A stretch of DNA of 55,421 bases from a virus (Duplodnaviria; Caudoviricetes): positions 1 through 55,421 of IMG/VR virus record IMGVR_UViG_3300044729_001120; one strand, written 5' to 3'. Position numbers and translations under genes: made by a program. Below, one piece after another: positions 1 to 55,421 of the stretch. The notes below the pieces were generated by a model. The model had not been told where the DNA came from. It saw nothing but the letters and a program-made list of their open reading frames with translations, and did not search any database. Numbering within the stretch: the first letter of the stretch is position 1; each line of letters starts with the position of its first letter.

Positions 1-1
1 G

Positions 2-109
2 GATCGAACCGGCGCACTGAAGCAGATGTATGAAGAGGACTTCCAGAGAGCGGCGCTGGAGGATAGAGACACGGCGAGCTTCCACATAGTGCCTGATTTC
101 GGGGTGTGA
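2..109 (+). CDS. Partial 3' end of a head-tail adaptor-like structural protein
   Basis: Open frame from position 2: DRTGALKQMYEEDFQRAALEDRDTASFHIVPDFGV*, ending 1 nt before the next ATG; resembles adaptor C-termini in this phage group. Confidence 0.55.
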   Translation, partial: DRTGALKQMYEEDFQRAALEDRDTASFHIVPDFGV

Positions 110-110
110 A

Positions 111-461
111 ATGGCGTTTGCAACGGGCAAGTTTTCTTATGCACTCTGCGATAACTGCGGACAGCGATACCCGTACAAGGTTTTAAGAAAGAACTGGCGC
201 GGGTTCATGGTTTGTCCTGACGACTATGAGCCAAAAGAGCCACAATTGCAGCCGTTGCGGTATACTGGTGATGCAATTGCGCTGCGAGATCCGCGTCCTG
301 ACAGGGTGGAGCCGCAGGTGATTTTCGTAGGCTTACCGGGTGACGCAGCCTTCCAGAGTATCGGCAGCGCAAATGGCGGCACAAACATGCGGCCTTTCCC
401 TGAGCAGAACGCGGTTCAAGGTGTTGGATCCATTGGCAAAGTGACGATAGTGATAACCTGA
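111..461 (+). CDS. Conserved phage protein with Cys motifs (CDNCG, VCPD), neck region
   Basis: 116-aa ORF tightly coupled to neighbours. Confidence 0.6.
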   Translation: MAFATGKFSYALCDNCGQRYPYKVLRKNWRGFMVCPDDYEPKEPQLQPLRYTGDAIALRDPRPDRVEPQVIFVGLPGDAAFQSIGSANGGTNMRPFPEQNAVQGVGSIGKVTIVIT

Positions 462-462
462 T

Positions 463-1119
463 ATGACATACGACGAGCTAGTCACAAACATTAGGAACTA
501 CACCGAGGTGGACGCTAACGTGTTCACCAACGCGGTTATTAACACGTTTATCACGATGGCCGAGAACCGTATTCTTAGGGACATCGATCTTGATGTGTAC
601 AAAAAAGAGTCAATAGGCTCCATGACCTCCGGCAATCGATTCCTGACGTCGCCAACAGATATTCTGACGCATCGCTACATGTTCATTACCGTTGGCACGG
701 ACAAGGTTTATTTGGATTTTCGCGACACCTCCTTCATGCGTGAGTACTGGCCCAATCCTGCTCTGACGGGTGTGCCAAAGTACTACGCGGTGTGGGATCA
801 GGATACGTTCAACATTGCGCCAACGCCCAATGCGAACTACGCCGTGGAAATGGGGTACATCTACCGCCCTGCACAGCTGTCACCCGCCACCCCAACAACG
901 TGGATCAGCACCAACGCCCCCGAGGCGCTGCTGTACGCATGCCTGATTCAGGCATACAGTTACACCAAGGGCCCAGCTGAGATGCTTGGGTACTTTGATA
1001 ACAGCTACAAGCAGGCCATACAGGGCTTGGGCATTGAGCAGCAGGGTCGCCGACGTCGTGACGAGTTCCGAGACGGCATGATCCGCATACCCATTCGATC
1101 AGATTCACCGGGACCATAA
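463..1119 (+). CDS. Head-tail adaptor / tail tubular protein A-like
   Basis: 218 aa; FITMAENRI, G.PKYYA.W, IAPTP...Y, LLYACL pattern typical of podoviral adaptor proteins. Confidence 0.65.
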   Translation: MTYDELVTNIRNYTEVDANVFTNAVINTFITMAENRILRDIDLDVYKKESIGSMTSGNRFLTSPTDILTHRYMFITVGTDKVYLDFRDTSFMREYWPNPALTGVPKYYAVWDQDTFNIAPTPNANYAVEMGYIYRPAQLSPATPTTWISTNAPEALLYACLIQAYSYTKGPAEMLGYFDNSYKQAIQGLGIEQQGRRRRDEFRDGMIRIPIRSDSPGP

Positions 1120-1121
1120 CG

Positions 1122-1409
1122 ATGTTTACGACAAGCGGTGGAGGGGCACTGGGCTTAATTAAATCAGCATCCGTCTCGGGCCGAGGCTTTACGCCTGAAG
1201 AGCTGGCTGAAAGTGCAGTGGATAAGATAATTTATATTGGTCGAAGCTCAGACCCGGTCATACGGGCTCAGGCCGAGGCTTACAGAGAACAAATCAAGGC
1301 GGTGTTGATAGCGGCGATGCATCAAGCGATACGCTCCAACAACACCACGCTGATAAACCGATTCCGCGCCGCTGGGCATCCGGAACTTGTAAAATTACTG
1401 GAGAGTTAA
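1122..1409 (+). CDS. Hypothetical phage structural-region protein
   Basis: 95-aa ORF in operon, 1-2 nt gaps to neighbours. Confidence 0.6.
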   Translation: MFTTSGGGALGLIKSASVSGRGFTPEELAESAVDKIIYIGRSSDPVIRAQAEAYREQIKAVLIAAMHQAIRSNNTTLINRFRAAGHPELVKLLES

Positions 1410-1410
1410 C

Positions 1411-1866
1411 ATGCCTATTAGCATCACAACCGCAATGCCCACCAGCTTTAAAGTAGAAATCCTGAAAGCGGTGCATGACTTTACTGCCTCAACCGGCGAC
1501 ACGTTTAAGATTGCTCTGCTTAAGGCAGCGGCAGCTGGATCTGGCACCTTTGGCGCTGCGACCACTAACTACTCTAATCTAGGTTCGGATGAGCTTGGCA
1601 GCGGTAGCGGCTACACCACAGGTGGCAACACGCTGGTCTCCATCACTCCGGTAGCTGACGGCACCACGGCGATCTGCGACTTTGACAACACGACGTGGAG
1701 TGCGGCTACGTTTACGACCAGTGGCGCGTTGATTTATAACGACACCTCGTCTGACACTGCGGTTGCGGTGTTGAGCTTTGGCGGCGACCAGCAGGTAAGT
1801 TCCGGCGATTTTCAGATTCAATTTCCTACTGCTGCAGCCGCTACCGCGATTATTCGCATAGCGTGA
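1411..1866 (+). CDS. Putative tail/virion structural protein
   Basis: 151 aa, Ala/Thr/Gly rich; GGAG RBS; SFKVEIL...FKIAL...GYTTGG pattern common in phage tail modules. Confidence 0.6.
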   Translation: MPISITTAMPTSFKVEILKAVHDFTASTGDTFKIALLKAAAAGSGTFGAATTNYSNLGSDELGSGSGYTTGGNTLVSITPVADGTTAICDFDNTTWSAATFTTSGALIYNDTSSDTAVAVLSFGGDQQVSSGDFQIQFPTAAAATAIIRIA

Positions 1867-1874
1867 GGTGAGTC

Positions 1875-2696
1875 ATGAGCGCCACTACCTACACTAAAGG
1901 TTATGGTGAAGGCGCTTGGGGCATTAATGGCTTCGGGGGCATAGCCCCTGCTTATGCGGTAGACGGTGTAGCGGGTACGGGTGCGGTAGAGCCTGTCACT
2001 ATCCTTGTAACCAAGGTAGTTGCGGTAACAGGTGTCTCCGGCACTGGCAGCGTTGGCGATATATCCCTGCAGATTAACTCCACGATTGTCCCAACGGGTG
2101 TTCAGGGCGTCGGTGAAATAGGCGGGTTCCAAGTCGTCGTAGATGACATTGTGATCCCCATAGGTGTTTTTGGTACGGGCGCAGTTGGCACAGTTGCTAT
2201 TGCGGTCAACGATACGGTGGTTGCGACTGGCATTGAGGGAACAGGAGCCGTTGGCACTGTCTCGATTGCAATAAACGCAACGGTCGTAGCCACAGGCGTA
2301 GAAGGCACAGGCGCGGTTGAAGACGTCGCCCTGCAGATAGACAGCAACGTCACCCCAGTGGGCGTGGCGAGCACGGGCGCAGTTGGCACAGTAGTTTTAG
2401 TATACGATGCAGATGTTACGGCCACCGGCATTGAAGGCACGGGCGCGGTAGGCACAGTTGCGATACAGGTTAACGATACGGTTATCCCCGTGGGGGTTAG
2501 CGCAACCGGCGCGATTGGGCAGGTTCAGATAGCGGTAAGCGAGCTTATAGTCCCCGTCGGAGTAGCTGGTGTAGGCGCTGTTGGTAATGTAAGAATAATT
2601 GGTTGGAACATCGTAAACGATGCGCAGACACCGAACTGGAATGAAATAAACGATGTTCAAACCCCGAATTGGATTGAAGTAGACGACGCTGCGTAG
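1875..2696 (+). CDS. Repetitive Val/Gly/Thr-rich tail fibre-like protein
   Basis: 273 aa with about ten ~22-aa repeats (V.TG(I/V).GTGAVG.V); GAGGTG RBS. Confidence 0.6.
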   Translation: MSATTYTKGYGEGAWGINGFGGIAPAYAVDGVAGTGAVEPVTILVTKVVAVTGVSGTGSVGDISLQINSTIVPTGVQGVGEIGGFQVVVDDIVIPIGVFGTGAVGTVAIAVNDTVVATGIEGTGAVGTVSIAINATVVATGVEGTGAVEDVALQIDSNVTPVGVASTGAVGTVVLVYDADVTATGIEGTGAVGTVAIQVNDTVIPVGVSATGAIGQVQIAVSELIVPVGVAGVGAVGNVRIIGWNIVNDAQTPNWNEINDVQTPNWIEVDDAA

Positions 2697-2704
2697 GAGC
2701 TGAC

Positions 2705-3424
2705 ATGGCAAGTTATTCAAATGATCTACGACTAAAGGAAATCGCCACGGGCGACGAGTCAGGCACATGGGGCACCAGCACCAACACCAACCTCGCCCTG
2801 ATCGCTGACGCGTTTAGCCTTGGCACCAAGCAGATGGCCGCTGACGCCAACGAAACATTCACAATGCCGGATGCCACGGCGGACGGTACACGCTCGCTGT
2901 ACCTGAAGATTACCTCTGCGGTGTCCTTGACGGTAACGCGCACCGTGACACTGGCGCCGAACACGGTGTCCAAGGTCTGGATCATTGAGAACGCTACGAG
3001 CGGCAGTCAGTCGATTACGATATCACAAGGCTCAGGTGCTACGGTAACCATTGCCAACGGCAGCAAGGTGATGATAGTAACCGACGGTGCGGGCGGCGGT
3101 GCGGCGGTAACTAATGCCAACCCAACTACAACGGCGGGTACGGTCACCTCGGTAGGCGGCACAGGCACAGTTAACGGCATTACGCTCACAGGTACAGTCA
3201 CAAGTTCTGGCAACCTTACGCTGGGTGGTACGCTGTCTGGTGTGTCATTGACGACTCAAGTCACTGGAACCCTTCCTTTTGGTAACGGTGGCACAGGCTT
3301 GGCTACGCTTGGAACGGCTGGTCAGGCTTTGATTGTTAACTCTGGAGCCACAGCGTTAGAGTACGGTAGCGCAGGTGTATCAACAGGCAAAGCCATTGCG
3401 ATGGCGATGATTTTCGGATTCTAA
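2705..3424 (+). CDS. Tail fibre protein
   Basis: 239 aa; N-terminal TGDESGTWG..TNTNL motif, GTVTSV and GNGGTG fibre motifs, C-terminal GKAIAMAMIFG. Confidence 0.65.
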   Translation: MASYSNDLRLKEIATGDESGTWGTSTNTNLALIADAFSLGTKQMAADANETFTMPDATADGTRSLYLKITSAVSLTVTRTVTLAPNTVSKVWIIENATSGSQSITISQGSGATVTIANGSKVMIVTDGAGGGAAVTNANPTTTAGTVTSVGGTGTVNGITLTGTVTSSGNLTLGGTLSGVSLTTQVTGTLPFGNGGTGLATLGTAGQALIVNSGATALEYGSAGVSTGKAIAMAMIFGF

Positions 3425-3435
3425 GGAGATAGAAC

Positions 3436-3822
3436 GTGGCTAACCCCAACATAGTTAACGTCACAACGATACTGGGCAACACCAGTACCACACTGATCAG
3501 CTCAACGGCTAACCCGTTTGCGACTGCGCTTGTTAACAACGCGGCATCCAGCGGCAAGGTCTACAAGATCAACTCCATTGTTGCTGCGAACGTGGACGGC
3601 TCGTCTGCTTGCGATATCACGATCAGCATCTTCTCTCAGGACGATCTGGGCGGCACGGGTACTGCGATTGCCTCAACGATCTCTGTTCCTGCTGACGCAA
3701 CGCTCATAATCACAGATAAGACCACAACATTCTATCTCTTGGAAGACAGGTCTATTGGTGCTACGGCCAGCGCAGCGAATGACATCGTTGTTACAATCTC
3801 GTGGGAAGAAATATCAAGCTGA
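3436..3822 (+). CDS. Tail-fibre-associated structural protein
   Basis: 128 aa, GTG start, AAGGAG RBS; beta-rich (MANPNIVNVTTILG...ISVPADATL...SWEEI). Confidence 0.6.
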   Translation: MANPNIVNVTTILGNTSTTLISSTANPFATALVNNAASSGKVYKINSIVAANVDGSSACDITISIFSQDDLGGTGTAIASTISVPADATLIITDKTTTFYLLEDRSIGATASAANDIVVTISWEEISS

Positions 3823-3834
3823 TAGGAGTGGCTT

Positions 3835-5031
3835 ATGTCGATGCGATTTAAGGGCGGGGTGATCTCCGCGACTCCCCCGACAACGCTTAGTGGAGTATGG
3901 ACACTTCAACAACAAATGCAAAAACTTGCCGCTGGGTATTGGTCTGGGGTATATCAACTTTGGGCATGGGGGTCTGGGTCCCAATCAGAGCTGGGGCTTG
4001 GTAATAACAAAGCTTATTCTTCTCCAAAACAAGTAGGTTCCCCTACAAACTGGAATTTTGTGGGGGCGACAAAAGAAGGTTCTTTTGCAATTAAAAAAGA
4101 CAACAGTTTATGGTCTTGGGGAAACGGCCAATACGGTCAATTAGGGAATGGTCTTGCTGGCGGTACTAATTTCTCAACGCCTGTTCAAACCGGATCGTTA
4201 ACTAACTGGTTGCAAATAAGTGGCGGCCTATTCAGTGTTCTTGCTGTTAAAACCGACGGAACTTTGTGGAGTTGGGGACGCAACGAATACGGGCAACTTG
4301 GTCTTAACAACGCAGGTGCCGGCGACGCAACTGCCCGATCCAGCCCTGTTCAAGTTGGTGCTTTAACGGGGTGGGCTACGACGTCTGCTGGATCTTATCA
4401 TTCCGTTTCTATTAAAACTGATGGCACACTCTGGAGTTGGGGGCGTAACAATCAAGGGCAGCTGGGTCTTGGAAATAACACTACTTATTCTAGCCCGAAA
4501 CAAGTCGGCGGATTAACTAGTTGGAGTAAAGTGGCTTGCGCTAATGAATCAACGGCGGCCATTAAAACGGATGGCACATTGTGGAGTTGGGGGCGAGGTT
4601 ACGGTGGGCAGCTCGGCATAAATAACACCTTTAACTATAACAGCCCCAAACAAGTTGGCGCGCTAACGGATTGGAGTAAAATTTCAGCTGGATTTAGAAA
4701 TTTTGTTGCGGTTAAAACGGACGGAACACTTTGGTGTTGGGGTTTTGGTGGTCGTGGTGAACTAGGTCAAAACAATACTACGACCAGCTCAAGTCCTGTT
4801 CAAGTAGGGGCATTAACAACGTGGTACGAACCGGGATCAGGAAATTCGTCATTTTTTTGTATTAAAACAGATGGCACACTGTGGGCTTGGGGCTATAACG
4901 GTTCTGGGAGACTTGGTCTCGGAAATACTGCAAACCGTTCAAGCCCTGTCCAGATAGGTACTGCAACTACTTGGACTACGATAGTAAAATCTGGAACTTC
5001 CTATCACACACACGCTATTAAAACTCCTTAA
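3835..5031 (+). CDS. RCC1-repeat (BLIP-II-like) beta-propeller protein 1, putative receptor-binding/virion accessory protein
   Basis: About 7 repeats of A(I/V)KTDGTLWSWG.N..GQLG.....SSP.QVG.LT.W. Confidence 0.85.
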   Translation: MSMRFKGGVISATPPTTLSGVWTLQQQMQKLAAGYWSGVYQLWAWGSGSQSELGLGNNKAYSSPKQVGSPTNWNFVGATKEGSFAIKKDNSLWSWGNGQYGQLGNGLAGGTNFSTPVQTGSLTNWLQISGGLFSVLAVKTDGTLWSWGRNEYGQLGLNNAGAGDATARSSPVQVGALTGWATTSAGSYHSVSIKTDGTLWSWGRNNQGQLGLGNNTTYSSPKQVGGLTSWSKVACANESTAAIKTDGTLWSWGRGYGGQLGINNTFNYNSPKQVGALTDWSKISAGFRNFVAVKTDGTLWCWGFGGRGELGQNNTTTSSSPVQVGALTTWYEPGSGNSSFFCIKTDGTLWAWGYNGSGRLGLGNTANRSSPVQIGTATTWTTIVKSGTSYHTHAIKTP

Positions 5032-5039
5032 AGGAAGTC

Positions 5040-6809
5040 ATGAACAAAACCCTACATTTCCTCTCAGGCGTACCCCGTTCAGGCTCAACGGTCTTGGCGG
5101 CTATCCTGAATCAGAACCCAATGACGCATGTGTCTACTACGTCTGCTCTAGGCGCAGCTCTGGACGGTCTGGCTACGGCTTGGCATCGTGACAACCTTCT
5201 CGTAAACAACGATCCTGATCGCAGCAAACTGGCTCACACCATGCGCGGAGTGATTGATGCTTTCTACGAAGATGTCCCGAAACCCGTCATTATCGACAAG
5301 GCGCGTAACTGGCCGATCCCGGTCATCATGCAGGCGATGGGTCAAGTGCTGGGTCACAAGCCCAAGATCATCGCGACAGTGCGCTCTATCCCTGACTGCA
5401 TGGCATCCTTTGTCCGTGTAGCCAAGCCAACCAACTTGGATGACTTCCTTGTTAACAGCTCACTCACGAACCACCTGAAAGGCTCCTACCAGACGCTACA
5501 GGGCGGCTACGCTTACGATCCTGAAAGCTTCCTCTTTGTTGAGTACGAAGACCTGCTGGCCGACCCAAAGGCTCAGTTGCAGCGCATACACGCATTCCTT
5601 GACCTGCCTGACTTTGACTACGACTTTGCCAACATTGATGGCTCAACGGTCAAAGAGGATGACGAGAACCTGCACGGTTACTCTGGCCTGCACGACATCA
5701 AGCCGGTACTGGAAAGACAGCATCAAGAAAGCCCCAAGGACGTACTGAAGCACCACTACCCGCAGTTCTGTCAGCCTGAGTTCTGGCTTGAGCGTCCTCG
5801 CACAATCCCTGAGATACACGACCTTGATTTGCAACTGGTGGCCTCACGAATGGGCGACTTTGCCGAGGGCTGGAGACTGTGCCAGAAGCTGGAAAAGGAC
5901 GAGCCTGATAACCACCGTGCAGCCTACAACCGTGGCTGGTACTTGCTGCGTCAGGGTCAGATTCAGAAGGGCTACCAACTGCTGGATCGTGGCCGCATTG
6001 TTAACGTCTTTGGTAACGCCAAGCCAAGCGTCCCCACTCAGCCGTGGGATGGTAAGAGCAAGGGCATCGTTATGCTGCACCTTGAGGGTGGTCTTGGCGA
6101 TCAGATACATCAGGTGAGATACGCCAAGCTGATTGCTGATCGTGGCTGTAAAGTGATCGTGTCCTGCTCTGGCCCACTGGCCTCCCTGTTTGTTGACGTT
6201 GAGGGCGTGTCTGCGGTCATCCAGCACGAAGCGAGCTTTGGCATCTACCATGACTTCTATGTGCAGGGGATGTCTGCTGTAGTGCCTCTGGGGCTTGAAT
6301 TAAGCGATCTATCTGGCAAGCCGTACATCACGAAGCCTAAGACCATTAAAGCCCGTAGAAAGCGTATAGGGCTGCGCTGGCAGGGTCAGTCAGCATTTGA
6401 GCATGACCACAACAAGAAGTTTCCGTATGACCTGCTGTTTGACGCGGTGAAGGATGCAGACGCTGAGTTCATCTCCCTGCAACGCGATGAGGGTGCTGAT
6501 TCGTGCCCGTCTTGGGTTAAGCAAGTCCCGCTGGATAGCTGGGAAGATACCCGTGCTGCTGCGGCATCGTGTGACTTGGTGATCTCATCTTGCACCTCGG
6601 TCAGTCACTTGGCTGCGGCGATGGGTGTGGAGACTTGGGTCGTCACGCCCGTCATGCCATACTTTCTGTATGCCTTAGAGGGCGACACCTGTCCTTATTA
6701 CGATACAATGCGCCTGATGCGTCAGGAAGTGTTCGGTGACTGGACTGCCAGCTTTGAGAAGATCAAAGAGCGTCTGGGTGAGAAACAAGCCTTGAGGAGA
6801 GTTAAGTGA
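5040..6809 (+). CDS. Sulfotransferase fused to TPR-like segment and GT-B (GT9/heptosyltransferase-like) domain
   Basis: 5'-PSB loop GVPRSGST, IDK, 3'-PB RSIPDCMASF, VEYEDL; then EGGLGDQIHQVRY and DLVISSCTSVSHLAAAMG typical of TPR-GT9-like proteins. Confidence 0.8.
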   Translation: MNKTLHFLSGVPRSGSTVLAAILNQNPMTHVSTTSALGAALDGLATAWHRDNLLVNNDPDRSKLAHTMRGVIDAFYEDVPKPVIIDKARNWPIPVIMQAMGQVLGHKPKIIATVRSIPDCMASFVRVAKPTNLDDFLVNSSLTNHLKGSYQTLQGGYAYDPESFLFVEYEDLLADPKAQLQRIHAFLDLPDFDYDFANIDGSTVKEDDENLHGYSGLHDIKPVLERQHQESPKDVLKHHYPQFCQPEFWLERPRTIPEIHDLDLQLVASRMGDFAEGWRLCQKLEKDEPDNHRAAYNRGWYLLRQGQIQKGYQLLDRGRIVNVFGNAKPSVPTQPWDGKSKGIVMLHLEGGLGDQIHQVRYAKLIADRGCKVIVSCSGPLASLFVDVEGVSAVIQHEASFGIYHDFYVQGMSAVVPLGLELSDLSGKPYITKPKTIKARRKRIGLRWQGQSAFEHDHNKKFPYDLLFDAVKDADAEFISLQRDEGADSCPSWVKQVPLDSWEDTRAAAASCDLVISSCTSVSHLAAAMGVETWVVTPVMPYFLYALEGDTCPYYDTMRLMRQEVFGDWTASFEKIKERLGEKQALRRVK

Positions 6810-8032
6810 GTCAAAAATATCCCGGCGGTTTGATTAGAAAGACACCTCCCACCACTGTCGGCCCTGTCGATGGCGAGGGCGGCTCTGCGCCGGGTATCTG
6901 GACACTTGAGCAGGCAATGGAGTTGCAGAAGCAGAACCTGTGGCCGAAGCCGTTGATACCAAGAGCGCTTTATAGTTGGGGACAAAACGCCGCGGGTCAG
7001 CTTGGTCAAGGTTCTACCACCAACCTTTCCAGCCCTGTACAAGTAGGGTCTGCGACTGATTGGGGCAAATATGCTGCTATCGGTAATGCTCATGCATTAG
7101 CCCTAACATACAGAGGCGCACTGTTTGCTACAGGGCAGAATGCTAGTGGTCAACTTGGTTTTGGCTTCACGTTTATGGATTTCTCAACTTTTTCACAAGT
7201 TGGAGCATTGACAAACTGGCTTGATGTAGTGGCAACAAACGCTTCTTCTTCATTTGCTGTAAAGAAAGATGGAACTCTATGGTCTTGGGGTTTTGGAGGC
7301 TCTGGTGTTTTAGGTCACAACAACACTACCAGTTTTTCATCACCCGCGCAGGTTGGTTCTTTGTCTACTTGGTATCAAGTAACCTCGAACAATAGTTTTA
7401 CACTTGCAATAAAAACAGACGGCACCCTTTGGAGCTGGGGGGAAAACAGCTACGGTCAGCTTGGTCAAAATAATACAACTAACCGCTCTAGCCCTGTTCA
7501 AGTTGGTGGATTAACTAATTGGGAGCATGTATCTGCTGGCAGTAATCAATGTGTTGCTATCAAAACGGACGGCACCTTGTGGAGCTGGGGTCGGAACGCT
7601 AATGGTGAACTTGGTCAAGGTGATACCACCCACCGTTCCAGCCCTGTACAAGTAGGGGCGCTAACTAATTGGGCTAAGGTTTCGTCCGGCCAAAATTTTT
7701 GTCTTGCTATTAAAACAGACGGCACCCTTTGGAGCTGGGGTCAAAATACTTCAGGACAACTTGGTATTAATAGCGCCGCTGGTGAGAATCGCTCTAGTCC
7801 TGTACAAGTAGGGGCTTTAACCAATTGGGCACAAATATCGGCTGGTGAAGGTCACGGCTTAGCTATGGACACGAGCAATAAATTGTTCGCGTGGGGATTC
7901 AACTCCTCCGGACAGATAGGTCAAAACGATACAGCCAGCCGCTCTAGCCCTGTTCAAGTTGGTGCTTTAACCTCGTGGACAAAGTTGGCAACTAACCAAG
8001 GAAACTCATCTTTGGTCATAAAATTGCAATAA
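6806..8032 (+). CDS. RCC1-repeat beta-propeller protein 2
   Basis: About 7 repeats of AIKTDGTLWSWG.N..GQLG...RSSPVQVGALTNW; GTG start overlapping the previous stop. Confidence 0.85.
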   Translation: MSQKYPGGLIRKTPPTTVGPVDGEGGSAPGIWTLEQAMELQKQNLWPKPLIPRALYSWGQNAAGQLGQGSTTNLSSPVQVGSATDWGKYAAIGNAHALALTYRGALFATGQNASGQLGFGFTFMDFSTFSQVGALTNWLDVVATNASSSFAVKKDGTLWSWGFGGSGVLGHNNTTSFSSPAQVGSLSTWYQVTSNNSFTLAIKTDGTLWSWGENSYGQLGQNNTTNRSSPVQVGGLTNWEHVSAGSNQCVAIKTDGTLWSWGRNANGELGQGDTTHRSSPVQVGALTNWAKVSSGQNFCLAIKTDGTLWSWGQNTSGQLGINSAAGENRSSPVQVGALTNWAQISAGEGHGLAMDTSNKLFAWGFNSSGQIGQNDTASRSSPVQVGALTSWTKLATNQGNSSLVIKLQ

Positions 8033-8045
8033 CAGGAGATACCAA

Positions 8046-8444
8046 ATGCTTTTCGTCAAAATAGTAAACAATGAAGTAACGCAGTGCTGGGACACTCAGC
8101 CTCCCGCTGGTGAGTCAGGCTGGAAGTCAGCCATCGAAGTGCGCCCTGCTCTGACACCTAACCGTCAGCAGTACACAGCTCACAGTTTTGACATCACTAA
8201 AGACCCCGTAGAGATCGTCTGGGGCGTGGTTGACATTACTGCTGAAGACCGTAAGGGTGGACTGCGCTCACAGGCTGCTGCTGCGTTCCAGCAAGTTGTG
8301 CAGGAAGAGATGCGTAAAGAAGTCGATGACTTCCCAGAAACTCAGTACAACGCTGCAACGGTTGACGCTGCTCGCATTGCCTTTGAAACTCGCGTGACTG
8401 CAATCAACGCAGCCACTACGCATGACGAGCTTGATGCGCTGTGA
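8046..8444 (+). CDS. Putative tail fibre assembly/chaperone-like protein
   Basis: 132 aa; C-terminal AINAATTHDELDAL typical of fibre assembly chaperones; follows the fibre/RCC1 genes. Confidence 0.5.
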   Translation: MLFVKIVNNEVTQCWDTQPPAGESGWKSAIEVRPALTPNRQQYTAHSFDITKDPVEIVWGVVDITAEDRKGGLRSQAAAAFQQVVQEEMRKEVDDFPETQYNAATVDAARIAFETRVTAINAATTHDELDAL

Positions 8445-9136
8445 GACTGAACTTCTCGTATGACATGATTCCATCGTGCGCCTACATCATTCGGGTGGTG
8501 GGCAACGCTGCCTCTGAAGAAAAGGCCAAGCGGTGTGCTATGTCGTGCGAGAGAGCGAATCAGCCCTACGAGTTCTGGGATGCCTATGACGGTACGGGTG
8601 AGGGTATTAAAGAACCCAATCATCACAATGTCATCATGGACTGCATCAAGGTTACTGACCACTACCTGACCCGTGGTGAAGTAGCCTGTGCGTTGAGCCA
8701 CATCAGTCTATGGGCAAAGTGCGTACTTGAAGACAAGCCGCTGGTTATCCTTGAGCATGACGCGCTGATGGCTAAACCCTACACGCAACACGCGGTGTTT
8801 AATTCAATCTGCTACTTGGGATCGCACGAGCAGGTGAAGCTTGGCTGGCAGGTATCGGCTACGCCACCTCACGCAACTGAGGGTGAGAATTACCACTTTT
8901 TGTGCCGCGCACATGCGTATGCGATTGATCCGGCTGTAGCAAAGAACCTGCTGGCCTATGTGATGAAGATGGGCATCTGTACCTCCCTTGATATGCTGAT
9001 TCGTGCTGACCTCTTCCCCATCCACCAGATGGGTGTCTACGCCTACAACGTGTATGAAAGCCGAGAAGAAACAACGATCAAGGGCAGGGCGTTAGAGGGC
9101 AGGGCAACCAAGCGCAACGATGGGCTGGTGGTATGA
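8441..9136 (+). CDS. Glycosyltransferase family 25-like
   Basis: FWDAYDG, LTRGEVACALSHISLW, VILEHDA, AHAYAID motifs. Confidence 0.8.
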   Translation: MRLNFSYDMIPSCAYIIRVVGNAASEEKAKRCAMSCERANQPYEFWDAYDGTGEGIKEPNHHNVIMDCIKVTDHYLTRGEVACALSHISLWAKCVLEDKPLVILEHDALMAKPYTQHAVFNSICYLGSHEQVKLGWQVSATPPHATEGENYHFLCRAHAYAIDPAVAKNLLAYVMKMGICTSLDMLIRADLFPIHQMGVYAYNVYESREETTIKGRALEGRATKRNDGLVV

Positions 9137-9843
9137 TACCCAAGAAGGTACACCTTTCTTGGAAGACTAAAGACTTGTTAGACAGTAAAAGCCCGTTGGT
9201 TGTACACGGGGTTAAACGGCTGGTGGACTTAAACCCAGACTGGGAAGTGACGATCTACGACGATCAAGAGGTAGACGACTACCTTAAAACCCAGTTAGAG
9301 CCGCAGGTGTATGCCCTGATTGCCAGCAAGCACATTGTGCAGAAGACTGACCTGTGGCGCTTAATTAAGCTGTATGAAGAGGGTGGACTGTACATTGATG
9401 TCGATAGATTTGTGGACACACCACTAAATGATCTGGTGGACGAGAACACAAAATGGGTCTTGCCAACCTACCGCGACTACGACTTTTCCCACGACTTCAT
9501 GATGACTGCGCCACACAATCCGGCTTATCGTTTGGCCGCGCAAATGTACATAGAGCGAATGAATCAGGGGCATACAAGCGTTTATTTTCTTGGCCCACAG
9601 ACATACATGCACGCGGTGACGCAGACCCTGACCGGGGAAATGCTCAACACTGATTTAGGCATTGCAGCCTTTGACAGGCTCAGAGACATCATGAAGAGCT
9701 GCGGGTTTATAAAGACGTTTCGAGAAGAGCCACCCTATAATACAATCGTGTATCGAGGCGAGAACTTAGGCTTAGATTGGGAGCAGGAAAAGCGTAAGTT
9801 TTATGCAGAGTCAGGGTTAAAGCATTGGTCTGGGGACTGGTAA
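9133..9843 (+). CDS. DXD-motif glycosyltransferase (GT32 / OCH1-like sugar-binding region)
   Basis: MIPKKVHLSW, NPDWE, DLWRL..LYEEGGLYIDVD motifs. Confidence 0.85.
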   Translation: MIPKKVHLSWKTKDLLDSKSPLVVHGVKRLVDLNPDWEVTIYDDQEVDDYLKTQLEPQVYALIASKHIVQKTDLWRLIKLYEEGGLYIDVDRFVDTPLNDLVDENTKWVLPTYRDYDFSHDFMMTAPHNPAYRLAAQMYIERMNQGHTSVYFLGPQTYMHAVTQTLTGEMLNTDLGIAAFDRLRDIMKSCGFIKTFREEPPYNTIVYRGENLGLDWEQEKRKFYAESGLKHWSGDW

Positions 9844-9844
9844 G

Positions 9845-10285
9845 ATGAAGATTCTGGTGATGGGCTTACCCGGTTCTGGCAAGACAACCTTTGCTCGGTT
9901 CCTCGCTGAATACTTTCGGTGTGTGCATTTTAACGCTGACGACATACGCGAGAACGTCAACAAGGACTTGGGGTTCAGCCTTGAGGATCGTATTGAGCAG
10001 GCTCGGCGCATGGGGCATCTGTGCAACGTTGCTGGCCGCTGGGGTTCGACTGTGGTTGCCGACCTTGTGTGTCCAACCGAAGAGACACGTGAGGCGTTTG
10101 GTGCAGACTTTGTCGTGTGGATGAACACCACCAAGCAGGGCAGGTTTGAGGACACCAACGCGATGTTTGTGCCGCCTGCACACTATGACTACCGAATTGA
10201 TGACTTTGCGATGCAGATGACGTATCACGCCAAGGAGATTGCGAACCTGTGGACACAAAAAAACGCAGCATCATCAAAACAATAA
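9845..10285 (+). CDS. cysC: Adenylyl-sulfate (APS) kinase-like protein
   Basis: Walker A GLPGSGKTT and ADDIRENVNKDLGFSLEDR..QARR, matching the APS kinase DGD.R..L..DLGFS..DR motif; shorter than cellular CysC. Confidence 0.75.
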   Translation: MKILVMGLPGSGKTTFARFLAEYFRCVHFNADDIRENVNKDLGFSLEDRIEQARRMGHLCNVAGRWGSTVVADLVCPTEETREAFGADFVVWMNTTKQGRFEDTNAMFVPPAHYDYRIDDFAMQMTYHAKEIANLWTQKNAASSKQ

Positions 10286-10452
10286 CGTGGCGCATAACGG
10301 GCAGCACAGCGACTTTTTTGATATCCTATGCCGTCTCTGGAAGTTTTGCGGCAGCAGGAACGATAGCAACGATTCAACTGATTTCTAATACTATTCTGTA
10401 CTACATGCACGAAAGAGCGTGGAACCGACTGAGGAGTGAATCGTGGACATAG
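10249..10452 (+). CDS. DUF2061-like small membrane protein
   Basis: RSIIKTITWRI...LYYMHERAW signature; this family is often found next to cysC. Confidence 0.7.
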   Translation: MDTKKRSIIKTITWRITGSTATFLISYAVSGSFAAAGTIATIQLISNTILYYMHERAWNRLRSESWT

Positions 10453-10688
10453 ACGAACTCGCGTTACGCAGGATCATCAGAGAAGAGATGAAGTCGGCTC
10501 TGAAGGAAGTCGGTCTACACGATGAAGAGGCCGGTGACGATGTACGCGACTTGCGTAGTCTGATTACTGATTGGCGGGGCATCAAGAAGACGGTGCTGAA
10601 CACGCTGGCGAAAGCTGGCACGTTGTTCGTCCTTGGCCTGCTGATGCTGGGTGCATGGGGCAAATTTAACGGTGGCGGTAGCGAGTAA
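10443..10688 (+). CDS. Small membrane protein, lysis-cassette associated
   Basis: 81 aa; LKEVGL.D..A..DVRDLRSL..W followed by one C-terminal TM helix. Confidence 0.6.
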   Translation: MDIDELALRRIIREEMKSALKEVGLHDEEAGDDVRDLRSLITDWRGIKKTVLNTLAKAGTLFVLGLLMLGAWGKFNGGGSE

Positions 10689-11164
10689 TGCTTGATCCGG
10701 TTTCCGCGTTAGCCATAGCCACATCTGCCTACAAAGTCATTAAACGTGGCATTGAGATGGGCCGTGAGCTGGAGGACATGGGCGGCCAGCTGGGGACTTG
10801 GTTCAAAGCCGTCAGCGATGTTAAGAACGCGGAAGAAGAGGCCAAAGACCCGCCGTTATTCAAAAAGCTCATGTTCTCTGGCAGCGTTGAGCAAGAGGCG
10901 ATGCAAGCACTTGTAGCCCGAAAGAAAATTGAGCAGCAAGAGAAAGAACTGCGCGAACTGATAGTCTACAAATGGGGCGTTGAGGAGTACACGGCAATGA
11001 TGCGTGATCGCGCCAAGATTAAAGACACGCGGGAAAGAGCGACGCTCAACCAGCGGCGCAAGATGCGTAAGTTCATTGCAAATACACTGACCATTACTGC
11101 AATCCTTGGTTTGGTGGGTGCAATAGTGGCTTTTGGTATCGGCATTATTCAGAATCTGGGGTAA
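10688..11164 (+). CDS. Hypothetical coiled-coil membrane protein
   Basis: 158 aa; MLDPVSALAIA start, C-terminal TM helix. Confidence 0.6.
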   Translation: MLDPVSALAIATSAYKVIKRGIEMGRELEDMGGQLGTWFKAVSDVKNAEEEAKDPPLFKKLMFSGSVEQEAMQALVARKKIEQQEKELRELIVYKWGVEEYTAMMRDRAKIKDTRERATLNQRRKMRKFIANTLTITAILGLVGAIVAFGIGIIQNLG

Positions 11165-11169
11165 ATACT

Positions 11170-11655
11170 ATGTTGAGTTTAATATCAAGTTTGATGGGTT
11201 TTGCTGCTGGCGGCCTGCCGAAGGTACTGGATTTCGTACAAGATCGTGGCGACAAGAAGCACGAACTGGCTTTGATGGCGGCTAACCGCGAGCGTGAGAT
11301 TGCTCTGGCGAAGGAAGGCTTTATTGCCCAAGCCCGTGTCGAGGAGATTAAGACCGATCAGATTGCAATGCAGACACAGGCGCAGGAAAAGCTCGCTATG
11401 TGGAAGCACGACATGAAGATTGGTGAGGGTGCCAGCACGTGGGTGATTAACCTGAGAGCCTCTGTGCGACCCGTCGTCACGTACTTGTTTGTAGGTCTCT
11501 TGATCGTAGTGGACGTTGCCGGCATCTGGTATGCGTACAGCACTGGTGTCGCGTTTTCTGTAGCGATGGAAATGGTTTTCTCTGATGACGAGATGGCAAT
11601 CCTTGCTGCAATAATCAGTTTTTGGTTCGGGTCGCAGGCTTTCAGTAAGAAATGA
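11170..11655 (+). CDS. Putative holin (3TM-holin-like)
   Basis: W...LRASVRPVVTY and IISFWFGS motifs, TM segments, directly upstream of the lysozyme. Confidence 0.6.
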   Translation: MLSLISSLMGFAAGGLPKVLDFVQDRGDKKHELALMAANREREIALAKEGFIAQARVEEIKTDQIAMQTQAQEKLAMWKHDMKIGEGASTWVINLRASVRPVVTYLFVGLLIVVDVAGIWYAYSTGVAFSVAMEMVFSDDEMAILAAIISFWFGSQAFSKK

Positions 11656-12137
11656 GTACATCCGAGGCGGGTATTCAGTTGATCAAATCCTTTGAGGGCT
11701 GCCACAACAGCCCTTATAAGTGCCCCGCGACGTTGTGGACGATTGCCTACGGCCATGTGCTGTACCCTGATCAAGCGCGGTTAAAGAACGACGAGAGAGC
11801 CAACTACCCGCTCAAAACTGAGCACAATAGGACGTTTTCCGGTGATGAGATTGATACGTTGCTTGAGAAAGATTTACAACGCTTTGAGGCAGGGGTACTA
11901 CGATTATGTCCTGCTGCTGCTGATAATCAGTGCCATCTTGACGCGCTGGTCAGCTTTGCGTTCAATGTGGGGTTAGGGAACTTGCAGTCATCTACCCTAA
12001 GAATGAAGTACAATCGTGGCGACTACGATGGCGCAGCAGATGAGTTCCTCAAATGGAACAAAGCTGGCGGCAAGGTCTTGAACGGACTGGTCAGGCGTAG
12101 AGAGGCCGAGAGAGCTTTATTCTTATCCGGAGGCTAG
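11652..12137 (+). CDS. Endolysin, GH24 phage lysozyme
   Basis: IKSFEG...Y.CPA..WTIAYGH, DALVSFAFNVG, W..AGGKVL.GLVRRREAE. Confidence 0.92.
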   Translation: MSTSEAGIQLIKSFEGCHNSPYKCPATLWTIAYGHVLYPDQARLKNDERANYPLKTEHNRTFSGDEIDTLLEKDLQRFEAGVLRLCPAAADNQCHLDALVSFAFNVGLGNLQSSTLRMKYNRGDYDGAADEFLKWNKAGGKVLNGLVRRREAERALFLSGG

Positions 12138-12821
12138 ATGTATCTTATAAGCAACATCCCGTACTTTAAGTGTTGGGTACGCAAAGAGTTCACTAACGGT
12201 CATCAAAACTACCACGGCGAGTACGTCCATGCGCTGGCGGTTGCGGTTACTACGATGCCTGATCGGTGCTTGTCGTTTCAACTGATCTTTACTGGGTGTG
12301 AAGCCGACGACGGCAGTCAACCCAACGTACACGGCGGGGCAATGTGGGCACGTATGCCCATCACAGCTTTGGTTGGTGACATACCGCTCGAAGAGTGGCC
12401 GGAGAGGATGGAAACGCACTTTGTGCAGCCGTGGGATTGCAGCTCTTATCACCACAGTATTATCTCCATCGACCGAGCCAAACCGTCCCAGTGGATGTGC
12501 AAGATCAACAATCAGTTCTTCAAGGGTCGCTATTTGTTTACGGTTGACTACGCTGAGAGCGAGGTGTCCGAAGACCCTGCACAGCACAAGCAGACCCATG
12601 TGCTGATCTTAACTGATGCTGGTAAATGGACTGGTAACATCGTAGCATTGCCTAACAACAGAGTCCGTGTCACTAGCCCAGCTTACTGGGTAACGGGTGA
12701 AGGCGCACCGGACTTTAAACCGAGTCAGTGGATACACTGCGCAGAGCAAGATGATTCGTATCTGGACCCTAATGTAACTTTTAATAATCTGTATGCGGAG
12801 AAAGAAAATGATGAAAGCTAA
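12138..12821 (+). CDS. Conserved hypothetical phage protein
   Basis: 227-aa ORF abutting the lysozyme stop (GAMWARMPI, QPWDCSS, YLFTVDY, ALPNNRVR). Confidence 0.7.
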   Translation: MYLISNIPYFKCWVRKEFTNGHQNYHGEYVHALAVAVTTMPDRCLSFQLIFTGCEADDGSQPNVHGGAMWARMPITALVGDIPLEEWPERMETHFVQPWDCSSYHHSIISIDRAKPSQWMCKINNQFFKGRYLFTVDYAESEVSEDPAQHKQTHVLILTDAGKWTGNIVALPNNRVRVTSPAYWVTGEGAPDFKPSQWIHCAEQDDSYLDPNVTFNNLYAEKENDES

Positions 12822-13089
12822 AGGTATGGCGGCAGGCGGCATGAGTGCCAAGGGCATGAAAGCAGGCGGCGCAATGAAGATGGTTGAAAAGGACGGCAAG
12901 AAAGTCCCAGCATTTGCAGCAGATGGCAAGGGCAAGATGGCCGAAGGCGGCATGATGAAGAAGGGCTACGCAGCTGGTGGCATGGCTACCAAAGGAGGCG
13001 CTGCAGGTGGTGCAGCTAAAAAGCTTGGTGGCAAAGTGCGTGGCGCTGGTGTGGCTATCAAGGGCACACGTCCTGCAAAAATGATGTAA
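12808..13089 (+). CDS. Small basic Met/Lys/Gly-rich virion-associated protein with repeated M/Y-x-x-GG motifs
   Basis: Low-complexity ORF, GGAG RBS before ATG 12808; ends VRGAGVAIKGTRPAKMM. Confidence 0.6.
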   Translation: MMKAKGMAAGGMSAKGMKAGGAMKMVEKDGKKVPAFAADGKGKMAEGGMMKKGYAAGGMATKGGAAGGAAKKLGGKVRGAGVAIKGTRPAKMM

Positions 13090-13102
13090 TTAGGGCTGTG
13101 TA

Positions 13103-14971
13103 ATGGCGTACTTTAGACTGACCCTTGCTCCCGGCATCGATAAGCAAAACACCGAATACGGTGCCGAGGGCGGCTGGACGAACTGCGATAACGTGCGGTT
13201 TCGCTATGGCCTGCCCGAGAAAATAGGGGGTTGGAACTACTTTACGGGGGAGCCCGTCTATCTTGTCGGTAGCGGGAGTGACCTTTTCTCGTGGAACTCC
13301 TTGATCGGCGTCCCATTCTTGGCCCTCGGTACTTCTAAAAAGGTCTACGTCAGCTCGGGCGGTGCGTGGTACGACATCACCCCGCTGCGCAGCACAACCG
13401 GGGCAGGCGATGTCACGTTTGCTGCGGCCACTGGATCGACAACGCTCACGGTTACCGACACTAACCACGGCGCTGACGAAGGCGATTTTGTTACCTTCTC
13501 GGGCGCGGTAAGCTTGGGCGGCGTCATCACAGCGGCTATTCTTAATTCAGAATACCAGATCACTACGGTCATCAACTCCTCAACGTACACCATCACCGCG
13601 CCCGTGGCGGCCAACTCCAGTGACAGCGGGGACGGCGGCGCGTCAGTGGTGGGCGCATATCAAATCAGCACAGGCTCTGATGTGAGCTTTTTTGACTTCG
13701 GGTTTGGCACCGGATCGTGGGGCGTTGGAACGTGGGGCACTCCTCGAACTACAAGCGAAGTGACGACATTGTCATCACGCGTGTGGAAGTTCGACAACTT
13801 CGGCGAAACGCTTGTTGCGCAGCTTGTGAACCGGCAGGTGTTTAAGTGGAACCCGACAACCGACGGCGTTGGGGTCAGAGCCTCTATTGTTTCGGGTGCG
13901 CCTACCGCAAACGCCTACATGCTGATATCCAGCCCGGACAGGCACATGGTCGTCTTCGGCACCGAGACCACCATCGGCACTCCCGGCACACAAGATCCGA
14001 TGTTCGTGCGGTTCTCGAATCAGGAGGACATTAACACCTTTGCGGAGTCGGCCACCAACACGGCGGGCGGTCAGCGGCTGTCAGACGGCAGTGCAATCGT
14101 CTCTGCAGTGCGCTCGCGCGGGCAGATACTGATCTTTACCGACACCTCTTTGCATGGCATGCAGTACATCGGACCACCCTACACCTTTGGGTTCCAGCAG
14201 CTGGCGGCCAACTGCGGATGTATCGGCCCACACGCAGCGGTGGACGTTAACGGTCTGGCGTTCTGGATGGGCAAAGAAGCGTTTTACGTGTTCGACGGTA
14301 CAGTCAAAAAGCTTCCCTGCAGTGTGCAGGACTACGTGTTTAACGACATAAACCTCGTGCAGGACACCAAGGTCTTCGCTGCGCTGAACACGGACTTTAA
14401 CGAAGTCACCTTCTTCTACTGCAGCTTCACCAGTGACTTTATCGACCGCGCAGTGACACTGAATTACCTTGAGAACGTGTGGTCCATCGGCACTCTGGCC
14501 CGCACGGCGTGGCAGGATGTGGGCAGCTTTGAGAAGCCTGTGGGTGCGGAGTTCCTGCCCAACAGCACTGAGCCCACGCTGAACACCATTTATGGCCTGT
14601 CCCCGGGCCGCTCAGTGGTGTACAACCACGAAGACGGCGTTAACGCTGCCGGCCAACCGCTGCCCGCGTTCCTCGAATCTGGGTATTTTGACATCGGTGA
14701 TGGCGACAACATGCTCTTGATGAGCCGGTTCATTCCTGACTTTAAGAACCAGCTGGGCAACATCACTGTGAACTTGTTCCTGCGGCCTTATCCTCAAGCC
14801 ACAGCCAGCCCAAGCTCGCTGGACCCGTATGTGATCACGCCTACGACACAGAAGGTGGACACCCGTGCCCGTGGTCGGCAGATCGCGCTTCGCATGACCA
14901 GCACGGCAATCAATACGTCGTGGCGGTTCGGCACGATGCGTGTTGACATCCAGCCGGACGGCTTGCGATGA
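13103..14971 (+). CDS. Tail tubular protein B / P22 gp10-like tail hub (DNA stabilisation) protein
   Basis: 622 aa, beta-rich; N-terminal PGI....T.Y..EGGW...DNVRFR.G.PEKIGGW, C-terminal DTRARGRQ...WRFG..R.D..PDG. Confidence 0.7.
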   Translation: MAYFRLTLAPGIDKQNTEYGAEGGWTNCDNVRFRYGLPEKIGGWNYFTGEPVYLVGSGSDLFSWNSLIGVPFLALGTSKKVYVSSGGAWYDITPLRSTTGAGDVTFAAATGSTTLTVTDTNHGADEGDFVTFSGAVSLGGVITAAILNSEYQITTVINSSTYTITAPVAANSSDSGDGGASVVGAYQISTGSDVSFFDFGFGTGSWGVGTWGTPRTTSEVTTLSSRVWKFDNFGETLVAQLVNRQVFKWNPTTDGVGVRASIVSGAPTANAYMLISSPDRHMVVFGTETTIGTPGTQDPMFVRFSNQEDINTFAESATNTAGGQRLSDGSAIVSAVRSRGQILIFTDTSLHGMQYIGPPYTFGFQQLAANCGCIGPHAAVDVNGLAFWMGKEAFYVFDGTVKKLPCSVQDYVFNDINLVQDTKVFAALNTDFNEVTFFYCSFTSDFIDRAVTLNYLENVWSIGTLARTAWQDVGSFEKPVGAEFLPNSTEPTLNTIYGLSPGRSVVYNHEDGVNAAGQPLPAFLESGYFDIGDGDNMLLMSRFIPDFKNQLGNITVNLFLRPYPQATASPSSLDPYVITPTTQKVDTRARGRQIALRMTSTAINTSWRFGTMRVDIQPDGLR

Positions 14972-15681
14972 GTAAGATTCAGAACGTCCGCCTGCCCAAC
15001 GCGGTCAGCGGCGACTACAGCCCGGAGCAGTTTAACCAGCTAGTGCGCTCGTTGGAGCAGGTTATTTTCCAGCTTAACTCAAGCTACACGCCCATCGTCA
15101 GCCAAGACACTGCTGGTGCGGCAACGTGGATGAGCGCGGGCAGCGGAGCTGGAGGCGGGTTTGCCGGTGGAATACGCGGGTTCCAGATATCCAACGGCAT
15201 GATGCAGCCTCACGCGATGTTGCTGTCCGACGCTGATCAGACAAGCGCCGGCATTACCAGCGAAAACTTGGTCACTTTCAACATTGTTGCGCTCACCAAC
15301 GGCATTCGCGTGGTGGACAACACCAAGATCTTTGTGCCCTGCAGCGGTCAGTATCTGGTGACCTTTACCCTGCAGATGACCAATCAAAGTAACACAGCAG
15401 CGGAGTTTGAGATCTGGGCCAAGGACACTGGGGTCAACTACCCGCTCAGTAATACCAGATTTGATATACCGGCGCGGAAAACAGCACTAATTTGGTCGCA
15501 TGTAGTGCCTGCCGTGACTGGGATTTTCACGGTCACCGACCCTGCGGTTAACTACTTAGAGATCGCGTGGTGGTCTGACAACGCAGACGTGTATATTGAG
15601 CATTACGCTGCCGGCACAAGCCCCACACGGCCAGCGATACCGTCTGTGATCCTCACCATCAACTTTGTGTCAGCCGGGTAA
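14968..15681 (+). CDS. Hypothetical tail-associated protein
   Basis: 237 aa, ATGA overlap with the previous gene; beta-rich C-terminal domain. Confidence 0.6.
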   Translation: MSKIQNVRLPNAVSGDYSPEQFNQLVRSLEQVIFQLNSSYTPIVSQDTAGAATWMSAGSGAGGGFAGGIRGFQISNGMMQPHAMLLSDADQTSAGITSENLVTFNIVALTNGIRVVDNTKIFVPCSGQYLVTFTLQMTNQSNTAAEFEIWAKDTGVNYPLSNTRFDIPARKTALIWSHVVPAVTGIFTVTDPAVNYLEIAWWSDNADVYIEHYAAGTSPTRPAIPSVILTINFVSAG

Positions 15682-15686
15682 TCAGC

Positions 15687-16019
15687 ATGGCGAATAAATA
15701 CTTTAGAAAACCGCTTATACCGGATGCGACGACAGAGACGACCATCTACACGGTGCCGGCGGCGAACTCGGCAGTGCTGTCGTCGCTGCGCGTGACCAAC
15801 ACCAACGCCTCTGTTGCTGCTATTTCGGTCAATCTTTTTCCGCTTGGTATTGCCACTGCGCACTCGTTGCTCAAAACCTACCAGCTGCCCACAAGCCAGA
15901 CGATGGATGTGTTCAGCGGAGTGCCTTGCATTCTTGAGGCGACAGACGTACTCAAGGTAACCGCCAGCGTAGCAAATGTGACGTTTGTGCTGTCCTATTT
16001 AGAGACGGATCGGTCTTAA
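15687..16019 (+). CDS. Small beta-rich structural protein (similar type to 3436..3822)
   Basis: 110 aa, TTIYTVPAA...LEATDVLKV. Confidence 0.6.
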   Translation: MANKYFRKPLIPDATTETTIYTVPAANSAVLSSLRVTNTNASVAAISVNLFPLGIATAHSLLKTYQLPTSQTMDVFSGVPCILEATDVLKVTASVANVTFVLSYLETDRS

Positions 16020-16022
16020 CAG

Positions 16023-16051
16023 TAGACAACGAAGGCATCTTCGTTGATAAT
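16023..16051 (+). promoter_or_regulatory. Putative sigma70 promoter with an 8-bp inverted-repeat operator in the spacer
   Basis: TAGACA-17 nt-GATAAT; CAACGAAG-gcat-CTTCGTTG at 16027-16046. Confidence 0.5.
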
Positions 16052-16120
16052 TTTAGGTATTTTCGCGACCCTCCCCGGCGCGCAGCCCCGTGTGGCTTTT
16101 AACTTCTAAAGGAAAAAGAC

Positions 16121-18061
16121 ATGGTTACTATGCCGGGAATGGGCGCCCCCCAAATGGCTCCCACTGAACCTTCCGTTGACCAGCTTGCTGCATTTGAACA
16201 GATGCGCGAGCAGGTTTCACCTACGGAAATCAATCGTGAAATGCTGATGACTGCCGAGCAGGCAGATCCTGTCGCAGTGGCCGAGTTCCGTAAAGAGCTG
16301 GCAGAGCTTGAGGTGGCCCCCGAGGTCATCGACATGCTCAACACGATGGTGGATGAGGTGCTCGCCAATCCCAATGAGTATCCTGCCATTCGGCAGAAAT
16401 ACCTTGATATGGGCGTGGACGAGGAGATCCTACCGGAGGCTTTTGATGCGGGGCTTTTTGCCGCACTGAACATCGCATTGGACGAGCTGCGTGGACCGGA
16501 AAGCATGCTGCCGCCACAGGGCTTTGCTAAGGGCGGTATCGCCAGCTTAAATCCGATGGCGCGTGAGATGGCAGAGGCTGGACGCTACGGCGACACCATG
16601 CTGGCTCATATCAGCCCGGTTGAAGCCCAGATTCTGCGCCGTTACGGCGGCAGTGGCACAATCAACCCAATGACTGGAATGCCCGAGTTCTTCCTGAAGA
16701 AAATGTTCAAGAAGCTTGGTAAGGCCGTCAAGAAGTTTGCCAACACCACCATAGGCAAGATTGTAATTGGCACCGCGCTGTTCATGGTTGCCGGCCCTGC
16801 CGCTGCTGCAATGCTGGGTGCCTCTGCCGGCGGCGCGGCTGCTGCTGGTATTAGTGGCTTTGTCAGTGGCGCTGGAACATCCCTGCTCGCGGGGGGCAAC
16901 CTGAAGGATTCGCTGAAGGCTGGTGCTATCGGCGGCATCACTGCGGGTGTCTCAAAGGGTGTCATGAATCGCATGGGCACACCTGCAGCGGCAGCAGCTC
17001 CTGAGATTGCCCAGCAGCCTTTGCGACCCTTGGATCTCTCTGTCCCAAGGGGAGACGCTTTGCCGTTGCAGTCAATAAGCCCCACGCAGGCTGCTGTGAA
17101 CATTCCACCCGGCGGGATTGGTAGCTTGCCCGTTGCAACCGGCCCAACAGCAGACAGTTTTACCCCAAGGCTCACTCTACAGGATACTTTGGCACAGGCT
17201 TCGCGAGTTACGGCGCCAATACAGCCTTCTGCCAGCAGTGGAATGGGTTTCCCTCGGACGACTGCTGCTCCGGGAACACTATCCTCGGGCACGACAGTTG
17301 ACTTAGGGGCTCTTGATAGAGCATCCCCCACCCTGAAAACCCCCGGGTTTACTCCGAGGGCTGAGGTAGCCGCAACGGGAGGGTCTGCGCCACGAAACCT
17401 TCTTCAACAAGGTATCGACAAGCTGTCGCCCGGTAGGTTTGACGCTGCTGCACAAAAAGCTGGGGAAAAAGCCTTTAAAGACACTTTTGCGCAATATGGT
17501 GGAGACCGTCTTGTTCAGGGGACTGATGCATTTGCTACGGCAATCACTAAGGCTAACGAGGCAAAAGCTGCGGCCATTGCATCAAACACTCCCGGCGTAT
17601 TTCGCCAATATGCCCCACTCGCCGCTACCGGCCTCGGTATCATGGCGCTCGCTGGCGGCTTTGATGAAGAGGAGATTGCTCCGCCCGAGGGCTTTGAGGA
17701 CATGGGCGGAATCGGTGCCGGAGAGAGGCTGTTGGCAGAAAACCCACAGAAGTACGGTGCGAACTACGGTGGCGTGTTTACAACGGCCATGAGCCCACAG
17801 TACAACCCCTACACCTTCGTTCCGCCGCCCGTGCGTACCGCTGCCAAGGGCGGCAGCATGGACAAGGAGTTTCCACGTAAGACGGGTCCGATCAACGGCC
17901 CGGGTACTGGCACATCAGATGACATCCCCGCGATGCTCTCGGACGGCGAATTTGTGTTTACTGCCAAGGCCGTGCGCGGCATGGGCAACGGCTCTCGACG
18001 AGCAGGAGCGAAAAAAATGTATGCTCTCATGAGAAAGTTGGAGGGTCGCAAAAATGGCTAG
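16121..18061 (+). CDS. Internal virion / ejection-type protein
   Basis: 646 aa; GRYGDTMLAHI...GTINPMTG.PEF and GPGTGTSDDIPAMLSDGEFVFTAKAV motifs; Ala/Gly hydrophobic stretch. Confidence 0.6.
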   Translation: MVTMPGMGAPQMAPTEPSVDQLAAFEQMREQVSPTEINREMLMTAEQADPVAVAEFRKELAELEVAPEVIDMLNTMVDEVLANPNEYPAIRQKYLDMGVDEEILPEAFDAGLFAALNIALDELRGPESMLPPQGFAKGGIASLNPMAREMAEAGRYGDTMLAHISPVEAQILRRYGGSGTINPMTGMPEFFLKKMFKKLGKAVKKFANTTIGKIVIGTALFMVAGPAAAAMLGASAGGAAAAGISGFVSGAGTSLLAGGNLKDSLKAGAIGGITAGVSKGVMNRMGTPAAAAAPEIAQQPLRPLDLSVPRGDALPLQSISPTQAAVNIPPGGIGSLPVATGPTADSFTPRLTLQDTLAQASRVTAPIQPSASSGMGFPRTTAAPGTLSSGTTVDLGALDRASPTLKTPGFTPRAEVAATGGSAPRNLLQQGIDKLSPGRFDAAAQKAGEKAFKDTFAQYGGDRLVQGTDAFATAITKANEAKAAAIASNTPGVFRQYAPLAATGLGIMALAGGFDEEEIAPPEGFEDMGGIGAGERLLAENPQKYGANYGGVFTTAMSPQYNPYTFVPPPVRTAAKGGSMDKEFPRKTGPINGPGTGTSDDIPAMLSDGEFVFTAKAVRGMGNGSRRAGAKKMYALMRKLEGRKNG

Positions 18062-19181
18062 TACTTACGAAACTTTATATCAGCGCGAAGCGCCGAATAT
18101 TGAAGCCCGCAAAATTGGGTTAATGGATGCAGCCAAAGGGCTGTATGAAAGCCCCCTGTCGCTGCCTGCTATCGAGGCAGCGGGTCTGTCCATCGGTGAG
18201 CAGCAAGCGATGGATCTGGCCCGTCAAGGTATTGGATCTTTTGAGCCGTTTATCCAAGGCGGATCGCAGGCCATCACGCAGGGTATGGATCTCACCCAGC
18301 GCGGTGCTGTGGCAGCGGGCGGCGTTCAAACCGCACCTCAGTTTCAAGAGGCGCAGAACGTACTTGGCCGCGCCATGCCGGTGCTCGGTCAGGGCATTGG
18401 CGGCATTCTAGGCTCTGCTCGAACGTATGACCCAAATGCTGCCGTCAATTACATGAATCCCTACCAGCAGGAAGTAACGCAGCAGGCTTTGGGCGAAATG
18501 CGCCGGCAGGCAGACATTGCTCGTCAGGGTCAGGCAGCCCAAGCCGTGGGCGCAGGAGCGTTCGGCGGCACCCGTGAGGGTGTTCAGCGCGCCGAATTTG
18601 AGCGCAACGTGCAAGATCAGATGCAGCAGCGCATCATGCAGGACTACGCCCAGAACTACATGCAGGCACAGCAGGCTGCGATGCAGGGCTTTGAAAGCCA
18701 GCAGGGGCGTCAGTTGGCAGGATCTCAGGCGCTGGGTCAGGCTGCGATGCAGTACGGTCAGCTTGGTCAGGGCATTGGAGCACTTACCGCGCAGCAGGCC
18801 GGCATTGACCTGTCCAAGGCGCAGGCACTGGGCGGTCTTGGCACCCAGATGGGCGCACTGGGCACACAGATGGGCGCGATGGGCGAGGCTACTCAGCAGC
18901 TGGGCGCAGCCGATGTGGGACTGCTCGGCAGCGTAGGTCTGCTCGAGCGCCAGAACGCGCAGGCACAGATCGACGCGATGCGTCAGACGCAGATGCAGGA
19001 GGTCATGGATCCGTATCAGCGGCTCGGCTTCCTGAGCGACATCTACCGTGGCGCACCGTCAACGCAGATGACAATGACGTCGCAGACTGCCCCCTCAGCG
19101 AGCCCCCTGCAGACAGCGGCTGGCCTTGGCATAGGCGCACTATCGAGCGTTGGCGCGGCACAAAAAGCAGGACTCCTCTAA
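18054..19181 (+). CDS. Gln/Ala/Gly-rich internal virion (DNA transfer/ejection) protein
   Basis: 375 aa; YMNPYQQ.V, GAFGG.R motifs, coiled-coil. Confidence 0.6.
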   Translation: MASTYETLYQREAPNIEARKIGLMDAAKGLYESPLSLPAIEAAGLSIGEQQAMDLARQGIGSFEPFIQGGSQAITQGMDLTQRGAVAAGGVQTAPQFQEAQNVLGRAMPVLGQGIGGILGSARTYDPNAAVNYMNPYQQEVTQQALGEMRRQADIARQGQAAQAVGAGAFGGTREGVQRAEFERNVQDQMQQRIMQDYAQNYMQAQQAAMQGFESQQGRQLAGSQALGQAAMQYGQLGQGIGALTAQQAGIDLSKAQALGGLGTQMGALGTQMGAMGEATQQLGAADVGLLGSVGLLERQNAQAQIDAMRQTQMQEVMDPYQRLGFLSDIYRGAPSTQMTMTSQTAPSASPLQTAAGLGIGALSSVGAAQKAGLL

Positions 19182-19188
19182 GGTGAAT

Positions 19189-20925
19189 ATGATGGCAAAA
19201 CAGAAAATGCAGATGGTCGATGACGACGAGATCGAAAACGTCGGCATCATGTCCGGATTTATGGATGACATCGAAGACCTGATGGAAGAGATCGAGAACG
19301 AGAGTCAAGTGGAGGAGGGTGATGATGCCGACATGGCGCGAATCCTTGACCGGCGCCCAAACTCACCCGAGATCCTGATGAACAACCTGCGAGGCGACTA
19401 CCGCTCCATCGATGCACGGCGAGAAGAGCTGGCGGACAGGGTTGGCTACAACGCCGCCCAGCAGACCCCGGACGAAGTGCTGGCGATGCTGCAGCCTGTT
19501 TTTGCACAGCAGGGCATTGCCGCGTTGCCAATGGGCAGCGCAGATGTGGGCGCTCTGCCGATGGACGCCATGACGGGTATGCCTCCACCGGGCGGTATGC
19601 CACCACCGGCTGGTATGCCAATGGATCCAGCAATGATGGGAATGCCACCAGAGATGATGGGCATGGCACCCGAGGGCATTGCTTCGTTGCCGATGGACCA
19701 AGGCGCAATGCCCCCGATGCAGATGGCGCGCGGTGGGATTGTGCAGTATTTCGCGGAAGGTAGCACTCCGGCGGGCGTTACCAAAGCAACTCCGTCGGCG
19801 ATAGACGACCTTTTGGCGGGCGAGCGACAGGAGGTTATTGATCCTATGGTTCGTACCAGAGAGCTAACGCCTGAGTATCAAGAACTTCTGGGCATATCAG
19901 ACAGGGGCGCTACTCAGGCTCAGATGCTGTTCGACATCGCACAAGCGGCGCTTGGCTACGCATCCAACGTAGGCCCTGATGGGCAGCCTTTGCGCGGTTC
20001 AGGCGCCGCTCGTCTTGCTGGCGCCACACGGGCATTACCCGGCCAGATCGGTGCCCGAGCTGCAACGATGCAGGATGACCAGACCCGAGCTCGTCTGGCA
20101 GCACTGCAGCAGGCGCAGGATGAGCAGGCTGCTGCACAGGCAGCTAACACGGCGCTGTCCTCCAATAAGCTGGCGGTGCTGCTGGCTAGAGAGGAGCAGG
20201 CAAATGAGCTTGCGAACCGGGCTCGTTACAGGATGGCTACGCCGGAGGAGCTGGCTAGACTTGGCAACCCTACCGGCCTTGTGCAATTTGATGAAACTGC
20301 TCAAAAGTTTGAGATTTCTCGCGATCCGGTGACAAATATCAATACGGGCGGCGGAAAGTTGAGCGACGTCTTGAGCACTAATGCGGCAAATCAGCTTAAT
20401 GAGTCATACACGCAGGCCAATGCCGCTCTGGGTACGCTGAACACGGTGAATAGCGTCCGTCCTCTGCTGGAGCAAGAGTTGTTTAATGGTCCGCTGAGCG
20501 GGTCGGCGATGTTCGTATCCAGACTCGGTCAGTCCCTCGGTGTTGGTGGGGAAAGCAGTCAGGAGATGTTGCAAAACACGGTTTTGGCTATGCAAGGTCT
20601 TGCAGAATTTGAGCTTCTTGCTGCACAAGCGATGAAAGGGCAGGGCACCATTACTGAAAATGAGCGTGCGTTGATACGCAGAGCTTCAGCTGGCGATCTT
20701 GCCACGATGACACAGGGAGAAGTTACAGAGCTGATGGGCGCGCTAGAGAAGACGGCAAATTACCGCATCAATTCTCATGAGAATCGATTGGCTCAATATG
20801 CTAATGTGCTGAAGGATGACCCTGCCTCTACGCAGCTGCTAGGGCTGTATCAGCTTGGCAATGCGCCAACCATGCCAGCGCCGACCGTATTGCGCTTTGA
20901 CGAGCAAGGGAACCGAATCCAATGA
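19189..20925 (+). CDS. Internal virion protein
   Basis: ATG at 19189 behind AAGGTG; acidic N-terminus, Met/Pro-rich linker, MARGGIV motif, helical C-terminus. Confidence 0.55.
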   Translation: MMAKQKMQMVDDDEIENVGIMSGFMDDIEDLMEEIENESQVEEGDDADMARILDRRPNSPEILMNNLRGDYRSIDARREELADRVGYNAAQQTPDEVLAMLQPVFAQQGIAALPMGSADVGALPMDAMTGMPPPGGMPPPAGMPMDPAMMGMPPEMMGMAPEGIASLPMDQGAMPPMQMARGGIVQYFAEGSTPAGVTKATPSAIDDLLAGERQEVIDPMVRTRELTPEYQELLGISDRGATQAQMLFDIAQAALGYASNVGPDGQPLRGSGAARLAGATRALPGQIGARAATMQDDQTRARLAALQQAQDEQAAAQAANTALSSNKLAVLLAREEQANELANRARYRMATPEELARLGNPTGLVQFDETAQKFEISRDPVTNINTGGGKLSDVLSTNAANQLNESYTQANAALGTLNTVNSVRPLLEQELFNGPLSGSAMFVSRLGQSLGVGGESSQEMLQNTVLAMQGLAEFELLAAQAMKGQGTITENERALIRRASAGDLATMTQGEVTELMGALEKTANYRINSHENRLAQYANVLKDDPASTQLLGLYQLGNAPTMPAPTVLRFDEQGNRIQ

Positions 20926-23417
20926 TAGAAATTCAATTGCCTGATGGAACAGTTCTCCAATTTCCTACCGGGACATCTCAAAGTGTCATTGACGGCGTGG
21001 TTAGCAGTATAACAACTTCGCGTCAGCAGCCTTCTGAGCAACAGGCGGCCCAGCCCGCAGCAACGGGGCTGCAGGTCATTTCCACCACGCCGGATGGCGG
21101 GCGTATTTATCAAATGCCAGATGGCTCGCGCGCCTTTGCGTCTGCCGGCTACTCCACAACAGATCCTGCTGAAATAGATAGGCTCATGGAAGGCGCTACG
21201 CCTGAACAGCTGGTTAGAAGCAGCATCAGCGAGCAAATAATCAGGGAGCGCCCTATCGCCTCGCGTGTAGCTACAGCAGCGCAGGGAATCCCGTTTGTTG
21301 GGTCATATACTGATGAGCTGGCTGCTGCAATAAGTCCAGAAGCTGTAGATCGTACTCGTAGGGCTGTTGAGGCCGTGCGCGAAGAAAGACCGGGGCAGGC
21401 GCTTGGGCTTGAGGTCGCAGGCGCAGTAGCTTCTATACCCGCGATCCTCGCTGCCACCCCTGCATCGGTGCCGACCTTTGTTGCCGCCGCGCCTGCGCTT
21501 GGCGGACAGACCTTGCGCGCCGGATTGGTTGGAGGTTTGGCGGGCGTCACTGAGGGGCTTATTGGCGGGTTTGGTAGAGGCGAAGAGGGCAGTCGAACAG
21601 AATCGGCTATTGAGGGTGGCACATATGGGCTGCTAGGTGCTCCAATCAGCATGGCGATTCCACTTGCTGGGGCTGGTATTAAATACGCATGGCAAAACTT
21701 TAAAGGTCGGGCAGTGCCAGAAATAGCCCGCATGTTGGGTATCTCAAATGACGCCGCAAAAGTTGTGCGCACGGCTCTGAAGAACGATGATCTTGAAGCA
21801 GCTTCGCGGGCTTTAGAGCGCGCCGGGTCCACATCCATGCTGGCGGATGCTGGACCAGCCACACAACAACTTTTGGATGTGAGCATAACAGCTGGGGGCA
21901 CTGCGCCTAGAATCGCTAGAGAAGCAGTAGATGCTCGCGCAGTAGAGTCTGGGACTCGCATGAATCAAGTGCTTGACGATACGCTGGGATCGCCAGAGGG
22001 CACTGATGCGCTGCGCAGGAACATCCGTGAAGAAACTTCTTTGTCGCGAGATCTTACCTATAAGGATGCCTATAGTCAGCCTATTAACTACGCTGGTCGC
22101 AGAGGTAGACACCTTGAAAACCTTATGAGGCGTGTACCTAAGTCTGCTATAGATCAAGCGAATAATTTGATGCGCATCGAGGGTGTTCAAAGCCAACAGA
22201 TTCTTGCAGACATAGCTGCTGATGGGTCAATTACATTTAGTCGCCTGCCAGACGTTCGTCAACTTGATTACATTACCCGAGGATTGAAGGATGTTGCCGA
22301 CGCACAAAATGCCGCTGGAGAACTCGGTGGCACAACGCAGCTTGGTCGCGCAACTCAAAACCTAACTCGCGATATCAGACAGACGTTGCGCAATGAAGTT
22401 CCAGCATATGGCGTTGCATTAGACACTGCTGCTGATGCCATTAGCCGCTCAAACGCTGTTGTCCTTGGTGCATCTATATTTAACCCGTCAACCACTCGGG
22501 AAATGGTCAGAGATGGACTTAAGGGTGCAAGCAAAGCCGAGAGGGACGCGGCAAAAGCTGGTTTACGCTCAGCCATTGATGAAAGGTTGGCAAATGTTAA
22601 CGCTGTGGCGTCAGACTCAAACATTGAAATTAGAGAATTTCAAAAAATGGCAAACGAGCTTCGCAGTCGTGCGATGCGCGAAAACATGGAGGTTTTGCTT
22701 GGAAAATCCGCTGCCGACAATCTTTACAAGCAGCTTGATGAGCAGGTTGTTGCGTTAGAGCTACGAGCTGCTGTTGCCAGAAACTCCGCTACTGCGCGCA
22801 GGCAGGCTATTGAGGGGCAAGTTGACGATATACTTGCACCGGGTATTCTAGAAACATTTGTTACTCAGGGGACTGAAGCTGGGCCAATCAACGCCATTAA
22901 ACGGCTTACCGCTGTCATGACCGGAACTACTGCAGAGGCTAGGGCCCTTCGCCGAATGGGAATCTACGATGAGATTGCTAGGGTGCTGGTGACAACTCGC
23001 GGACCGCAGGCTGGCTTGGCGATAAAACTTGTTGAAAGGGCGATGGCTGGTGAAGCTCTTAATGATGCACAAGCAAAAATAATCGCTCGCGCAATAACCA
23101 CCCCCGCTGCAATGGCGACATACGCCGCTACTGCGCGACCAGAACCCGAAGCAGGGGAGCCGAGAACTTATTCCACACCAACTCCCACACCAGCTCCTGT
23201 TTTAAATAGGGTTGATTCGCCAAGTGTGCCAGCTCCCACACCAGCCCCCACGCCAGCTCCCGTGCCACCACCACAGGCTCGGGTACCCCCCACAACTTCG
23301 CCCACCAGAGGCGTACCGGCGCTGGACATGCCGGCTGCTCCGGCTGGCGGACAGGCACCACCACCTCCCCAGCTTGCTGCAGCTGAGATGTATCGGCAGC
23401 TGTTTCCGTTCGGTTGA
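20922..23417 (+). CDS. Large internal virion / ejection-type protein
   Basis: 831 aa, ATGA overlap; N-terminal LPDG...FP.GT motif, Ala/Gly hydrophobic stretch, Pro-rich tail. Confidence 0.55.
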   Translation: MIEIQLPDGTVLQFPTGTSQSVIDGVVSSITTSRQQPSEQQAAQPAATGLQVISTTPDGGRIYQMPDGSRAFASAGYSTTDPAEIDRLMEGATPEQLVRSSISEQIIRERPIASRVATAAQGIPFVGSYTDELAAAISPEAVDRTRRAVEAVREERPGQALGLEVAGAVASIPAILAATPASVPTFVAAAPALGGQTLRAGLVGGLAGVTEGLIGGFGRGEEGSRTESAIEGGTYGLLGAPISMAIPLAGAGIKYAWQNFKGRAVPEIARMLGISNDAAKVVRTALKNDDLEAASRALERAGSTSMLADAGPATQQLLDVSITAGGTAPRIAREAVDARAVESGTRMNQVLDDTLGSPEGTDALRRNIREETSLSRDLTYKDAYSQPINYAGRRGRHLENLMRRVPKSAIDQANNLMRIEGVQSQQILADIAADGSITFSRLPDVRQLDYITRGLKDVADAQNAAGELGGTTQLGRATQNLTRDIRQTLRNEVPAYGVALDTAADAISRSNAVVLGASIFNPSTTREMVRDGLKGASKAERDAAKAGLRSAIDERLANVNAVASDSNIEIREFQKMANELRSRAMRENMEVLLGKSAADNLYKQLDEQVVALELRAAVARNSATARRQAIEGQVDDILAPGILETFVTQGTEAGPINAIKRLTAVMTGTTAEARALRRMGIYDEIARVLVTTRGPQAGLAIKLVERAMAGEALNDAQAKIIARAITTPAAMATYAATARPEPEAGEPRTYSTPTPTPAPVLNRVDSPSVPAPTPAPTPAPVPPPQARVPPTTSPTRGVPALDMPAAPAGGQAPPPPQLAAAEMYRQLFPFG

Positions 23418-23597
23418 TCAAACCGTCTCAAGCAGCTTGAGTTCATCACTCAGTTTCTTGACGACGGCGTAGGACACGCTTTTATCATCGCCAGCCGCCA
23501 ACTTGCGCACCGTGCCATAACTGAGCCCGGTGGCCTTGGCTATTTCCGGCAGCCGCCTGTGCTGCAACTTCTCGCGAACCTCTTCCAGTGTGTACAT
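23418..23597 (-). CDS. Cro/XRE-like HTH regulator (59 aa, absent from the ORF track)
   Basis: Translated by hand: MYTLEEVREKLQHRRLPEIAKATGLSYGTVRKLAAGDDKSVSYAVVKKLSDELKLLETV*; CAGGAG RBS; upstream promoter. Confidence 0.8.
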   Translation of the reverse strand: MYTLEEVREKLQHRRLPEIAKATGLSYGTVRKLAAGDDKSVSYAVVKKLSDELKLLETV

Positions 23598-23630
23598 CGC
23601 ATATCTCCTGTGTGTGTTTGACCGTGTGCA

Positions 23631-23659
23631 ATCTTATACACGACAGCAACACCTGTCAA
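23631..23659 (-). promoter_or_regulatory. Leftward sigma70 promoter for the HTH gene
   Basis: Minus strand TTGACA-17 nt-TAAGAT. Confidence 0.65.
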
Positions 23660-23702
23660 ACTGACTGTTGTTAAATATATTTACGATTGCGTATAAATAT
23701 TG

Positions 23703-23731
23703 TTGTGTTCGTGTATATGATCGATTATATT
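23703..23731 (+). promoter_or_regulatory. Early promoter repeat P1
   Basis: TTGTGT-17-TATATT, followed by the conserved leader ACTCACATCGGC. Confidence 0.6.
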
Positions 23732-23771
23732 ACTCACATCGGCGGCATGGTGCGGCCAAGTGGAGAAGAAG

Positions 23772-24413
23772 ATGAACAAAGCTAACATTCAGATTCGCGG
23801 TAACTGTCAGTGCTGCGGTAACGACCAAGCTGTTGTGCGCGGTTATGCAAGTAAGCACGGCTACACCGTGAACAACGGCTGGTTCAATGGCGTCTGCTCT
23901 GGTCAACACTACGAGCCAGTCCAAGTAAGCCGAGTGCAGGCTGACCGGATTGTCGAGTCGGTTCGTGAATCGGTTGCAGCATTGAGGGTTGAACTCGAGG
24001 CTGTAGCGTCTGGCAAGGTAACGCCAAAGACAATCGTCAAGGGATACGGCAAAAATCGCACTGAGATTAAGTTTGCCGATGCAGCCTTGTACGAGCAAGA
24101 AGGTGCGGTAGAAGATCTAAAGCGTGCCATTGCCCACCGCATCAATGCTGGTGAGGACTTTGCCAAGCACTTGGAAGCGGTAGCTAACAAGTACCACGGC
24201 AAGCCCCTGACTGAAATCAAGCTGGACGAGGTGGGCATAGTTGTTGGCTCAAGCGTCAAAGTTCAAGGCTCTGTAGTAACAGTAACTAAAATTGAATATC
24301 GGGTGGCGCGAGGCGTTGGCCCAAGCATCAACGGACAGCACATCTTGCATGTGTGCTTTGAGCGCAACGGAAAAGAATTTGCATACCCAAAGCGTTTTGC
24401 GAAATTAGTCTAA
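23772..24413 (+). CDS. Early hypothetical protein with Cys/His motif (CQCCG...KHGY...CSG)
   Basis: ATG 23772 behind GGAG; possible Zn-binding. Confidence 0.7.
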   Translation: MNKANIQIRGNCQCCGNDQAVVRGYASKHGYTVNNGWFNGVCSGQHYEPVQVSRVQADRIVESVRESVAALRVELEAVASGKVTPKTIVKGYGKNRTEIKFADAALYEQEGAVEDLKRAIAHRINAGEDFAKHLEAVANKYHGKPLTEIKLDEVGIVVGSSVKVQGSVVTVTKIEYRVARGVGPSINGQHILHVCFERNGKEFAYPKRFAKLV

Positions 24414-24456
24414 CCAACCATCAGCAGCCCCCTACGGGGGGCAGAGGAGCAGCACC

Positions 24457-24687
24457 ATGATCAAGACATCAAAGAAGGCAGCACAGAAGCTTGGCGCGGA
24501 TCTGGCGACAGAGCTGCACGCTCAGACCACCATAGCAGCGCGTGGCGGCGTGCTGGCAGCGCGGTTCGTAATACTGTCCCAGCTAGACTACGAGGCCCAG
24601 ACGGAGTTCTACGCTGGGTTCGACGCACAGCTGGATCTGCTGGAGCCGCTGGCGGCACCGCGTGTAAGCTACGGGTTCAGGATATAA
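24457..24687 (+). CDS. Early hypothetical protein
   Basis: 76 aa, GAGGAG RBS, preceded by the GCCCCC-TACG-GGGGGC hairpin. Confidence 0.65.
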   Translation: MIKTSKKAAQKLGADLATELHAQTTIAARGGVLAARFVILSQLDYEAQTEFYAGFDAQLDLLEPLAAPRVSYGFRI

Positions 24688-24693
24688 TATATT

Positions 24694-24743
24694 CTCGATT
24701 GCATACAAAAAGTGTTGCAATCGAGTATGTACTGAACTATTCT
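24694..24743 (+). promoter_or_regulatory. Early promoter repeat P2 with 10-bp inverted-repeat operator
   Basis: TTGCAA(24715)-17-TATTCT(24738); CTCGATTGCA-12 nt-TGCAATCGAG overlaps the -35. Confidence 0.7.
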
Positions 24744-24784
24744 ACTCATATCGGCAGCGATTGGCGCAGCTAGAGGAGATAAAA

Positions 24785-25159
24785 ATGGCAAAGTTTCAAG
24801 TAGGAGCAGTGAGCGATTTGTTTGATGCCGGTCGTACCAACGATGGTGAGGTTTTTGCGGCAGAAGTTTATTACGTAGTAGTCGAAAATGGTGCAGGTCG
24901 TCGTTGGGCCTCTTATGATCGTTTTTACGGCGCTCGTCGTGTGGTTGATGATGAGGGTTGGGTTGGGTTCGACGATCTTCGTGAAGAGGCATCAGCTGCT
25001 GCCGAAGCACTGGCAGCCGCTACAAATCAGGTTCTGGTGTCAGGCGGCAAATTGTCTCTTGAAGATTGGTATCAGATTGATCCTGCTTACGGCTCTCGCG
25101 CTTATCAAGCAGATGGGATCGAAGAGATCCGCGCTTACGAAGATCGTCAGGCAGCTTAA
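24785..25159 (+). CDS. Early hypothetical acidic protein
   Basis: ATG 24785 behind GAGGAG. Confidence 0.7.
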   Translation: MAKFQVGAVSDLFDAGRTNDGEVFAAEVYYVVVENGAGRRWASYDRFYGARRVVDDEGWVGFDDLREEASAAAEALAAATNQVLVSGGKLSLEDWYQIDPAYGSRAYQADGIEEIRAYEDRQAA

Positions 25160-25170
25160 TAACCAACCTC

Positions 25171-25184
25171 GGCCAAGGACGGCC
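25171..25184 (+). repeat. GGCC-AAGGAC-GGCC hairpin repeat, copy 1
   Basis: Other copies at 25417-25430, 25711-25724 and 27307-27322. Confidence 0.8.
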
Positions 25185-25206
25185 ACCGCTCAAAGGAGCA
25201 CTGATC

Positions 25207-25410
25207 ATGGCAAATTTCGCAGCAGTCAACAAAGCACTCAAGGCCGCCTACCCAGCACTTGATGTAGAAGCAGTTCGCGGCGCAGGGTACGTCTACTTCG
25301 GCGGCGATGACGGGTTCGACAAGATCGACTCGATCTTCGTCCACCCAACCAGCACCAGCACGGCAGACCTGACGCGCATCGTGATCGAAGCGGTCTCAGA
25401 CCTAATCTAA
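25207..25410 (+). CDS. Early hypothetical protein
   Basis: 67 aa, AAGGAG RBS. Confidence 0.7.
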   Translation: MANFAAVNKALKAAYPALDVEAVRGAGYVYFGGDDGFDKIDSIFVHPTSTSTADLTRIVIEAVSDLI

Positions 25411-25416
25411 CCAACC

Positions 25417-25430
25417 GGCCAAGGACGGCT
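25417..25430 (+). repeat. GGCC-AAGGAC-GGCT hairpin repeat, copy 2
   Basis: Follows TAACCAACC, as copy 1 does. Confidence 0.8.
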
Positions 25431-25448
25431 ATAACTAAGGAAATCAAA

Positions 25449-25700
25449 ATGCAAATCAAATACAACACCGCTGTTTTTACTCCTGCTGGCTGGCGCTCCG
25501 AAGTGGTCACAGCGCAAGCCGAAGCGATCAGCCCCAAACGACTGCGGGTTGTTGAAGTCATAGACATTGGCGGCAACGGATCAACTGGGTACGCATCCCG
25601 TACCGGCGCAAAGCGTCAGGCGTACAGCGTAGTGGGTGTGGCAAAGCGCGAGATAGGTGCGATAAAGCTGCTCGGCAAAGTGGAAGTGTTAGCGGTTTAA
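25449..25700 (+). CDS. Early hypothetical protein
   Basis: 83 aa, TAAGGA RBS. Confidence 0.7.
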   Translation: MQIKYNTAVFTPAGWRSEVVTAQAEAISPKRLRVVEVIDIGGNGSTGYASRTGAKRQAYSVVGVAKREIGAIKLLGKVEVLAV

Positions 25701-25710
25701 TAAATCACCC

Positions 25711-25724
25711 GGCCAAGGAAGGCT
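25711..25724 (+). repeat. GGCC-AAGGAA-GGCT hairpin repeat, copy 3
   Basis: Followed by ACCGCTCAAAGGAGCAC, identical to the copy 1 downstream sequence. Confidence 0.8.
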
Positions 25725-25745
25725 ACCGCTCAAAGGAGCACGAAC

Positions 25746-25955
25746 ATGATCAAGCGCATCAACCAAGCCATCGCCAAGATTGACCCGCACTGTGAGCTGG
25801 TCAAGGGTGATGGCTACCACTACTTCTAGTACGACGATCAGGATGCTGGGATCTACGAGACTGAGTCAGTCATGGTGATGTACACCAGCCACCATTCCAA
25901 GGATCGGTGGCTAAGTGAGGCGGCTGACTTCATTAATATATGCATACGCAAATAA
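25746..25955 (+). pseudogene. Paralog of 25207..25410 interrupted by an in-frame TAG at 25827-25829
   Basis: MIKRINQAIAKIDPHCELVKGDGYHYF*YDDQDAGIYETESVMVMYTSHHSKDRWLSEAADFINICIRK*; AAGGAG RBS; similarity to the paralog continues past the stop. Confidence 0.65.
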
Positions 25956-25961
25956 AAAGTA

Positions 25962-25990
25962 TTGCAATCGTATACATAGTGCCTTATTAT
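25962..25990 (+). promoter_or_regulatory. Early promoter repeat P3
   Basis: TTGCAA-17-TATTAT then TCTTACATCGGCAGC. Confidence 0.75.
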
Positions 25991-26034
25991 TCTTACATCG
26001 GCAGCACAAAGCGGCCATCAACTGAGGACAAAAC

Positions 26035-26286
26035 ATGCCTTATACTACCAAGACTTCCAGATCATCGCCGGTGACAAGCCCAAAGGCTTTGAGTCGCATT
26101 GAGTCTGCCGATGGCTCGCGCTGGGCATACAGCCGCGCACGGAAGGTCTGCTCGGCTAACGGCACTTATGTGATCGTTCAATCGTGGGTCTGCAAAGCTC
26201 GCGTTAATGGCAAGGCGGTCACAGTTAACGCTGACGCATATGAGTCAGCAGCCATCGAATTTGTCAACCAAGGAGCAACATCATGA
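26035..26286 (+). CDS. Early hypothetical protein
   Basis: 83 aa, GAGG RBS behind P3. Confidence 0.6.
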   Translation: MPYTTKTSRSSPVTSPKALSRIESADGSRWAYSRARKVCSANGTYVIVQSWVCKARVNGKAVTVNADAYESAAIEFVNQGATS

Positions 26287-26495
26287 ACGCGATTGACCAG
26301 TGGGAAGCCGAAGAAGCCGCAGCGCAGCTGGCGGCTTTAAAAAAGGAGGACGCAGCGTTTGCCGCGCTGCCCGCTGAAGAGCGAACACGAATCAGCCAAG
26401 CGAAGTTCGACCGCTTGGAAGCGGTTGCGGTTGCGGCAGAAGCGACCGATGAGGATGAGGATGAGGATGAGGATGAGGACGAGGACGAGGAATGA
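26283..26495 (+). CDS. Small protein with a poly-Asp/Glu tail
   Basis: 70 aa, AAGGAG RBS; C-terminus (DE)7E. Confidence 0.65.
   Translation: MNAIDQWEAEEAAAQLAALKKEDAAFAALPAEERTRISQAKFDRLEAVAVAAEATDEDEDEDEDEDEDEE
26448..26489 (+). repeat. Hexanucleotide tandem repeat (GATGAG)5(GACGAG)2
   Basis: Read directly from the sequence. Confidence 0.9.
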
Positions 26496-26532
26496 CCAAG
26501 GCCATAATATTCGCGATTGAGTGCTAAAGTAG

Positions 26533-26561
26533 TTGCAATCGTATACATAATGCCTCATTAT
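26533..26561 (+). promoter_or_regulatory. Early promoter repeat P4
   Basis: TTGCAA-17-CATTAT; spacer nearly identical to P3; leader TCTCACATCGGC. Confidence 0.7.
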
Positions 26562-26601
26562 TCTCACATCGGCTGCGGTTGTCGCGGCCTTCGGGGGTAA
26601 C

Positions 26602-27300
26602 ATGAACACAGTCATCCACAAGAGCTTCCAGTTTGGCACAGCTCCTTTTCGTTTTGTTGCTATCTGGTCAGCGCCATCTAAGGCTCTGGCTGAAGCCAAC
26701 CCAGAGGCGTACAACGCGCAGCTGCGCAACAAGCCAGAGTGCTGCCACTTCAGCTGCGACCATTGCGGCACCAGCATCAACAACCACTGCATCATCGTTG
26801 ATGCAACCGGCAAGCGTTTCACTGTCGGCACTGACTGCGTTGAGAAGACCAACCACACTGAAGTGGTCAGCAAAGTAAAGCTGGCGCTCAAGCAGAAAGC
26901 CAAAGCAGTACGTGAAGCCAAGCGTCAGGCAGAACAGCAGGCTCGTCTGGCTGCATACGATGCAGAGCTGCAAGCGCAGCGTGATGCCAACGGTGGCTTG
27001 ACTGACTCTGAGGTCGCCCACAAGAAGGCATACGCAGCACGTAAGGAGCAGTTGGCGCGTACCAATGCCATCGTTGCCCCGGTAGTCAGTGTTCTGGATG
27101 CCGCTGGTGGCGACTTCTGCTTCAGTATCGCGCAGAACTACCGCAACGGCTTGTTACCACAAGGCCGCGCCAAGGACATCGTGATTGAGATCGTTGCCAA
27201 GCAATCTGGTCGCAAGGGTTCAGCAGCTTATGACGCTGCTCTGGCTGGCGCTCAAGAGCTGGTGGAATCAATCGAGACGGCAATTAAACAGAACTATTAA
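26602..27300 (+). CDS. Early protein with Zn-finger-like motif (CDHCG...H...VGTDC) and coiled coil
   Basis: 232 aa behind P4. Confidence 0.7.
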   Translation: MNTVIHKSFQFGTAPFRFVAIWSAPSKALAEANPEAYNAQLRNKPECCHFSCDHCGTSINNHCIIVDATGKRFTVGTDCVEKTNHTEVVSKVKLALKQKAKAVREAKRQAEQQARLAAYDAELQAQRDANGGLTDSEVAHKKAYAARKEQLARTNAIVAPVVSVLDAAGGDFCFSIAQNYRNGLLPQGRAKDIVIEIVAKQSGRKGSAAYDAALAGAQELVESIETAIKQNY

Positions 27301-27306
27301 AAATCA

Positions 27307-27322
27307 CGGCTAAGGATGGCCG
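27307..27322 (+). repeat. CGGCT-AAGGAT-GGCCG hairpin repeat, copy 4
   Basis: Variant that keeps pairing through a U-G wobble. Confidence 0.7.
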
Positions 27323-27339
27323 CATGGCTGCGTCACTGA

Positions 27340-27471
27340 TTGAGCAGGGACTTATTGCTGGATGATCGCCATCTATTGATGGCACTTAGTCCCATCCTTG
27401 ACAAGGCCCCCGGCCCCGTGACTGCGCACCCATTACTTGGTTAATGGTGGGCCGAGGGTTTCGTGCTCAGT
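27340..27471 (-). ncRNA. Candidate structured RNA between convergent transcription units
   Basis: Nested stems TGAGCA/TGCTCA, GGGACT/AGTCCC, GCCATC/GATGGC, CCTCGGCCC/GGGCCGGGG, CCATTA/TAATGG. Confidence 0.4.
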
Positions 27472-27482
27472 TTACCCCCAAG

Positions 27483-28202
27483 TTAAATTGCGTTTTCTTC
27501 GTCTTCCTCTTTAGGTTGAACTTCAAAGAATATAACCTCCACACTTCCATCCGGGAAGTGAACGATCTCGGTCGCCGCCCAGTCTGTCTTTTTTGCTTTT
27601 GTTATGTTGGGTAATAAACCCCGGTGCAATCGGTGCTTCATCCTCCGCATTGCTTTTATTTCGATCTGCCTAACGCGCTCTTGACTAACTCCTAGTATCT
27701 TCCCCACTTTACTTAGCGAGTGTACTTCGGGGTTGTCAGGATCAAAACCAAACCGGAGGCGCAATACTTTCTGTTCTCGGGGGGTCAACTGATCTAATGC
27801 TGCATACAAAAACTCTATTTTTTCCGCTTTTTCCGCTACATCATCCGCTAACAATAGGGTTTCCAGCGGGTCAACGGAGCCTTCCAAGAGATGCGTCGGC
27901 ATTAACTCGTCGCGATTGGCCTCAATGAACACCTTGTTCAAGGGCAGCGATTCCTCTAAATGCTGCGGGGGAAAGATATCTTCGGGGTTGCAGGTAAAAA
28001 ATTCGCACAGTTCTTTAGCGGCGGCATAGACGTCGCCTTTTTTTGTATACGCGGCTTTCTTCAGATTTAACATGCCCCCGATACGGGCGTGGCTTATACC
28101 CGTTGCCCTGCTTAAATCTGCAGCAGTTTCTAGCCCGTGCTGCTGCATCATGGTCAGCAGGTAGTTGTTCTGTACTTTAAGGGTGAGGCGGTAGTCTTTC
28201 AT
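27483..28202 (-). CDS. Transcriptional regulator: N-terminal XRE-like HTH plus C-terminal sigma70 region-4 domain
   Basis: AADLSRATGISHARIG; LDQLTPREQKVLRLRFG...SLSKVG..LGVSQERVRQIEIKAMRRMKH. Confidence 0.8.
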   Translation of the reverse strand: MKDYRLTLKVQNNYLLTMMQQHGLETAADLSRATGISHARIGGMLNLKKAAYTKKGDVYAAAKELCEFFTCNPEDIFPPQHLEESLPLNKVFIEANRDELMPTHLLEGSVDPLETLLLADDVAEKAEKIEFLYAALDQLTPREQKVLRLRFGFDPDNPEVHSLSKVGKILGVSQERVRQIEIKAMRRMKHRLHRGLLPNITKAKKTDWAATEIVHFPDGSVEVIFFEVQPKEEDEENAI

Positions 28203-28408
28203 GTCTTCCCCTCATTAAGCTTGCGCATGCGGGACTCGTTGATCCAGCTGCGCATGGGCACGTCGCTGAACTTTGAGTACCCGGTGGGCACGTCCGTTAT
28301 CTTGCCGCCCTTTGCCAGATAAGCTTTGATGTCCTGCGCGATCTTCGCGCCGGGGTCCTCTGGCAAGGGCTTGAGCTTGTCGTCCAAGTATGTTCGGTAT
28401 CGATTCAT
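28199..28408 (-). CDS. Small protein with a SutA-like RNAP-binding motif
   Basis: IAQDIKAYLAKGGKITDVPTG resembles the SutA (F/Y)L..GG.(I/V)..(V/I) motif. Confidence 0.55.
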   Translation of the reverse strand: MNRYRTYLDDKLKPLPEDPGAKIAQDIKAYLAKGGKITDVPTGYSKFSDVPMRSWINESRMRKLNEGKT

Positions 28409-28764
28409 TGTTCTTCCCTCGCCGGCCTGCTGCACCACGTTAGCTGTTTGATGTGCGGCCAGTAATCGGCGTGGGTGTTTGTGACTTCCACGGGCTGCAC
28501 ACCTATGTAATCAGAATCTTCGATCCTTATGACTTGTCGTTGTGTTTCGCAGTCGAGCGATGAGTCGATGACGGTATCGCCGAAACGCCAGTTGCGCCAG
28601 TCGTTCATGTCCTGCGCGGGTTCTGCTTCATCATCCAAAAACGGACTCAACTTGCCAAGCGTATACCCCATGTCTGCTAAGACCTCCCGCAGCTCTGCCT
28701 CAAGGTCAGGGATACATTGCGCTGTTTCGTGTGCGCGTTTTAGTGTGTTCAACAAGTCACTCAC
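28405..28764 (-). CDS. Hypothetical protein
   Basis: 119 aa, GTG start with GGAGGTGAGGA upstream. Confidence 0.65.
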   Translation of the reverse strand: MSDLLNTLKRAHETAQCIPDLEAELREVLADMGYTLGKLSPFLDDEAEPAQDMNDWRNWRFGDTVIDSSLDCETQRQVIRIEDSDYIGVQPVEVTNTHADYWPHIKQLTWCSRPAREEQ

Positions 28765-28880
28765 TCCTCACCTCCCTTGCTCGTTTTTTCTTCCACGCTA
28801 ATCCAGATTGGCTGGATGAAAAACAGGTAAGAGTATGCGACATAAACACCCGCGACAAACCCTATAAGTTGGTCAATCAT
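28761..28880 (-). CDS. Small single-TM protein (39 aa, absent from the ORF track)
   Basis: MIDQLIGFVAGVYVAYSYLFFIQPIWISVEEKTSKGGEE*; GGAGGTG RBS; coupled to both neighbours. Confidence 0.55.
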   Translation of the reverse strand: MIDQLIGFVAGVYVAYSYLFFIQPIWISVEEKTSKGGEE

Positions 28881-29073
28881 GCTCACCTCCTTTGCCTGCT
28901 CGCGGCAGCCAATTCGTAAAAATAAAATCAAATATGCCCGGAGACATTGTTAGCACGTGGTCAATGTGAGGGTCAGCGCATTCACATGCTTGAGACTTTG
29001 CAAACGTACCCGCCCTTGATGTGTACAAAACAAAGCATTTTTTACATCTATCCGTTGTTGTTGTCACCATCAC
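28873..29073 (-). CDS. Small Cys-containing hypothetical protein
   Basis: 66 aa, CKKC...CEC; GGAGGTG RBS. Confidence 0.55.
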   Translation of the reverse strand: MMVTTTTDRCKKCFVLYTSRAGTFAKSQACECADPHIDHVLTMSPGIFDFIFTNWLPRAGKGGEHD

Positions 29074-29264
29074 TCACCTCCCTTGCCTGCTGATATCAGC
29101 TCAGACTTTACAATCTCAAGGACGCCCACTGCTAACGCCAGCGGTATAGTGTCGGCGTGTTTATAAATGGCAGAATTTATTTCATCAGCTAGTTCGGCAG
29201 CTATATACGCATGTGATTTGCTGGCTATCGGCATAAACTTTATCGGGTCTGTTTTTCCCATCAC
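29070..29264 (-). CDS. Hypothetical protein
   Basis: 64 aa, GGAGGTG RBS. Confidence 0.6.
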   Translation of the reverse strand: MMGKTDPIKFMPIASKSHAYIAAELADEINSAIYKHADTIPLALAVGVLEIVKSELISAGKGGE

Positions 29265-29551
29265 TCACCTCCCTCAGTTACCCACTCGCCCCTGAGTACA
29301 CAGACTCGCATAGGCATCATTGTTTTTGTAGCTGCGTTGTATGTAAGTCGGGACTCGTACTCCACGCACGGGTTTTCTTGTTCGTACTCAGCCAATCCAT
29401 TTATAACCAACGCCAACATCACAACGGCAACACCTCCGTATACCCATGCGCGTAAGTCACCCGACCCGTTTTCTGCAAACCAAATCACGCTTTTACCCGC
29501 CGCAATAAACCACAAAATTACAAAAAGTATTCCTCCTATGATTTCGATCAT
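29261..29551 (-). CDS. Two-TM membrane protein
   Basis: MIEIIGGILFVILWFIAAG...; AGGAGG RBS. Confidence 0.6.
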   Translation of the reverse strand: MIEIIGGILFVILWFIAAGKSVIWFAENGSGDLRAWVYGGVAVVMLALVINGLAEYEQENPCVEYESRLTYNAATKTMMPMRVCVLRGEWVTEGGE

Positions 29552-29609
29552 CTCGCCCTCCTGCACTCAATGCGGTGCAGCAAATAAGTTATGTAATGTT
29601 GGTTGTGTT

Positions 29610-29828
29610 TCATCGCCCGTGCCCCTCTGGCTGCTCTACCCTGTCTCTTTCGTACCACATCTTGGCTGGTTCGTAGATAGAGAGAAAGTGCATTACATCG
29701 CTGTCAGTTAAGCAGGCAGTGGCTGAATAGAACGCCTGCTGATTCAGGCCGCACCTACGTAGCTGATCGGCAATTTGATGCTCGTCAATCTCTAACCCGC
29801 GCTCATCCCTTATAATGCGCTTGCTCAT
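29610..29828 (-). CDS. Hypothetical protein
   Basis: MSKRIIRDERG...EQPEGHGR*; start overlaps the upstream stop (ATGA). Confidence 0.55.
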   Translation of the reverse strand: MSKRIIRDERGLEIDEHQIADQLRRCGLNQQAFYSATACLTDSDVMHFLSIYEPAKMWYERDRVEQPEGHGR

Positions 29829-29983
29829 CGCCCATGCCCCTGAGGCTTCGGCTCTTCGCCGTATGATGCTTCCATCGCGTGGCGTACCTCGGCTATCTCC
29901 CGCTGCTGCATGATCCAAACAACTGCGACGATGCACAGCACCAGCACAAGGATCGAACCCATAATCTTGTCGTCATTTCTCAT
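29825..29983 (-). CDS. Small single-TM protein (52 aa, absent from the ORF track)
   Basis: MRNDDKIMGSILVLVLCIVAVVWIMQQREIAEVRHAMEASYGEEPKPQGHGR*; GGAG RBS. Confidence 0.55.
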   Translation of the reverse strand: MRNDDKIMGSILVLVLCIVAVVWIMQQREIAEVRHAMEASYGEEPKPQGHGR

Positions 29984-30119
29984 GATTGTTCTCCATCTTG
30001 AGCAGGGCTTGTAGGAACCTGATTGCGTTTTCTATATCAGCTCTGGGGTTGGCGCTTTGCCCTGCGTACTTCGTTACAGCGACATTTCCTGCACGGTATG
30101 AGCACTCTATTTCGCTCAT
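29973..30119 (-). CDS. Hypothetical protein (48 aa, absent from the ORF track)
   Basis: MSEIECSYRAGNVAVTKYAGQSANPRADIENAIRFLQALLKMENNHEK*; TGATG coupling. Confidence 0.45.
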   Translation of the reverse strand: MSEIECSYRAGNVAVTKYAGQSANPRADIENAIRFLQALLKMENNHEK

Positions 30120-30286
30120 CACTTCCCCCTCGCAGCCACTGCCGCTTCTGCCAATTTGCGATCAAATTTTTCTCTGTTTGCACGGTACCAGTAGCTCACT
30201 GTCCCGGCGCTGACGCCGTGATGCCGCGCCAGAGCCTTTGCCCGGATGCCCACGCGCTTGCAGTGGGCGGATGCGCTGTCAGTCAT
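30119..30286 (-). CDS. Small HTH protein (55 aa, absent from the ORF track)
   Basis: MTDSASAHCKRVGIRAKALARHHGVSAGTVSYWYRANREKFDRKLAEAAVAARGK*; LA...GVS..TV..W HTH pattern. Confidence 0.6.
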   Translation of the reverse strand: MTDSASAHCKRVGIRAKALARHHGVSAGTVSYWYRANREKFDRKLAEAAVAARGK

Positions 30287-30467
30287 CTGGATGCTCCACG
30301 CGCGCGATGCGATCAGGGCGGAACCAGATGGAGGACTTCATGAGTACCGTGTGCAGTCTGTTGCGCTTATCGATCCACCAGAACGAGTCGTCCGGGGCAT
30401 TGACGAAATCAGGGTTGCTTATCTCCCCTTCATCGTCGTATTGGCATTCGATCCACTTAGTAGTCAT
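30279..30467 (-). CDS. Hypothetical protein
   Basis: MTTKWIECQYDD...; GGAGGAG RBS. Confidence 0.55.
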   Translation of the reverse strand: MTTKWIECQYDDEGEISNPDFVNAPDDSFWWIDKRNRLHTVLMKSSIWFRPDRIARVEHPDD

Positions 30468-30723
30468 TCTGCATCTCCTCCAGCTCCGCGCTCCACAGCT
30501 CGGTGGCCTCGACGTCGGCTTCGCGCACCAGCTCATCGCTGCCCTGCCACTTCGCGTAGGGGACTTCTGTGCCGTCCTCGTCGATCATCACGCTAACGAT
30601 CCGACCGTGTAGGTACGTGAACAGGGTGTCGCCGACAACGACATCGCCCGAATACTCATGCTCCTCCGGATCTTCTTCTGGGAGCATGGCGTCGTAACGC
30701 GCTTGCGCCCTAGTGAAGCTCAT
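30457..30723 (-). CDS. Acidic hypothetical protein
   Basis: MSFTRAQARYDAMLPEED... Confidence 0.6.
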   Translation of the reverse strand: MSFTRAQARYDAMLPEEDPEEHEYSGDVVVGDTLFTYLHGRIVSVMIDEDGTEVPYAKWQGSDELVREADVEATELWSAELEEMQNDY

Positions 30724-30958
30724 CTTTATTTTCCCCGGATTCAAGCTCTGCCTGCATCTGCGCCTTAATCGCATCAGTCACCATCTCTGACGGCACACCT
30801 ATATGCGCAGCTAATGACGCAATTATTCTTGTCATCGCGCTCATAACGACAGCCAATTTCTCCGGCTCCTTCTGGCCGTCGTGGTTGTCCATATACTCGT
30901 CCACAGTACGAACTATTTTTAGGATCACCATCCGTATTTGCTTATCGCTGATAGTCAT
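30710..30958 (-). CDS. Hypothetical protein
   Basis: 82 aa, AGGAG RBS. Confidence 0.6.
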   Translation of the reverse strand: MTISDKQIRMVILKIVRTVDEYMDNHDGQKEPEKLAVVMSAMTRIIASLAAHIGVPSEMVTDAIKAQMQAELESGENKDELH

Positions 30959-31139
30959 TGCTCTTCTCCTGCAAGCATAAATGCGCCCGGTTGTTGTAGT
31001 CAGGCCAGCCCAGTTCGCCGGCAGAGGATGTCCACAGCGCGACCATCTCGCAGTGATGCTTGAGCACTGCTGCGTCTAGGTCTTGATCAGTTGACGGCTG
31101 GCAGGCAGCCAACGCAAACAAAATTAGAAGGACTCTCAT
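30942..31139 (-). CDS. Putative lipoprotein
   Basis: MRVLLILFALAAC lipobox; GGAGG RBS. Confidence 0.55.
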   Translation of the reverse strand: MRVLLILFALAACQPSTDQDLDAAVLKHHCEMVALWTSSAGELGWPDYNNRAHLCLQEKSNDYQR

Positions 31140-31351
31140 ACCTGCCTCCAAATTCGGATGCCGTCACCTTCACGGCGCGCGATAAACTTTTTGTTGTGGC
31201 GGTCGCCACAAGACTTGGCTGCACGGTAGGCTCGGCCATTGAGCGCCTCGCCCGGATAGGCCACAGACTCTCCGACCTCCATGTCGGCAAATGGATACTT
31301 GGTTGCCCGCTCCCCGCGAGGGATGGGGATGTCTTTAACGATCTCGGTCAT
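31136..31351 (-). CDS. Small putative DNA-binding protein
   Basis: KDIPIP...KYPF.DM.VG.S...GIRIWR, a widespread phage family; AGGAGG RBS. Confidence 0.65.
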   Translation of the reverse strand: MTEIVKDIPIPRGERATKYPFADMEVGESVAYPGEALNGRAYRAAKSCGDRHNKKFIARREGDGIRIWRQV

Positions 31352-31422
31352 GCTGTACCTCCTTTGACTATTAGAGGAATTATTATATTTATTATATGCA
31401 CAAAAGAAAACATTTATTTACT

Positions 31423-31746
31423 TTAATCTGACAGATTTGTGACGCGATCCGAATATATGCCGCCCTCAGCATACGTCTCTGCGATTGCAGCTGCGCGCTC
31501 TGGATCTGACAGCGCCAGCACTTTGCAGTACTCTCGCACGACCAGAGCGCCGGCCAGTCGCATGAGCGGCGTCTCGTAGTAGTCCGCCAGCTCGCGCAAC
31601 ATGTAGTAGTGCTCTGGCCGCATAATCACAGCTGTCGCATTACGCTTTACGAAGTTGACCCCGAGCCGAGGACCGGGCTTCCTGCTCAGTGCTCGTTTCT
31701 TTCTTGGCTTTTTTACGGGGGCGTCAATATCAGTTGTCGTGGTCAT
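31423..31746 (-). CDS. Hypothetical basic protein, possibly DNA-binding
   Basis: 107 aa, ATGA overlap with terS. Confidence 0.55.
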   Translation of the reverse strand: MTTTTDIDAPVKKPRKKRALSRKPGPRLGVNFVKRNATAVIMRPEHYYMLRELADYYETPLMRLAGALVVREYCKVLALSDPERAAAIAETYAEGGIYSDRVTNLSD

Positions 31747-32399
31747 TTCTGCTGCTCCGGATCAGGTTCGTACTCTTCGTCGTACTCTTCGTCGTACTCC
31801 TCATCAACAATATCCTCAGCGATCTCTTCCACAATGGGCGTGACATCGATTACCTGCGCGGGGTCGCCGTACATCGCCTTGATCTCCTCCAGCTTCTTTC
31901 GCACTTCATCTGCGCTCATGGTGTCGATGGTCCCGTGGCGGATCTCTTTGCGCTCGACGTAGATCGTTCCCAACGCCTGACCACGGCGGTACTCTGCCTG
32001 TACTGCCGCACTGTAATTGCCGGCCTCCAGCGCCTTGTCGCGGATGATCTGTAGATCCCTCATGTGCCGCTCTATCGTCGTGCCATACCTCTCAGCAACG
32101 TCCTGCCGGTATCGCTGAATGGCAGCGACTATGTGGGGATTGAGTTTTGCACTTGTCAGGTTATAGCCCATAGCCGCCGCAGACCCTTTCGAGTAGCCGG
32201 CGGCCAAGGCTGCTTGAGTCAGAGTCACCTGCCCGTCGCCATCGACCAGCTCCTGAATAAACTTCCACTGCTGCGGTGTTACCGGGCGCGTCTGGTCCTC
32301 AAGCGGCGCTACTGGTGCTTTGAGGCGCTCATTGAGCTTGTTCCGGCGCACCGGTGACTGGTTAAACAGTGTTGCCATGCGACCTTTTTGGACGGTCAT
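31743..32399 (-). CDS. terS: Terminase small subunit
   Basis: TPQQWKFIQE...TQAALAAGYS..SA...YNL...NPHIVAAI HTH, RD.ALE.G.YSAAVQAE; acidic tail. Confidence 0.75.
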   Translation of the reverse strand: MTVQKGRMATLFNQSPVRRNKLNERLKAPVAPLEDQTRPVTPQQWKFIQELVDGDGQVTLTQAALAAGYSKGSAAAMGYNLTSAKLNPHIVAAIQRYRQDVAERYGTTIERHMRDLQIIRDKALEAGNYSAAVQAEYRRGQALGTIYVERKEIRHGTIDTMSADEVRKKLEEIKAMYGDPAQVIDVTPIVEEIAEDIVDEEYDEEYDEEYEPDPEQQK

Positions 32400-32418
32400 A
32401 TACGATCCTCAGCTTAGT

Positions 32419-32796
32419 TTAAAACGGAATATCTGCGTCTAAGTCGTACATTGCCGGGGCAGGGTTAGTGCGACGTGTTGATGGTGCTGAGGCGCTATCC
32501 TCCCGCTTTCCACCGATCAGGCTGATCGATGACACACGACAGGTTAGGTAGGTTTTACCCTCATGCTCACGTGTGCTGAGTTCGCCACTAACCGCTACCT
32601 GCGCGCCCTTAGTCAGGTACTGAGGCAACTTACTTTCTGCCTGCTTGCCCCACAGCGCGCAGTCAAGCCACAGCGTTTGTTCTTTATCGCCATAACCGGA
32701 CTTAACTGCCACGGTAAAATTGCACACTGCAGTACCGCCTTGATTGCCGCTCCTGCAATCCTTGCCCAAGTTGCCTGTAAATGTGAATACGTTCAT
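32419..32796 (-). CDS. ssb: Single-stranded DNA-binding protein
   Basis: GNLGKD, NFTVAV, YLTKG.QV.VSG.L, C-terminal DADIPF. Confidence 0.92.
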   Translation of the reverse strand: MNVFTFTGNLGKDCRSGNQGGTAVCNFTVAVKSGYGDKEQTLWLDCALWGKQAESKLPQYLTKGAQVAVSGELSTREHEGKTYLTCRVSSISLIGGKREDSASAPSTRRTNPAPAMYDLDADIPF

Positions 32797-32798
32797 TT

Positions 32799-33008
32799 TT
32801 ATTCTCCTTCAATCAAATCAATTAGGGTAATCACTGCTGATGCAGCCTCAAAAAACAGTTCATCTGCTTTGTTCATCGCATACTCTGGGTCACCTTCACC
32901 AAGCTTGCCAAGGTTTTCCAAAATGCTGCGATCAATAGACCCCTGCATAATTATTGCCGCCATATCTTCGAGTTCGTCACATATTGCTCTAAGCCTGTTG
33001 ATCATCAA
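32799..33008 (-). CDS. Hypothetical acidic protein
   Basis: 69 aa, coupled in operon. Confidence 0.6.
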   Translation of the reverse strand: MMINRLRAICDELEDMAAIIMQGSIDRSILENLGKLGEGDPEYAMNKADELFFEAASAVITLIDLIEGE

Positions 33009-33604
33009 AACACCTCGCCATCTTCTTCATCATGGGTCACTTCAACAGGTGCAGCAGCCTCGAGCTGTGCGAGTTGTTCCGGCGTGAGTTGTCCGGTTTT
33101 CTGGCACTGCGCAACTATCTGCTGCAGAGTCATCTTGCCCTCTGCCATTGCCTTTACCATTGCAGGCAGGGAACTCTCAAACTTGTCAGCCGGGTACGCT
33201 TTAGATTGCACCTTAAGCAGCGGGACGTGGTACGACTCGCGCTTAGTCTTACTGATTGTTAACGCGCAGCTCAGGCCAGCTGCTGGAATGTCTGACAAAG
33301 CTTTAACGCGGATGCCACCGACTTCTTTTCCAGCATAAATTACGGACGGCTCAAACATCAGCTGAGCTGATTTCCCAATCCATGCGTCTGAGTCTCGACC
33401 CCAAGCTGCAGCTAAAATGCGGCGCATACCTTTGGACGGCTTCCAAGGGCGGTTGTTGTCACCGTCAAAAAAAATCCAGACGGGCTGTTCTGCTGATTCC
33501 TTTAATTGAACATCCCGCACACGTATCACTGGCTCTGCCCCGAAGATATCGGTTGCGTTAAGCTGATCGCTTTTTGCTTCAAGTGTTGCGCTTATATCTG
33601 CCAT
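33005..33604 (-). CDS. Conserved phage protein beside the RecE-like nuclease; candidate single-strand annealing/recombination factor
   Basis: MADISATLEAKSDQLNA.D...PWKPSKGMRRIL...GGIRV; sits between exonuclease and ssb; function inferred from position. Confidence 0.55.
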   Translation of the reverse strand: MADISATLEAKSDQLNATDIFGAEPVIRVRDVQLKESAEQPVWIFFDGDNNRPWKPSKGMRRILAAAWGRDSDAWIGKSAQLMFEPSVIYAGKEVGGIRVKALSDIPAAGLSCALTISKTKRESYHVPLLKVQSKAYPADKFESSLPAMVKAMAEGKMTLQQIVAQCQKTGQLTPEQLAQLEAAAPVEVTHDEEDGEVF

Positions 33605-33605
33605 T

Positions 33606-34454
33606 TTAGTATATGCCCTCATCATTGTTATCAAGTGCCGCCAGCACAAACTCTGGCAGCGTTACTACGCCTGTCCCGCTATATGATTCCCAGCTGTTGT
33701 TTTTGAGTGACTTCGCATACGACTCCAACGCCTTCCGGTACAACTTGTGCCCGTACTGCAGCGCCAGCGGGTCAATGTCGTACAGCACGTTAGCGCAAGG
33801 CGGCTGCTCCTCAACTGCCAACAGCTTGAACGATTGCAACGGCTTGCCAAAAACCAGTTCATACACGTGCGAATACATGGCCGCTTGCACATGGTAATTA
33901 TAGTTGTGCAGGCTGCGACTGAAGGCCAGCTCACGGCAGTCCTGAGTCTTTTTAAGGTCAATGCAAACGCCTTCATCAGTGAGCCAGTCAAAGCGGCACC
34001 GCATGTAAACACCTGTCTCAGGATCAATCACAAACGCTGATAGCTCGGCATGGCCTGCTTGTGTCAGCAGACTGTTCGCCGGGCTGTTGGACCGGATAGA
34101 CTCGGCCATCACACTGACCGCTGCCCCTTCAGTTTCCGTAAGTGCTTTGTCGCCGCCATAAATCTTCGCGGCATCCTTGTAGGCGCTAACCCGGCGATCA
34201 TCACATCCAGTGACAACGACGTACTCAGCTGCGTAACGATCAGGCTCGAGCAGGGCAGCGTGGAAGGCTGTGCCGATCTCCATAGCCCGTGAGCTGCTCG
34301 GTTTCGGCGCATGGTAATAGTGCGCAGGACTGCGCGCGACCAGCGACAGGCCGCTGTTACTGATGCTTTCGTGTAGATGGTAATCAGCGTTTGGCATGCC
34401 GGAGACCAATGCTGGGTAGGTGCCATCCCAATCTAAATACGGTGTAATTTTCAT
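33606..34454 (-). CDS. PD-(D/E)XK exonuclease VIII (RecE / DUF3799)-like
   Basis: YH...ISNSGL..SPAHY, IGTAFHAALLEP, RCRFDWL...IDLKKT, YHVQAAMY. Confidence 0.85.
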   Translation of the reverse strand: MKITPYLDWDGTYPALVSGMPNADYHLHESISNSGLSLVARSPAHYYHAPKPSSSRAMEIGTAFHAALLEPDRYAAEYVVVTGCDDRRVSAYKDAAKIYGGDKALTETEGAAVSVMAESIRSNSPANSLLTQAGHAELSAFVIDPETGVYMRCRFDWLTDEGVCIDLKKTQDCRELAFSRSLHNYNYHVQAAMYSHVYELVFGKPLQSFKLLAVEEQPPCANVLYDIDPLALQYGHKLYRKALESYAKSLKNNSWESYSGTGVVTLPEFVLAALDNNDEGIY

Positions 34455-34474
34455 AATCCCTCCAATTAACGGTA

Positions 34475-34509
34475 TTGAAAACATTAACGCAGGCGTGTAA
34501 TCTTGTCAA
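34475..34509. promoter_or_regulatory. Overlapping divergent sigma70 promoters
   Basis: Rightward TTGAAA-17-TAATCT (34475-34503); leftward TTGACA-17-TAATGT (34509-34481). Confidence 0.6.
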
Positions 34510-34543
34510 CTCAGGTGCAAATATTTTTACGGGAGTGATAATT

Positions 34544-34726
34544 ATGATGACCCCTGACGAGGTCAGGAGTGCCTTGCAAGATCGCAATCTACAAAAGGTT
34601 GCGGAAGGATCCAAGGTTGCCCCTGCAACAATCTATCGGTTTATGAACACGGCCAGCCGACCAACTTACGAAACAGTGAAGGCGCTATCTGATTATCTGG
34701 AGAGCCGTAATGATAAGCCTGCGTGA
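34544..34726 (+). CDS. Cro-like HTH regulator
   Basis: MMTPDEVRSALQDRNLQKVAEGSKVAPATIYRF...PTYETVKALSDYL; GGGAG RBS. Confidence 0.8.
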   Translation: MMTPDEVRSALQDRNLQKVAEGSKVAPATIYRFMNTASRPTYETVKALSDYLESRNDKPA

Positions 34727-36179
34727 ATATCAGCTGTCCGGCGTGGGTAGGCTGCGCGACTCTATTAGACAGCACAAGCGGTCAATACTCGTTGCACCAA
34801 CCGGCGCCGGCAAAACCCGCATGGCGATCAGGATCATGCAGGGCGCTGTGGAGCAGGGTAACCGCTGTTGGTTCGTCGTTCACAGGCGCGAGCTGTGCAC
34901 TCAGACAAGCAAGGCGCTGTGGGACGCAAAGCTGGCGCACGGCATGATCATGTCTGGCAAGGGCAGATCCCCTCAGCTGGCGCAGATAGCTACGGTCATC
35001 ACTGCAGCCAATCGGATCAATTCAATGCCTGTCGATCAGAGGCCAAAGGTTATTATATTCGATGAGTGCCATCGCTCAGTCAGCGAATCTTACAAGCGAA
35101 TAGCGAATGCGTGTCAAGGAGCTTACATCATAGGATTGACTGCCACGCCTGAACGCACTGACGGACGAGGCTTACGTGAGCTCTATTCTGATATGGTCCA
35201 AGTGCAGGACATGGGCTGGCTGATAAAAGAGGGGTTCCTTTCGCCGTATCGATTGATTGCCCCGGTAGAGGGCCCAGACCTGAGCTCTATCAAAACCAAG
35301 GCTGGTGACTACGATACCCGCGAAACTGAGGCGGTTATGGATCGACCGACGATCACAGGTGATGCGATCCGCGCCTATCGTCAATACGCTGACGGCAAGC
35401 GTTGCATGGTGTTCTGTGTTTCCATTGCGCACTCTGAGCACACATGCGCTCAGTACAACGCTGCCGGCATCCCAGCAGAGCACATCGACGGTACATACAC
35501 AGACAAAGAGCGGGAGGGTGCACTGGAACGGTTCCGCGCAGGCCAGACGCTTGTGCTTTGCACTGTACAGCTTGCCATTGAGGGGCTCGATATCCCGGCG
35601 GTTGAGGCAGTCCAGCAACTGCGCCCCACTCAGTCCGTGATCGTGTACCTACAGCTCATCGGGCGCGGCCTGCGGGTCGAGGATAATAAGCGCGAGCTGG
35701 TAATCTTAGATCAAGTAAATAACTGGAAGCGACACGGCTTGCCTGACGATGTGCGAGAATGGTCACTCGACGGTAGGAAAAAAAGAAAGAGATCATCGCA
35801 AGATGATGAGCCAGAGCTGCAGATACAACAGTGCAAGGAATGCTTTCACATTTTTAGAAAAGGCGTTTCAGAGTGCCCACACTGTGGCGCAGAGATTGAG
35901 GTTACAGGTCGAAAAATTCAACAGGTTGATGGGCAACTGGCCGAAGTCGATCTCGATGCAGTAAGACGCGAACGAGGAAGAGAGCAGGCTAAGGCTCGAG
36001 GGCTTGTAGACTTAGTTTCGGTTGGCGTTTCTCGTGGAATGAAGAACCCGGCTGCTTGGGCAGCGTTTGTAAATGCAAGCCGAGAAGGTCGCAAACCAAC
36101 ACCCTCCGAGTTCAAGATGGCAGGCGTAATCTATGAAAGAATCACAAATTCAAGTGCGAATACTGCTGGCTCTTTCTGA
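34710..36179 (+). CDS. Superfamily II DExH helicase with C-terminal Zn ribbon
   Basis: LREYQ, PTGAGKT, DECH, LTATP, EGLDIP, QLIGRGLR, CKEC...CPHC. Confidence 0.92.
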   Translation: MISLREYQLSGVGRLRDSIRQHKRSILVAPTGAGKTRMAIRIMQGAVEQGNRCWFVVHRRELCTQTSKALWDAKLAHGMIMSGKGRSPQLAQIATVITAANRINSMPVDQRPKVIIFDECHRSVSESYKRIANACQGAYIIGLTATPERTDGRGLRELYSDMVQVQDMGWLIKEGFLSPYRLIAPVEGPDLSSIKTKAGDYDTRETEAVMDRPTITGDAIRAYRQYADGKRCMVFCVSIAHSEHTCAQYNAAGIPAEHIDGTYTDKEREGALERFRAGQTLVLCTVQLAIEGLDIPAVEAVQQLRPTQSVIVYLQLIGRGLRVEDNKRELVILDQVNNWKRHGLPDDVREWSLDGRKKRKRSSQDDEPELQIQQCKECFHIFRKGVSECPHCGAEIEVTGRKIQQVDGQLAEVDLDAVRRERGREQAKARGLVDLVSVGVSRGMKNPAAWAAFVNASREGRKPTPSEFKMAGVIYERITNSSANTAGSF

Positions 36180-36477
36180 GGCCGGCTGTACAGTGTGGCG
36201 ATGCGAAACAGCGGGCGCGTGGGTTGGCCGAGTCGTGCACCAGATCAGCAAGACTGTTACGATTGCAGAGGCTCGCATGATTCACGCGGGTCTCACGAAG
36301 GGCGGTTCTGACATCATCGGGATCGCACCAGACGGCAGATTTCTGGCCGTTGAGGTGAAGACTACCACTGGTCGCATACGACCTGAGCAGCAGCGATTTA
36401 TTAATGCGGTGATTGCTGCAGGCGGTGTCGCTGGTGTTGCAAGATCGGTAGAAGATGCTTTAAAGTTGATTCAATAA
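36133..36477 (+). CDS. VRR-NUC domain nuclease
   Basis: ESQIQ..I, GGSDIIG, AVEVK, EQ..FI. Confidence 0.88.
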   Translation: MKESQIQVRILLALSEAGCTVWRCETAGAWVGRVVHQISKTVTIAEARMIHAGLTKGGSDIIGIAPDGRFLAVEVKTTTGRIRPEQQRFINAVIAAGGVAGVARSVEDALKLIQ

Positions 36478-36511
36478 CAAGCGACTGGGCTGCGGCCCTA
36501 AACCCTAAGAG

Positions 36512-36745
36512 GTGAGTATGAATGAGCCCTGCCGTCATGAACGGTGGCAATATTGCCGCCGTAAGTTCTCAAACGGAACACTGCACTTTGGCGTTCAATG
36601 TCTAGATTGTCTCAATGTCATTAAGCTAGAAAAACACAGCCAAAAGCTGTGGCTCAAGCCTGAAGACATTCCCGTTCACGCACCCATTCACGCATGGATT
36701 GATCCTGACTTAAGTTCAGACCAGAGAGGTCTGTTCGATGAGTAA
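36512..36745 (+). CDS. Small Cys/His hypothetical protein
   Basis: CRH...H...QCLDC; GAGGTG RBS. Confidence 0.6.
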   Translation: MSMNEPCRHERWQYCRRKFSNGTLHFGVQCLDCLNVIKLEKHSQKLWLKPEDIPVHAPIHAWIDPDLSSDQRGLFDE

Positions 36746-39065
36746 GCCAATCAGTTGGTACGCCCGCCGCTACACCGAACGCTTCGGCATGCATCTTGTG
36801 CCCATCGAGCCGGGTAGAAAATTCCCAAGATCTGCAGACTGGGGTAACAACACGATCAGCGACCCAGTAGAGGCCGAGAAGTTCTGGGAGCAGAGGCCGG
36901 ACTGGAACATGGGCGTGGCGCTCGGACCTTCCCGCATGTGCTCGCTTGATATCGATTGCGACGTCTCCTTTTCGCATATCTGTGCAGAGTATGGGATAGA
37001 TCAGAGCACCCTTGATGCGTATCCAATTATCCAAGGCCGAAGCAAGGGGCGGCGCGTCATGTTTCGTGTGCCTGCAGAGATTATGCTCGGCTATCACAAG
37101 CTAGACTGGCCGTCACGCAATGACCCAACGGGCGACAAGCACAAGGCAGCCATGTCCGCTGCTGCTGCCGCAAAGGCCAGTGGTGACTCAGCCCGAGAGG
37201 CGCGCATACGACTGGTTGCCCAACGCTGGGCTCGCTACACAGTGTTCGAGCTGCGCTCATCGTGCGACGGTAAGCAACGTCAAGACGTGCTGCCGCCATC
37301 AATTCATCCAGACACCGTTCAGCCCTATCGGTGGCTTATTCAGCCTGTTGATGACTGGCCTGAGCCTCCTCAGTGGCTCCTCGCAATGTGGAAGGACTGG
37401 GAGCGGTTCAAGCCGCAGGTCAAAGGCATGTGTCCGTGGTTACCAGAGGACAAAAAGCCAGAGGTCTCACTGCACAAAAGGTCCAACACATCCGGCACCG
37501 TGCGCGGTAGTGTAATCGACGCTTTCACTGATGCGCACGACCTGATCACCCTGCTTGAGCAGTACGGATACCAGCGCAAGGGATCGCGTCGTTACCTGTC
37601 GCCACACAGCGGTACCGGGTTGCCCGGCGTTATTATATTCCCAAGTGGTGACTCATGCTGGATACACCACAGCAGCGACCCCCTGTGCTCAGAGGAGTCT
37701 GGCAAGCCCGTCAACGCATTCGATCTGTACTGCTATTACGAGCACGGCGCAGATATGAAGCGAGCCGTGAAGGCAGCTGCCGTCCTGCTGGGCATGGAGA
37801 GTACGCCGGCACAGACGCAGCGCAACCCAGCCCAGACGCAGCGCGCGCTAGACGACACCAGCGTCACTGAGCAGACCCGCGAGAGCGATCACCTGAGCCC
37901 CTTGCTGTGGACTGACGACAAGCTGAGGCCGCTGCGGCACATAGACAACCTGCGTGAGATCTGCCACCGGCTCGGCGTCGTGATCCGCTACAACGTGATT
38001 AAGAAGTCCGAGGAGATCATCATCCCCGGCGAGTCATACACGATGGACAACGAGGCCAACGCATCGCTCGCGTGGCTGACAAGTGAGTGCAGCCTGTTCA
38101 AGTTCCCAGTGGATCACATGGGCGACTTCATCACCTACCTTGCCGACGAGACGCAGTTCAACCCGGTGGTGTCGTGGATAGGTTCGCAGGCGTGGGATGG
38201 CAAACCGCGTCTACAGGCTCTGTGCGACACGATCACCGCTAAGGGCGACAACGCCATGAAGGACACGCTGATCAGGCGCTGGATGGTGGCTGCGGTGGCT
38301 GCTGCGTTCATGCCGAACGGGATATCGGCGCCGGGCGTTCTGACGCTGCAGGGCGCTCAGTACCTCGGCAAAACCAAGTGGTTCAAGACACTGGTGCCAT
38401 CAGAGATGGATCTGATTCAGGAGGGTATGATCCTCAAGCCCGACGACAAGGACTCGGTGAAGCAGTGCACATCCTATTGGCTTGTGGAGCTCGGTGAGCT
38501 GGACAGCACCTTCCGCAAGTCCGACATCGCACAGCTCAAGGCTTTCATCACAAAGCAGGTAGACGTGCTGAGGCTCGCATACGCACGGCGTGAGTCCCGC
38601 TTCCCACGGCGCACTATGTTCTTCGGCTCGGTCAACCCCCGCGAGTTCCTGCACGACGCCACCGGCAACCGCCGCTTCTGGACCATCGAGTGCCAGCACA
38701 TCAACCACGACCACGGTCTGAACATGCAGCAGGTCTGGGCAGAGGTTCACACACTGTGGCAGTCAGGTGAGAGCTACTACCTCAGCGCAGACGAGATGGA
38801 CGCACTGAACGCCCACAACAGCGACTTCATGGGCGTAGATCCGATTGAGGAGCGGGTGCTGGACGAGCTGGACTGGAGTGCTCCAACAACCGTGTGGCGA
38901 TGGGCACAGGCATCAACCGTGCTCATAGAGTGTGGTATCGACAGGCCAACCAAGGCAGACACTATGACCGCCAGCACGCTCATCAGAGCCAAGAACGGTG
39001 ATCAATCCCGCCGTGGCAACGGTCAGCGCCTTGTGCTGTGTCCCCCAAAGGCTTACCGCAAGTGA
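36738..39065 (+). CDS. Bifunctional primase/polymerase (Prim-Pol) fused to a VapE/virulence-associated-E-like P-loop helicase
   Basis: NMGVALG...LDID, VLPPSIHPDT..PY.W; Walker A GAQYLGKT, LVELGEL, KAFIT...R.AY, D.TGNRRFW. Confidence 0.85.
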   Translation: MSKPISWYARRYTERFGMHLVPIEPGRKFPRSADWGNNTISDPVEAEKFWEQRPDWNMGVALGPSRMCSLDIDCDVSFSHICAEYGIDQSTLDAYPIIQGRSKGRRVMFRVPAEIMLGYHKLDWPSRNDPTGDKHKAAMSAAAAAKASGDSAREARIRLVAQRWARYTVFELRSSCDGKQRQDVLPPSIHPDTVQPYRWLIQPVDDWPEPPQWLLAMWKDWERFKPQVKGMCPWLPEDKKPEVSLHKRSNTSGTVRGSVIDAFTDAHDLITLLEQYGYQRKGSRRYLSPHSGTGLPGVIIFPSGDSCWIHHSSDPLCSEESGKPVNAFDLYCYYEHGADMKRAVKAAAVLLGMESTPAQTQRNPAQTQRALDDTSVTEQTRESDHLSPLLWTDDKLRPLRHIDNLREICHRLGVVIRYNVIKKSEEIIIPGESYTMDNEANASLAWLTSECSLFKFPVDHMGDFITYLADETQFNPVVSWIGSQAWDGKPRLQALCDTITAKGDNAMKDTLIRRWMVAAVAAAFMPNGISAPGVLTLQGAQYLGKTKWFKTLVPSEMDLIQEGMILKPDDKDSVKQCTSYWLVELGELDSTFRKSDIAQLKAFITKQVDVLRLAYARRESRFPRRTMFFGSVNPREFLHDATGNRRFWTIECQHINHDHGLNMQQVWAEVHTLWQSGESYYLSADEMDALNAHNSDFMGVDPIEERVLDELDWSAPTTVWRWAQASTVLIECGIDRPTKADTMTASTLIRAKNGDQSRRGNGQRLVLCPPKAYRK

Positions 39066-39244
39066 CAGGCAAGAGACCGCGCCAATACGCGCAGGCTTAT
39101 CTCAAGGCTACGGGCAGGGACGCCCAGAGAGCCGCCCTCAAGGGTTGCCCGCCGCAGTGGCAGGATCTGGTGCGGCTGCACATCAAGATTGCGAGACAGA
39201 GAGAGCAAAAATCCTGCCCTTTCATCGCGACGCCTAAAACATAG
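39062..39244 (+). CDS. Hypothetical protein
   Basis: GTG overlapping the primase stop; PRQYAQAYL...LKGCPPQWQDLVRLH. Confidence 0.55.
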   Translation: MTGKRPRQYAQAYLKATGRDAQRAALKGCPPQWQDLVRLHIKIARQREQKSCPFIATPKT

Positions 39245-39299
39245 CTTGCCCTTTCATCGTGCGGGCTCTTGGAAGAAAGGGCAGAAAACATCCCACTAG

Positions 39300-39564
39300 G
39301 TGGCACTGAGTGGCACTGTGGTGGCACTGTGGTGGCACTGTCTTAAATACCTGTTATATATGACCTTTTGTTAATATAGTGCCACTAGTGCCACCTTTTT
39401 AGGTAAACACTTGGTACTTGATAATGGGTAGTGAACGGCAGATATTATATTGCCGTTAGGCTGACTTGAGGGGGGGTCTATATAGAAACAGCGGCACTAG
39501 GTGGCACTGGTGGCACTGTTTTGGTCATATTAACAACAATATCAACAACATAGCACAGTGCCAC
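39300..39564. repeat. Iteron array (GTGGCACT) - putative replication origin
   Basis: Direct copies at 39300, 39310, 39321, 39332, 39501, 39510 (variant 39491); inverted copies at 39378, 39387, 39557; AT-rich spacers; just downstream of primase-helicase. Confidence 0.75.
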
Positions 39565-39824
39565 CTGCTCATAGACCAGTGAATGCGAGCCAACAGAACC
39601 AAAAAAACTAAACAACCATAAAAACGTCCAAATTTAACCCATAAATAAAACATATAATGCTTTGACCATACTATTGATTTGGTGAATGTAAATATATGGA
39701 CACACACTATGGCAATCTGGACATAGGGAATAGAGAAACTGGGAATAGCCCCCTCGGCCAGTCCCAAAGGCCGAAAAACCGAGGAATTTCCCCCGACCAA
39801 CCGCCATGACCGGGTCGCTCCGAC

Positions 39825-39867
39825 TTGATCCCGGCTGGTCCCGCTTGGTCCCGGCTTAGTCCCAGCT
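39825..39867 (+). repeat. Four degenerate ~10-11 bp tandem repeats (T(G/A)GTCCC.GCT-like)
   Basis: ttgatcccggc tggtcccgct tggtcccggct tagtcccagct. Confidence 0.6.
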
Positions 39868-39934
39868 GGACGTTTTCGGCACCCCAAAACACAAGATGTA
39901 GTGTTTCGCGTGTTCCGATGCGCGCTGAAATAGC

Positions 39935-39947
39935 TAAGTCGTTGATT
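39935..39947. promoter_or_regulatory. IHF-binding consensus site
   Basis: TAAGTCGTTGATT matches YAANNNNTTGATW exactly. Confidence 0.5.
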
Positions 39948-39958
39948 TCATTGACATC

Positions 39959-39992
39959 GCTATTTCCGGTAATTAGTATTACCGGAAATAGC
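39959..39992. repeat. Perfect 15-bp inverted repeat containing a dif-like 11-6-11 core
   Basis: GCTATTTCCGGTAAT-tagt-ATTACCGGAAATAGC. Confidence 0.85.
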
Positions 39993-40244
39993 AAAGGCGA
40001 GCGAGAAGCATTCTCATTTGCAAGGTACCCTAGCGCCGATTCGTTTGGCGGGCTGGCCGGGATCGAGCCGCGCACCCGCCGCAGCGGCCACGTGCGCGAC
40101 CCCGCCGCTTTAGCTGGCTTTCGCACAGTAAATCTCACGGCCAAAAGTGTTTTCGCTCTCTCCCCCTGATTGCGATATGGTTAAATACCCCCCCATGTGA
40201 TGTGGAATTGATTGGCTCAAAAATTTTTTGCAAATTTTTAAAAG

Positions 40245-41729
40245 GTGGCGTTTATGCACATGGATCCCAAGGAAGTTGAGGCGCAGCGGTTGAGGCTGGA
40301 GTTGAGGCTGGCGTTGTTGGATCGTCGGGAGAGGAGCAAGGCTAGTTTTCTGGACTTTGCGCGGTACGCTTGGCCGGAGGCTATTTTCTCGGCGCATCAC
40401 AGCAAGATGGCGGATGCGTTTGATCGGATCATCAGTGGTGATCTCAAGCGGCTGGTTATCAACATGCCGCCGCGTCACACGAAGAGTGAGTTTGGCTCGT
40501 ACTTGTTGCCGGCGTATGCGATGGGTCGAAAGCCGGACTTGAAGATAATTCAGGCAACGCACACGGGCGAGCTTGCGGTTCGCTTTGGTCGCAAGGTGCG
40601 TAACCTGATGGACACGCAGAACTACAAGGATCTGTTTGAGGGGGTTGAGCTGCAGGCTGACAGTAAGGCGGCGGGGCGGTGGGAGACGAGCAAGGGTGGT
40701 GAATACTTTGCGGTGGGTGTTGGTGGTGCGATGACGGGACGGGGCGCTGACCTGTTGATCATCGATGACCCTCACAGCGAGCAGGACGCGATGTCGTCGC
40801 TGGCGCTTGATAATGCGTGGGAGTGGTACAGTGCGGGTCCTCGCTCGCGGTTGCAGCCGGGCGGGGCGGTTGTTGTGATCATGACGCGCTGGGGGACGAA
40901 GGATCTGACTGCTCGGCTGATCAAGAGTCAGAACTCGTTTGGCTCGGACAAGTGGGAGGTGATTGAGTTCCCGGCGATCTTTGATGAGGGTACGCCCAAG
41001 GAGCGTCCGCTGTGGCCGTCGTTTTGGAAGCTTGAGGAGCTGCAGGCGGTGCGAGCTCAGCTTGGGGTGCAGCGCTGGAACGCGATGTACCAGCAGCGTC
41101 CGACGGCGGATGAGGGTGCGATTCTCAAGCGTGAGTGGTGGCGGACGTGGGAGCGTGATCAGTTGCCGTCGGTTGAGTACATTATCCAGTCGTATGACAC
41201 GGCGTATTCCAAGAAGGAGACGGCGGACTACTCGGTGATCACGACGTGGGGGGTGTTTTACCCGACGGAGGATGCGGGTCCGAATTTAATTCTGATGGAC
41301 ATGCGCAAGGGTCGCTGGGACTTTCCTGACCTAAAACGCATTGCGAAGGATCTGTACACGTACTGGCAGCCGGACAACGTCCTCATTGAGGCGAAGGCGA
41401 CGGGCACGACGCTGCAGCAGGAACTACGGCGCATGGGGATTCCGGTAACGATGTACAGCCCGGGTGGTCGCCGTGCTGGTCACGACAAGGTGTCGCGCGC
41501 GAATGCAGTCGCGCCGATGTTCGAGTCGGGCATGATCTGGGCAACCGAGGATCACTGGGCTCAGGAGGTGATCGAGGAGTGTGCTGCCTTCCCGAACGGG
41601 GACAATGATGATATCGTTGACAGCACGACGCAGGCTCTGCTGAGGTTTCGCGCTGGGAACTTTATTTCGTTGCAGTCGGACGAAGAAGACGAGAGCAGTG
41701 ACGAATCGCTTGTGCCGGAGTATTATTGA
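40245..41729 (+). CDS. terL: Terminase large subunit
   Basis: INMPPRHTKS (Walker A variant), GRGADLLIIDDP, MTRW, YQQ.P, SYDTA...DYS, IEAKATG, FPNG..DD.VD. Confidence 0.95.
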   Translation: MAFMHMDPKEVEAQRLRLELRLALLDRRERSKASFLDFARYAWPEAIFSAHHSKMADAFDRIISGDLKRLVINMPPRHTKSEFGSYLLPAYAMGRKPDLKIIQATHTGELAVRFGRKVRNLMDTQNYKDLFEGVELQADSKAAGRWETSKGGEYFAVGVGGAMTGRGADLLIIDDPHSEQDAMSSLALDNAWEWYSAGPRSRLQPGGAVVVIMTRWGTKDLTARLIKSQNSFGSDKWEVIEFPAIFDEGTPKERPLWPSFWKLEELQAVRAQLGVQRWNAMYQQRPTADEGAILKREWWRTWERDQLPSVEYIIQSYDTAYSKKETADYSVITTWGVFYPTEDAGPNLILMDMRKGRWDFPDLKRIAKDLYTYWQPDNVLIEAKATGTTLQQELRRMGIPVTMYSPGGRRAGHDKVSRANAVAPMFESGMIWATEDHWAQEVIEECAAFPNGDNDDIVDSTTQALLRFRAGNFISLQSDEEDESSDESLVPEYY

Positions 41730-41766
41730 GTTAAAATATCGTAAATTTTGCTAAGGCGGTGCCGAC

Positions 41767-44700
41767 ATGCCCAATTTAACTGCGCGAGAGATGTTGTTAC
41801 GGCTTCCGATGCGGATGGCGGAGGGTGGAGCGGTGGACACGGCTCCGGGAGTGTCGGCGGCGTATCGCAGAGCGATGCAGGTCGGCGGTCAGCAGACGGT
41901 TGACGACTACTACGCCAATCTTCGTGCTGATGCAAAGGCGTACCTTGCCAATCCCAACGCGCCGACTGGCGCTGAGGCGTACAACGTGCTGCTGCAGTCT
42001 GGCATCAGCACCTCTGACCTGATCAATGCGGGCGTGGATCAGGCGGTGCTGGACAAGATCTTTGCGGTCAAGATGCCGATTATCCCGCAGTCGCAGTTTG
42101 TGACGCCAACTGGCATGACCTCGGCGTATGAGCGCAGTCCCGATCTGGCGTTTGAGTCGCAGCGCTTAACCGCGCAGGGGCAGGATGGCCGGGCGATACT
42201 AGACAAGCAAGGCCGTGACTACATTGCGAACCTGCAGCAGGGCGGCATTGATGCGGCTGAACGTGCGCAGATGCTGGAGTACGCTACTGAGCGCGGGTAC
42301 TCGTTTGATGACCTGATGAAGGCCGGCGTGGATCCCAATGTGCTTTTCACCCGTCCGCAGGCTGCTCCGCCACCGCCCCCGTTCCCCGATCCCGTGCCGT
42401 ACACGCCGATAACGGTGTACCAGCCGCTGCCGACGCAGCCCGACATCTTTGCTGCTGGGCAGCCTGCTCTGGACACGACGTTCAGGGAGAGCTCTCCGCG
42501 CACCGCGATCCCCGGCATGCCGGGCCAGTTCGACTACAGCCCAGCGGCGAAGTTAAGACCCGCAACAGGCGCAGGCTTTACCTTCACGCCGCCAAGCGTG
42601 ACCTCTCGTCCGCGCTCGTTACTAAGCCCGAGGGAGATCCAAGCCTACGGCGGGCTGACGTCGGCCTCGCAGCGTTTTGCGCAGAACCGACAGCTGTTGG
42701 ACAACAACCTGCGCAGGCTGGCGCAATCAACACCCGCGCTTAAAGACCTTAAAACCTACAATCAGCTGCGCAACATGATGATGTCGAGTTATTTTGCTGC
42801 TGACCCCAACACGTTATCAGATCCCCTCTTGGCGTTTGACCCCAAGACGGTTGAGGGGCAGAACCTTCAAAAGTACCTTGCTGGTTTGCCTGCGCCCAGC
42901 ACGCAAAAGCCTGATCCCATAGTTGTCACTGACGGCATGACCGGCAAGGACGTTGAGATTGACGCGCCTGTGTACGGTGGCTTTTTGCCCTTTGCCAAGG
43001 GCGGCTACGTAAAAAAGTCTGATGGGTCGGCAAGGGATGGGCTGGCTCGCTTTCAGGAAGGCGGTGAGGTTAGTGGTCGCAGGCCGCTGAGTCCGAATGA
43101 TCCGTTGTACATCAGGCAAGATGCGCCTGTTAATCTAGATGAGCTACGGCGCCGGCAGCTGGGGGATGTTGCCCCCGCAGCCGATGCGCAGTTGCCGCTA
43201 GACGAACTGCTGCGTCGTCAGCTGGAGGGTATCGACAACACGCCGTCAACGGCGCGAACTGCAGGATCGCAGCAGAGCGAAAGCCGCAATATGCTGCAGA
43301 ACATTGTCGCTGGCGCTAAGCAGATCCCCGGCACTGTCTTTGACTACGGCAGGGGCATTGCGCAGAGCGAAAATCCCTTGGCACAGATTCGCTCTGATGT
43401 TGGTGCGATGGGCGGGGCGATGATAGAGGGCGCCAAGCAAGACCCATTGGGCTTTGCTTTGGACATGACGCCAATTATCGGTGAAATACGATCTGGCATG
43501 GACGCAAAGAAATACTCGGACATGGCGAATGAGGCTGACAGGGCTGGAGATTATGAACTTGCTGACAGCTACCGGCAGGTTTCCACGATGGCAGCGGCAG
43601 GAGCAGTTCCCTTTGGCGGCATCGGCGCTCGCGGCGCGCGACGCGCGGCAATGAGTGATATGGCTGATGTGCCGCCAGACAGCGCCAGAGGGATGCTGGA
43701 CGCGCTAACGCCTGAAGCTGGCGTTGACGCCCCAAGAACACCCGGCGAAGACGTTGACGCCTTGACTGCACTGGACCAGCCGCCGGCAGGCAGTGCTGCG
43801 GCGATGTTGGATGAGGTGGATGCTGCGGCCCCAAGCGCCAGATTGAGTAGAGATGAGCTTGGCAGGATAAATGCCAGCGTTGGCTCTAATAGAATTAAAC
43901 AGCGGGCCATGAAAGAAGAGACTCGAAGAATTAAAAATAACTTTCTCCCTGATGATGGCTGGGAAAGGATTAATTTTTCAGGCGTTAAAGAAAACAAGCC
44001 GGATTTTAAAAAAATAGCCTATGGGTTTCAAAAGCCTCCAGAGGGGCTTGATAAGGGAGAGTGGGCAAATCGTCTTTCTGACAACTTAGTTTCAGAGGTA
44101 GACGGGGTAGTGCAGCGCGCACGATCAGGAGATCAGGCAGCAATTGATATACTGCGGCAGGCTAATTGGTATCGTGGAATGCGAGACCAGCTGCGCTCCG
44201 AGTTTGGAGGCATTGGTGACGTTTTTGCAGACGTACTTGGCACAACGAGCGCTCAGACAAATGTAGAGCAAAATTTCCGTAACGCCACTGAAATATTGCG
44301 CAGATATAGCCGGGGAGAGTTTGACACTGAGCTGCAAGCTTATGAAAACAGAATAAAACAAGGCATCCCTGTGGATGGAAAAACTTTAACTGCGTTGCAC
44401 AAAGCAGGAGAATTTCCGTTAATTACCAACTCCGCTGGGAAACTATTTAACACAAACAGCCCGTCCTCAATGGGGGCGCTGCTGGACATGTTCCGATCAG
44501 TAAAGACTGGTAGCGCGCCAAAAACACCAAACTTTACCGGCAACCTTATTGGCCTTACCAATGAAGCAACAGTAGATGTTTGGGCAGCACGAATGCTGCG
44601 CAGGCTTTCGGGACAGTCGCGCATACCGCCTGTGGCTGAACAAGGGGTCACCGGAACTCACTTGGTTGGATCCAGTCTTGGGAATCCAAGGGTTGGTGGC

Positions 44701-47700
44701 GAGTTCGGTTTTGGTCAAGATGTCTTTAGAAGTGCTGCAAACAGGATTAACGAATCTGGTAACGTAAAGTCTGTTGTTCCTGAAATGGGCGATCTTGGTC
44801 CTGACGACCTGCAGGCGGTTGCTTGGTTCATGGAAAAAGAAAGATGGACAAACAATGGCTGGACAACAAAAGCCGGTGAAGGCGGATCTCTTGAATACGA
44901 AATGTCCCTAGCCGGAAGCCCGGATCAAGTTCGCATTGATGATTTGCGTCGAGAAATTAATACAGGCTTTAAAACCCCAAATAAAAGAAAAAAAGAAACT
45001 GATGCCGAATATGCAGAGAGAGTAGCTCAAGCAAGGCGCGTCTATGACAACCGGCAGGAGCTGGCAGGCATAGAACTGCAGTCGCTTCAGGCCCCGCTGC
45101 AGCGTTATACAGTTGGCGTTTCTGGAGAGCGTCCTGATTTGCCGATGAGTAATTACGCTCAGGCAGAACTTGCAGCTGAGATTGATGACGTGGTTCGTAA
45201 TGATTCTTCAGTGCTTGGATATAACCTTGCTAATACCTATGGATCTTTCATGGGAAATACAGAAAGAGCATTAAATGCTGAATTTGTAGTCCAACAAAAT
45301 TTTAATCCAAGTGCTTTGATTAGAAGACTGGTTGAGCAGGGTAAAAATTACAATCAGGATGCCGTATTCATATCTCGCTCCGTTCCTGCTGGCTCTCCAA
45401 ACGCAAGGCCGGGGGCAGAGATATTTTTTAAAGAAGAAATATCTCCGAAGGAGCTTGCCAAGATTACAGCTCGTTTAAGGGAATATGGAGTGGACGGATT
45501 TACTTATATAACAGACATGAGGTTTGATGACAGAATCAACCGTCAGGCTCGATCAGGAGCTCCCGAGACGGCAAAATTAACTGGATTGCGGTTCCAGTAC
45601 ATACCTGAATTTGACGAAGGATTTGACCCAAGACGCGCTGATGAGATTTATAAAGAAAAAGAAGATTTGTTTGCAGCGATTCTTGCGGATACAATGGCAG
45701 ACCAAAACGTATCTGACATAAGATATAATTTTTACGATACGCAAGTCTTTTTTAGGGATGGCTACGATGAGTACCTTACAAGAAATACTCCAGCGAGTGG
45801 AAGCCAAGCAGGGGGAGAAGTCTCCAGTGGCGCAGGCTCTGCGCAATCAAATCGCGGCAGAGAAGGGCAAGCAGAGCTTCCAGAACCTGTACGTGACCGG
45901 AGCGGTCAAGCGGCCCGCGCAAGCCCCCAAGAAGGCATAGATAACTTCGCCAAAGGCGGCGCAGTCACCTCCTCGCGTCGCATGCTAGAGAACCTCATTG
46001 GAAAAAAGCCTGAAGGCCAGCGCGTTGATGCGACTGGCCTGCTTGGCTTTGCCAATGGTGGAGAGGCTCGTGTAGGCGGCAGCGCCCCAGCAGTTGCTGG
46101 CCGCACGGGCAGGGCTGCTCAACTAGCAGCACAAAGGGCAGAGGAACCACAGACTGAAAGCCGCGCCATGCTGGAGCGTTTAGATGCGGCCACGCCTGTT
46201 GAGCGCGCCGTGTTTGAATCAACGGGCATGGAGCCGGGTCTGGACAGAGCCATGATGTTACCCTTTGCGGGCAGCCGTGAAGAGGGGAACCTGCAGCTTG
46301 CCGCGCCGGGCTTTGTCTACGACGCAGCAAGGGCGTTTGTCACCCCGGGCATGGCCGCCAGAGGTCAGCGGGTGTCGGATGAGGACATCCTTAACACTGC
46401 TATGAACGTCATGGGCGGCGGCGTAGGCGCGAGTCGAGTTGCAGGGCCTAGAACCGCTCCGGACGAAATGCTGCTGGGTATGGGGGTTGGGTCGAATGTT
46501 ATAAAATTGGGGAATACGGGCGGAAGTAACGCACGTAACGCTGCGGATGAGTTAAAGGAGATTTTTGCAGAAAACCCGCTTAATTCAAGGGAGTTGATAA
46601 GCAACACGGCAGGTGCAACAGTGTACTCAATGGGAGACACGCTACACCTGTCTGATATTCGTACATTCGACCCCGGAAAAGGTGGGGCATCAAAAATGTT
46701 GCGCAGCATTTTAGAAGTTGCAGACAAAAACAATGTCCCTGTTACATTGACCGCAGACAATTATAGTGGGGATGGACTTACCACAGCACAACTTGTTGAC
46801 TGGTACAAACGCAACGGCTTTGAGGTTGAAAACGACTTTGGGGATGATGGCGTAGACATGATCCGTCAGCCTAGAAATATTACTGAAGAGGCTTCCGGTG
46901 CAGCTAGGTCTACACCAACCGCCGCTGACGACCTTGCTGCGTTGACGGATCGGGCTCCGACTACCAGTAGCATAGCTGCTAGGTCTGCGAATGTAGTAAC
47001 CGCTTTAAATAAAAGCGGAGACCCTTTAGGCATAAACGTAGCCGTAGATCCGCGTAACGGAACGGATTACGCGGACCTTATTGTCAGCGGCGCTAAAAAG
47101 TTTGAAAGCCGAGAGACAGCATCCCTAAAGCCTTACGTGGGTAAGAGAGTAGGTATTGTGCGTACTGGTGCAGGTCAGGCAGAAGTTATAGGCTCTGTTG
47201 AAATAGGTCAACCTATTAAAGTTAATGAAAAACAGTTTAATCAGCTTAGGGATCAACACCTAGTTGCAGAAGATTCTTCGTTTAACATTAAAAAAGGCCA
47301 AACTAAATTCCTTTATCCCATGATAGACCCCACATCTACGCCTCCTCAAAAAGTCACGTCTAAAGGAATTGTAGCTAGGGCTATCCCCACCGGGCAAAGG
47401 GCCGCCGACGACCTTGCTGCGTTGACGGATCGTGCCCCCAAGCTTATTGATTCATTGCCGGGAAGAAACGAATTAAATTATTGGATTGATGGTGGTCAGG
47501 ACGCAGTTGAAAGAGGGTTCCCTGAAGAGCCTTTCATCCTCTTAGACAAACTCTACATTGACCCGCAAAACAGAGGCCAAGGCGCTGCTCGACAAGTGCT
47601 AGTAGAAGGCTTGCAAGAAATGGCAGAGCAATATCCCGGTATGGACGTTAGGCTTTTGGCCGAGCCACTTGATAGATCAACAAATCAAAGTGACCTAGTA

Positions 47701-47901
47701 AGGTTGTATGAGTCTGTTGGGTTTGAGGTTGACAATTACCAAGATGGAATGAGCTCAATTCCGATGTCTCTACGACTTCCCAAAAAAGTCGCAAGGACTG
47801 GGGGCAACACACCACCCGCTGCACTAGGCTACGCCAAAGGCGGCGCAGTCACCAAGAACAACGTAGAACGCATGCGCAACGATAATCGAAAGTATCTTTA
47901 G
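41767..47901 (+). CDS. 2044-aa modular (polyvalent) protein: HhH-glycosylase-like domain, two GNAT-like domains and an ASCH-like domain
   Basis: WY...SAQTNV..N...PKT.NF..NL.G...TVDVW..R...LQA..W; LSDIRT..PGKGGAS...LVDWYKRNGF; YADLIVSGAKKFESR; LYIDPQNRGQGAA...LVRLYESVGF. Confidence 0.65.
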   Translation: MPNLTAREMLLRLPMRMAEGGAVDTAPGVSAAYRRAMQVGGQQTVDDYYANLRADAKAYLANPNAPTGAEAYNVLLQSGISTSDLINAGVDQAVLDKIFAVKMPIIPQSQFVTPTGMTSAYERSPDLAFESQRLTAQGQDGRAILDKQGRDYIANLQQGGIDAAERAQMLEYATERGYSFDDLMKAGVDPNVLFTRPQAAPPPPPFPDPVPYTPITVYQPLPTQPDIFAAGQPALDTTFRESSPRTAIPGMPGQFDYSPAAKLRPATGAGFTFTPPSVTSRPRSLLSPREIQAYGGLTSASQRFAQNRQLLDNNLRRLAQSTPALKDLKTYNQLRNMMMSSYFAADPNTLSDPLLAFDPKTVEGQNLQKYLAGLPAPSTQKPDPIVVTDGMTGKDVEIDAPVYGGFLPFAKGGYVKKSDGSARDGLARFQEGGEVSGRRPLSPNDPLYIRQDAPVNLDELRRRQLGDVAPAADAQLPLDELLRRQLEGIDNTPSTARTAGSQQSESRNMLQNIVAGAKQIPGTVFDYGRGIAQSENPLAQIRSDVGAMGGAMIEGAKQDPLGFALDMTPIIGEIRSGMDAKKYSDMANEADRAGDYELADSYRQVSTMAAAGAVPFGGIGARGARRAAMSDMADVPPDSARGMLDALTPEAGVDAPRTPGEDVDALTALDQPPAGSAAAMLDEVDAAAPSARLSRDELGRINASVGSNRIKQRAMKEETRRIKNNFLPDDGWERINFSGVKENKPDFKKIAYGFQKPPEGLDKGEWANRLSDNLVSEVDGVVQRARSGDQAAIDILRQANWYRGMRDQLRSEFGGIGDVFADVLGTTSAQTNVEQNFRNATEILRRYSRGEFDTELQAYENRIKQGIPVDGKTLTALHKAGEFPLITNSAGKLFNTNSPSSMGALLDMFRSVKTGSAPKTPNFTGNLIGLTNEATVDVWAARMLRRLSGQSRIPPVAEQGVTGTHLVGSSLGNPRVGGEFGFGQDVFRSAANRINESGNVKSVVPEMGDLGPDDLQAVAWFMEKERWTNNGWTTKAGEGGSLEYEMSLAGSPDQVRIDDLRREINTGFKTPNKRKKETDAEYAERVAQARRVYDNRQELAGIELQSLQAPLQRYTVGVSGERPDLPMSNYAQAELAAEIDDVVRNDSSVLGYNLANTYGSFMGNTERALNAEFVVQQNFNPSALIRRLVEQGKNYNQDAVFISRSVPAGSPNARPGAEIFFKEEISPKELAKITARLREYGVDGFTYITDMRFDDRINRQARSGAPETAKLTGLRFQYIPEFDEGFDPRRADEIYKEKEDLFAAILADTMADQNVSDIRYNFYDTQVFFRDGYDEYLTRNTPASGSQAGGEVSSGAGSAQSNRGREGQAELPEPVRDRSGQAARASPQEGIDNFAKGGAVTSSRRMLENLIGKKPEGQRVDATGLLGFANGGEARVGGSAPAVAGRTGRAAQLAAQRAEEPQTESRAMLERLDAATPVERAVFESTGMEPGLDRAMMLPFAGSREEGNLQLAAPGFVYDAARAFVTPGMAARGQRVSDEDILNTAMNVMGGGVGASRVAGPRTAPDEMLLGMGVGSNVIKLGNTGGSNARNAADELKEIFAENPLNSRELISNTAGATVYSMGDTLHLSDIRTFDPGKGGASKMLRSILEVADKNNVPVTLTADNYSGDGLTTAQLVDWYKRNGFEVENDFGDDGVDMIRQPRNITEEASGAARSTPTAADDLAALTDRAPTTSSIAARSANVVTALNKSGDPLGINVAVDPRNGTDYADLIVSGAKKFESRETASLKPYVGKRVGIVRTGAGQAEVIGSVEIGQPIKVNEKQFNQLRDQHLVAEDSSFNIKKGQTKFLYPMIDPTSTPPQKVTSKGIVARAIPTGQRAADDLAALTDRAPKLIDSLPGRNELNYWIDGGQDAVERGFPEEPFILLDKLYIDPQNRGQGAARQVLVEGLQEMAEQYPGMDVRLLAEPLDRSTNQSDLVRLYESVGFEVDNYQDGMSSIPMSLRLPKKVARTGGNTPPAALGYAKGGAVTKNNVERMRNDNRKYL
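45758..45940 (+). CDS. Candidate overprinted small helical protein nested (+1 frame) inside the 2044-aa gene
   Basis: MATMSTLQEILQRVEAKQGEKSPVAQALRNQIAAEKGKQSFQNLYVTGAVKRPAQAPKKA*; AGGGA upstream of the second ATG (45767); the host frame here is low-complexity linker. Confidence 0.5.
   Translation: MATMSTLQEILQRVEAKQGEKSPVAQALRNQIAAEKGKQSFQNLYVTGAVKRPAQAPKKA
45948..47853 (+). repeat. 22-bp direct repeat CGCCAAAGGCGGCGCAGTCACC (45948-45969 and 47832-47853)
   Basis: Identical copies 1884 bp apart (in frame), encoding AKGGAVT. Confidence 0.85.
46921..47438 (+). repeat. 38-bp imperfect direct repeat (46921-46958 and 47401-47438) flanking the ASCH-like domain
   Basis: 35/38 identical, 26-bp exact core GACGACCTTGCTGCGTTGACGGATCG, 480 bp apart, encoding AADDLAALTDRAP. 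Confidence 0.9.
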
Positions 47902-47910
47902 GACACCGAC

Positions 47911-50277
47911 ATGCCCATAGACAAGGTAGTAAATCTAGCCCCGAGAACCGACCTCATCGAGATTGGTGAGGAGGACGGTCAGGACATTGAGATCATCATT
48001 GAGGATGACGGCAGTGCTCTGATTGAGATTGGCATGGGCGATGAGGAGCAGGGTTTTTACGACAACCTTGCGGACAGCATCGATCCGCAGGATCTTGGGC
48101 ACATCTCCATCACGCTGCAATCTCTGTTCGACGCGGATAAGAGCTCTCGCGGGCAGTGGGAGGAGATGTACGCCAAGGGTTTGGACCTGTTGGGCCTGCG
48201 GATGGAGGATCGCACGCAGCCGTTCCGTGGCGCGTCGGGCGTTGTGCATCCAATGCTGACCGAGGCCATCATTCAGTTCCAAGCGCAGTCGTTTAAGGAG
48301 CTGATGCCAGCGGGTGGTCCTGTGCGAACGCAGACACTGGGCAAGGAAACTCTGGATAAAGTCCAACAGGCTGCACGTGTACAGGATTTTATGAATTACC
48401 AGATCACGGCTGTGATGAAGGAGTACACGCCGGAGTTCGACCAGCTGCTGTTTTACACCGGATACGGCGGCTCTACCTTTAAAAAAGTGTACTACGACTC
48501 GCAATTGGGTCGTATGGTCAGTCGTCTGGTGCTTGCCGACGACCTTTACATCCCCTACCACGGCTCGAGCGTGATTTCTGAGTGTCGGCGCATCACGCAC
48601 CGCATTGCGATGGACTCAAACGAGTTTAAAAAGCGTGTTTACGCGGGTGAATATATTGACATTGAGGTGTCTCCTGACGGTTCTGGTATTTCGCAGGATC
48701 AAATTGGTGCCACCATTGACCGAATTACCGGCATGCAGTCTGCTGGCGAGCCAGAAGAGATCGCTTTGCTGGAGTTTCACGTCGATTTGGACATCCCCGG
48801 CTACGAAGACGTGGACGAGGACGGCGAACCGACTGGGATCAAGCTGCCGTATGTGGTTACAACCGACGAAACCAGTGGTCGAGTGATCAGTGTGCGTCGA
48901 AACTGGGCAGAAGAAGACCCTCTGCACCTTAGAATTGAGTATTTTGTGCATTACATGCTCGTTTCTGGCCTCGGTGCCTACGGTTTGGGCTTTGTGCACC
49001 TGATTGGCGGCCTTTCTAAGACTGCAACCTCTGCACTTCGTCAGTTATTGGACTCTGGCACGCTTTCTAACCTGCCTGCGGGCTTCAAGGCCAAGGGCGC
49101 GCGGATCGCGGACGACGACAAGCCCATCCAGCCGGGTGAATGGCGTGATATTGACGCTGGTGGGGCTGAACTGGCCTCATCACTGCTGCCGTTGCCCTAT
49201 AAAGAGCCCAGCCAGACTCTATTTGCGCTGTTAAGCTTCACCGTGGACGCCGGCAGACGTCTTGCCAGCATTGCAGACATGCAGGTAGGCGACGCCAACC
49301 AGCAAGCGGCAGTGGGCACCACTCTTGCGCTGCTTGAGCGCGGCTCAATGGTGATGAGCGCCATCCATAAGCGCCTGTACTACGCACAGACGCAAGAGTT
49401 TGAGATGCTTTTCCGAGGTTTTGGTCAGTACTTGCCCCCCGAGTACCCCTATGATGTACCGGGAGCGTCTCGTTTAATCAAGCAGTCTGACTTTGACAAC
49501 AAGGTTGCCGTGCTGCCGGTTGCTGACCCCAATATCTTCTCCGCTGCGCAGCGCATCACCTTGGCACAGACCCAGCTTCAGCTGGCGCAGAGCGCGCCAA
49601 ACATGCACAACATGTACGAGGCGTACTACCGGGTTTACCAGTCGATGAACGTGAGGGACATCGACGGCATTCTGAAGACCCAGACCAACCAGATGCCCAA
49701 GGACCCGGCAAGCGAGAACATCGATGCGATTGACGGCAAGCAGCTTAAGGCGTTTGCCGGCCAGCAGCACGACTCGCACATTGCCTCGCACCTGATCATG
49801 GGGCTCTCGCCCTTGGTGCAGGGCAACCCGCTGGCCGCTGTTGAGTTGCAGAAACACGTCATGGAGCACGTTAAGCTCAAGGCAGAAGAAGACGCCGAGG
49901 CCGAGCTGTTCCGTCAGTACGGCAGCGACCCTGACCGTATGGTCTCCGACATGCAGCGTGAGGCGATGATCTCGCTCAACATTGCTCAGTACCTGATGGA
50001 CGTCAAGGCGATGCAGACAACGCTCTCTGGCGAGGGAGCCGGCGCACCTGACCCGGTCATCGCGCTCAAGGAGCAGGAGCTTCAGCAGCGCGCGGCGAAG
50101 GATCAGGCTGAAATACAGCTCAAGCAAGAGGGATTGAAGAACGAGCAGATGCGCATCCAAGAGAGCTCACAGGCCAACGATGAGCGCATTGCATCGCAGG
50201 AGAAGATCGCTCAAGGGCGGTTTGAAGTTGCCAGAGAGCGCATTAACACACCAAAACAAGGCCCGGGGGGTGCGTGA
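47911..50277 (+). CDS. Portal protein
   Basis: 788 aa; SR..WE..Y.KGL.LLG, PF.GA..V.HP, DFMNYQ, FKKVYYD, GFKAKG, GTT.ALLE.G. Confidence 0.88.
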
Positions 50278-50492
50278 TGCCTTTAAGACAGGGAAAAAGC
50301 CAAAAAGTTATCAGTGACAACATAAAAACTGAAATTAAAGCGGGCAAGCCACAAAAGCAAGCCATTGCCATTGCTTTGAGCCAAGCGGGGAAAACCCGCA
50401 AAATGAAGGAGGGGGGTATCGTAAAACCAAAGATAATTAAACCGAGGATCATTAAGAAAAAAGATGGCAATAGAGACGTAAAAATCTATTGA
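50274..50492 (+). CDS. Small basic head-associated protein
   Basis: [30 protein letters not shown]; contains MKEGGIV. Confidence 0.7.
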
Positions 50493-50531
50493 TTTACGCC
50501 TTTCAGACGGTGGCGACTACCTTCTGCTTAC

Positions 50532-50729
50532 ATGGAAATGACCATGCTCACTTTTGCTGAAAAAGTACTAAAAGAAATGAGGAAGATAGAACACGACACG
50601 CAGCAGCTTGTGCTGGGTGGGAGTGTCAGCGACATGGAGAGATATAGGTATCTGATGGGGCGGTTAGAGGGTATTCGACTTTCAGAAAGTATTGTGAAAA
50701 GCGAACTTGATAAGCACTCAGAGGACTAA
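50532..50729 (+). CDS. Hypothetical head-module protein
   Basis: 65 aa (start possibly 50544); G...DME.YRY.MG..EG pattern before GroES. Confidence 0.65.
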   Translation: MEMTMLTFAEKVLKEMRKIEHDTQQLVLGGSVSDMERYRYLMGRLEGIRLSESIVKSELDKHSED

Positions 50730-50732
50730 CCT

Positions 50733-51191
50733 ATGCAACCAAAGCTGACAGCTCTAGAACAGAAATGGGCAGACGATAAGGCCAACCAAAAACCCTCGCT
50801 GAACGATGCCTACACAGATGATGGCACTGTTCCAGAAAGCGGTCTCACACAAAGCGTCTTAGACTTGATACCGCAACCGACTGGGTGGCGCCTTGCGCTG
50901 CTACCTTACCGGGGTGCCGGTACGTCAAAGGGCGGCATTGTGCTGACCAAAGAAACAACTGAACGCACTCAACTGGCAACAAACGTGGGCTACGTGCTCA
51001 AGCTTGGACCACTCGCCTACGCGGACGAAAGCAAGTTCCCCGACGGCGCATGGTGCAAACCCGGTGACTGGGTGGTGTTTGGTCGTTACGCGGGCTCCCG
51101 CATCCAGATTGAGGGCGGTGAGATTCGCCTTCTGAACGACGACGAGATTTTGGGAATTGTGTCCGATCCTGCAAGCATTTTGCACAAGTGA
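50733..51191 (+). CDS. groES: GroES-like co-chaperonin
   Basis: PTGWR, SKGGIVL, VLKLGP, GDWVVFGRYAG, LLNDDEILG. Confidence 0.85.
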   Translation: MQPKLTALEQKWADDKANQKPSLNDAYTDDGTVPESGLTQSVLDLIPQPTGWRLALLPYRGAGTSKGGIVLTKETTERTQLATNVGYVLKLGPLAYADESKFPDGAWCKPGDWVVFGRYAGSRIQIEGGEIRLLNDDEILGIVSDPASILHK

Positions 51192-51204
51192 AGAGGAAAG
51201 TATC

Positions 51205-52101
51205 ATGATTGATTCAAATGAAAAGTTAGAATTCGATATTGGAGAAAACGAGGAGGCGGCTACGGTCACCATCTCGGAAGACACCGAAGGCAAGAGCACC
51301 AGTGTCGTGGAGAGCGGTCCGAACGCGGAGGAGCTAGATCAGTACTCCGACAAGGTCAAAAAGCGCATCGACAAGCTCACCGCGCGCCTACGTGAGACCG
51401 AGCGCCGTGAGCAGTCGGCACTGGAGTACGCAAAGAGCGTACAGTCTCGCAACGAAGAGCTGCAGAAGCAGTATGAGCAGACAGCAGTTGCGCGTGTGGG
51501 TGAGGCCAAGGGGCGGGTTGAAACGCAGATTACCGCGCTCAAGAACGTGATTCGTCGCGCGCGGGAAGAAGGTGACATTGACACCGAGACCGAAGCGCAG
51601 CAGCGGCTGACGTCAACTATCATGGAGCAGCACCAGCTGGCGAACCATGAGGCGCAGGTTAGCCGGATACGACAGCAGCAAGAGCGGGCGCCCGCGCAGC
51701 AGCAGGCACCCGCACAGCAGCAGGCACCCAGAAGGAACGATCCGCGTGCAGAAGAGTGGGCGGAGAAAAACACATGGTTTGGCTCGGACGTGGTGATGAC
51801 CAACACGGTTCGTGGTATTCATGTGGAGCTTGTTAAAAACGAAGGATTTGACCCGCAGACAGATGAGTACTATGATGAGATAGATCGCAGAATGCAGGAT
51901 CTCTTTCCGAAGAAGTTTTCTGAGTCTGCGCCCCAACAAACCAGAAGCAGCCGACCCGTGCAAACCGTTGCCTCTGCGACCCGATCTTCGGGACTAAATA
52001 ATTCAGCACGCCGTAGTATCCGGCTTAAACCTAGTGAAGTTGCAATGGCAAAGAAACTAGGCGTACCGCTTGAAAAATACGCACAATACGTGAAAAGGTA
52101 A
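51205..52101 (+). CDS. Capsid scaffolding protein
   Basis: Acidic N-terminus, coiled coil, W..KN.WFG, C-terminal AKKLGVPLE.YA; position between portal and capsid. Confidence 0.7.
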   Translation: MIDSNEKLEFDIGENEEAATVTISEDTEGKSTSVVESGPNAEELDQYSDKVKKRIDKLTARLRETERREQSALEYAKSVQSRNEELQKQYEQTAVARVGEAKGRVETQITALKNVIRRAREEGDIDTETEAQQRLTSTIMEQHQLANHEAQVSRIRQQQERAPAQQQAPAQQQAPRRNDPRAEEWAEKNTWFGSDVVMTNTVRGIHVELVKNEGFDPQTDEYYDEIDRRMQDLFPKKFSESAPQQTRSSRPVQTVASATRSSGLNNSARRSIRLKPSEVAMAKKLGVPLEKYAQYVKR

Positions 52102-52106
52102 ATACC

Positions 52107-52595
52107 ATGAGCGAAAACGACATCGTTGTACCAAAGTTAAATCGCAGCACCCGGGGCACTGAGTCTCGAGAAACCACTGCGCGTCGCAAGCCTTGGGCAC
52201 CTCCATCACGACTCGATGCTCCTCCCGCCCCAGACGGTTACAAGCACCGCTGGATTAGACGAGAAGCCGGTGGAATGGATGACAGAATGAATATCTCCTC
52301 AAAAATGAGAGAAGGCTACGAGTTAGTGCGCGCCGACGAATACCCTGAATTTTCGGGGCAGGGCTTGGATGACGGGCGACACGCGGGCGTGATCTCGGTA
52401 GGCGATGTGGTTCTGGCACGAATTCCAGAGGAAACAGCAGACGAGCGACGGGCGTTTTATAAAAGCCGTACACACGATCAAATCAAGGCTGCAGACAACG
52501 ACCTGTTGAAGAGCAACGCGCATTCAAGCATGCGTATCTCGGCGCCAGAGCGGCAGTCAAAAGTAAGCGTCGGCGGATCTCGATCCTCCGAATAA
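52107..52595 (+). CDS. Conserved head-module protein
   Basis: WAPPS.LDAP..PDGY.HRWIR...REGYE.V. Confidence 0.65.
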   Translation: MSENDIVVPKLNRSTRGTESRETTARRKPWAPPSRLDAPPAPDGYKHRWIRREAGGMDDRMNISSKMREGYELVRADEYPEFSGQGLDDGRHAGVISVGDVVLARIPEETADERRAFYKSRTHDQIKAADNDLLKSNAHSSMRISAPERQSKVSVGGSRSSE

Positions 52596-52619
52596 CCTAT
52601 ATTTAAAGGAACTTTCACT

Positions 52620-53204
52620 ATGGCAAACGTAGACAAAGCATTTGGCCTGCGCCCGCTTGGTAACTTGTCCGCCACTGGAGCTCAGAAGCAGTTTGCTTAT
52701 GAGATCGAAGACAATCAGACTGGCGCCATTTTCCAAGGGGATCTGGTCACACTCGTTGGTGGGTATGTCGTGAAATACGACTCCACGCTGCACACATCGG
52801 CACTGGGCGTATTGAACGGTGTTTTTTATGTTGATCCTACAAGTGGCAAGCCCACTTTTAAGAACTTCTATCCGGGTTCCGTTAACATTACTTCCGGTGT
52901 AATTACCGCAGAAGTGGTGGACGATCCCAGCCAGCTGTTCTTGATCCAAGCAGACGAAGACATTGTGCAGGCAGACATTGGCAAAAACGCCAACATTGCC
53001 TACACCGCCGGCAGCACTACTACTGGCCTGTCTGCGACCGAACTTGACTCATCTACCGTTGCTAACACAGCGGGTCTGGTGTTAAAGATCGTGGGCTTCT
53101 ACAACGCACCCAACAACACACGTGCTGAAAATCACGTTGACGTTGTGGTTAAAATCAACACTCACCTGTACGGCAGCACTGGTGTTGCCAATACAGCGCC
53201 ATAA
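52620..53204 (+). CDS. Capsid decoration/cement-like protein
   Basis: MANVDKAFGLRP, IFQGD.V, DDP...F.IQ; directly upstream of the major capsid gene. Confidence 0.6.
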   Translation: MANVDKAFGLRPLGNLSATGAQKQFAYEIEDNQTGAIFQGDLVTLVGGYVVKYDSTLHTSALGVLNGVFYVDPTSGKPTFKNFYPGSVNITSGVITAEVVDDPSQLFLIQADEDIVQADIGKNANIAYTAGSTTTGLSATELDSSTVANTAGLVLKIVGFYNAPNNTRAENHVDVVVKINTHLYGSTGVANTAP

Positions 53205-53217
53205 TAGGAGCTAGCAC

Positions 53218-54126
53218 ATGGCTATTTCTCGTTCCCAATTAGTCGCCGAACTTGAGCCGGGTCTTAACGCTCTGTTCGGTATGGAGTACGACACCTACAA
53301 AGATGAGCACACGGAGATTTATTCAATCGAATCTTCCGACCGCGCATTTGAAGAAGAAGTTATGCTCTCTGGTTTTGGCGAAGCACCCGTGAAGTCTGAA
53401 GGCGCAGGTGTCGAGTACGACAACGCGCAAGAAGTCTACACCGCTCGCTACACCCATGAAACCATTGCTTTGGCTTTCAGCCTGACCGAAGAAGCCGTAG
53501 AAGACAACCTCTACGACCGTCTGTCAGTGCGTTACACCAAGGCTCTGGCTCGCTCAATGGCTCAGACCAAGCAGATCAAAGCAGCTGCTATTCTGAACGG
53601 TGCTTTCACCACTTCAATCGGTGGCGACGGCGTTGCGCTTTGCTCAACAGATCACCCCACGCTGAGTGGTCCAAATCTGCGTAACGAGCTGTCTGTATCT
53701 GCAGACCTCTCTGAAACCTCACTGGAGCAGGCGCTGATCGACATCGCTGCCTTCACTGATGAGCGCGGTTTGAAGATTGCGATTCAGGGTCTGAAGCTGA
53801 TCATCCCGAAAGAGCTGCAGTTCACTGCTGACCGTATCATGAAGTCAACCCTGCGCGTAGGCACAGCGGATAACGACATTAACGCGATCCGCAACATGGG
53901 CATGGTTCCGCAGGGCTACACTGTTAACCACTTCCTCGTTGATCCAGATGCGTTCTTCATCAAGACCGATGCGCCTAACGGCATGAAGATGTTCAACCGT
54001 GCTGCGATCAAAACCGGCTTTGAAGGCGACTTCGATACTGGTAACGTTAGGTACAAAGCGCGGGAGAGATATTCATTCGGATTTTCTGATCCCCGTGGTA
54101 TCTTTGGTTCGCCCGGCACTCCGTAA
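53218..54126 (+). CDS. Major capsid protein (HK97 fold, Mu gpT-like)
   Basis: MAISRSQL..ELEPGLNALFG, SDRAFEEE, EEAVEDNLY, YKARERYSFG.SDPRG. Confidence 0.9.
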   Translation: MAISRSQLVAELEPGLNALFGMEYDTYKDEHTEIYSIESSDRAFEEEVMLSGFGEAPVKSEGAGVEYDNAQEVYTARYTHETIALAFSLTEEAVEDNLYDRLSVRYTKALARSMAQTKQIKAAAILNGAFTTSIGGDGVALCSTDHPTLSGPNLRNELSVSADLSETSLEQALIDIAAFTDERGLKIAIQGLKLIIPKELQFTADRIMKSTLRVGTADNDINAIRNMGMVPQGYTVNHFLVDPDAFFIKTDAPNGMKMFNRAAIKTGFEGDFDTGNVRYKARERYSFGFSDPRGIFGSPGTP

Positions 54127-54141
54127 TAGGTATCCGGTTAT

Positions 54142-54176
54142 AAAGAAGGGGGGCTCTTGTAGCTCCCCTTTTTTTT
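54142..54176 (+). terminator. Rho-independent terminator after the capsid gene
   Basis: AAGGGGGGCT-cttgt-AGCTCCCCTT followed by a T run. Confidence 0.85.
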
Positions 54177-54194
54177 ATATATAGTGTTTCCATT

Positions 54195-54268
54195 CTCGGA
54201 ACAATTTACGCGCTGCAGACCGACCGAGCGGACGACATGCAGACTGAAGCGCAACACTCGCATGTGAG
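54195..54268 (+). ncRNA. Structured element downstream of the Mu-gpT-like capsid gene (candidate Mu-gpT-DE RNA motif)
   Basis: Interleaved pairings CTCGG/CCGAG, GCGCT.CAG/CTG.AGCGC, ACATGC/GCATGT; position fits the motif's described context. Confidence 0.45.
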
Positions 54269-54277
54269 GATTCTAAA

Positions 54278-54871
54278 ATGGCAACTACTACCTTTTCTGG
54301 GCCAGTTAACTCGTTAAATGGCTTTGTTGTCGGCACCTCCGATGACCCAGTTAGCGTAACCACCGCAACAAACATCAACAGCAACTTTGCCACAAGCTCC
54401 GCTACTACTGGCGACACCCGTCTCAGCTTCAATCGTCTGACCATAAGCTCAACGGGCTCTGGTGAGACTATTCGTGCTTTGACTCGCGTCACGGGCGCAG
54501 GCGCTGCAACTGGCGGCACTGTTAACGGCGCACATATCTCTACAGCCATTCTGACTGGCGGCACAATTTCCGGCGCTGCGAACGCGCTTCGAGCGACCAT
54601 TGGCGCCTCTGTTGCGTCTCCGGGCGGCACTCTGGCTGCACTGCAGCTTGATACTGACTTCGCATCGGGCACTACTCTTAGTGCTGACAGCGCATTTATC
54701 CGCGTAACTGACTCTGGCGCTGGCGCCGGCAAGATGACGCGCTTGATGAACATCGCTACTGGAACCGGCGTGTTCACTGCTGCAACCAGCTCAAGCACCT
54801 TGGCTGGCGGCATTAGAGTTCGTATTGGTGGTGTTGACCGTTTCCTAGTTGTTGCAAGCGCGATTGCGTAA
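54278..54871 (+). CDS. Putative head fibre/decoration protein
   Basis: 197 aa; MATTTFSGPV start, Thr/Gly/Ala/Ser rich. Confidence 0.6.
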   Translation: MATTTFSGPVNSLNGFVVGTSDDPVSVTTATNINSNFATSSATTGDTRLSFNRLTISSTGSGETIRALTRVTGAGAATGGTVNGAHISTAILTGGTISGAANALRATIGASVASPGGTLAALQLDTDFASGTTLSADSAFIRVTDSGAGAGKMTRLMNIATGTGVFTAATSSSTLAGGIRVRIGGVDRFLVVASAIA

Positions 54872-55056
54872 TGCAGATCACTAAGGAATTTCTGTTAACA
54901 GAGATTGCCGAATTGCAAACTGAATCAAAGAAGGCCGAAACCTTTTTAATTCAAGCGCAAGCGACAATCGCTGCTTACCAGATGTTGGTGAGTCGATTAG
55001 ACGCGCCAGAACCAGTTGAAACGTGCCAAGAGGTAAATCTAAATGAGCTTCAGTAA
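54871..55056 (+). CDS. Small coiled-coil hypothetical protein
   Basis: 61 aa, TAATG coupling. Confidence 0.6.
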   Translation: MQITKEFLLTEIAELQTESKKAETFLIQAQATIAAYQMLVSRLDAPEPVETCQEVNLNELQ

Positions 55057-55345
55057 TATTCAATCGGTCACCAAGACTGCAGATGCTTCTGCGGTCGTTG
55101 GGCGGTGCAGATTGGTGGGGGTTTACTTCACCAATACTGGCGTTGCGGCTTCCTTTGCGCTTAAAGACGGCACGAGTACCGCCGGCACAGCAAAGCTCAC
55201 GATCTTCACGCCGGCAGCGGCGGGCGGTCAGGATGTGATCATTCCGGACATGGGTATCCTGTTTGAAACAGGCATATTCATTGACGTTGCAAGCGCAGAA
55301 GTGTTGAGTGTAACGCTGTTATTTGAAGGCGGAGCGGCTGCCTAA
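55043..55345 (+). CDS. Hypothetical structural protein
   Basis: 100 aa; IPD.GILF.TGI motif. Confidence 0.6.
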   Translation: MSFSNIQSVTKTADASAVVGRCRLVGVYFTNTGVAASFALKDGTSTAGTAKLTIFTPAAAGGQDVIIPDMGILFETGIFIDVASAEVLSVTLLFEGGAAA

Positions 55346-55421
55346 TGGCTACCAAGGGCATGGGGATTAAAACCTCCGTGAAATCCGGCAACTTCCGCCC
55401 CACTAAAAAAGGGGCGGGAAT
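55345..55421 (+). CDS. Partial 5' end of a basic hypothetical protein
   Basis: MATKGMGIKTSVKSGNFRPTKKGAG..., TAATG coupling, runs off the window. Confidence 0.55.
   Translation, partial: MATKGMGIKTSVKSGNFRPTKKGAG

What the first reader, a model, noticed from the sequence alone, without database searches (positions are those of the whole stretch)
25171..27322. Repeated ANGGAN-hexaloop hairpins in early leaders look like CsrA/RsmA binding sites
Seen: four intergenic hairpins GGCC-AAGGAC-GGCC (25171), GGCC-AAGGAC-GGCT (25417), GGCC-AAGGAA-GGCT (25711) and CGGCT-AAGGAT-GGCCG (27307). Stem changes retain G-U pairing on the + strand, which implies an RNA-level function, and only the last loop base varies. 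Three copies lie a short distance upstream of an AAGGA Shine-Dalgarno. Known: CsrA/RsmA/RsmE bind ANGGAN hexaloops on short stems, typically one hairpin plus a GGA overlapping the SD. Inference: early genes sense host Csr/Rsm status, or the abundant early transcripts act as a CsrB/RsmZ-like sponge. This also points to a gammaproteobacterial host.
Basis: partly seen in the sequence, partly recalled or inferred. Interest (0 to 1): 0.7.

Follow-up and report, generated by a model that had tools for sequence, protein, structure and literature searches.

The report
CsrA-type RNA hairpins between phage genes
Four small RNA hairpins between short genes of an uncultured lake phage belong to a large, conserved family whose loop matches the docking site of the bacterial translation regulator CsrA/RsmA, so the phage probably ties these genes to that host regulator, though binding is untested and the host is unknown.

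Summary
All four hairpins sit where stated, on the sense strand, 6-11 nt after a stop codon.

They belong to a family found in many uncultured phage contigs. The core is C-GGCC-ANGGAY-GGCC-A with CA-rich, G-poor flanks. It lies about 8 nt after a stop and about 20 nt before the next start.

The stem is an RNA stem: 124 of 124 cells pair, and 3 of 4 pairs show compensatory changes. Single changes all give G-U on the sense strand.

GGA is kept in 37 of 42 loops that were not selected by loop sequence. The second loop base is free and the last is never G. This equals the published RsmA/RsmF consensus CANGGAYG and the CsrA SELEX hairpin (four pairs or fewer, hexaloop). The next GGA, in the Shine-Dalgarno, lies 15-19 nt downstream, within the published CsrA bridging range.

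Best reading (about 0.5): host CsrA/RsmA operator hairpins, possibly also titrating CsrA.

Against it:
- Five GGA-less copies keep their stem.
- Some copies have no downstream gene.
- The host is unknown.
- Nothing was bound or expressed.

The hairpins also mark mosaic gene-cassette junctions. Earlier notes of this scan report similar hairpins on other phage DNA. I found no paper describing them in three searches.

The parts
25171..25184 (+). Hairpin 1: GGCC-AAGGAC-GGCC, flanked by C (25170) and A (25185). It lies 11 nt after the first TAA of ORF 24761-25159, and 8 nt after the second TAA.
   Evidence: 41.6 bits; -6.1 kcal/mol
25188..25199 (+). Second small hairpin GCUC-AAAG-GAGC holding the Shine-Dalgarno AAAGGAG (25192-25198) of ORF 25207-25410. 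Its GGA (25195-25197) is 18 nt after the loop GGA of hairpin 1.
25417..25430 (+). Hairpin 2: GGCC-AAGGAC-GGCT (G-U closing the base), 6 nt after the stop of ORF 25207-25410. The SD AAGGAA is at 25437-25442 and the start at 25449.
   Evidence: (38.3 bits)
25711..25724 (+). Hairpin 3: GGCC-AAGGAA-GGCT, 10 nt after the stop of ORF 25449-25700. The SD AAAGGAG is at 25732-25738, inside a GCUC-AAAG-GAGC hairpin at 25728-25739. The start is at 25746.
   Evidence: (37.2 bits)
27307..27322 (+). Hairpin 4: CGGCT-AAGGAT-GGCCG, 6 nt after the stop of ORF 26602-27300. No gene follows, only a 13-codon frame. In relatives L005 and L006 the same junction is followed by an SD and a gene.
   Evidence: (25.9 bits)
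25207..25410 (+). 67-aa acidic ORF (pI 4.5, PHROG 9154, function unknown). It is the gene family most often found next to these hairpins: 21 of 156 flanking ORFs.
25449..25700 (+). 83-aa basic ORF (pI 10.1). Homologs of 57-60% identity lie in four other loci that hold hairpins (L020, L021, L036, L058). In L036 (the unrelated phage G005) and in L058 a hairpin stands directly before the homolog.
25746..25951 (+). Paralog-like small ORF after hairpin 3. It is interrupted by TAG at 25827-25829, where the L007 homolog has CAG.
25962..25990 (+). Sigma-70-like promoter TTGCAA-17-TATTAT. A near copy lies at 26533-26561 (TTGCAA-17-CATTAT).
26602..27300 (+). 232-aa ORF whose stop precedes hairpin 4. Eleven related IMG/VR loci were found with it.

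Best explanation
The four elements are sense-strand RNA hairpins in polycistronic messages for small accessory genes. Each has a 4-bp stem capped by a C.A mismatch, and a hexaloop A-N-G-G-A-Y closed by C-G. This is the shape and sequence that CsrA/RsmA-family proteins bind with high affinity.

The most likely mechanism is as follows. A dimer of the host's CsrA/RsmA binds the hairpin loop with one face. With the other face it binds the GGA of the Shine-Dalgarno 15-19 nt downstream. This represses or times translation of the downstream small gene according to the host's Csr/Rsm state. With 3-7 such sites on one message, the phage RNA would also draw CsrA away from host targets.

Shown here: the RNA-level structure, selection on the loop, the fixed geometry, and the match to the printed consensus.
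For: (1) RNA structure. Among 42 model hits (31 distinct) in the window and in loci found by protein homology, 124 of 124 cells pair. Three of 4 pairs carry changes on both sides (CGCC/GGCG, GCCC/GGGC, GGCT/AGCC). No shuffle out of 500 reaches this. All 9 single-side changes among 42 unbiased copies give G-U on the sense strand.

(2) Loop. Of 42 unique copies not selected by loop, 37 keep GGA. Position 1 is always A. Position 2 is A, C, G or U. The last position is C or U, once A, and never G. The closing pair stays C-G even on changed stems.

(3) This equals CANGGAYG, the RsmA/RsmF site 'that presents the GGA in the loop of a stem-loop' (bioRxiv 10.1101/315341, passages). In CsrA SELEX, 51 of 55 ligands had GGA in a loop, most had 4 bp or fewer, and 44 had hexaloops (PMC7652899, passages).

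(4) Geometry. The distance from loop GGA to the next GGA has a median of 17 nt, and is 15-19 nt in 62 of 75 copies. The printed bridging range is 10-63 nt, with an optimum near 18 nt.

(5) Stem length and flanks. The stem is kept at exactly 4 bp by C at -1 and A at +1 (28 of 30 seeds each). The flanks are G-poor.

(6) Selection. The hairpin stands before the homolog of ORF 25449 in an otherwise unrelated 34-kb phage, where the protein is only 60% identical.

(7) Not tied to one gene. The 71 downstream genes fall into 51 clusters. No phage csrA was found in 5 of 5 records. Together these point to a conserved host reader.

(8) One host link. One canonical copy (40.7 bits) lies in an integrated element 1.8 kb from an integrase, on a chromosomal contig with pheT, infC and thrS. 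The contig belongs to a Candidatus Contendobacter MAG that has csrA at 89 bits.
Against: - Five of 42 unbiased copies lack GGA (ACAAAC x3, AAAGAC x2) yet keep a perfect stem. One of the ACAAAC copies even carries a compensatory stem change. The stem is therefore selected for something besides presenting GGA.
- Of the 18 of 92 copies for which my script found no downstream gene, I read about 6 as truly lacking one. Copy 4 of the window is among them. Some are followed by a promoter-like stretch or by a terminator.
- The stop-to-hairpin distance (5-13 nt in 83 of 87) is as tight as the hairpin-to-start distance. The element could belong to the upstream gene's end.
- The host is unknown, and no tool gave a taxon.
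- In the window the hairpins occur only in one cluster of accessory genes. The small genes on the - strand at 27483-34484 have none.
- No binding, expression or processing data exist.
- The loop census leans on a model trained on GGA loops.
Confidence: 0.5

Rival explanations
1. A CsrA-independent junction hairpin. In this reading a small, insulated RNA stem-loop between cistrons acts through its structure. It could work as a processing or stability mark, as an insulator that keeps the next ribosome site unstructured, or as a device for coupling termination to re-initiation. Its conserved ~40-nt context would double as the homology patch at which small-gene cassettes are exchanged.
For: The stem is kept in the 5 of 42 copies that lost GGA, one of them with a compensatory change. 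The hairpin is tightly placed 5-13 nt after stop codons in 83 of 87 copies. Copies exist without a downstream gene. The flanks are CA-rich, G-poor and unstructured. Homology between the window and L020 begins at the hairpin. Contigs of lake metagenomes end or switch to other leaders at the junctions: loose ends at 25207 and 27300, and contig ends at 25169, 25707 and 25722. The close relative G001 lacks the 24761-26500 block at this place.
Against: A purely structural role does not explain several features. The loop keeps A-N-GGA-Y and a C-G closing pair across three different stems. The last loop base is never G. The stem is capped at 4 bp. No U-tract follows, so it is not a terminator. A -6 kcal/mol stem is weak as an exonuclease block.
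Confidence: 0.25
2. An operator for another loop-reading protein. This could be a phage-encoded RNA-binding protein that travels with the cassettes, such as the basic 83-aa ORF 25449, or an unrelated host protein.
For: ORF 25449 is basic (pI 10.1). Homologs of 57-60% identity lie in four other hairpin-bearing loci, one of them part of the otherwise unrelated phage G005. Its model is a small beta-rich domain (pLDDT 75). The Cluster K mycobacteriophage start-associated sequences are a precedent for repeats whose reader is still unknown (PMC3203893).
Against: No family or fold match supports RNA binding. Pfam and PHROGs give 0 families. The best Foldseek E-value is 0.85 and the best VIA Z is 3.8. 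Most hairpin-bearing loci show no homolog of this ORF within their 3 kb. The family spans contigs of GC 0.38-0.68 with unrelated flanking genes, which fits a universal host factor better.
Confidence: 0.15
3. A DNA-level site. In this reading the element is an inverted repeat GGCC-N6-GGCC bound by a dimeric DNA-binding protein or used by a recombinase or nuclease. Copy 4 might instead serve as a terminator for the convergent - strand operon.
For: GGCC is palindromic. Copy 4 read on the - strand, followed by ATTTTTAATA, was flagged as terminator-like. An HTH plus sigma-70-region-4 gene lies next door at 27483-28202. The junctions are recombination breakpoints.
Against: The asymmetric loop reads ANGGAY on the sense strand in all 87 copies that have an upstream same-strand ORF. 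Single stem changes are G-U on the sense strand only, which break the DNA palindrome. Double changes keep pairing rather than half-site identity. Only copy 4 has an A-run upstream.
Confidence: 0.04

Closest known systems
High-affinity CsrA/RsmA/RsmF binding hairpins on mRNA leaders (consensus CANGGAYG; SELEX RUACARGGAUGU)
   Same: It shares the apical hexaloop A-N-GGA-Y closed by C-G, a stem of 4 bp, and a second GGA in the Shine-Dalgarno 15-19 nt downstream.
   Different: Here it is a repeated, near-identical module with conserved CA-rich flanks, placed after stop codons between many unrelated small phage genes. Sometimes no gene follows. Twelve percent of copies lack GGA. Binding is untested and the host is unknown.
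CsrB/CsrC and RsmX/Y/Z/V sponge RNAs
   Same: Several GGA-loop hairpins sit on one transcript: 3 in 550 nt in the window and 7 in 2.3 kb in L020. By comparison, RsmV has four CANGGAYG sites.
   Different: The transcript is protein-coding and polycistronic, not a small non-coding RNA. No Rfam model matches, even at E up to 10.
TwoAYGGAY RNA motif (Rfam RF01731; listed in Weinberg 2010, PMC2864571)
   Same: It has hairpin loops reading AYGGAY. Loops that fit AYGGAY (ACGGAC, ACGGAT, ATGGAC) make up 17 of the 42 unbiased copies of this family.
   Different: Here the hairpins are single rather than a two-hairpin unit. AAGGAC is equally common. The family's model gives no match at E up to 10. Only a table line of the paper was seen.
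PeSL promoter-terminator cassettes of T4-like phages (PMC4122927 abstract; PMC2839356 search listing only)
   Same: Both are short conserved intergenic motifs that flank small variable genes and serve as points of exchange between otherwise unrelated sequences.
   Different: PeSLs combine an early promoter with a terminator stem-loop. These hairpins have no promoter and no U-tract, and they carry a conserved loop sequence.
Start-associated sequences (SAS, GGGATAGGAGCCC) of Cluster K mycobacteriophages (PMC3203893)
   Same: Both are phage-specific, one-orientation repeats before many unrelated non-structural genes, with symmetric outer bases around a GGA-containing centre.
   Different: The SAS lies 3-7 bp from the start codon and is itself the ribosome-binding site. 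Here the hairpin lies 18-22 nt upstream of the start and is separate from the SD.

Membership tests
CsrA/RsmA binding hairpin (operator) | GGA presented in the loop of a short stem-loop | tested here: met
   4 of 4 window copies and 37 of 42 unbiased family copies meet it.
CsrA/RsmA binding hairpin (operator) | Extended consensus CANGGAYG, a hexaloop closed by C-G, and a stem of about 4 bp or fewer | tested here: met
   Three of 4 window copies fit fully. Copy 3 has A in place of Y. The closing C-G is kept on variant stems.
CsrA/RsmA binding hairpin (operator) | Second GGA at or near the Shine-Dalgarno, within 10-63 nt | tested here: met
   The distances for copies 1-3 are 18, 16 and 18 nt. 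The family median is 17 nt. Copy 4 has no downstream gene.
CsrA/RsmA binding hairpin (operator) | Physical binding by a CsrA-family protein, and a CsrA-dependent effect on expression | not testable with these tools
   This needs EMSA or reporter assays.
CsrA/RsmA binding hairpin (operator) | A CsrA-family protein present in the infected cell | tested here: inconclusive
   No csrA was found in the window or in 4 related virus records (0 of 5). The host is unknown. The one bacterial genome with a canonical copy has csrA. CsrA was found in 259 of 300 sampled genomes of that genome's class (the tally includes three genomes flagged unpublished: G047, G149, G304).
CsrB/Rsm-type sponge sRNA | A non-coding small RNA made of many GGA hairpins that matches a curated model | tested here: not met
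   The hairpins lie between coding genes. No Rfam match was found at gathering score or at E up to 10.
TwoAYGGAY motif (RF01731) | Match to the family's covariance model (two hairpins with AYGGAY loops) | tested here: not met
   No match at E up to 10 in window 24600-27500 or in 5 related loci.
PeSL cassettes | A composite of an early promoter and a terminator stem-loop | tested here: not met
   No promoter hexamers lie next to the hairpins and no U-tract follows. The role as an exchange point is shared.
Intrinsic terminator | A GC-rich stem followed by a U-run on the transcribed strand | tested here: not met
   The + strand 3' flank is A/C-rich. Only copy 4, read on the - strand, was flagged.
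Start-associated sequences (Cluster K) | A 13-bp repeat 3-7 bp upstream of the start codon that contains the SD | tested here: not met
   The hairpin ends a median of 20 nt before the start, and the SD is separate.

The most novel reading that the evidence does not exclude
The hairpins are a portable 'CsrA handle' that travels with small accessory-gene cassettes among unrelated lake phages. On infection, the burst of multi-hairpin phage mRNA would act as a protein-coding sponge. It would strip CsrA/RsmA from host messages, reprogramming carbon storage, motility and defence expression. At the same time CsrA would delay translation of the phage's own small genes until it has been titrated. This would be a self-timing circuit built only from cis elements.
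Probability: 0.15. Interest if true: 0.85.

Novelty: new variant of a known kind. Interest (0 to 1): 0.6.

Why it matters
CsrA/RsmA is a master post-transcriptional switch in many bacteria. Phages are known to carry csrA genes (PMC7366521). I found no report of phages lacking csrA that mark many of their own genes with consensus CsrA hairpins.

If the hairpins do bind CsrA, they would show three things:
- a cheap way, using only cis elements, for viruses to read or drain a host global regulator;
- a reason why one short motif is conserved across phages of very different base composition;
- a sequence tag for finding host-takeover gene cassettes in metagenomes.

The element is also a clean, 16-nt, directly testable RNA.

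Tried and rejected
- **Rfam.** At gathering score the whole window gave no match. At E up to 10, the region and 5 related loci gave only chance snoRNA and miRNA rows.
- **Megablast of 24000-28000 against cultured phages.** No match.
- **Three short blastn queries of hairpin plus flanks against 50,697 phage records**. These gave only singletons: P. aeruginosa phage HKPH_J3 (17.6 bits with my model, flanks unlike) and phiA020. These may be chance and are not used as support.
- **Nearest named relative, DSL-LC04.** No family member in its first 45 kb.
- **Genome contigs pattern scan.** It gave 17 stretches. I read 15 as high-GC or coding chance matches. L146 lies in a coding frame. Only L155 is canonical.
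- **Host taxonomy.** The genome search gave no kinship labels for genomes reached through loci. SutA-RBD was found in 4 of 300 class genomes, and 3 of those 4 have CsrA, against a background of 259 of 300. This is not informative.
- **Sequencing runs.** No RNA holder was listed. There were 20 lake-water DNA holders. The laid contigs listed no variant inside the hairpins among the 40 rows shown, but 83 rows were not shown.
- **Structure of ORF 25449.** The model has pLDDT 75. No Foldseek hit reached E of 0.001 or better, the best VIA Z was 3.8, and the protein atlas gave no usable hit. This says nothing either way about RNA binding.
- **Shine-Dalgarno mimic or standby site.** Rejected as the main reading, because the second loop base is free and the last is never G.
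- **boxB/nut.** Rejected by copy number and placement (recalled knowledge of lambda nut sites; not tested).
- **Window 39112 (GGGC-AGGGAC-GCCC) and 11307.** Not family members by the model.
- **Supplementary files.** None were opened.
Full report
**What is there.** The window is a 55.4-kb virus record rated 96% complete. The pattern GGCYAAGGANGGCY occurs four times exactly, all on the + strand. With one mismatch allowed, shuffles average 0.32 matches. The backwards control gives none. Each hairpin follows the stop codon of a + strand ORF by 6-11 nt.

Copies 1-3 are followed by a Shine-Dalgarno sequence and a start codon at 25207, 25449 and 25746. Copy 4 follows ORF 26602-27300 and has no gene after it. 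The hairpin alone folds at -6.1 kcal/mol. In leaders 1 and 3 a second small hairpin holds the Shine-Dalgarno. Sigma-70-like promoters lie inside the cluster. That these genes are 'early' is not shown.

**A large family.** Loci found through two neighbouring proteins, and therefore with no bias toward any loop sequence, carry the same hairpin between small genes. There are up to seven copies in 2.3 kb in L020. By a loose rule, 61 of its 133 occurrences have a stop just upstream and an SD plus start just downstream. These occur in contigs of GC 0.38-0.68. The other 72 are mostly in coding sequence of high-GC contigs and look like chance.

I built a covariance model from 30 copies. It separates the two classes. 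Canonical copies with flanks score about 25-49 bits, and bare 14-mers score about 18 bits. In the window only the four copies score. The next hit reaches 10.5 bits.

**It is an RNA stem.** Among the 42 model hits (31 distinct) in the window and the protein-found loci, 124 of 124 cells pair. Three of the four pairs show changes on both sides. No shuffle out of 500 reaches the observed values. The variant stems are CGCC/GGCG, GCCC/GGGC and GGCT/AGCC.

All nine single-side changes among 42 unbiased copies give G-U on the sense strand. They would give A-C on the other strand. The asymmetric loop is in the sense orientation in all 87 of 92 copies that have an upstream same-strand ORF. The larger, pattern-ascertained set adds little variation.

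**The loop is under selection.** Among 42 unique copies not chosen by loop sequence, the loops are:

| Loop | Copies |
|---|---|
| ACGGAC | 13 |
| AAGGAC | 12 |
| AAGGAT | 6 |
| ACAAAC | 3 |
| AAAGAC | 2 |
| ACGGAT | 2 |
| ATGGAC | 2 |
| AAGGAA | 1 |
| AGGGAC | 1 |

So 37 of 42 keep GGA. Position 1 is always A, position 2 is free, and the last base is never G. The closing pair stays C-G on every variant stem.

The bases next to the stem are C and A in 28 of 30 seeds each. They cannot pair, so the stem stays at four pairs. Both flanks are A/C-rich and nearly free of G.

A hairpin also precedes the homolog of ORF 25449 in a 34-kb phage. That phage shares with the window only homologs of ORFs 25207 and 25449, the genes at 11170-12137 (the second a lysozyme by Pfam), a weak helicase match and one other weak match. 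There the protein is 60% identical. The hairpin is therefore better conserved than the gene.

One caveat applies. The model was trained on GGA loops, so copies with very different loops may be under-counted.

**Geometry and context.**
- The stop-to-hairpin gap has a median of 8 nt, and is 5-13 nt in 83 of 87 copies.
- The distance from hairpin end to start codon has a median of 20 nt, and is 18-22 nt in 56 of 74.
- The distance from loop GGA to the next GGA has a median of 17 nt, and is 15-19 nt in 62 of 75.

The 71 downstream genes fall into 51 clusters, with a median length of 74 aa. The commonest neighbour is the acidic 67-aa family of ORF 25207.

The hairpins also mark mosaic junctions:
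- Homology between the window and L020 begins at the hairpin.
- The close relative G001 lacks the 24761-26500 block at this place.
- In four lake metagenomes, contigs end or switch to other hairpin leaders at 25169, 25207, 25707, 25722 and 27300.

**Comparison with CsrA/RsmA sites.** The RsmA/RsmF site is printed as CANGGAYG, with GGA invariant and presented in a stem-loop (bioRxiv 10.1101/315341, passages). In CsrA SELEX (consensus RUACARGGAUGU), 51 of 55 ligands had GGA in a loop. Most had four or fewer pairs, and 44 had six-base loops. A CsrA dimer bridges two sites 10-63 nt apart, best near 18 nt (PMC7652899, passages). The phage hairpin meets each of these points. A Shine-Dalgarno mimic would favour G at the last loop position, and that is never seen.

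**Host.** The host is unknown, and only weak hints exist:
- The nearest named phage, DSL-LC04 (terminase 76% identical), was computationally assigned to Pseudomonas (PMC10611076, section 3.7). It lacks the hairpins in its first 45 kb.
- The window encodes a SutA RNAP-binding-domain protein.
- The DNA occurs in lake-water metagenomes.
- One canonical copy lies in an integrated element beside pheT, infC and thrS in a Candidatus Contendobacter MAG that has csrA.
- CsrA was found in 259 of 300 sampled genomes of that genome's class. This tally includes three genomes flagged unpublished.

**What argues against the CsrA reading.**
- Five GGA-less copies keep perfect stems. The three ACAAAC copies sit at the same junction in three contigs, and one has a compensatory change. 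The stem therefore has value beyond showing GGA.
- My script found no downstream gene for 18 of 92 copies. I read about six of these as real. The rest are locus ends, weak SDs or the TAG-broken ORF.
- The small genes on the - strand of the window have no hairpins.

I therefore hold the CsrA reading at about 0.5. A CsrA-independent junction role stands at about 0.25, another reader protein at about 0.15, and a DNA-level role at about 0.04.

**Known families and novelty.** No Rfam family matches. The element is not a PeSL, because it has no promoter or terminator. It is not a start-associated sequence either, because it is separate from the SD. It shares with both the habit of flanking variable small genes.

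Three literature searches found phage-borne csrA genes and CsrA control of prophages (passages of PMC7366521). They found no description of consensus CsrA hairpins repeated between genes of phages that lack csrA.

Earlier unchecked notes of this scan describe similar loops on other phage DNA. I did not test those notes, and I do not count them as evidence.

Noticed in passing
window 25746-25951: The small ORF after hairpin 3 has an in-frame TAG at 25827-25829. Its homolog in L007 has CAG (Gln) there and is otherwise nearly identical. This could be a nonsense allele, a pseudogene or a sequencing variant.
   Followed up: partly
window 25955-25999 and 26527-26571: Two near-identical ~45-nt direct repeats each carry a sigma-70-like promoter (TTGCAA-17-TATTAT and TTGCAA-17-CATTAT). 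The second is followed by a 7-bp hairpin at the start of its leader. Repeated promoters inside a variable gene cluster recall PeSL-type exchange points.
   Followed up: partly
window 28199-28438 (-) and 27483-28202 (-): A 79-aa ORF matches the SutA RNA-polymerase-binding domain (E 4e-8). Its neighbour combines a Cro/C1 HTH with sigma-70 region 4. Together they may be a phage pair that retargets host RNA polymerase.
   Followed up: partly
window 25449-25700: A basic 83-aa ORF (pI 10.1) is conserved at 57-60% identity in four other hairpin-bearing loci, one of them part of the unrelated phage G005. Its model is a small beta-rich domain with a disordered GNG-rich loop, and it has no family or fold match.
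   Followed up: partly
window 39112-39125: A hairpin GGGC-AGGGAC-GCCC with a CANGGAYG-type loop lies in the gap after the primase gene. It lacks the family's flanks and is not scored by the model.
   Followed up: partly
window 3835-10285: This cluster holds two RCC1-repeat proteins, a sulfotransferase, two glycosyltransferases and an APS-kinase-like ATPase next to the tail genes. It may serve glycan or sulfate modification of the virion or the host surface.
   Followed up: no
window 41767-47901: A 2044-aa ORF lies between the terminase and portal genes, with only a C-terminal GNAT acetyltransferase match. The relative G001 has a longer version that is 69% identical.
   Followed up: no
window 26452-26490: A GAGGAT/GAGGAC codon repeat encodes a poly-(Asp-Glu) tail on the acidic 70-aa ORF 26283-26495. 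Metagenome contigs break at it.
   Followed up: no
L149 (Micromonospora sp. contig), about 1500-1570: Three tandem copies of GGCCAGGGACGGCC, spaced about 21-22 nt apart, lie in an actinomycete chromosome. This is the same hairpin sequence in a quite different setting.
   Followed up: no
L167 14308-14321 (phage phiA020) and L166 22157-22170 (P. aeruginosa phage HKPH_J3): Single exact or near-exact copies of the hairpin lie between a stop codon and the next SD in two cultured phages of gammaproteobacteria. In phiA020 the site is between the tail-fibre and holin genes. In HKPH_J3 it is after the gene that follows the major head gene. These phages could serve as experimental stand-ins, but the copies may be chance.
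   Followed up: partly
L129 497-520: Two overlapping hairpin units (GGCCAACCAC then GGCCACGGACGGCC) look like a partial tandem duplication of the element.
   Followed up: no

Follow-up and report, generated by a model that had tools for sequence, protein, structure and literature searches.

What is a 2044-residue open reading frame (ORF) doing between the large terminase (terL) and portal genes of a tailed phage? An initial annotation of the 55,421-nt stretch of viral DNA analysed here (the window) had taken it for a polyprotein of effector cassettes inserted between the two genes. We found that the ORF is real and lies within a co-directional structural module, 37 nt from terL and 9 nt from the portal gene:

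40245..41729, + strand: terL (large terminase), the 5' neighbour (phrog_38, 9.6e-116; Terminase_6C, 5e-13)
41767..47901, + strand: putative polyvalent protein gene (ATG start, 2044 aa)
47911..50277, + strand: portal gene, the 3' neighbour (phrog_1216, 5.9e-40)

The terminase–portal interval in the lineage

We compared 84 sources, comprising 83 loci and the window, 52 of which had both the end of terL and the start of the portal gene. In all 52 loci, which belong to the HTVC023P-type lineage, terL and portal are 1,335–8,249 nt apart, and in 51 the interval holds at least one ORF of at least 300 aa (maximum 2,724 aa). Cultured relatives have ORFs of 825 aa (DSL-LC04), 483 and 892 aa (HTVC027P) and 615 and 751 aa (023Pt_psg01) there; the portal is 66–97% identical over 15 relatives. 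Because a terL–portal ORF occurs across the lineage and the N-terminal 640 residues are conserved, the gene is a resident, and the proposed insertion is wrong. Neither strand of the gene's interior is enriched in promoters or terminators (9 versus 7.2 and 11 versus 12.5 expected). Our preferred reading, to which we give a probability of roughly 60% as a whole, is that an HTVC023P-type podophage lineage has here its resident gene for a polyvalent (multi-effector) protein, with cassettes exchanged among relatives and a product that is packaged and ejected.

A fixed frame and its cassettes

The protein has a fixed frame, made of an N-terminal 23-mer, an N-terminal part of ~640 aa and a C-terminal tail of ~23 aa; the middle is variable. 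Its parts are:

41767..41835, + strand: conserved N-terminal 23-mer M-P-N-L-[ST]-A-R-E-M-L-x-x-L-P-x-R-M-A-x-G-G-x-V, with the first GG motif
41836..42366, + strand: conserved chassis domain, aa 24–200, with an internal duplication (42015–42040 and 42309–42334)
42436..42636, + strand: best-conserved stretch, aa 224–290 (PALDxxFRxSxPRT..FDYxPAAKLxPATGxGFxFTPPSVTSRPRSLL)
42991..43071, + strand: GG motifs 2 and 3 (FAKGGYV, aa 409; FQEGGEV, aa 429)
43864..45801, + strand: AT-rich 650-aa block, aa 700–1345 (AF2, 852 cluster matches, BFVD)
45802..46497, + strand: GC-rich linker, aa 1346–1577, with GG motifs 4 (45946–45966) and 5 (46048–46068) and two xRxMLxxL
46498..46911, + strand: probable GNAT-like cassette (GNAT1), aa 1578–1715
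46921..46958, + strand: linker repeat 1 (AADDLAALTDRAP)
47062..47283, + strand: ASCH domain (PF04266), aa 1766–1839, in a cassette of aa 1716–1888
47401..47438, + strand: linker repeat 2 (AADDLAALTDRAP)
47533..47778, + strand: GNAT2 acetyltransferase domain (PF13508, PF13673), aa 1923–2004, in a cassette of aa 1889–2021
47830..47901, + strand: conserved C-terminal tail (YAKGGAVTKNNVERMRNDNRKYL, then stop), with GG motif 6

In 22 aligned sequences, R7 and G20 of the 23-mer are invariant, and M1, A6, M9, L10, P14 and G21 are kept in at least 90%. The stretch of aa 224–290 has ~20 invariant columns in 22–26 sequences whose overall identity is only 28–72%. Counted in 50-aa bins, 19–29 relatives match over aa 1–350, 5–7 over aa 700–1400 and 0–2 over aa 1550–2044. 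The last 22 residues (aa 2023–2044) are nevertheless 100% identical in the closest relative, L004, although the cassette before the tail differs; tails are alike in L006, L008, L013, L018, L021, L023, L028, L030 and L047.

The alternation of GC-rich linkers with four AT-rich blocks was borne out by base composition. Frame and linker have G+C fractions of 0.60 (aa 1–690) and 0.62 (aa 1346–1577), compared with 0.537 for the genome, 0.456 for aa 700–1345, 0.464 for aa 1578–1715, 0.444 for the ASCH block and 0.469 for GNAT2; GC3 is 0.35–0.43 in the four blocks versus 0.56–0.73 in terL, portal, MCP, helicase and primase. A structural ORF at 20922–23417 also has low GC3 (0.44).

Both peptide motifs and the in-frame DNA repeats reported earlier were likewise recovered. 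The GG motif, [MFY]xxGGx[VA], occurs six times (aa 17, 409, 429, 1394, 1428 and 2022), or 2.9 per 1000 aa, versus three times in 14,210 aa (0.21 per 1000 aa) of the other + strand window ORFs of at least 100 aa; one copy each is found in two further large proteins of the window's structural module. The second, xx[RA]xMLxx[LIV], occurs seven times, that is, the five known before plus SAAAMLDEV (676) and WAARMLRRL (939), the last of which lies within the 650-aa block and is probably a chance match. The repeats at 46921–46958 and 47401–47438 are 92% identical, both encode AADDLAALTDRAP and have the ASCH block between them; those at 45945–45969 and 47829–47853 are 96% identical and encode [F/Y]AKGGAVT.

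The description of the blocks as enzyme-like holds for some of them. GNAT2, which carries QNRGQGA at aa 1934, passes the Pfam cut-off of Acetyltransf_7 (PF13508) on the whole protein (28.5 versus 27) and that of Acetyltransf_10 (PF13673) as a segment (23.7 versus 23.6). ASCH passes as a segment only (22.2 bits versus a cut-off of 21.2; 16.8 on the whole protein); the ASCH region is 96.5% identical to L004 in nucleotides and 74% to L045 in amino acids. GNAT1 is a lead only, with an Atlas score of 0.89 to GNAT clusters and a phrog_11975 match at E 0.0011.

For the 650-aa block, the fold proved confident and the enzyme assignment failed. The AF2 model of window positions 43834–45816 (aa 690–1350; pLDDT 92.3, pTM 0.89) shows a half made only of helices, in which the DUF7178 region lies, plus a long hairpin of helices and a pair of ferredoxin-like alpha+beta units; structure comparison gave no clear enzyme match, and the suggested glycosylase fold was a middling resemblance (Z 7.1). 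No signature polyvalent Pfam domain exceeds its cut-off in the window protein (DUF7178, by segment search of the block, reaches 24.7 bits versus 27). At E ≤ 0.001, the block matches 852 representative clusters. Polyvalent, ART-PolyVal-like and RelA/SpoT proteins are among its structural matches in BFVD, and distant homologues lie in proteins of 3.6–4.1 kaa with InPase, LPD38 and ART-PolyVal. Among block-holding proteins, the strict GG motif occurs at 0.77 per kaa in those of 1200–2000 aa, 0.11 in the giants and 0.14 in those shorter than 1200 aa, the T7-like forms among them.

Cassette exchange at linker motifs

L004, whose terL region is 96.7% identical in nucleotides, matches the window in blocks that begin or stop at aa 23, 1394, 1577/1716, 1888 and 2023; at 95.8% nucleotide identity, one begins exactly at aa 1394 (GG motif 4). 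L004 has ART-PolyVal (PF18760, 6.8e-17) in the slot of GNAT2 and is contiguous where the window has GNAT1 (17115 to 17121), which is thus an extra cassette in the window. Other relatives carry Zeta_toxin (L030, 8e-11), PcfJ (L008 and DSL-LC04), ART-PolyVal with DUF7178 (L048) and DUF6973 (L079). This same-locus cargo, together with the block homologues in InPase, LPD38 and ART-PolyVal giants, upholds the suggested kinship with phage polyvalent proteins. On a quick tree of terL, block presence was not significantly clustered (as low a value came up in 99 of 500 shuffles), a weak statistic that fits turnover.

Breakpoints cluster at [FMY]-A-x-G-G-x-[VA] and at AADDLAALTxRAP; similarity to L045 begins at aa 410, for example, and that to L011 stops at aa 429, at GG motifs 2 and 3. 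Of 294 distinct internal similarity ends, 19.7% have a GG motif at most 15 aa away, versus 5.2% under random placement (maximum 9.9% in 1000 trials), and about four-fifths lie farther from any. The GG motif is hence one preferred junction among others. The locus proteins, 71,360 aa in all, contain its loose form 181 times, versus 35 in shuffles (maximum 52), and a logo of 138 distinct instances showed that it is kept at the protein level across phages despite differing codons.

Variants were also sought, at 90% likeness, in contigs of two lake metagenome runs (X10 and X14); the joints below are those of assembled contigs of related strains, some of them weak (a side under 30). One X10 contig skips from 46495 to 46912 in frame, losing GNAT1, and a second spans 46559–46808 without difference from the window. 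In X14, one joint, in frame and at depth 62, links 43064 to 46072, GG motif to GG motif, a 3-kb deletion, and block-holding contigs of depth 36–46 occur in that run too; a further X14 joint leads from 47808 back to 46912, again in frame, giving a different cassette order. As had been predicted, linkers and ends are kept and cargo differs. This comparison shows related phages swapping, inserting or deleting cassettes in frame at short, conserved motifs of the linkers.

The protein thus consists of its frame and interchangeable cargo. In the window this cargo comprises the 650-aa module, which other polyvalent proteins also have, the probable GNAT-like cassette, ASCH and GNAT2. Both [FMY]-A-x-G-G-x-[VA] and AADDLAALTxRAP are carried by the Gly/Ala/Pro-rich linkers between cassettes. 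As the two motifs recur inside one gene and among related phages, in-frame recombination at or beside them inserts, deletes, replaces and reorders cassettes.

Alternatively, the chain could be a true polyprotein, with the GG motifs, and possibly further linkers, as sites where a phage or host protease cuts to free separate proteins in the head or infected cell. Several proteases of viruses and of bacteriocin systems cleave behind a Gly-Gly pair, which counts for such processing; so do the placing of the motif where cassettes meet, 17 aa from the N-terminal end and ~22 aa short of the C-terminal one, and its conservation across differing codons. Autoproteolytic release in polyvalent proteins is also discussed by Iyer et al. 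2017 (PMC5512222). However, Pfam and PHROGs revealed no protease family in the window's structural module or in the 2044-aa protein, nor was a peptidase domain found in the scanned proteins of 18 relatives; cleavage, in the sense of the original word 'polyprotein', is unsupported, and we consider it quite improbable.

Probable packaging and ejection, and related systems

Packaging of the polyvalent protein into the virion and its ejection are likely, because relatives of the block are found both within polyvalent giants and in the internal-virion-protein (IVP) cluster of T7-like podophages. Contigs of these podophages encode the block as a protein of ~930 aa within that cluster, with tail-tube or IVP homologues upstream in 56 of the 66 loci having 3 kb of upstream sequence, and a gp16-like IVP or fibre downstream in 44 of the 53 having 3 kb downstream. 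This recalls T7 gp14, gp15 and gp16, since the free-standing relatives sit between tail-tube genes and a gp16-like gene; the block family has no detectable homology to gp15 or gp16 (hhalign probability 0.5 and 0.1), so the virion link is one of gene position. Searchable literature yielded no virion proteomics for the HTVC023P-type lineage, and the consulted portions of its papers do not mention the terL–portal gene.

The T7-like setting would also suit a mainly structural ejection protein (DNA conduit or core), in which block and frame build a channel or plug and the small enzymes are accessory. The C-terminal half of the block is similar in structure to RND pumps, in their tandem alpha+beta porter subdomains (Z 9.2, 8.6 and 8.5; 174–187 residues aligned, rmsd 3.7–4.8), but unrelated models also reach Z 8–9. 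The single GG motifs in two other large structural-module proteins also speak for a conduit, and the authors of a study of phage phi24B suggest one for their polyvalent protein (bioRxiv 10.64898/2026.04.10.717836, in the portion consulted). Against it, the block shows no similarity to T7 gp15/gp16, lacks a counterpart in three of the eight phages of the window's own terL clade and is missing from 46 of 52 terL–portal loci (blastp at 1e-20), so it cannot be an essential channel part in this lineage. We regard a conduit as unlikely.

A late cytoplasmic protein that is never packaged, modifying progeny DNA, RNA or proteins in the producer cell or excluding rival phages, seems very doubtful. GNAT and ASCH could target phage or host RNA or protein there, and we found no MuF or portal-fusion domain to tie the protein to the head. 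Yet its terL–portal position is fixed in 52 of 52 loci, its conserved non-enzymatic ends are hard to reconcile with a soluble enzyme, the block has relatives among IVP genes, and the ART-PolyVal and Zeta cargo of relatives fits the injected-effector pattern of Iyer et al. 2017 (PMC5512222).

Among known systems, the closest are the polyvalent proteins of phages and conjugative elements as presented in that paper (Iyer, Burroughs, Anand, de Souza and Aravind 2017, PMC5512222). Shared features are many unrelated enzymatic domains in a single giant chain, a gene amid late and structural genes of a portal–terminase phage, cargo of GNAT, ART, Zeta-like and PcfJ type among proteins of the locus family and, with the LPD38, InPase and ART-PolyVal giants, the block. 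Unlike the proteins described there, the window protein has a lineage-specific frame (N-terminal 640 aa and C-terminal tail), a fixed terL–portal place and two short linker motifs bounding its cassettes; the word 'linker' is absent from the main text of PMC5512222. According to its preprint, gp47 of the short-tailed phage phi24B is a 2811-aa polyvalent protein for which packaging and ejection are proposed; it is abundant in virion proteomics and unseen in the reconstruction (bioRxiv 10.64898/2026.04.10.717836). The window protein is likewise large and polyvalent, but gp47 has LPD5, LPD1, LPD38 and a MuF-C metallopeptidase, and the tie is LPD38, by its co-occurrence with the block in other proteins.

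Head proteins fused to effectors also offer a parallel. Fusions of the MuF kind are termed 'MuF polymorphic toxins'. As outlined in PMC5512222, MuF/SPP1 gp7 head proteins join a conserved head-associated N-terminal part to variable C-terminal effector domains, in a portal-adjacent gene; the window protein may share this plan if it is head-associated, but it has no detected MuF domain (Pfam Phage_Mu_F), has several cassettes instead of one C-terminal toxin and is encoded upstream, not downstream, of the portal. T4 Alt, as described in PMC5512222, is an ADP-ribosyltransferase that travels inside the head, enters the host along with the DNA and modifies host proteins. It is matched by ART domains in relatives at the terL–portal locus, but is a single-domain protein of a myovirus.

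We suggest that the polyvalent protein would be made late, alongside structural genes, that its conserved ends may mediate packing into the head, and that it would be ejected with the DNA, its enzymes then hitting host targets as infection starts; from their domain families, the cassettes may have anti-defence or host-takeover activity. The protein is polyvalent, of a known kind, with a motif-delimited exchange of cassettes that is apparently undescribed.

The gene between terL and portal

The window is an entire IMG/VR virus record with a completeness rating of 96%, and its relatives are Phage DSL-LC04 (TerL 76%), phage 023Pt_psg01 and the Pelagibacter phages HTVC027P and HTVC023P. From terL its structural module passes through a very large open reading frame (ORF), the portal, a Cpn10-like gene and a coiled-coil protein to the capsid gene, and it resumes at the record's start, where tail genes and further large structural genes lie. 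The 2,044-residue ORF that the initial annotation had described between terL and portal is present, 37 nt from terL and 9 nt from the portal gene:

40245-41729: terL (phrog_38, 9.6e-116; Terminase_6C, 5e-13)
41767-47901, + strand: 2,044-residue ORF with an ATG start
47911-50277: portal gene (phrog_1216, 5.9e-40)
50733-51191, + strand: Cpn10/GroES-like gene directly 3' of portal (Cpn10, 1.8e-7; phrog_3188, 1.6e-16), counted as a core gene of the lineage in PMC9599517

Antisense ORFs within the gene are short, at most 142 residues, and it holds no excess of promoter-like (9 versus 7.2 in shuffled sequence) or terminator-like sites (11 versus 12.5).

We compared terL-portal loci from 84 sources, comprising 80 loci from an IMG/VR terL search, three GenBank relatives and the window. 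Both the end of terL and the start of portal are present in 52 of these; the gap between them measures 1,335-8,249 nt in all 52 and contains an ORF of at least 300 residues in 51, the largest being 2,724 residues. The HTVC023P-type lineage therefore has the gene as a fixed resident, and the earlier view of it as inserted between terL and portal does not hold. In the more distant CRP-901 roseophages, portal and terL are described as adjacent, as gp75 and gp76 (PMC10149686). Window positions 41700-47950 were found in 20 public sequencing runs from 19 studies, none of them an RNA run and all labelled lake or freshwater metagenomes, so that, within a phage group otherwise described from the sea, this branch looks freshwater.

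Several other genes of these phages deserve mention. Two paralogous proteins of about 400 residues match RCC1-like PHROGs ("regulator of chromosome condensation"; 2.5e-48 and 4.2e-55), have weaker matches to tail proteins, and probably serve as tail fibres or in receptor binding, with a beta-propeller fold. In HTVC027P, gp42 (L002:14818-17496), the second of its proteins encoded between terL and portal, has an HNH-like stretch (D-H...N...N) when read by eye rather than by profile.

3835-5031 and 6806-8032, + strand: RCC1-like paralogues
8441-9136, + strand: weakly 2OG-Fe(II) oxygenase-like protein (phrog_61, 6.2e-8) in the structural region

The alternating base composition reported for the large ORF is real: G+C is 0.60 at aa 1-690 and 0.62 at aa 1346-1577, and falls in four blocks to 0.456 (aa 700-1345), 0.464 (aa 1578-1715), 0.444 (the ASCH block) and 0.469 (the last GNAT), against 0.537 for the genome. 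Third-position G+C is 0.35-0.43 in the four blocks, against 0.56-0.73 in five reference genes and 0.66 in the N-terminal part, so that the odd part is the blocks and not the linkers; one further structural ORF has 0.44. Its repeated elements were also recovered, namely six copies of [MFY]xxGGx[VA] (the GG motif; about 14 times its density in other + strand ORFs of at least 100 residues), seven of xx[RA]xMLxx[LIV], and in-frame DNA repeats at 46921-46958/47401-47438 (92%) and 45945-45969/47829-47853 (96%).

A kept frame and exchanged cassettes

By BLASTP against the locus proteins, the number of relatives per 50-residue bin falls from 19-29 at aa 1-350 to 5-7 at aa 700-1400 and 0-2 at aa 1550-2044. 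An alignment of the first 700 residues from 22 phages (overall identity 28-72%) has a nearly fixed N-terminal 23-mer, M-P-N-L-[ST]-A-R-E-M-L-x-x-L-P-x-R-M-A-x-G-G-x-V, followed by a conserved domain at aa 24-200 and, at aa 224-290, by a stretch that hardly varies (about 20 invariant columns) and has no family match. At the other end, L004, the closest relative, has an identical C-terminal tail, AKGGAVTKNNVERMRNDNRKYL, despite a different preceding cassette, and at least nine other loci encode proteins with similar tails. Under a loose pattern, the GG motif lies in the first 60 residues in 37 of 51 loci and within 40 residues of the C-terminus in 22.

L004 shares 96.7% nucleotide identity with the window in the terL region, and its identity with the window across the large gene falls in blocks edged by linkers. 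The first reaches aa 23, just past the first GG motif; the second begins exactly at FAKGG (aa 1394) and ends at aa 1577 (95.8%); the third, aa 1716-1888 (96.5%), extends from one copy of an AADDLAALTxRAP linker to the other; and the fourth continues from aa 2023, at AKGG, onward. Because the second and third blocks are contiguous in L004, the cassette at aa 1578-1715 (46498-46911) is an extra one in the window. The slot that follows the second linker copy and precedes the tail holds an ART-PolyVal domain in L004 (PF18760, 6.8e-17) and a GNAT domain in the window. Of 30 related fragments, 11 have the AADDLAALTxRAP linker, in at most two copies each, ahead of GNAT, ART or unknown cassettes.

Matches to other loci also end at motifs, at aa 1396 in L005, aa 1436 in L008 and aa 429 in L011, and L045 matches aa 410-1389. 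Alignments of at least 50% identity among all the locus proteins gave 294 distinct internal ends, of which 19.7% lie within 15 residues of a GG motif, compared with 5.2% under random placement and a maximum of 9.9% in 1000 trials. Judged from these alignments, the GG motif is a preferred junction, one among others; further breakpoints lie at aa 196-203, 462-503 and 645-688, in Pro-rich and Ala-rich linkers. On a quick terL tree, the large AT-rich block (aa 700-1345) is present in five members of the window's well-supported eight-phage clade and absent from three, which forces at least three changes.

Cassettes enter near the N-terminus too, since an extra module stands straight after the N-terminal 23-mer in three close relatives (L004:11523-14222, L007:1696-4095 and L011:1340-3559). 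These modules have weak DprA winged-helix matches (0.0047 and 0.00042), and in the same proteins long Ala/Lys/Glu or Pro/Val repeat tracts lie ahead of the stretch corresponding to aa 224-290.

Variants of the gene were sought in assembled contigs of four lake or freshwater runs, placed on the window at 90% likeness, leaving out a run that is possibly the source sample. Three well-supported joints were found among the four runs, and all three keep the reading frame. In run X10, a joint from 46495 to 46912 (five other letters between; depth 9.7, side 55) gives the form lacking the aa 1578-1715 cassette, as in L004, while a second contig of the run covers 46559-46808 with no difference from the window. 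In run X14, a joint from 43064 to 46072 (ten letters between; depth 62, side 56) leads from inside FQEGG to just past FANGGEAR, so that about 1000 codons, including the large block, are deleted from one motif to another; the same run keeps block-bearing contigs at depth 36-46. The third joint, also in X14, runs from 47808 back to 46912 (depth 80.6, side 37) and places the last GNAT cassette before a TPTAADDLAAL linker, giving another cassette order, and a loose end behind 46948 in that run resembles the start of an L004-type ART cassette. These joints are known from assembled contigs of related strains, not single molecules; none lies at a 31-mer shared within the window, and one recurs in an independent IMG/VR assembly. 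We set aside two weak joints (X10 42902 to 47576, side 21; X14 47428 to 47860, side 25) and did not use as evidence the parts of the stretch without contig cover in runs X6 and X14. The comparison of orthologues that the initial annotation had proposed thus came out in favour of shuffling: linkers and ends are kept and cassettes exchanged, and the exchange recurs in the in-frame variants of the lake contigs.

Cargo of the cassettes and the 650-residue block

The last cassette (aa 1889-2021) belongs to the GNAT acetyltransferase family on the basis of its Pfam matches, which pass the cut-offs (PF13508, 28.5 versus 27; PF13673, 23.7 versus 23.6) and recur in a 98%-identical fragment, P0279. GNAT enzymes carry a Q/R-x-x-G-x-G/A acetyl-CoA loop, and QNRGQGA at aa 1934 fits it. 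The cassette at aa 1578-1715 has no Pfam GNAT match and no homologue of 75-242 residues; an Atlas language-model feature score of 0.89 to GNAT-bearing clusters is a lead, a BLASTP comparison of the two cassettes gave a 14-residue match (E 0.017), and we regard it, from the language-model features alone, as probably GNAT-like. The cassette between the linker repeats holds a borderline ASCH domain by profile (PF04266): the segment alone scores 22.2 against a cut-off of 21.2, the whole protein 16.8. Of the four enzyme-like blocks first proposed, then, two receive a family-level enzyme call and the other two none.

Relatives carry other cargo: ART-PolyVal in L004 and L048, Zeta_toxin in L030 (8e-11), PcfJ in L008 and DSL-LC04, DUF7178 above cut-off in L048, DUF6973 in L079, weak Phage_L5_gp82 matches, and NUDIX in one related fragment; many of the 18 relatives' proteins scanned have no domain match. 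Against cultured phages, tblastn with the whole protein found a single 66-residue GNAT match, to Edwardsiella phage EPP-1, and none with the large block alone. PDB sequence searches with the block, the C-terminal 455 residues and profiles of the block (A1) and N-terminal (A2) alignments gave no usable match.

The block has 852 representative clusters at E<=0.001 in a search with aa 690-1350, and its fold was predicted with high scores (pLDDT 92.3, pTM 0.89; 38-sequence alignment). The model comprises an all-helical half that includes a DUF7178 region (24.7 in the window protein, below the cut-off of 27), a long helical hairpin and two ferredoxin-like alpha+beta units. In the PDB, no solved relative of it was found by Foldseek at E<=0.001. 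VIA-align values were middling for its C-terminal half against RND-pump porter subdomains (Z 8.5-9.2) and for the model against phage SAM lyase (Z 7.4); model residues 80-336 gave Z 7.1 with the Thermotoga maritima 8-oxoguanine glycosylase (180 of 209 residues, rmsd 4.2, 13% identity) and Z 5.9 with Deinococcus radiodurans EndoIII-3, HhH-GPD values that are middling for helical domains. The glycosylase comparison bears on the glycosylase folds named in the initial annotation, a family marked by a helix-hairpin-helix and a catalytic Asp; we assign the block no activity. Its structural relatives in BFVD are uncultured-phage proteins named InPase-containing, large-polyvalent-protein-associated, RelA/SpoT and ART-PolyVal-like, and two distant sequence relatives, P0230 and P0202, one of 3,644 and the other of 4,109 residues, carry LPD38, ART-PolyVal and DUF7178, with InPase in P0230 only.

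The closest free-standing relatives of the block are proteins of about 930 residues, about 60% identical and with 519 matches, in T7-like podophage contigs of about 33 kb. The gene is flanked by tail-tube and small internal-virion-protein genes on one side and by a gp16-like gene (phrog_6651) and then the tail fibre on the other; among 79 such loci, the upstream neighbours were found in 56 of the 66 with 3 kb of upstream sequence and the downstream neighbours in 44 of the 53 with 3 kb downstream. In these loci (L084-L162, for example L089:9995-12793), four genes lie between tail tube B and the tail fibre, and the third encodes the 930-residue protein. The identity of about 60% points to transfer of the module between phage families. 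A further resemblance, of aa 505-640 to the N-terminus of these proteins, was rejected for want of phmmer support: aa 1-500, 500-700 and 1346-1600 gave no match at E<=0.001 among 137 of them.

Polyvalent class, likely virion packaging and the linker motif

Iyer et al. 2017 describe polyvalent proteins as joining at least two disparate activities in one chain, encoded among the late or virion genes of portal-terminase phages, and argue that they are generally packaged and injected (PMC5512222). The window protein likewise joins a GNAT, a borderline ASCH domain, the 650-residue module and a probable second GNAT, and its gene lies among such genes, between terL and portal; of the signature domains (ART-PolyVal, LPD families, InPase and others) it shows DUF7178, below the cut-off, and several locus relatives and block homologues carry such domains. 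The reading of the protein as a phage polyvalent protein, with cassettes exchanged and linkers and ends kept, is largely right.

Its packaging in the virion is likely by analogy, given the fixed terL-portal position in a co-directional structural module, the context of the block elsewhere, and precedent: in phi24B, a 2,811-residue polyvalent protein is reported in virions by proteomics (bioRxiv 10.64898/2026.04.10.717836). Unlike MuF-type head proteins, the window protein has no Phage_Mu_F match at E up to 0.1 over its whole length or at E up to 5 in segments, and its block has no sequence or profile homology to the T7 internal virion proteins gp15 and gp16 (hhalign probabilities 0.5 and 0.1 for the block alignment). 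Prediction of a complex between the portal and aa 205-300 ended in "no answer" (score 0.00, mark 0.32), which speaks neither for nor against. A term search of HTVC023P-type phage papers found no mention of the terL-portal gene in them.

Across 138 distinct instances the GG motif reads P(-3)-x-[R/G]-[F59 M26 Y15]-A62-[E/K/D]-G-G-[E/A/P/D]-[V67 A33]; it is conserved at the protein level despite different codons among phages and is located at both protein ends. Among block-holding proteins its density per 1,000 residues is 0.77 in those of 1,200-2,000 residues, 0.14 in those under 1,200 (including the T7-like ones) and 0.11 in giants. One copy each also occurs in two other large structural-module proteins:

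16121-18061, + strand: P0277, 646 residues, FAKGGIA at aa 135 followed by xxAREM
19150-20925, + strand: P0278, 591 residues, MARGGIV at aa 192 after a Met/Pro/Gly-rich repeat region

P0277 has a long Gly/Ala-rich, membrane-like stretch, and tape-measure families (phrog_23013 at 9.5e-9, among others) match its C-terminal 55 or so residues; it may be a further ejected protein bearing the linker motif. P0278 has no family match in Pfam or PHROGs.

As far as sequence comparison goes, the motif marks cassette boundaries and serves as a recombination joint. Its conservation, its placement at both ends, its enrichment in the 1,200-2,000-residue class and its presence in the two other proteins suggest a signal for a lineage-specific partner, which may act in head targeting, portal docking or as a processing site. 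Cleavage of the chain, implied by the term polyprotein in the initial annotation, found no support, a profile search of the structural module having detected no prohead protease, though such searches can miss one. Mimicry of the GroES mobile loop by the G-G-x-V motif, with the Cpn10-like gene after portal in mind, was also considered and dropped because the hydrophobic pattern of that loop differs. Returning to a partner signal, a bolder version, to which we would give about one chance in four, is that the GG unit, often joined to S-x-R-x-M-L-x-x-L, is a signal common with other internal virion proteins as well as a joint, allowing plug-and-play loading of effectors into the capsid. Needed at both ends and between modules, it would then double as an in-frame cassette joint, a protein-level counterpart of an integron.

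Polyvalent proteins are already known as a kind. What appears new is the locus with its fixed frame, the use of two linker motifs as in-frame joints, and the co-existence of cassette variants in single lake samples; a search of literature on polyvalent proteins and HTVC023P-type phages returned no account of these. If the conserved ends and the G-G motif are a packaging signal, they would explain how a podophage loads such varied cargo and would offer a handle for placing chosen proteins in laboratory phage heads. The locus is a catalogue of candidate injected effectors (GNAT, ASCH, ART, Zeta-like, PcfJ, NUDIX and many unknown cassettes), and because recognisable linkers delimit the cassettes, each is open to automated extraction and individual testing. 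As judged from contigs, the gain, loss and reordering of cassettes within single samples is the evolution of a polyvalent protein in progress.

Follow-up and report, generated by a model that had tools for sequence, protein, structure and literature searches.

Comparative evidence for a small +1-frame gene embedded in the gene of a phage polyvalent protein, and prediction of its product as partner of the module encoded just upstream

The window analysed here is the whole 55,421-nt stretch of the Caudoviricetes virus record IMGVR_UViG_3300044729_001120. Between its terminase and portal genes lies a long open reading frame encoding the protein P0001, and within this, in the +1 frame, a much shorter one that we term orfX (Table 1). 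P0001 has a GNAT domain at residues 1924-1988 (28.5 bits, cut-off 27), a weak ASCH match, and FAKGG-like motifs at residues 409, 1394, 1428 and 2022. Relatives of the protein carry the effector domains ART-PolyVal, InPase and RelA/SpoT, and its look-alikes in BFVD are named 'large polyvalent protein associated domain' proteins. With several unrelated domains and a place beside packaging genes, P0001 is by its sequence a polyvalent protein, and it is like those in the article text of Iyer et al. (2017; PMC5512222) in being a multi-domain ORF that adjoins terminase and portal genes. In the nearest cultured relatives of this phage the slot between terminase and portal is filled by other proteins (a PcfJ-like protein in DSL-LC04), and no orfX is present. 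No DNA match to the host gene was found among the phage records searched, tblastn with the 60-aa form of the small ORF gave no match in 50,697 phage records, and a protein search of phage records with P0001 returned GNAT matches only, in three records; the cassette was seen in no cultured phage of the collection searched.

Table 1. Features of the orfX locus, in window coordinates
Feature	Position	Strand	Basis or remark
Terminase large subunit, upstream neighbour	40245..41729	+	phrog_38, E 9e-116
Host ORF (P0001), 2044-aa polyvalent virion protein (by sequence)	41767..47901	+	domain content, neighbours
Cassette, P0001 aa 664-1337, ~670 aa	43756..45777	+	AF2 pLDDT 91.7, pTM 0.88; profile searches
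Weak HhH-GPD-glycosylase-like fold, cassette residues 106-362	44071..44841	+	structural match
Tandem alpha/beta half, cassette residues 448-659	45097..45732	+	AF2 model
Last helix (residues 625-646) and last strand (652-666) of cassette	45628..45753	+	main predicted orfX docking surface
Shine-Dalgarno-like AGGGA, 8 nt upstream of ATG 45767	45754..45758	+	sequence; same place in relatives
Upstream ATG and two codons (M-A-T)	45758..45766	+	non-conserved; residues before the conserved Met vary among relatives
orfX, embedded +1-frame gene	45767..45940	+	57 aa; conservation, selection, AF2 fold, complex model
Main-frame low-complexity linker (TRNTPASGSQ...SPQEGIDN) read through orfX	45778..45945	+	pN/pS, tail alignment
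Portal protein, downstream neighbour	47911..50277	+	phrog_1216, E 6e-40

The module that precedes orfX, referred to here as the cassette, is predicted to begin with a helical half, in which the weak DUF7178 match lies, and to continue through a helical hairpin into a tandem alpha/beta half at its C-terminus. Using VIA-align, residues 106-362 could be superposed on the 8-oxoguanine glycosylase Tm1821 (3n0u_A; Z 7.4, rmsd 4.2, 178/209 residues aligned) and on MagIII (1pu6_A; Z 5.7, 180/217 aligned), both Z scores being below the VIA-align caution level for helical models. The cassette also contains ATVDVWAARMLRR, which we take to resemble the catalytic-Asp motif of glycosylases, and an invariant motif, D274/W276/R279. 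A Foldseek search with the cassette model against solved structures gave nothing at E<=1e-3, PDB profile searches gave nothing at E<=1 and TPR-like noise only at E<=10, and Pfam scans of 16 cassette members found no glycosylase family. DUF7178 (PF23802), on which our literature search found no paper, was matched at E<=1 by 15 of these 16 members (best 2.8e-5); the window cassette scores 24.6 bits, under the gathering cut-off of 27, and the distant relative P0184 reaches 32 bits. Similarity to RND-pump porter subdomains (VIA Z up to 10.1) was set aside as probably reflecting a common tandem alpha/beta arrangement. Represented by 920 cluster representatives and 442 viral loci, the cassette is, judged from these sequences, one of the commonest modules of polyvalent proteins, and its relatives occur in proteins of up to ~4100 aa together with ART-PolyVal and InPase domains. 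A locus search with the single protein P0259 gave one weak locus.

As the preliminary description had it, a +1 ORF extends from the end of the cassette to just before a FAKGG motif. Its onset overlaps the main-frame codons for ...FFRDGYDEYL and its TAG stop (45938-45940) falls two bases ahead of the main-frame codons for D-N-F-A-K-G-G (F1394 at 45946), while the main frame translates over the same bases as TRNTPASGSQAGGEVSSGAGSAQSNRGREG..., which is of low complexity as had been claimed. The start of the gene had, however, been placed at the upstream ATG, giving a 60-aa reading of the same frame (45758..45940) with the same stop. In the alignment of related loci this ATG is found in some relatives only and the conserved start is ATG 45767; the codons ahead of the latter are, on this alignment, probably not part of orfX. 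Three other alternative-frame ORFs of at least 57 aa lie on the + strand of the host gene (41825..42022, 43481..43654 and 44576..44767), and the G+C content of the linker region is 0.61 compared with ~0.45 in the cassette. The length of orfX is by itself within chance expectation; its conservation exceeds chance.

The AGGGA that the preliminary description had noted ahead of ATG 45767 is indeed present, and is formed by the main-frame codons AGG (Arg) and GAT (Asp). At the same place relatives have AGGAG, AGGGG, AGGGA, AGAGA or AAGGAG, and the distant clade AAGGA or AGGAG, with a spacing to the ATG of 7-10 nt among loci. The ATG was found in 25/26 distant loci and in 69/69 distinct close-clade segments, of which L055/56 and L104/105 have it one codon further upstream. 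In 62/62 loci the main-frame Asp codon that forms it is GAT, a codon whose share is 0.23-0.92 at 19 other conserved Asp columns, the 62 loci having been selected for ATG at the aligned codon and the four rows with ATG one codon upstream excluded; the main-frame codon that follows always starts with G. Likewise, the Arg codon that forms the Shine-Dalgarno-like element is AGR in a fraction of 0.95, against 0-0.62 at 24 other conserved Arg columns. We conclude from these comparisons that the Asp and Arg codons are fixed far beyond main-frame requirements. In L025-L028 there are +1-frame stops 2-4 codons ahead of the ATG, and no conserved slippery or stalling motif was seen in the aligned junctions. 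A promoter scan of 45300-46100 gave no promoter-like site and one terminator-like site on the minus strand, as by chance. Among the sequencing runs listed as containing the stretch there was no RNA run. Initiation within an ORF that is being read through by ribosomes is usually inefficient.

Co-occurrence of the peptide with homologues of the upstream domain had been suggested as a check, and proved to be strict. All 27 related viral loci from the cassette search that reach this point have an intact +1 ORF with an ATG right behind the cassette. With a distant-clade cassette profile, for which 80 loci were taken from the 442 viral loci matched, orfX was found in 77/80, always in the +1 frame; the three misses are truncated loci, and 77/77 of those that reach the boundary carry it. 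Both cassette searches together give 96/96 loci reaching the cassette 3' boundary in which orfX is kept. Looking from the other side, orfX was matched in 106 loci, and in 104 of them the cassette immediately precedes it; the other two are L107, in which orfX lies at the locus edge, and L108, which is considered below. The close and distant forms of orfX are homologous (hhalign probability 97.2, E 3e-11, 50 columns), and gene callers have called 297 small proteins of this family, of 52-112 aa.

What follows the pair is variable. The presence of orfX is independent of how the main frame continues, be it to a stop or for more than 1000 further codons, and its downstream neighbour may be another module, a stop and then the portal gene, or an internal virion protein; modules downstream vary or are missing while cassette and orfX remain together. 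A main-frame stop is reached after 33 codons in L027/L028 and six codons past the orfX start in L104, where orfX continues to the next gene, which encodes an internal virion protein. The claim that orfX is tied to the upstream cassette is thus upheld. It had further been proposed that the two were captured as a pair and kept by overprinting; this fits the data in part. Because the orfX-cassette pair is universal in this family, giant proteins included, the embedding is, on the sequences compared, not special to this phage.

The orphan copy in L108 is a 175-nt stretch comprising the Shine-Dalgarno element and orfX only, 99.4% identical to the phage locus L019, and sits beside a D5_N/PriCT-2 primase gene. 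Neither the contig that bears it (5.5 kb) nor the incomplete MAG (2.2 Mb) yielded a cassette, and none was found in 401 sampled genomes of the same phylum (E<=1e-10). Because this copy stands alone, orfX may act without a cassette in cis, or may be an antidote.

The preliminary description had named stops in the +1 frame of homologous loci as evidence against a gene, and the opposite was seen, with such stops in 0/62 distinct loci across the overlap; in 57 control windows of the cassette the +1 frame carries stops in 27-62 of the 62 loci. A comparison of selection in the two frames had also been advised. Over the overlap of the 62 distinct loci the +1 frame has a pN/pS of 0.45, as against 1.37 for the main frame (0.445 and 1.48 for 22 unique sequences), whereas in the 57 control windows the main frame gives 0.12-0.39 and the +1 frame 1.04-2.13. 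The distant clades give 0.48-0.69 for the +1 frame and 0.92-1.12 for the main frame. Variation among the 22 unique sequences is maximal at third positions of +1-frame codons, and amino-acid identity over the overlap is higher in the +1 frame (45-100%) than in the main frame (no match to 92%); the identity range of orfX compares with 44-100% for the cassette. The one length difference examined, that between L104 and L055, is a whole codon. These patterns indicate that the selected frame switches from main to +1 at the overlap, and that the main-frame linker is kept open while itself not being under purifying selection. Together with the conserved start signals they bear out the proposal of a genuine gene hidden in an alternative frame, and we conclude on these comparative grounds that orfX is a real embedded gene.

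The orfX product had been described as helix-turn-helix-like. AlphaFold2 does predict a hairpin, formed by helices at residues 4-15 and 20-44, and behind it a low-confidence tail, with a mean pLDDT of 72.3, but no DNA-binding HTH family was matched. Residues M1, L4, L8, G16, R26, Q28, I29, Y42, T44, G45, K48 and P50 are invariant in 21 sequences, and a conserved C-terminal motif, LY(V/L)TG(A/S)VK(R/K)P, follows the hairpin. The protein is basic (10 K/R vs 4 E) and is without Cys or a hydrophobic segment. No Pfam or PHROG family was matched by the orfX family, and the ESM Atlas gave no usable match. Among the candidates rejected, EAD10 (E 0.033) was matched by the 60-aa form only and not reproducibly, phrog_9675 (E 0.03) by 1/21 members only, and the remaining Pfam hits were scattered over seven families, each with one or two of the 21 members. 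We also rejected the idea that orfX is a displaced form of an in-frame C-terminal helix of distant cassettes (W.GQ.[IV]R.G[LV]E.A): the orfX HMM against 150 representatives gave a best E of 0.034, and hhalign of orfX against the distant tails a probability of 0.3. The DNA of the distant loci reveals that this 'in-frame motif' is a shadow of a +1-frame orfX homologue. The main-frame tail itself aligns with the distant tails at an hhalign probability of 61, over YDEYL and ~15 further residues only.

Complex prediction had been proposed as a check on binding, and binding is supported in silico. The models place the helical hairpin of orfX on the last helix and strand of the cassette with an ipSAE of 0.85, 0.85 and 0.84 in the separate runs, against 0.00 for the best control; the mark used for ipSAE is reached by 58/80 solved complexes and 2/110 mismatched pairs, and is approximate here, since the alignments were our own and unpaired. 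At least 57% of contacts are common to the runs, and the partner pLDDT is at least 64. The predicted contacts join cassette residues 629-647 and 654-659 to orfX residues 1-35, and cassette residues 134-145, 343-345, 380 and 545-552 also make contact in the model. It can be seen that orfX residues 1-35 hold most of its invariant residues, that its first 30-35 residues are modelled with confidence both in the fold and in the complex, and that the codons for the docking surface come immediately before the orfX start. The predicted interface does not account for the invariant C-terminal motif (Y42, T44, G45, K48 and P50), which lies outside it. Because the confident interface excludes the D274/W276/R279 motif, the model does not indicate that orfX blocks an active site of the cassette. 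We conclude that orfX, as modelled, is very probably a cognate partner of the cassette.

The reading that we favour, and hold to be fairly probable, is that orfX is a separately initiated gene whose product binds the cassette and acts as its dedicated clasp or chaperone. The gene would start on the last cassette codons and run through the linker behind the cassette, and its product would pack on the last helix and strand of the cassette and touch a conserved helix of the N-terminal half. On the mRNA the start codon would coincide with the point at which the docking surface has just been made, so that the pair could assemble in cis and co-translationally. Cassette and orfX would be inherited as one unit upon shuffling between polyproteins. 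In the producing cell orfX may stabilise the cassette, keep it quiet or pass it to the prohead, and its C-terminal motif would be free to dock on something else. This suggests a reason for the embedding, namely that the pair is made inseparable when modules are shuffled and that the partner is made where its docking site leaves the ribosome.

A different function for the same pair would be immunity, the cassette being a harmful injected enzyme that orfX neutralises in the producing cell; orfX would be left behind at packaging or ejection, and orphan copies in resident elements could protect cells. Strict adjacency to the cassette, the predicted binding, the effector domains of host-protein relatives, the weak DNA-glycosylase-like fold and the resemblance of the L108 copy to orphan immunity genes are all consistent with such a role. 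However, the interface (the last helix and strand with residues 134-145) is away from D274/W276/R279, orfX is no DNA mimic because it is basic, it is about as conserved as the cassette and lacks the hypervariability typical of immunity proteins, and the glycosylase match (Z 7.4) is weak and has no sequence support; we consider an antidote rather unlikely. It is more doubtful that orfX acts elsewhere, on head assembly, the portal, internal proteins or nucleic acid, and that it stands behind the cassette through gene order only. The position between terminase and portal in a packaging and head module, the internal virion protein gene alongside it in L104, its basic character, the occurrence without a cassette in L108 and the invariant motif outside the interface, which resembles the FAKGG(A/Y)V motifs of the polyprotein, could all be explained in this way; yet orfX accompanies the cassette whatever its downstream neighbour, other proteins without any orfX fill the slot in the nearest cultured relatives, and the complex model passes where controls give 0.00. 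We regard action elsewhere as improbable.

The independence of the gene can also be questioned. Programmed +1 ribosomal frameshifting could yield a cassette-orfX fusion beside the read-through polyprotein: the two frames adjoin each other at the junction, the predicted docking surface at the cassette C-terminus is one onto which a covalent tail could bend back, and in prfB an SD-like element upstream of the shift site stimulates +1 shifting. Against this, the ATG and its spaced Shine-Dalgarno element are retained in close and distant loci, the +1 stops shortly before the ATG leave almost no space to shift, orfX is free-standing in L104 and L108, and no conserved slippery or stalling motif was seen at the junctions, all of which makes frameshifting very improbable. 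That orfX is non-coding, either a chance ORF in a linker whose high G+C lengthens such ORFs, as the similar-length alternative-frame ORFs elsewhere in the gene might suggest, or a conserved RNA or DNA element, is hardly credible given the codon-periodic substitution, the switch of selected frame at the overlap, the lack of stops across it in 62 loci, the whole-codon length difference, the homology of a family of 45-100% identity to the distant clade, and the confident fold and complex models of the N-terminal residues; the identity range also excludes near-clonal copies. A bolder reading, which we think distinctly unlikely, would make orfX the detachable safety catch of an injected nucleic-acid-targeting effector. 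Made in cis from the same mRNA, it would clamp the C-terminal face of the cassette in the producer and be stripped at packaging or tail threading, the cassette thereby becoming active in the next host only. Were it true, a resident mobile element with a captured orfX and no cassette, as in L108, would possess a ready antidote to an incoming effector, and a large family of polyvalent modules would each have a hidden overlapped regulator missed by gene callers.

Of known arrangements, the lambda spanin pair has the small gene Rz1 embedded in the +1 frame of Rz, Rz1 being a lipoprotein of the outer membrane that has a signal peptide and a lipobox. orfX is likewise a small gene that lies entirely within a larger one of a phage, is read in the +1 frame and has its own start, and its product is likewise one that binds the C-terminal part of what the enclosing gene encodes, for orfX and the cassette as a model prediction. 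Unlike Rz1 it has no Cys and no hydrophobic segment, its host gene encodes a 2044-aa virion polyprotein and is not a lysis gene, and it overlaps a linker and not a folded part. Polymorphic-toxin systems consist of a modular effector followed by a small cognate immunity gene, and the immunity proteins are typically hypervariable. The article text of PMC5512222 also describes MuF fusions of phage proteins. The present pair is similar to these systems in having a shuffled modular effector followed by a small cognate gene, with one orphan copy (L108), but orfX overlaps or is embedded and does not lie downstream, the cassette is internal and not C-terminal in many proteins, orfX is conserved, and a toxin role for the cassette is putative.

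Small helical partners are encoded beside effectors in the class I chaperones of T3SS and the Lap proteins of LXG toxins. orfX is also a small helical protein encoded beside an effector, here with predicted binding, and the effector must pass a narrow channel; there is, however, no sequence or fold relationship (8gmh is a generic hairpin match only), orfX is predicted on the C-terminal face of an internal module, and the link to export or packaging is putative. The tail chaperones G/GT and T7 10A/10B are programmed-frameshift products of phage morphogenesis genes. They too use two frames at one spot in a late phage gene, whereas the conserved ATG and SD, the upstream +1 stops and the free-standing copies point to initiation for orfX. 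Our search of the literature on overlapping genes found no paper on an orfX-cassette system among those listed, and in the article text of PMC5512222 we found no embedded partner gene described and no occurrence of the words 'overlapping', 'frameshift' or 'glycosylase'.

With its strong comparative evidence, orfX is a clear example from nature of one gene embedded in another on the same strand, and one that is invisible to standard annotation; often the enclosing ORF has thousands of codons and contains it completely. Polyvalent virion proteins are regarded as the weapons that a phage delivers first, and we know of no activity for most of their modules. For the cassette, orfX offers an experimental handle on function, since the module can be compared with and without a 57-aa peptide. 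The orfX locus also carries a warning, in that a 'conserved linker motif' of such proteins, for example the tail W.GQ.[IV]R.G.E.A, can be a shadow cast by a different frame.

The +1-frame ORF noticed within P0001, together with the peptide quoted for it, proved to be present in the IMG/VR virus record, whose 55,421 bases are estimated to be 96% complete. As the preliminary description had noted, it opens on codons of ...FFRDGYDEYL and stops just ahead of main-frame D-N-F-A-K-G-G, the main frame is low-complexity across the same bases, and AGGGA lies ahead of the second ATG (45767). The AGGGA occupies 45754-45758, at a distance of 8 nt. By length alone the ORF is unremarkable, since the P0001 gene contains three other plus-strand, alternative-frame ORFs of 57-65 aa. 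We refer to the 57-aa form starting at 45767 as orfX, and to the ~670-aa module directly upstream (P0001 aa 664-1337) as the cassette.

Features of the P0001 region
Feature	Coordinates	Strand	Remarks
Terminase large subunit	40245..41729		upstream neighbour of P0001
P0001, 2044-aa ORF	41767..47901	+	between terminase large subunit and portal
60-aa ORF in +1 frame of P0001	45758..45940	+	TAG 45938-45940
FAKGG-like motif	42991-43005		P0001 aa 409
FAKGG-like motif	45946-45960		P0001 aa 1394
FAKGG-like motif	46048-46062		P0001 aa 1428
FAKGG-like motif	47830-47844		P0001 aa 2022
Portal	47911..50277		downstream neighbour of P0001

When viral contigs were searched with the protein that precedes the ORF, 29 loci were recovered. 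In all 27 that were long enough, the +1 frame was open, started with an ATG equivalent to that at 45767 and encoded a recognisable homologue. The +1 peptides were 45-100% identical, whereas main-frame translation of the same bases gave a worse match or none, and M1, L4, L8, G16, R26, Q28, I29, Y42, T44, G45, K48 and P50 were invariant in 21 aligned distinct peptides. Searching with this alignment gave a second set (80 of 101 relatives kept). Over both sets orfX was carried by 106 of 108 loci, as 69 distinct sequences, with the cassette directly upstream, read one frame back, in every case but L107, where orfX lies at the edge of the locus, and the contig L108 described below. The peptide thus co-occurs with the upstream domain, a point that the preliminary description had proposed to check.

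Over the overlap, 22 unique sequences gave a pN/pS of 0.445 in the +1 frame vs 1.48 in the main frame, and in 300 nt of upstream cassette the order was reversed (0.39 main, 1.21 +1). A larger comparison used 50-codon windows in 62 distinct loci, with 57 control windows within the cassette; rows with fewer than 672 upstream codons, with the ATG one codon upstream (L055/56, L104/105) or with a main-frame stop within 33 codons were excluded. The control windows, where 27-62 of the 62 loci have a +1 stop, gave 0.12-0.39 in the main frame and 1.04-2.13 in the +1 frame, while the overlap window gave 1.37 and 0.45, respectively. Purifying selection therefore acts on the +1 frame here and not on the main frame, and +1 stops in homologues, which were sought as contrary evidence, were absent from the overlap in all 62.

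The Asp codon that supplies the 'AT' of the orfX ATG is GAT in 62/62 loci, compared with fractions of 0.23-0.92 at 19 other conserved Asp columns, and G is the first base of the next main-frame codon in every case (GAG 33, GCT 20, GAT 6, GAA 2, GTT 1). Likewise, at the Arg codon from which the SD-like AGG/AGA is formed, the fraction of loci with AGR is 0.95, while across 24 further conserved Arg columns it ranges from 0 to 0.62. No sigma-70-like promoter was seen near orfX in a scan, and translation is therefore presumably from the late mRNA. When the fate of the main frame after the orfX ATG was tallied over the 69 distinct sequences, it stopped ahead of the end of orfX in seven (at 6, 16, 32, 33 or 47 codons), at most 25 codons past that end in 41 (typically 70 codons vs 57) and continued into varied downstream modules in 19 (among them FAKGG..., SKKSSRPVNEQLGID... 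and an ASCH-like module), the other two being L107 and L108. At locus L104 the cassette protein is 1117 aa long and ends ...TYDEYLGK, and orfX comes next, almost free-standing; its stop overlaps the start of an internal virion protein gene. We conclude that orfX has the properties of a separately started gene under selection, one that invariably accompanies the cassette.

The orfX family has 297 members already predicted by gene callers (52-112 aa), all 'hypothetical' and without a Pfam domain, some bearing a C-terminal extension; no Pfam or PHROG family matched members consistently. In P0022, P0035, P0066 and P0086 (103-108 aa) this extension is a conserved stretch of ~45 aa (..QPSQTEQDHVLDLLRQFNMPITRENYLDLAYPEGLPEDWG..), as if a second small domain had been fused, and the ORF downstream of orfX in L108 (2068..2514) has an end like the extension of the 112-aa member P0021.

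A cassette profile search returned 920 cluster representatives, many of which belong to proteins 2000-4100 aa long. ART-PolyVal, InPase and DUF7178 (named in no paper of the literature collection searched) are carried by three of them, which makes these relatives polyvalent proteins in the sense of Iyer et al. 2017 (PMC5512222). DNA of the distant clade was kept for 80 of 442 relatives, and every locus reaching the cassette end has a +1 ORF there (for example MSTLIEQL..YGSDNPYV..LKEQL, MPSQLELLK..GPDNPFVKGLKAQI and MTNSS..GSDSLSSRMLKAEIAR), with ATG in 25/26 and AAGGA or AGGAG ahead. By hhalign they are homologues of orfX (probability 97.2, E 3e-11), and +1 is again the more constrained frame (0.48-0.69 vs 0.92-1.12). 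A combined model scored 77/80 loci, all at +1, the remaining three being truncated; 22 distant loci found only by this model were also among those used to build it, and their independent support is the hhalign match. Judged from these loci, orfX is universal for the cassette.

In L113-L145 and L185-L190 a main-frame motif, W.GQ.[IV]R.G[LV]E.A..R, lies about 20-40 codons past the cassette end and is helix-like in alignments of giant polyvalent proteins. This tail (W.GQ.[IV]R.G[LV]E.A) was first taken as a real helix of which orfX might be a displaced copy; profile tests of the latter idea were negative. The motif coincides base for base with +1 G.D.P.V..LK.Q[LI], and because a conserved orfX homologue lies beneath it, the 'conserved tail' is a shadow of orfX. 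In a cassette tree (63 loci, 8 outgroups) the forms of the window's clade fused to a downstream module fell in one subclade of 21 rows, with seven state changes required in all.

The AF2 model of the cassette (67 sequences; pLDDT 91.7, pTM 0.88) comprises two halves, one helical and one tandem alpha/beta, and a long hairpin (386-447). Foldseek against the PDB gave nothing at E<=1e-3, and the BFVD look-alikes are uncharacterised polyvalent proteins. VIA-align matched residues 106-362 to the Tm1821 8-oxoguanine glycosylase, with 178 of 209 aligned at an rmsd of 4.2 (Z 7.4), and to MagIII at Z 5.7; for residues 448-659 it gave RND-pump porter subdomains, with Z reaching 10.1. All of these lie within the tool's caution range. 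The earlier label 'glycosylase-like' has this middling fold match behind it, sequence searches found no link to glycosylases, and the label is no more than a lead.

Modelled alone, orfX is a hairpin of two helices, H4-15 and H20-44, followed by a tail of low confidence. In complex with the cassette, three runs gave ipSAE values of 0.85, 0.85 and 0.84 and three controls 0.00, the mark being reached by 58/80 solved complexes and 2/110 mismatched pairs in a calibration that is only rough for custom alignments. The runs shared at least 57% of contacts, with partner pLDDT of at least 64. Residues 1-35 of orfX are placed on the last helix and strand of the cassette (629-647, 654-659), with further contacts at 134-145, 343-345, 380 and 545-552. 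Binding of orfX to the C-terminal face of the cassette, an interaction implicit in the preliminary description, is thus supported in silico.

We consider it reasonably probable that orfX encodes a selected, separately started, cassette-binding partner that serves as a dedicated clasp or chaperone in the producing cell. Its start codon overlaps codons of the docking surface, so that the partner would be synthesised in cis where that surface emerges, and orfX as a whole spans the module boundary, so that module shuffling could not part cassette from partner. That orfX is instead an antidote neutralising the cassette, the original immunity reading, seems to us less probable but a serious alternative; L108 is the strongest point in its favour, a MAG contig with an orphan orfX at 1877..2050, where a 175-nt stretch holding only SD and gene (1861-2050 region) is 99.4% identical to the phage locus L019. 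The cassette was found neither in this contig nor in its incomplete MAG, and the neighbours are an FGase gene, two unknown ORFs and, on the other strand, a D5_N/PriCT-2 (P4-type) primase gene.

An action of orfX elsewhere in head assembly is improbable; its invariant C-terminal motif does lie outside the confident predicted interface. Entry into the orfX frame by frameshifting has very little probability, and in L025-L028 +1-frame stops stand 2-4 codons ahead of the ATG. A non-coding artefact is hardly credible beside the frame-specific selection.

In lambda Rz/Rz1, the product of an embedded +1 gene binds that of the enclosing gene. This is the nearest analogue of orfX and the cassette in logic, the partnership being predicted here, and in context the nearest are effector-partner pairs (immunity proteins or secretion chaperones). 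Neither the main text of PMC5512222 nor the papers listed by a general search on overlapping genes yielded an account of an embedded partner gene in polyvalent proteins, and that main text mentions neither overlapping genes nor frameshift.

The P0001 gene is a G+C mosaic (window 41000-48500), with about 0.55-0.67 in the N-terminal part and linkers and about 0.41-0.52 in the cassette (43850-45800) and C-terminal ASCH/GNAT modules (46550-47900); the linker has 0.61 vs about 0.45 in the cassette. This suggests that modules were acquired from lower-G+C phages. Judged by terminase identity, the closest cultured relatives are DSL-LC04, at 76%, and the pelagiphage HTVC027P, at 60%, whose terminase-portal slots hold a large 'PcfJ-like protein' (L109, 10490-12967) and two large hypothetical proteins (L110, 10365-14496), respectively; orfX is absent from both loci. 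Injected proteins seem to be exchanged at this slot. Downstream of the portal, the head module contains a GroES-like co-chaperonin gene (window 50733-51191; phrog_3188, E 1.6e-16), which is annotated in DSL-LC04 as well.

FAKGG-like motifs ([FY]A[KN]GG then A/Y/E-V) recur at polyprotein module boundaries and in relatives, resemble the invariant C-terminal orfX motif LY[VL]TG[AS]VK.P and could be processing or docking sites. The extreme C-terminus of P0001 (window 47830-47901, ending ..YAKGGAVTKNNVERMRNDNRKYL) is similar to the ends of short cassette proteins in relatives (..ARGGLVERVYNDNRTYK; L015, L020, L021), and it appears that a conserved tag at the terminus is retained regardless of the intervening sequence.
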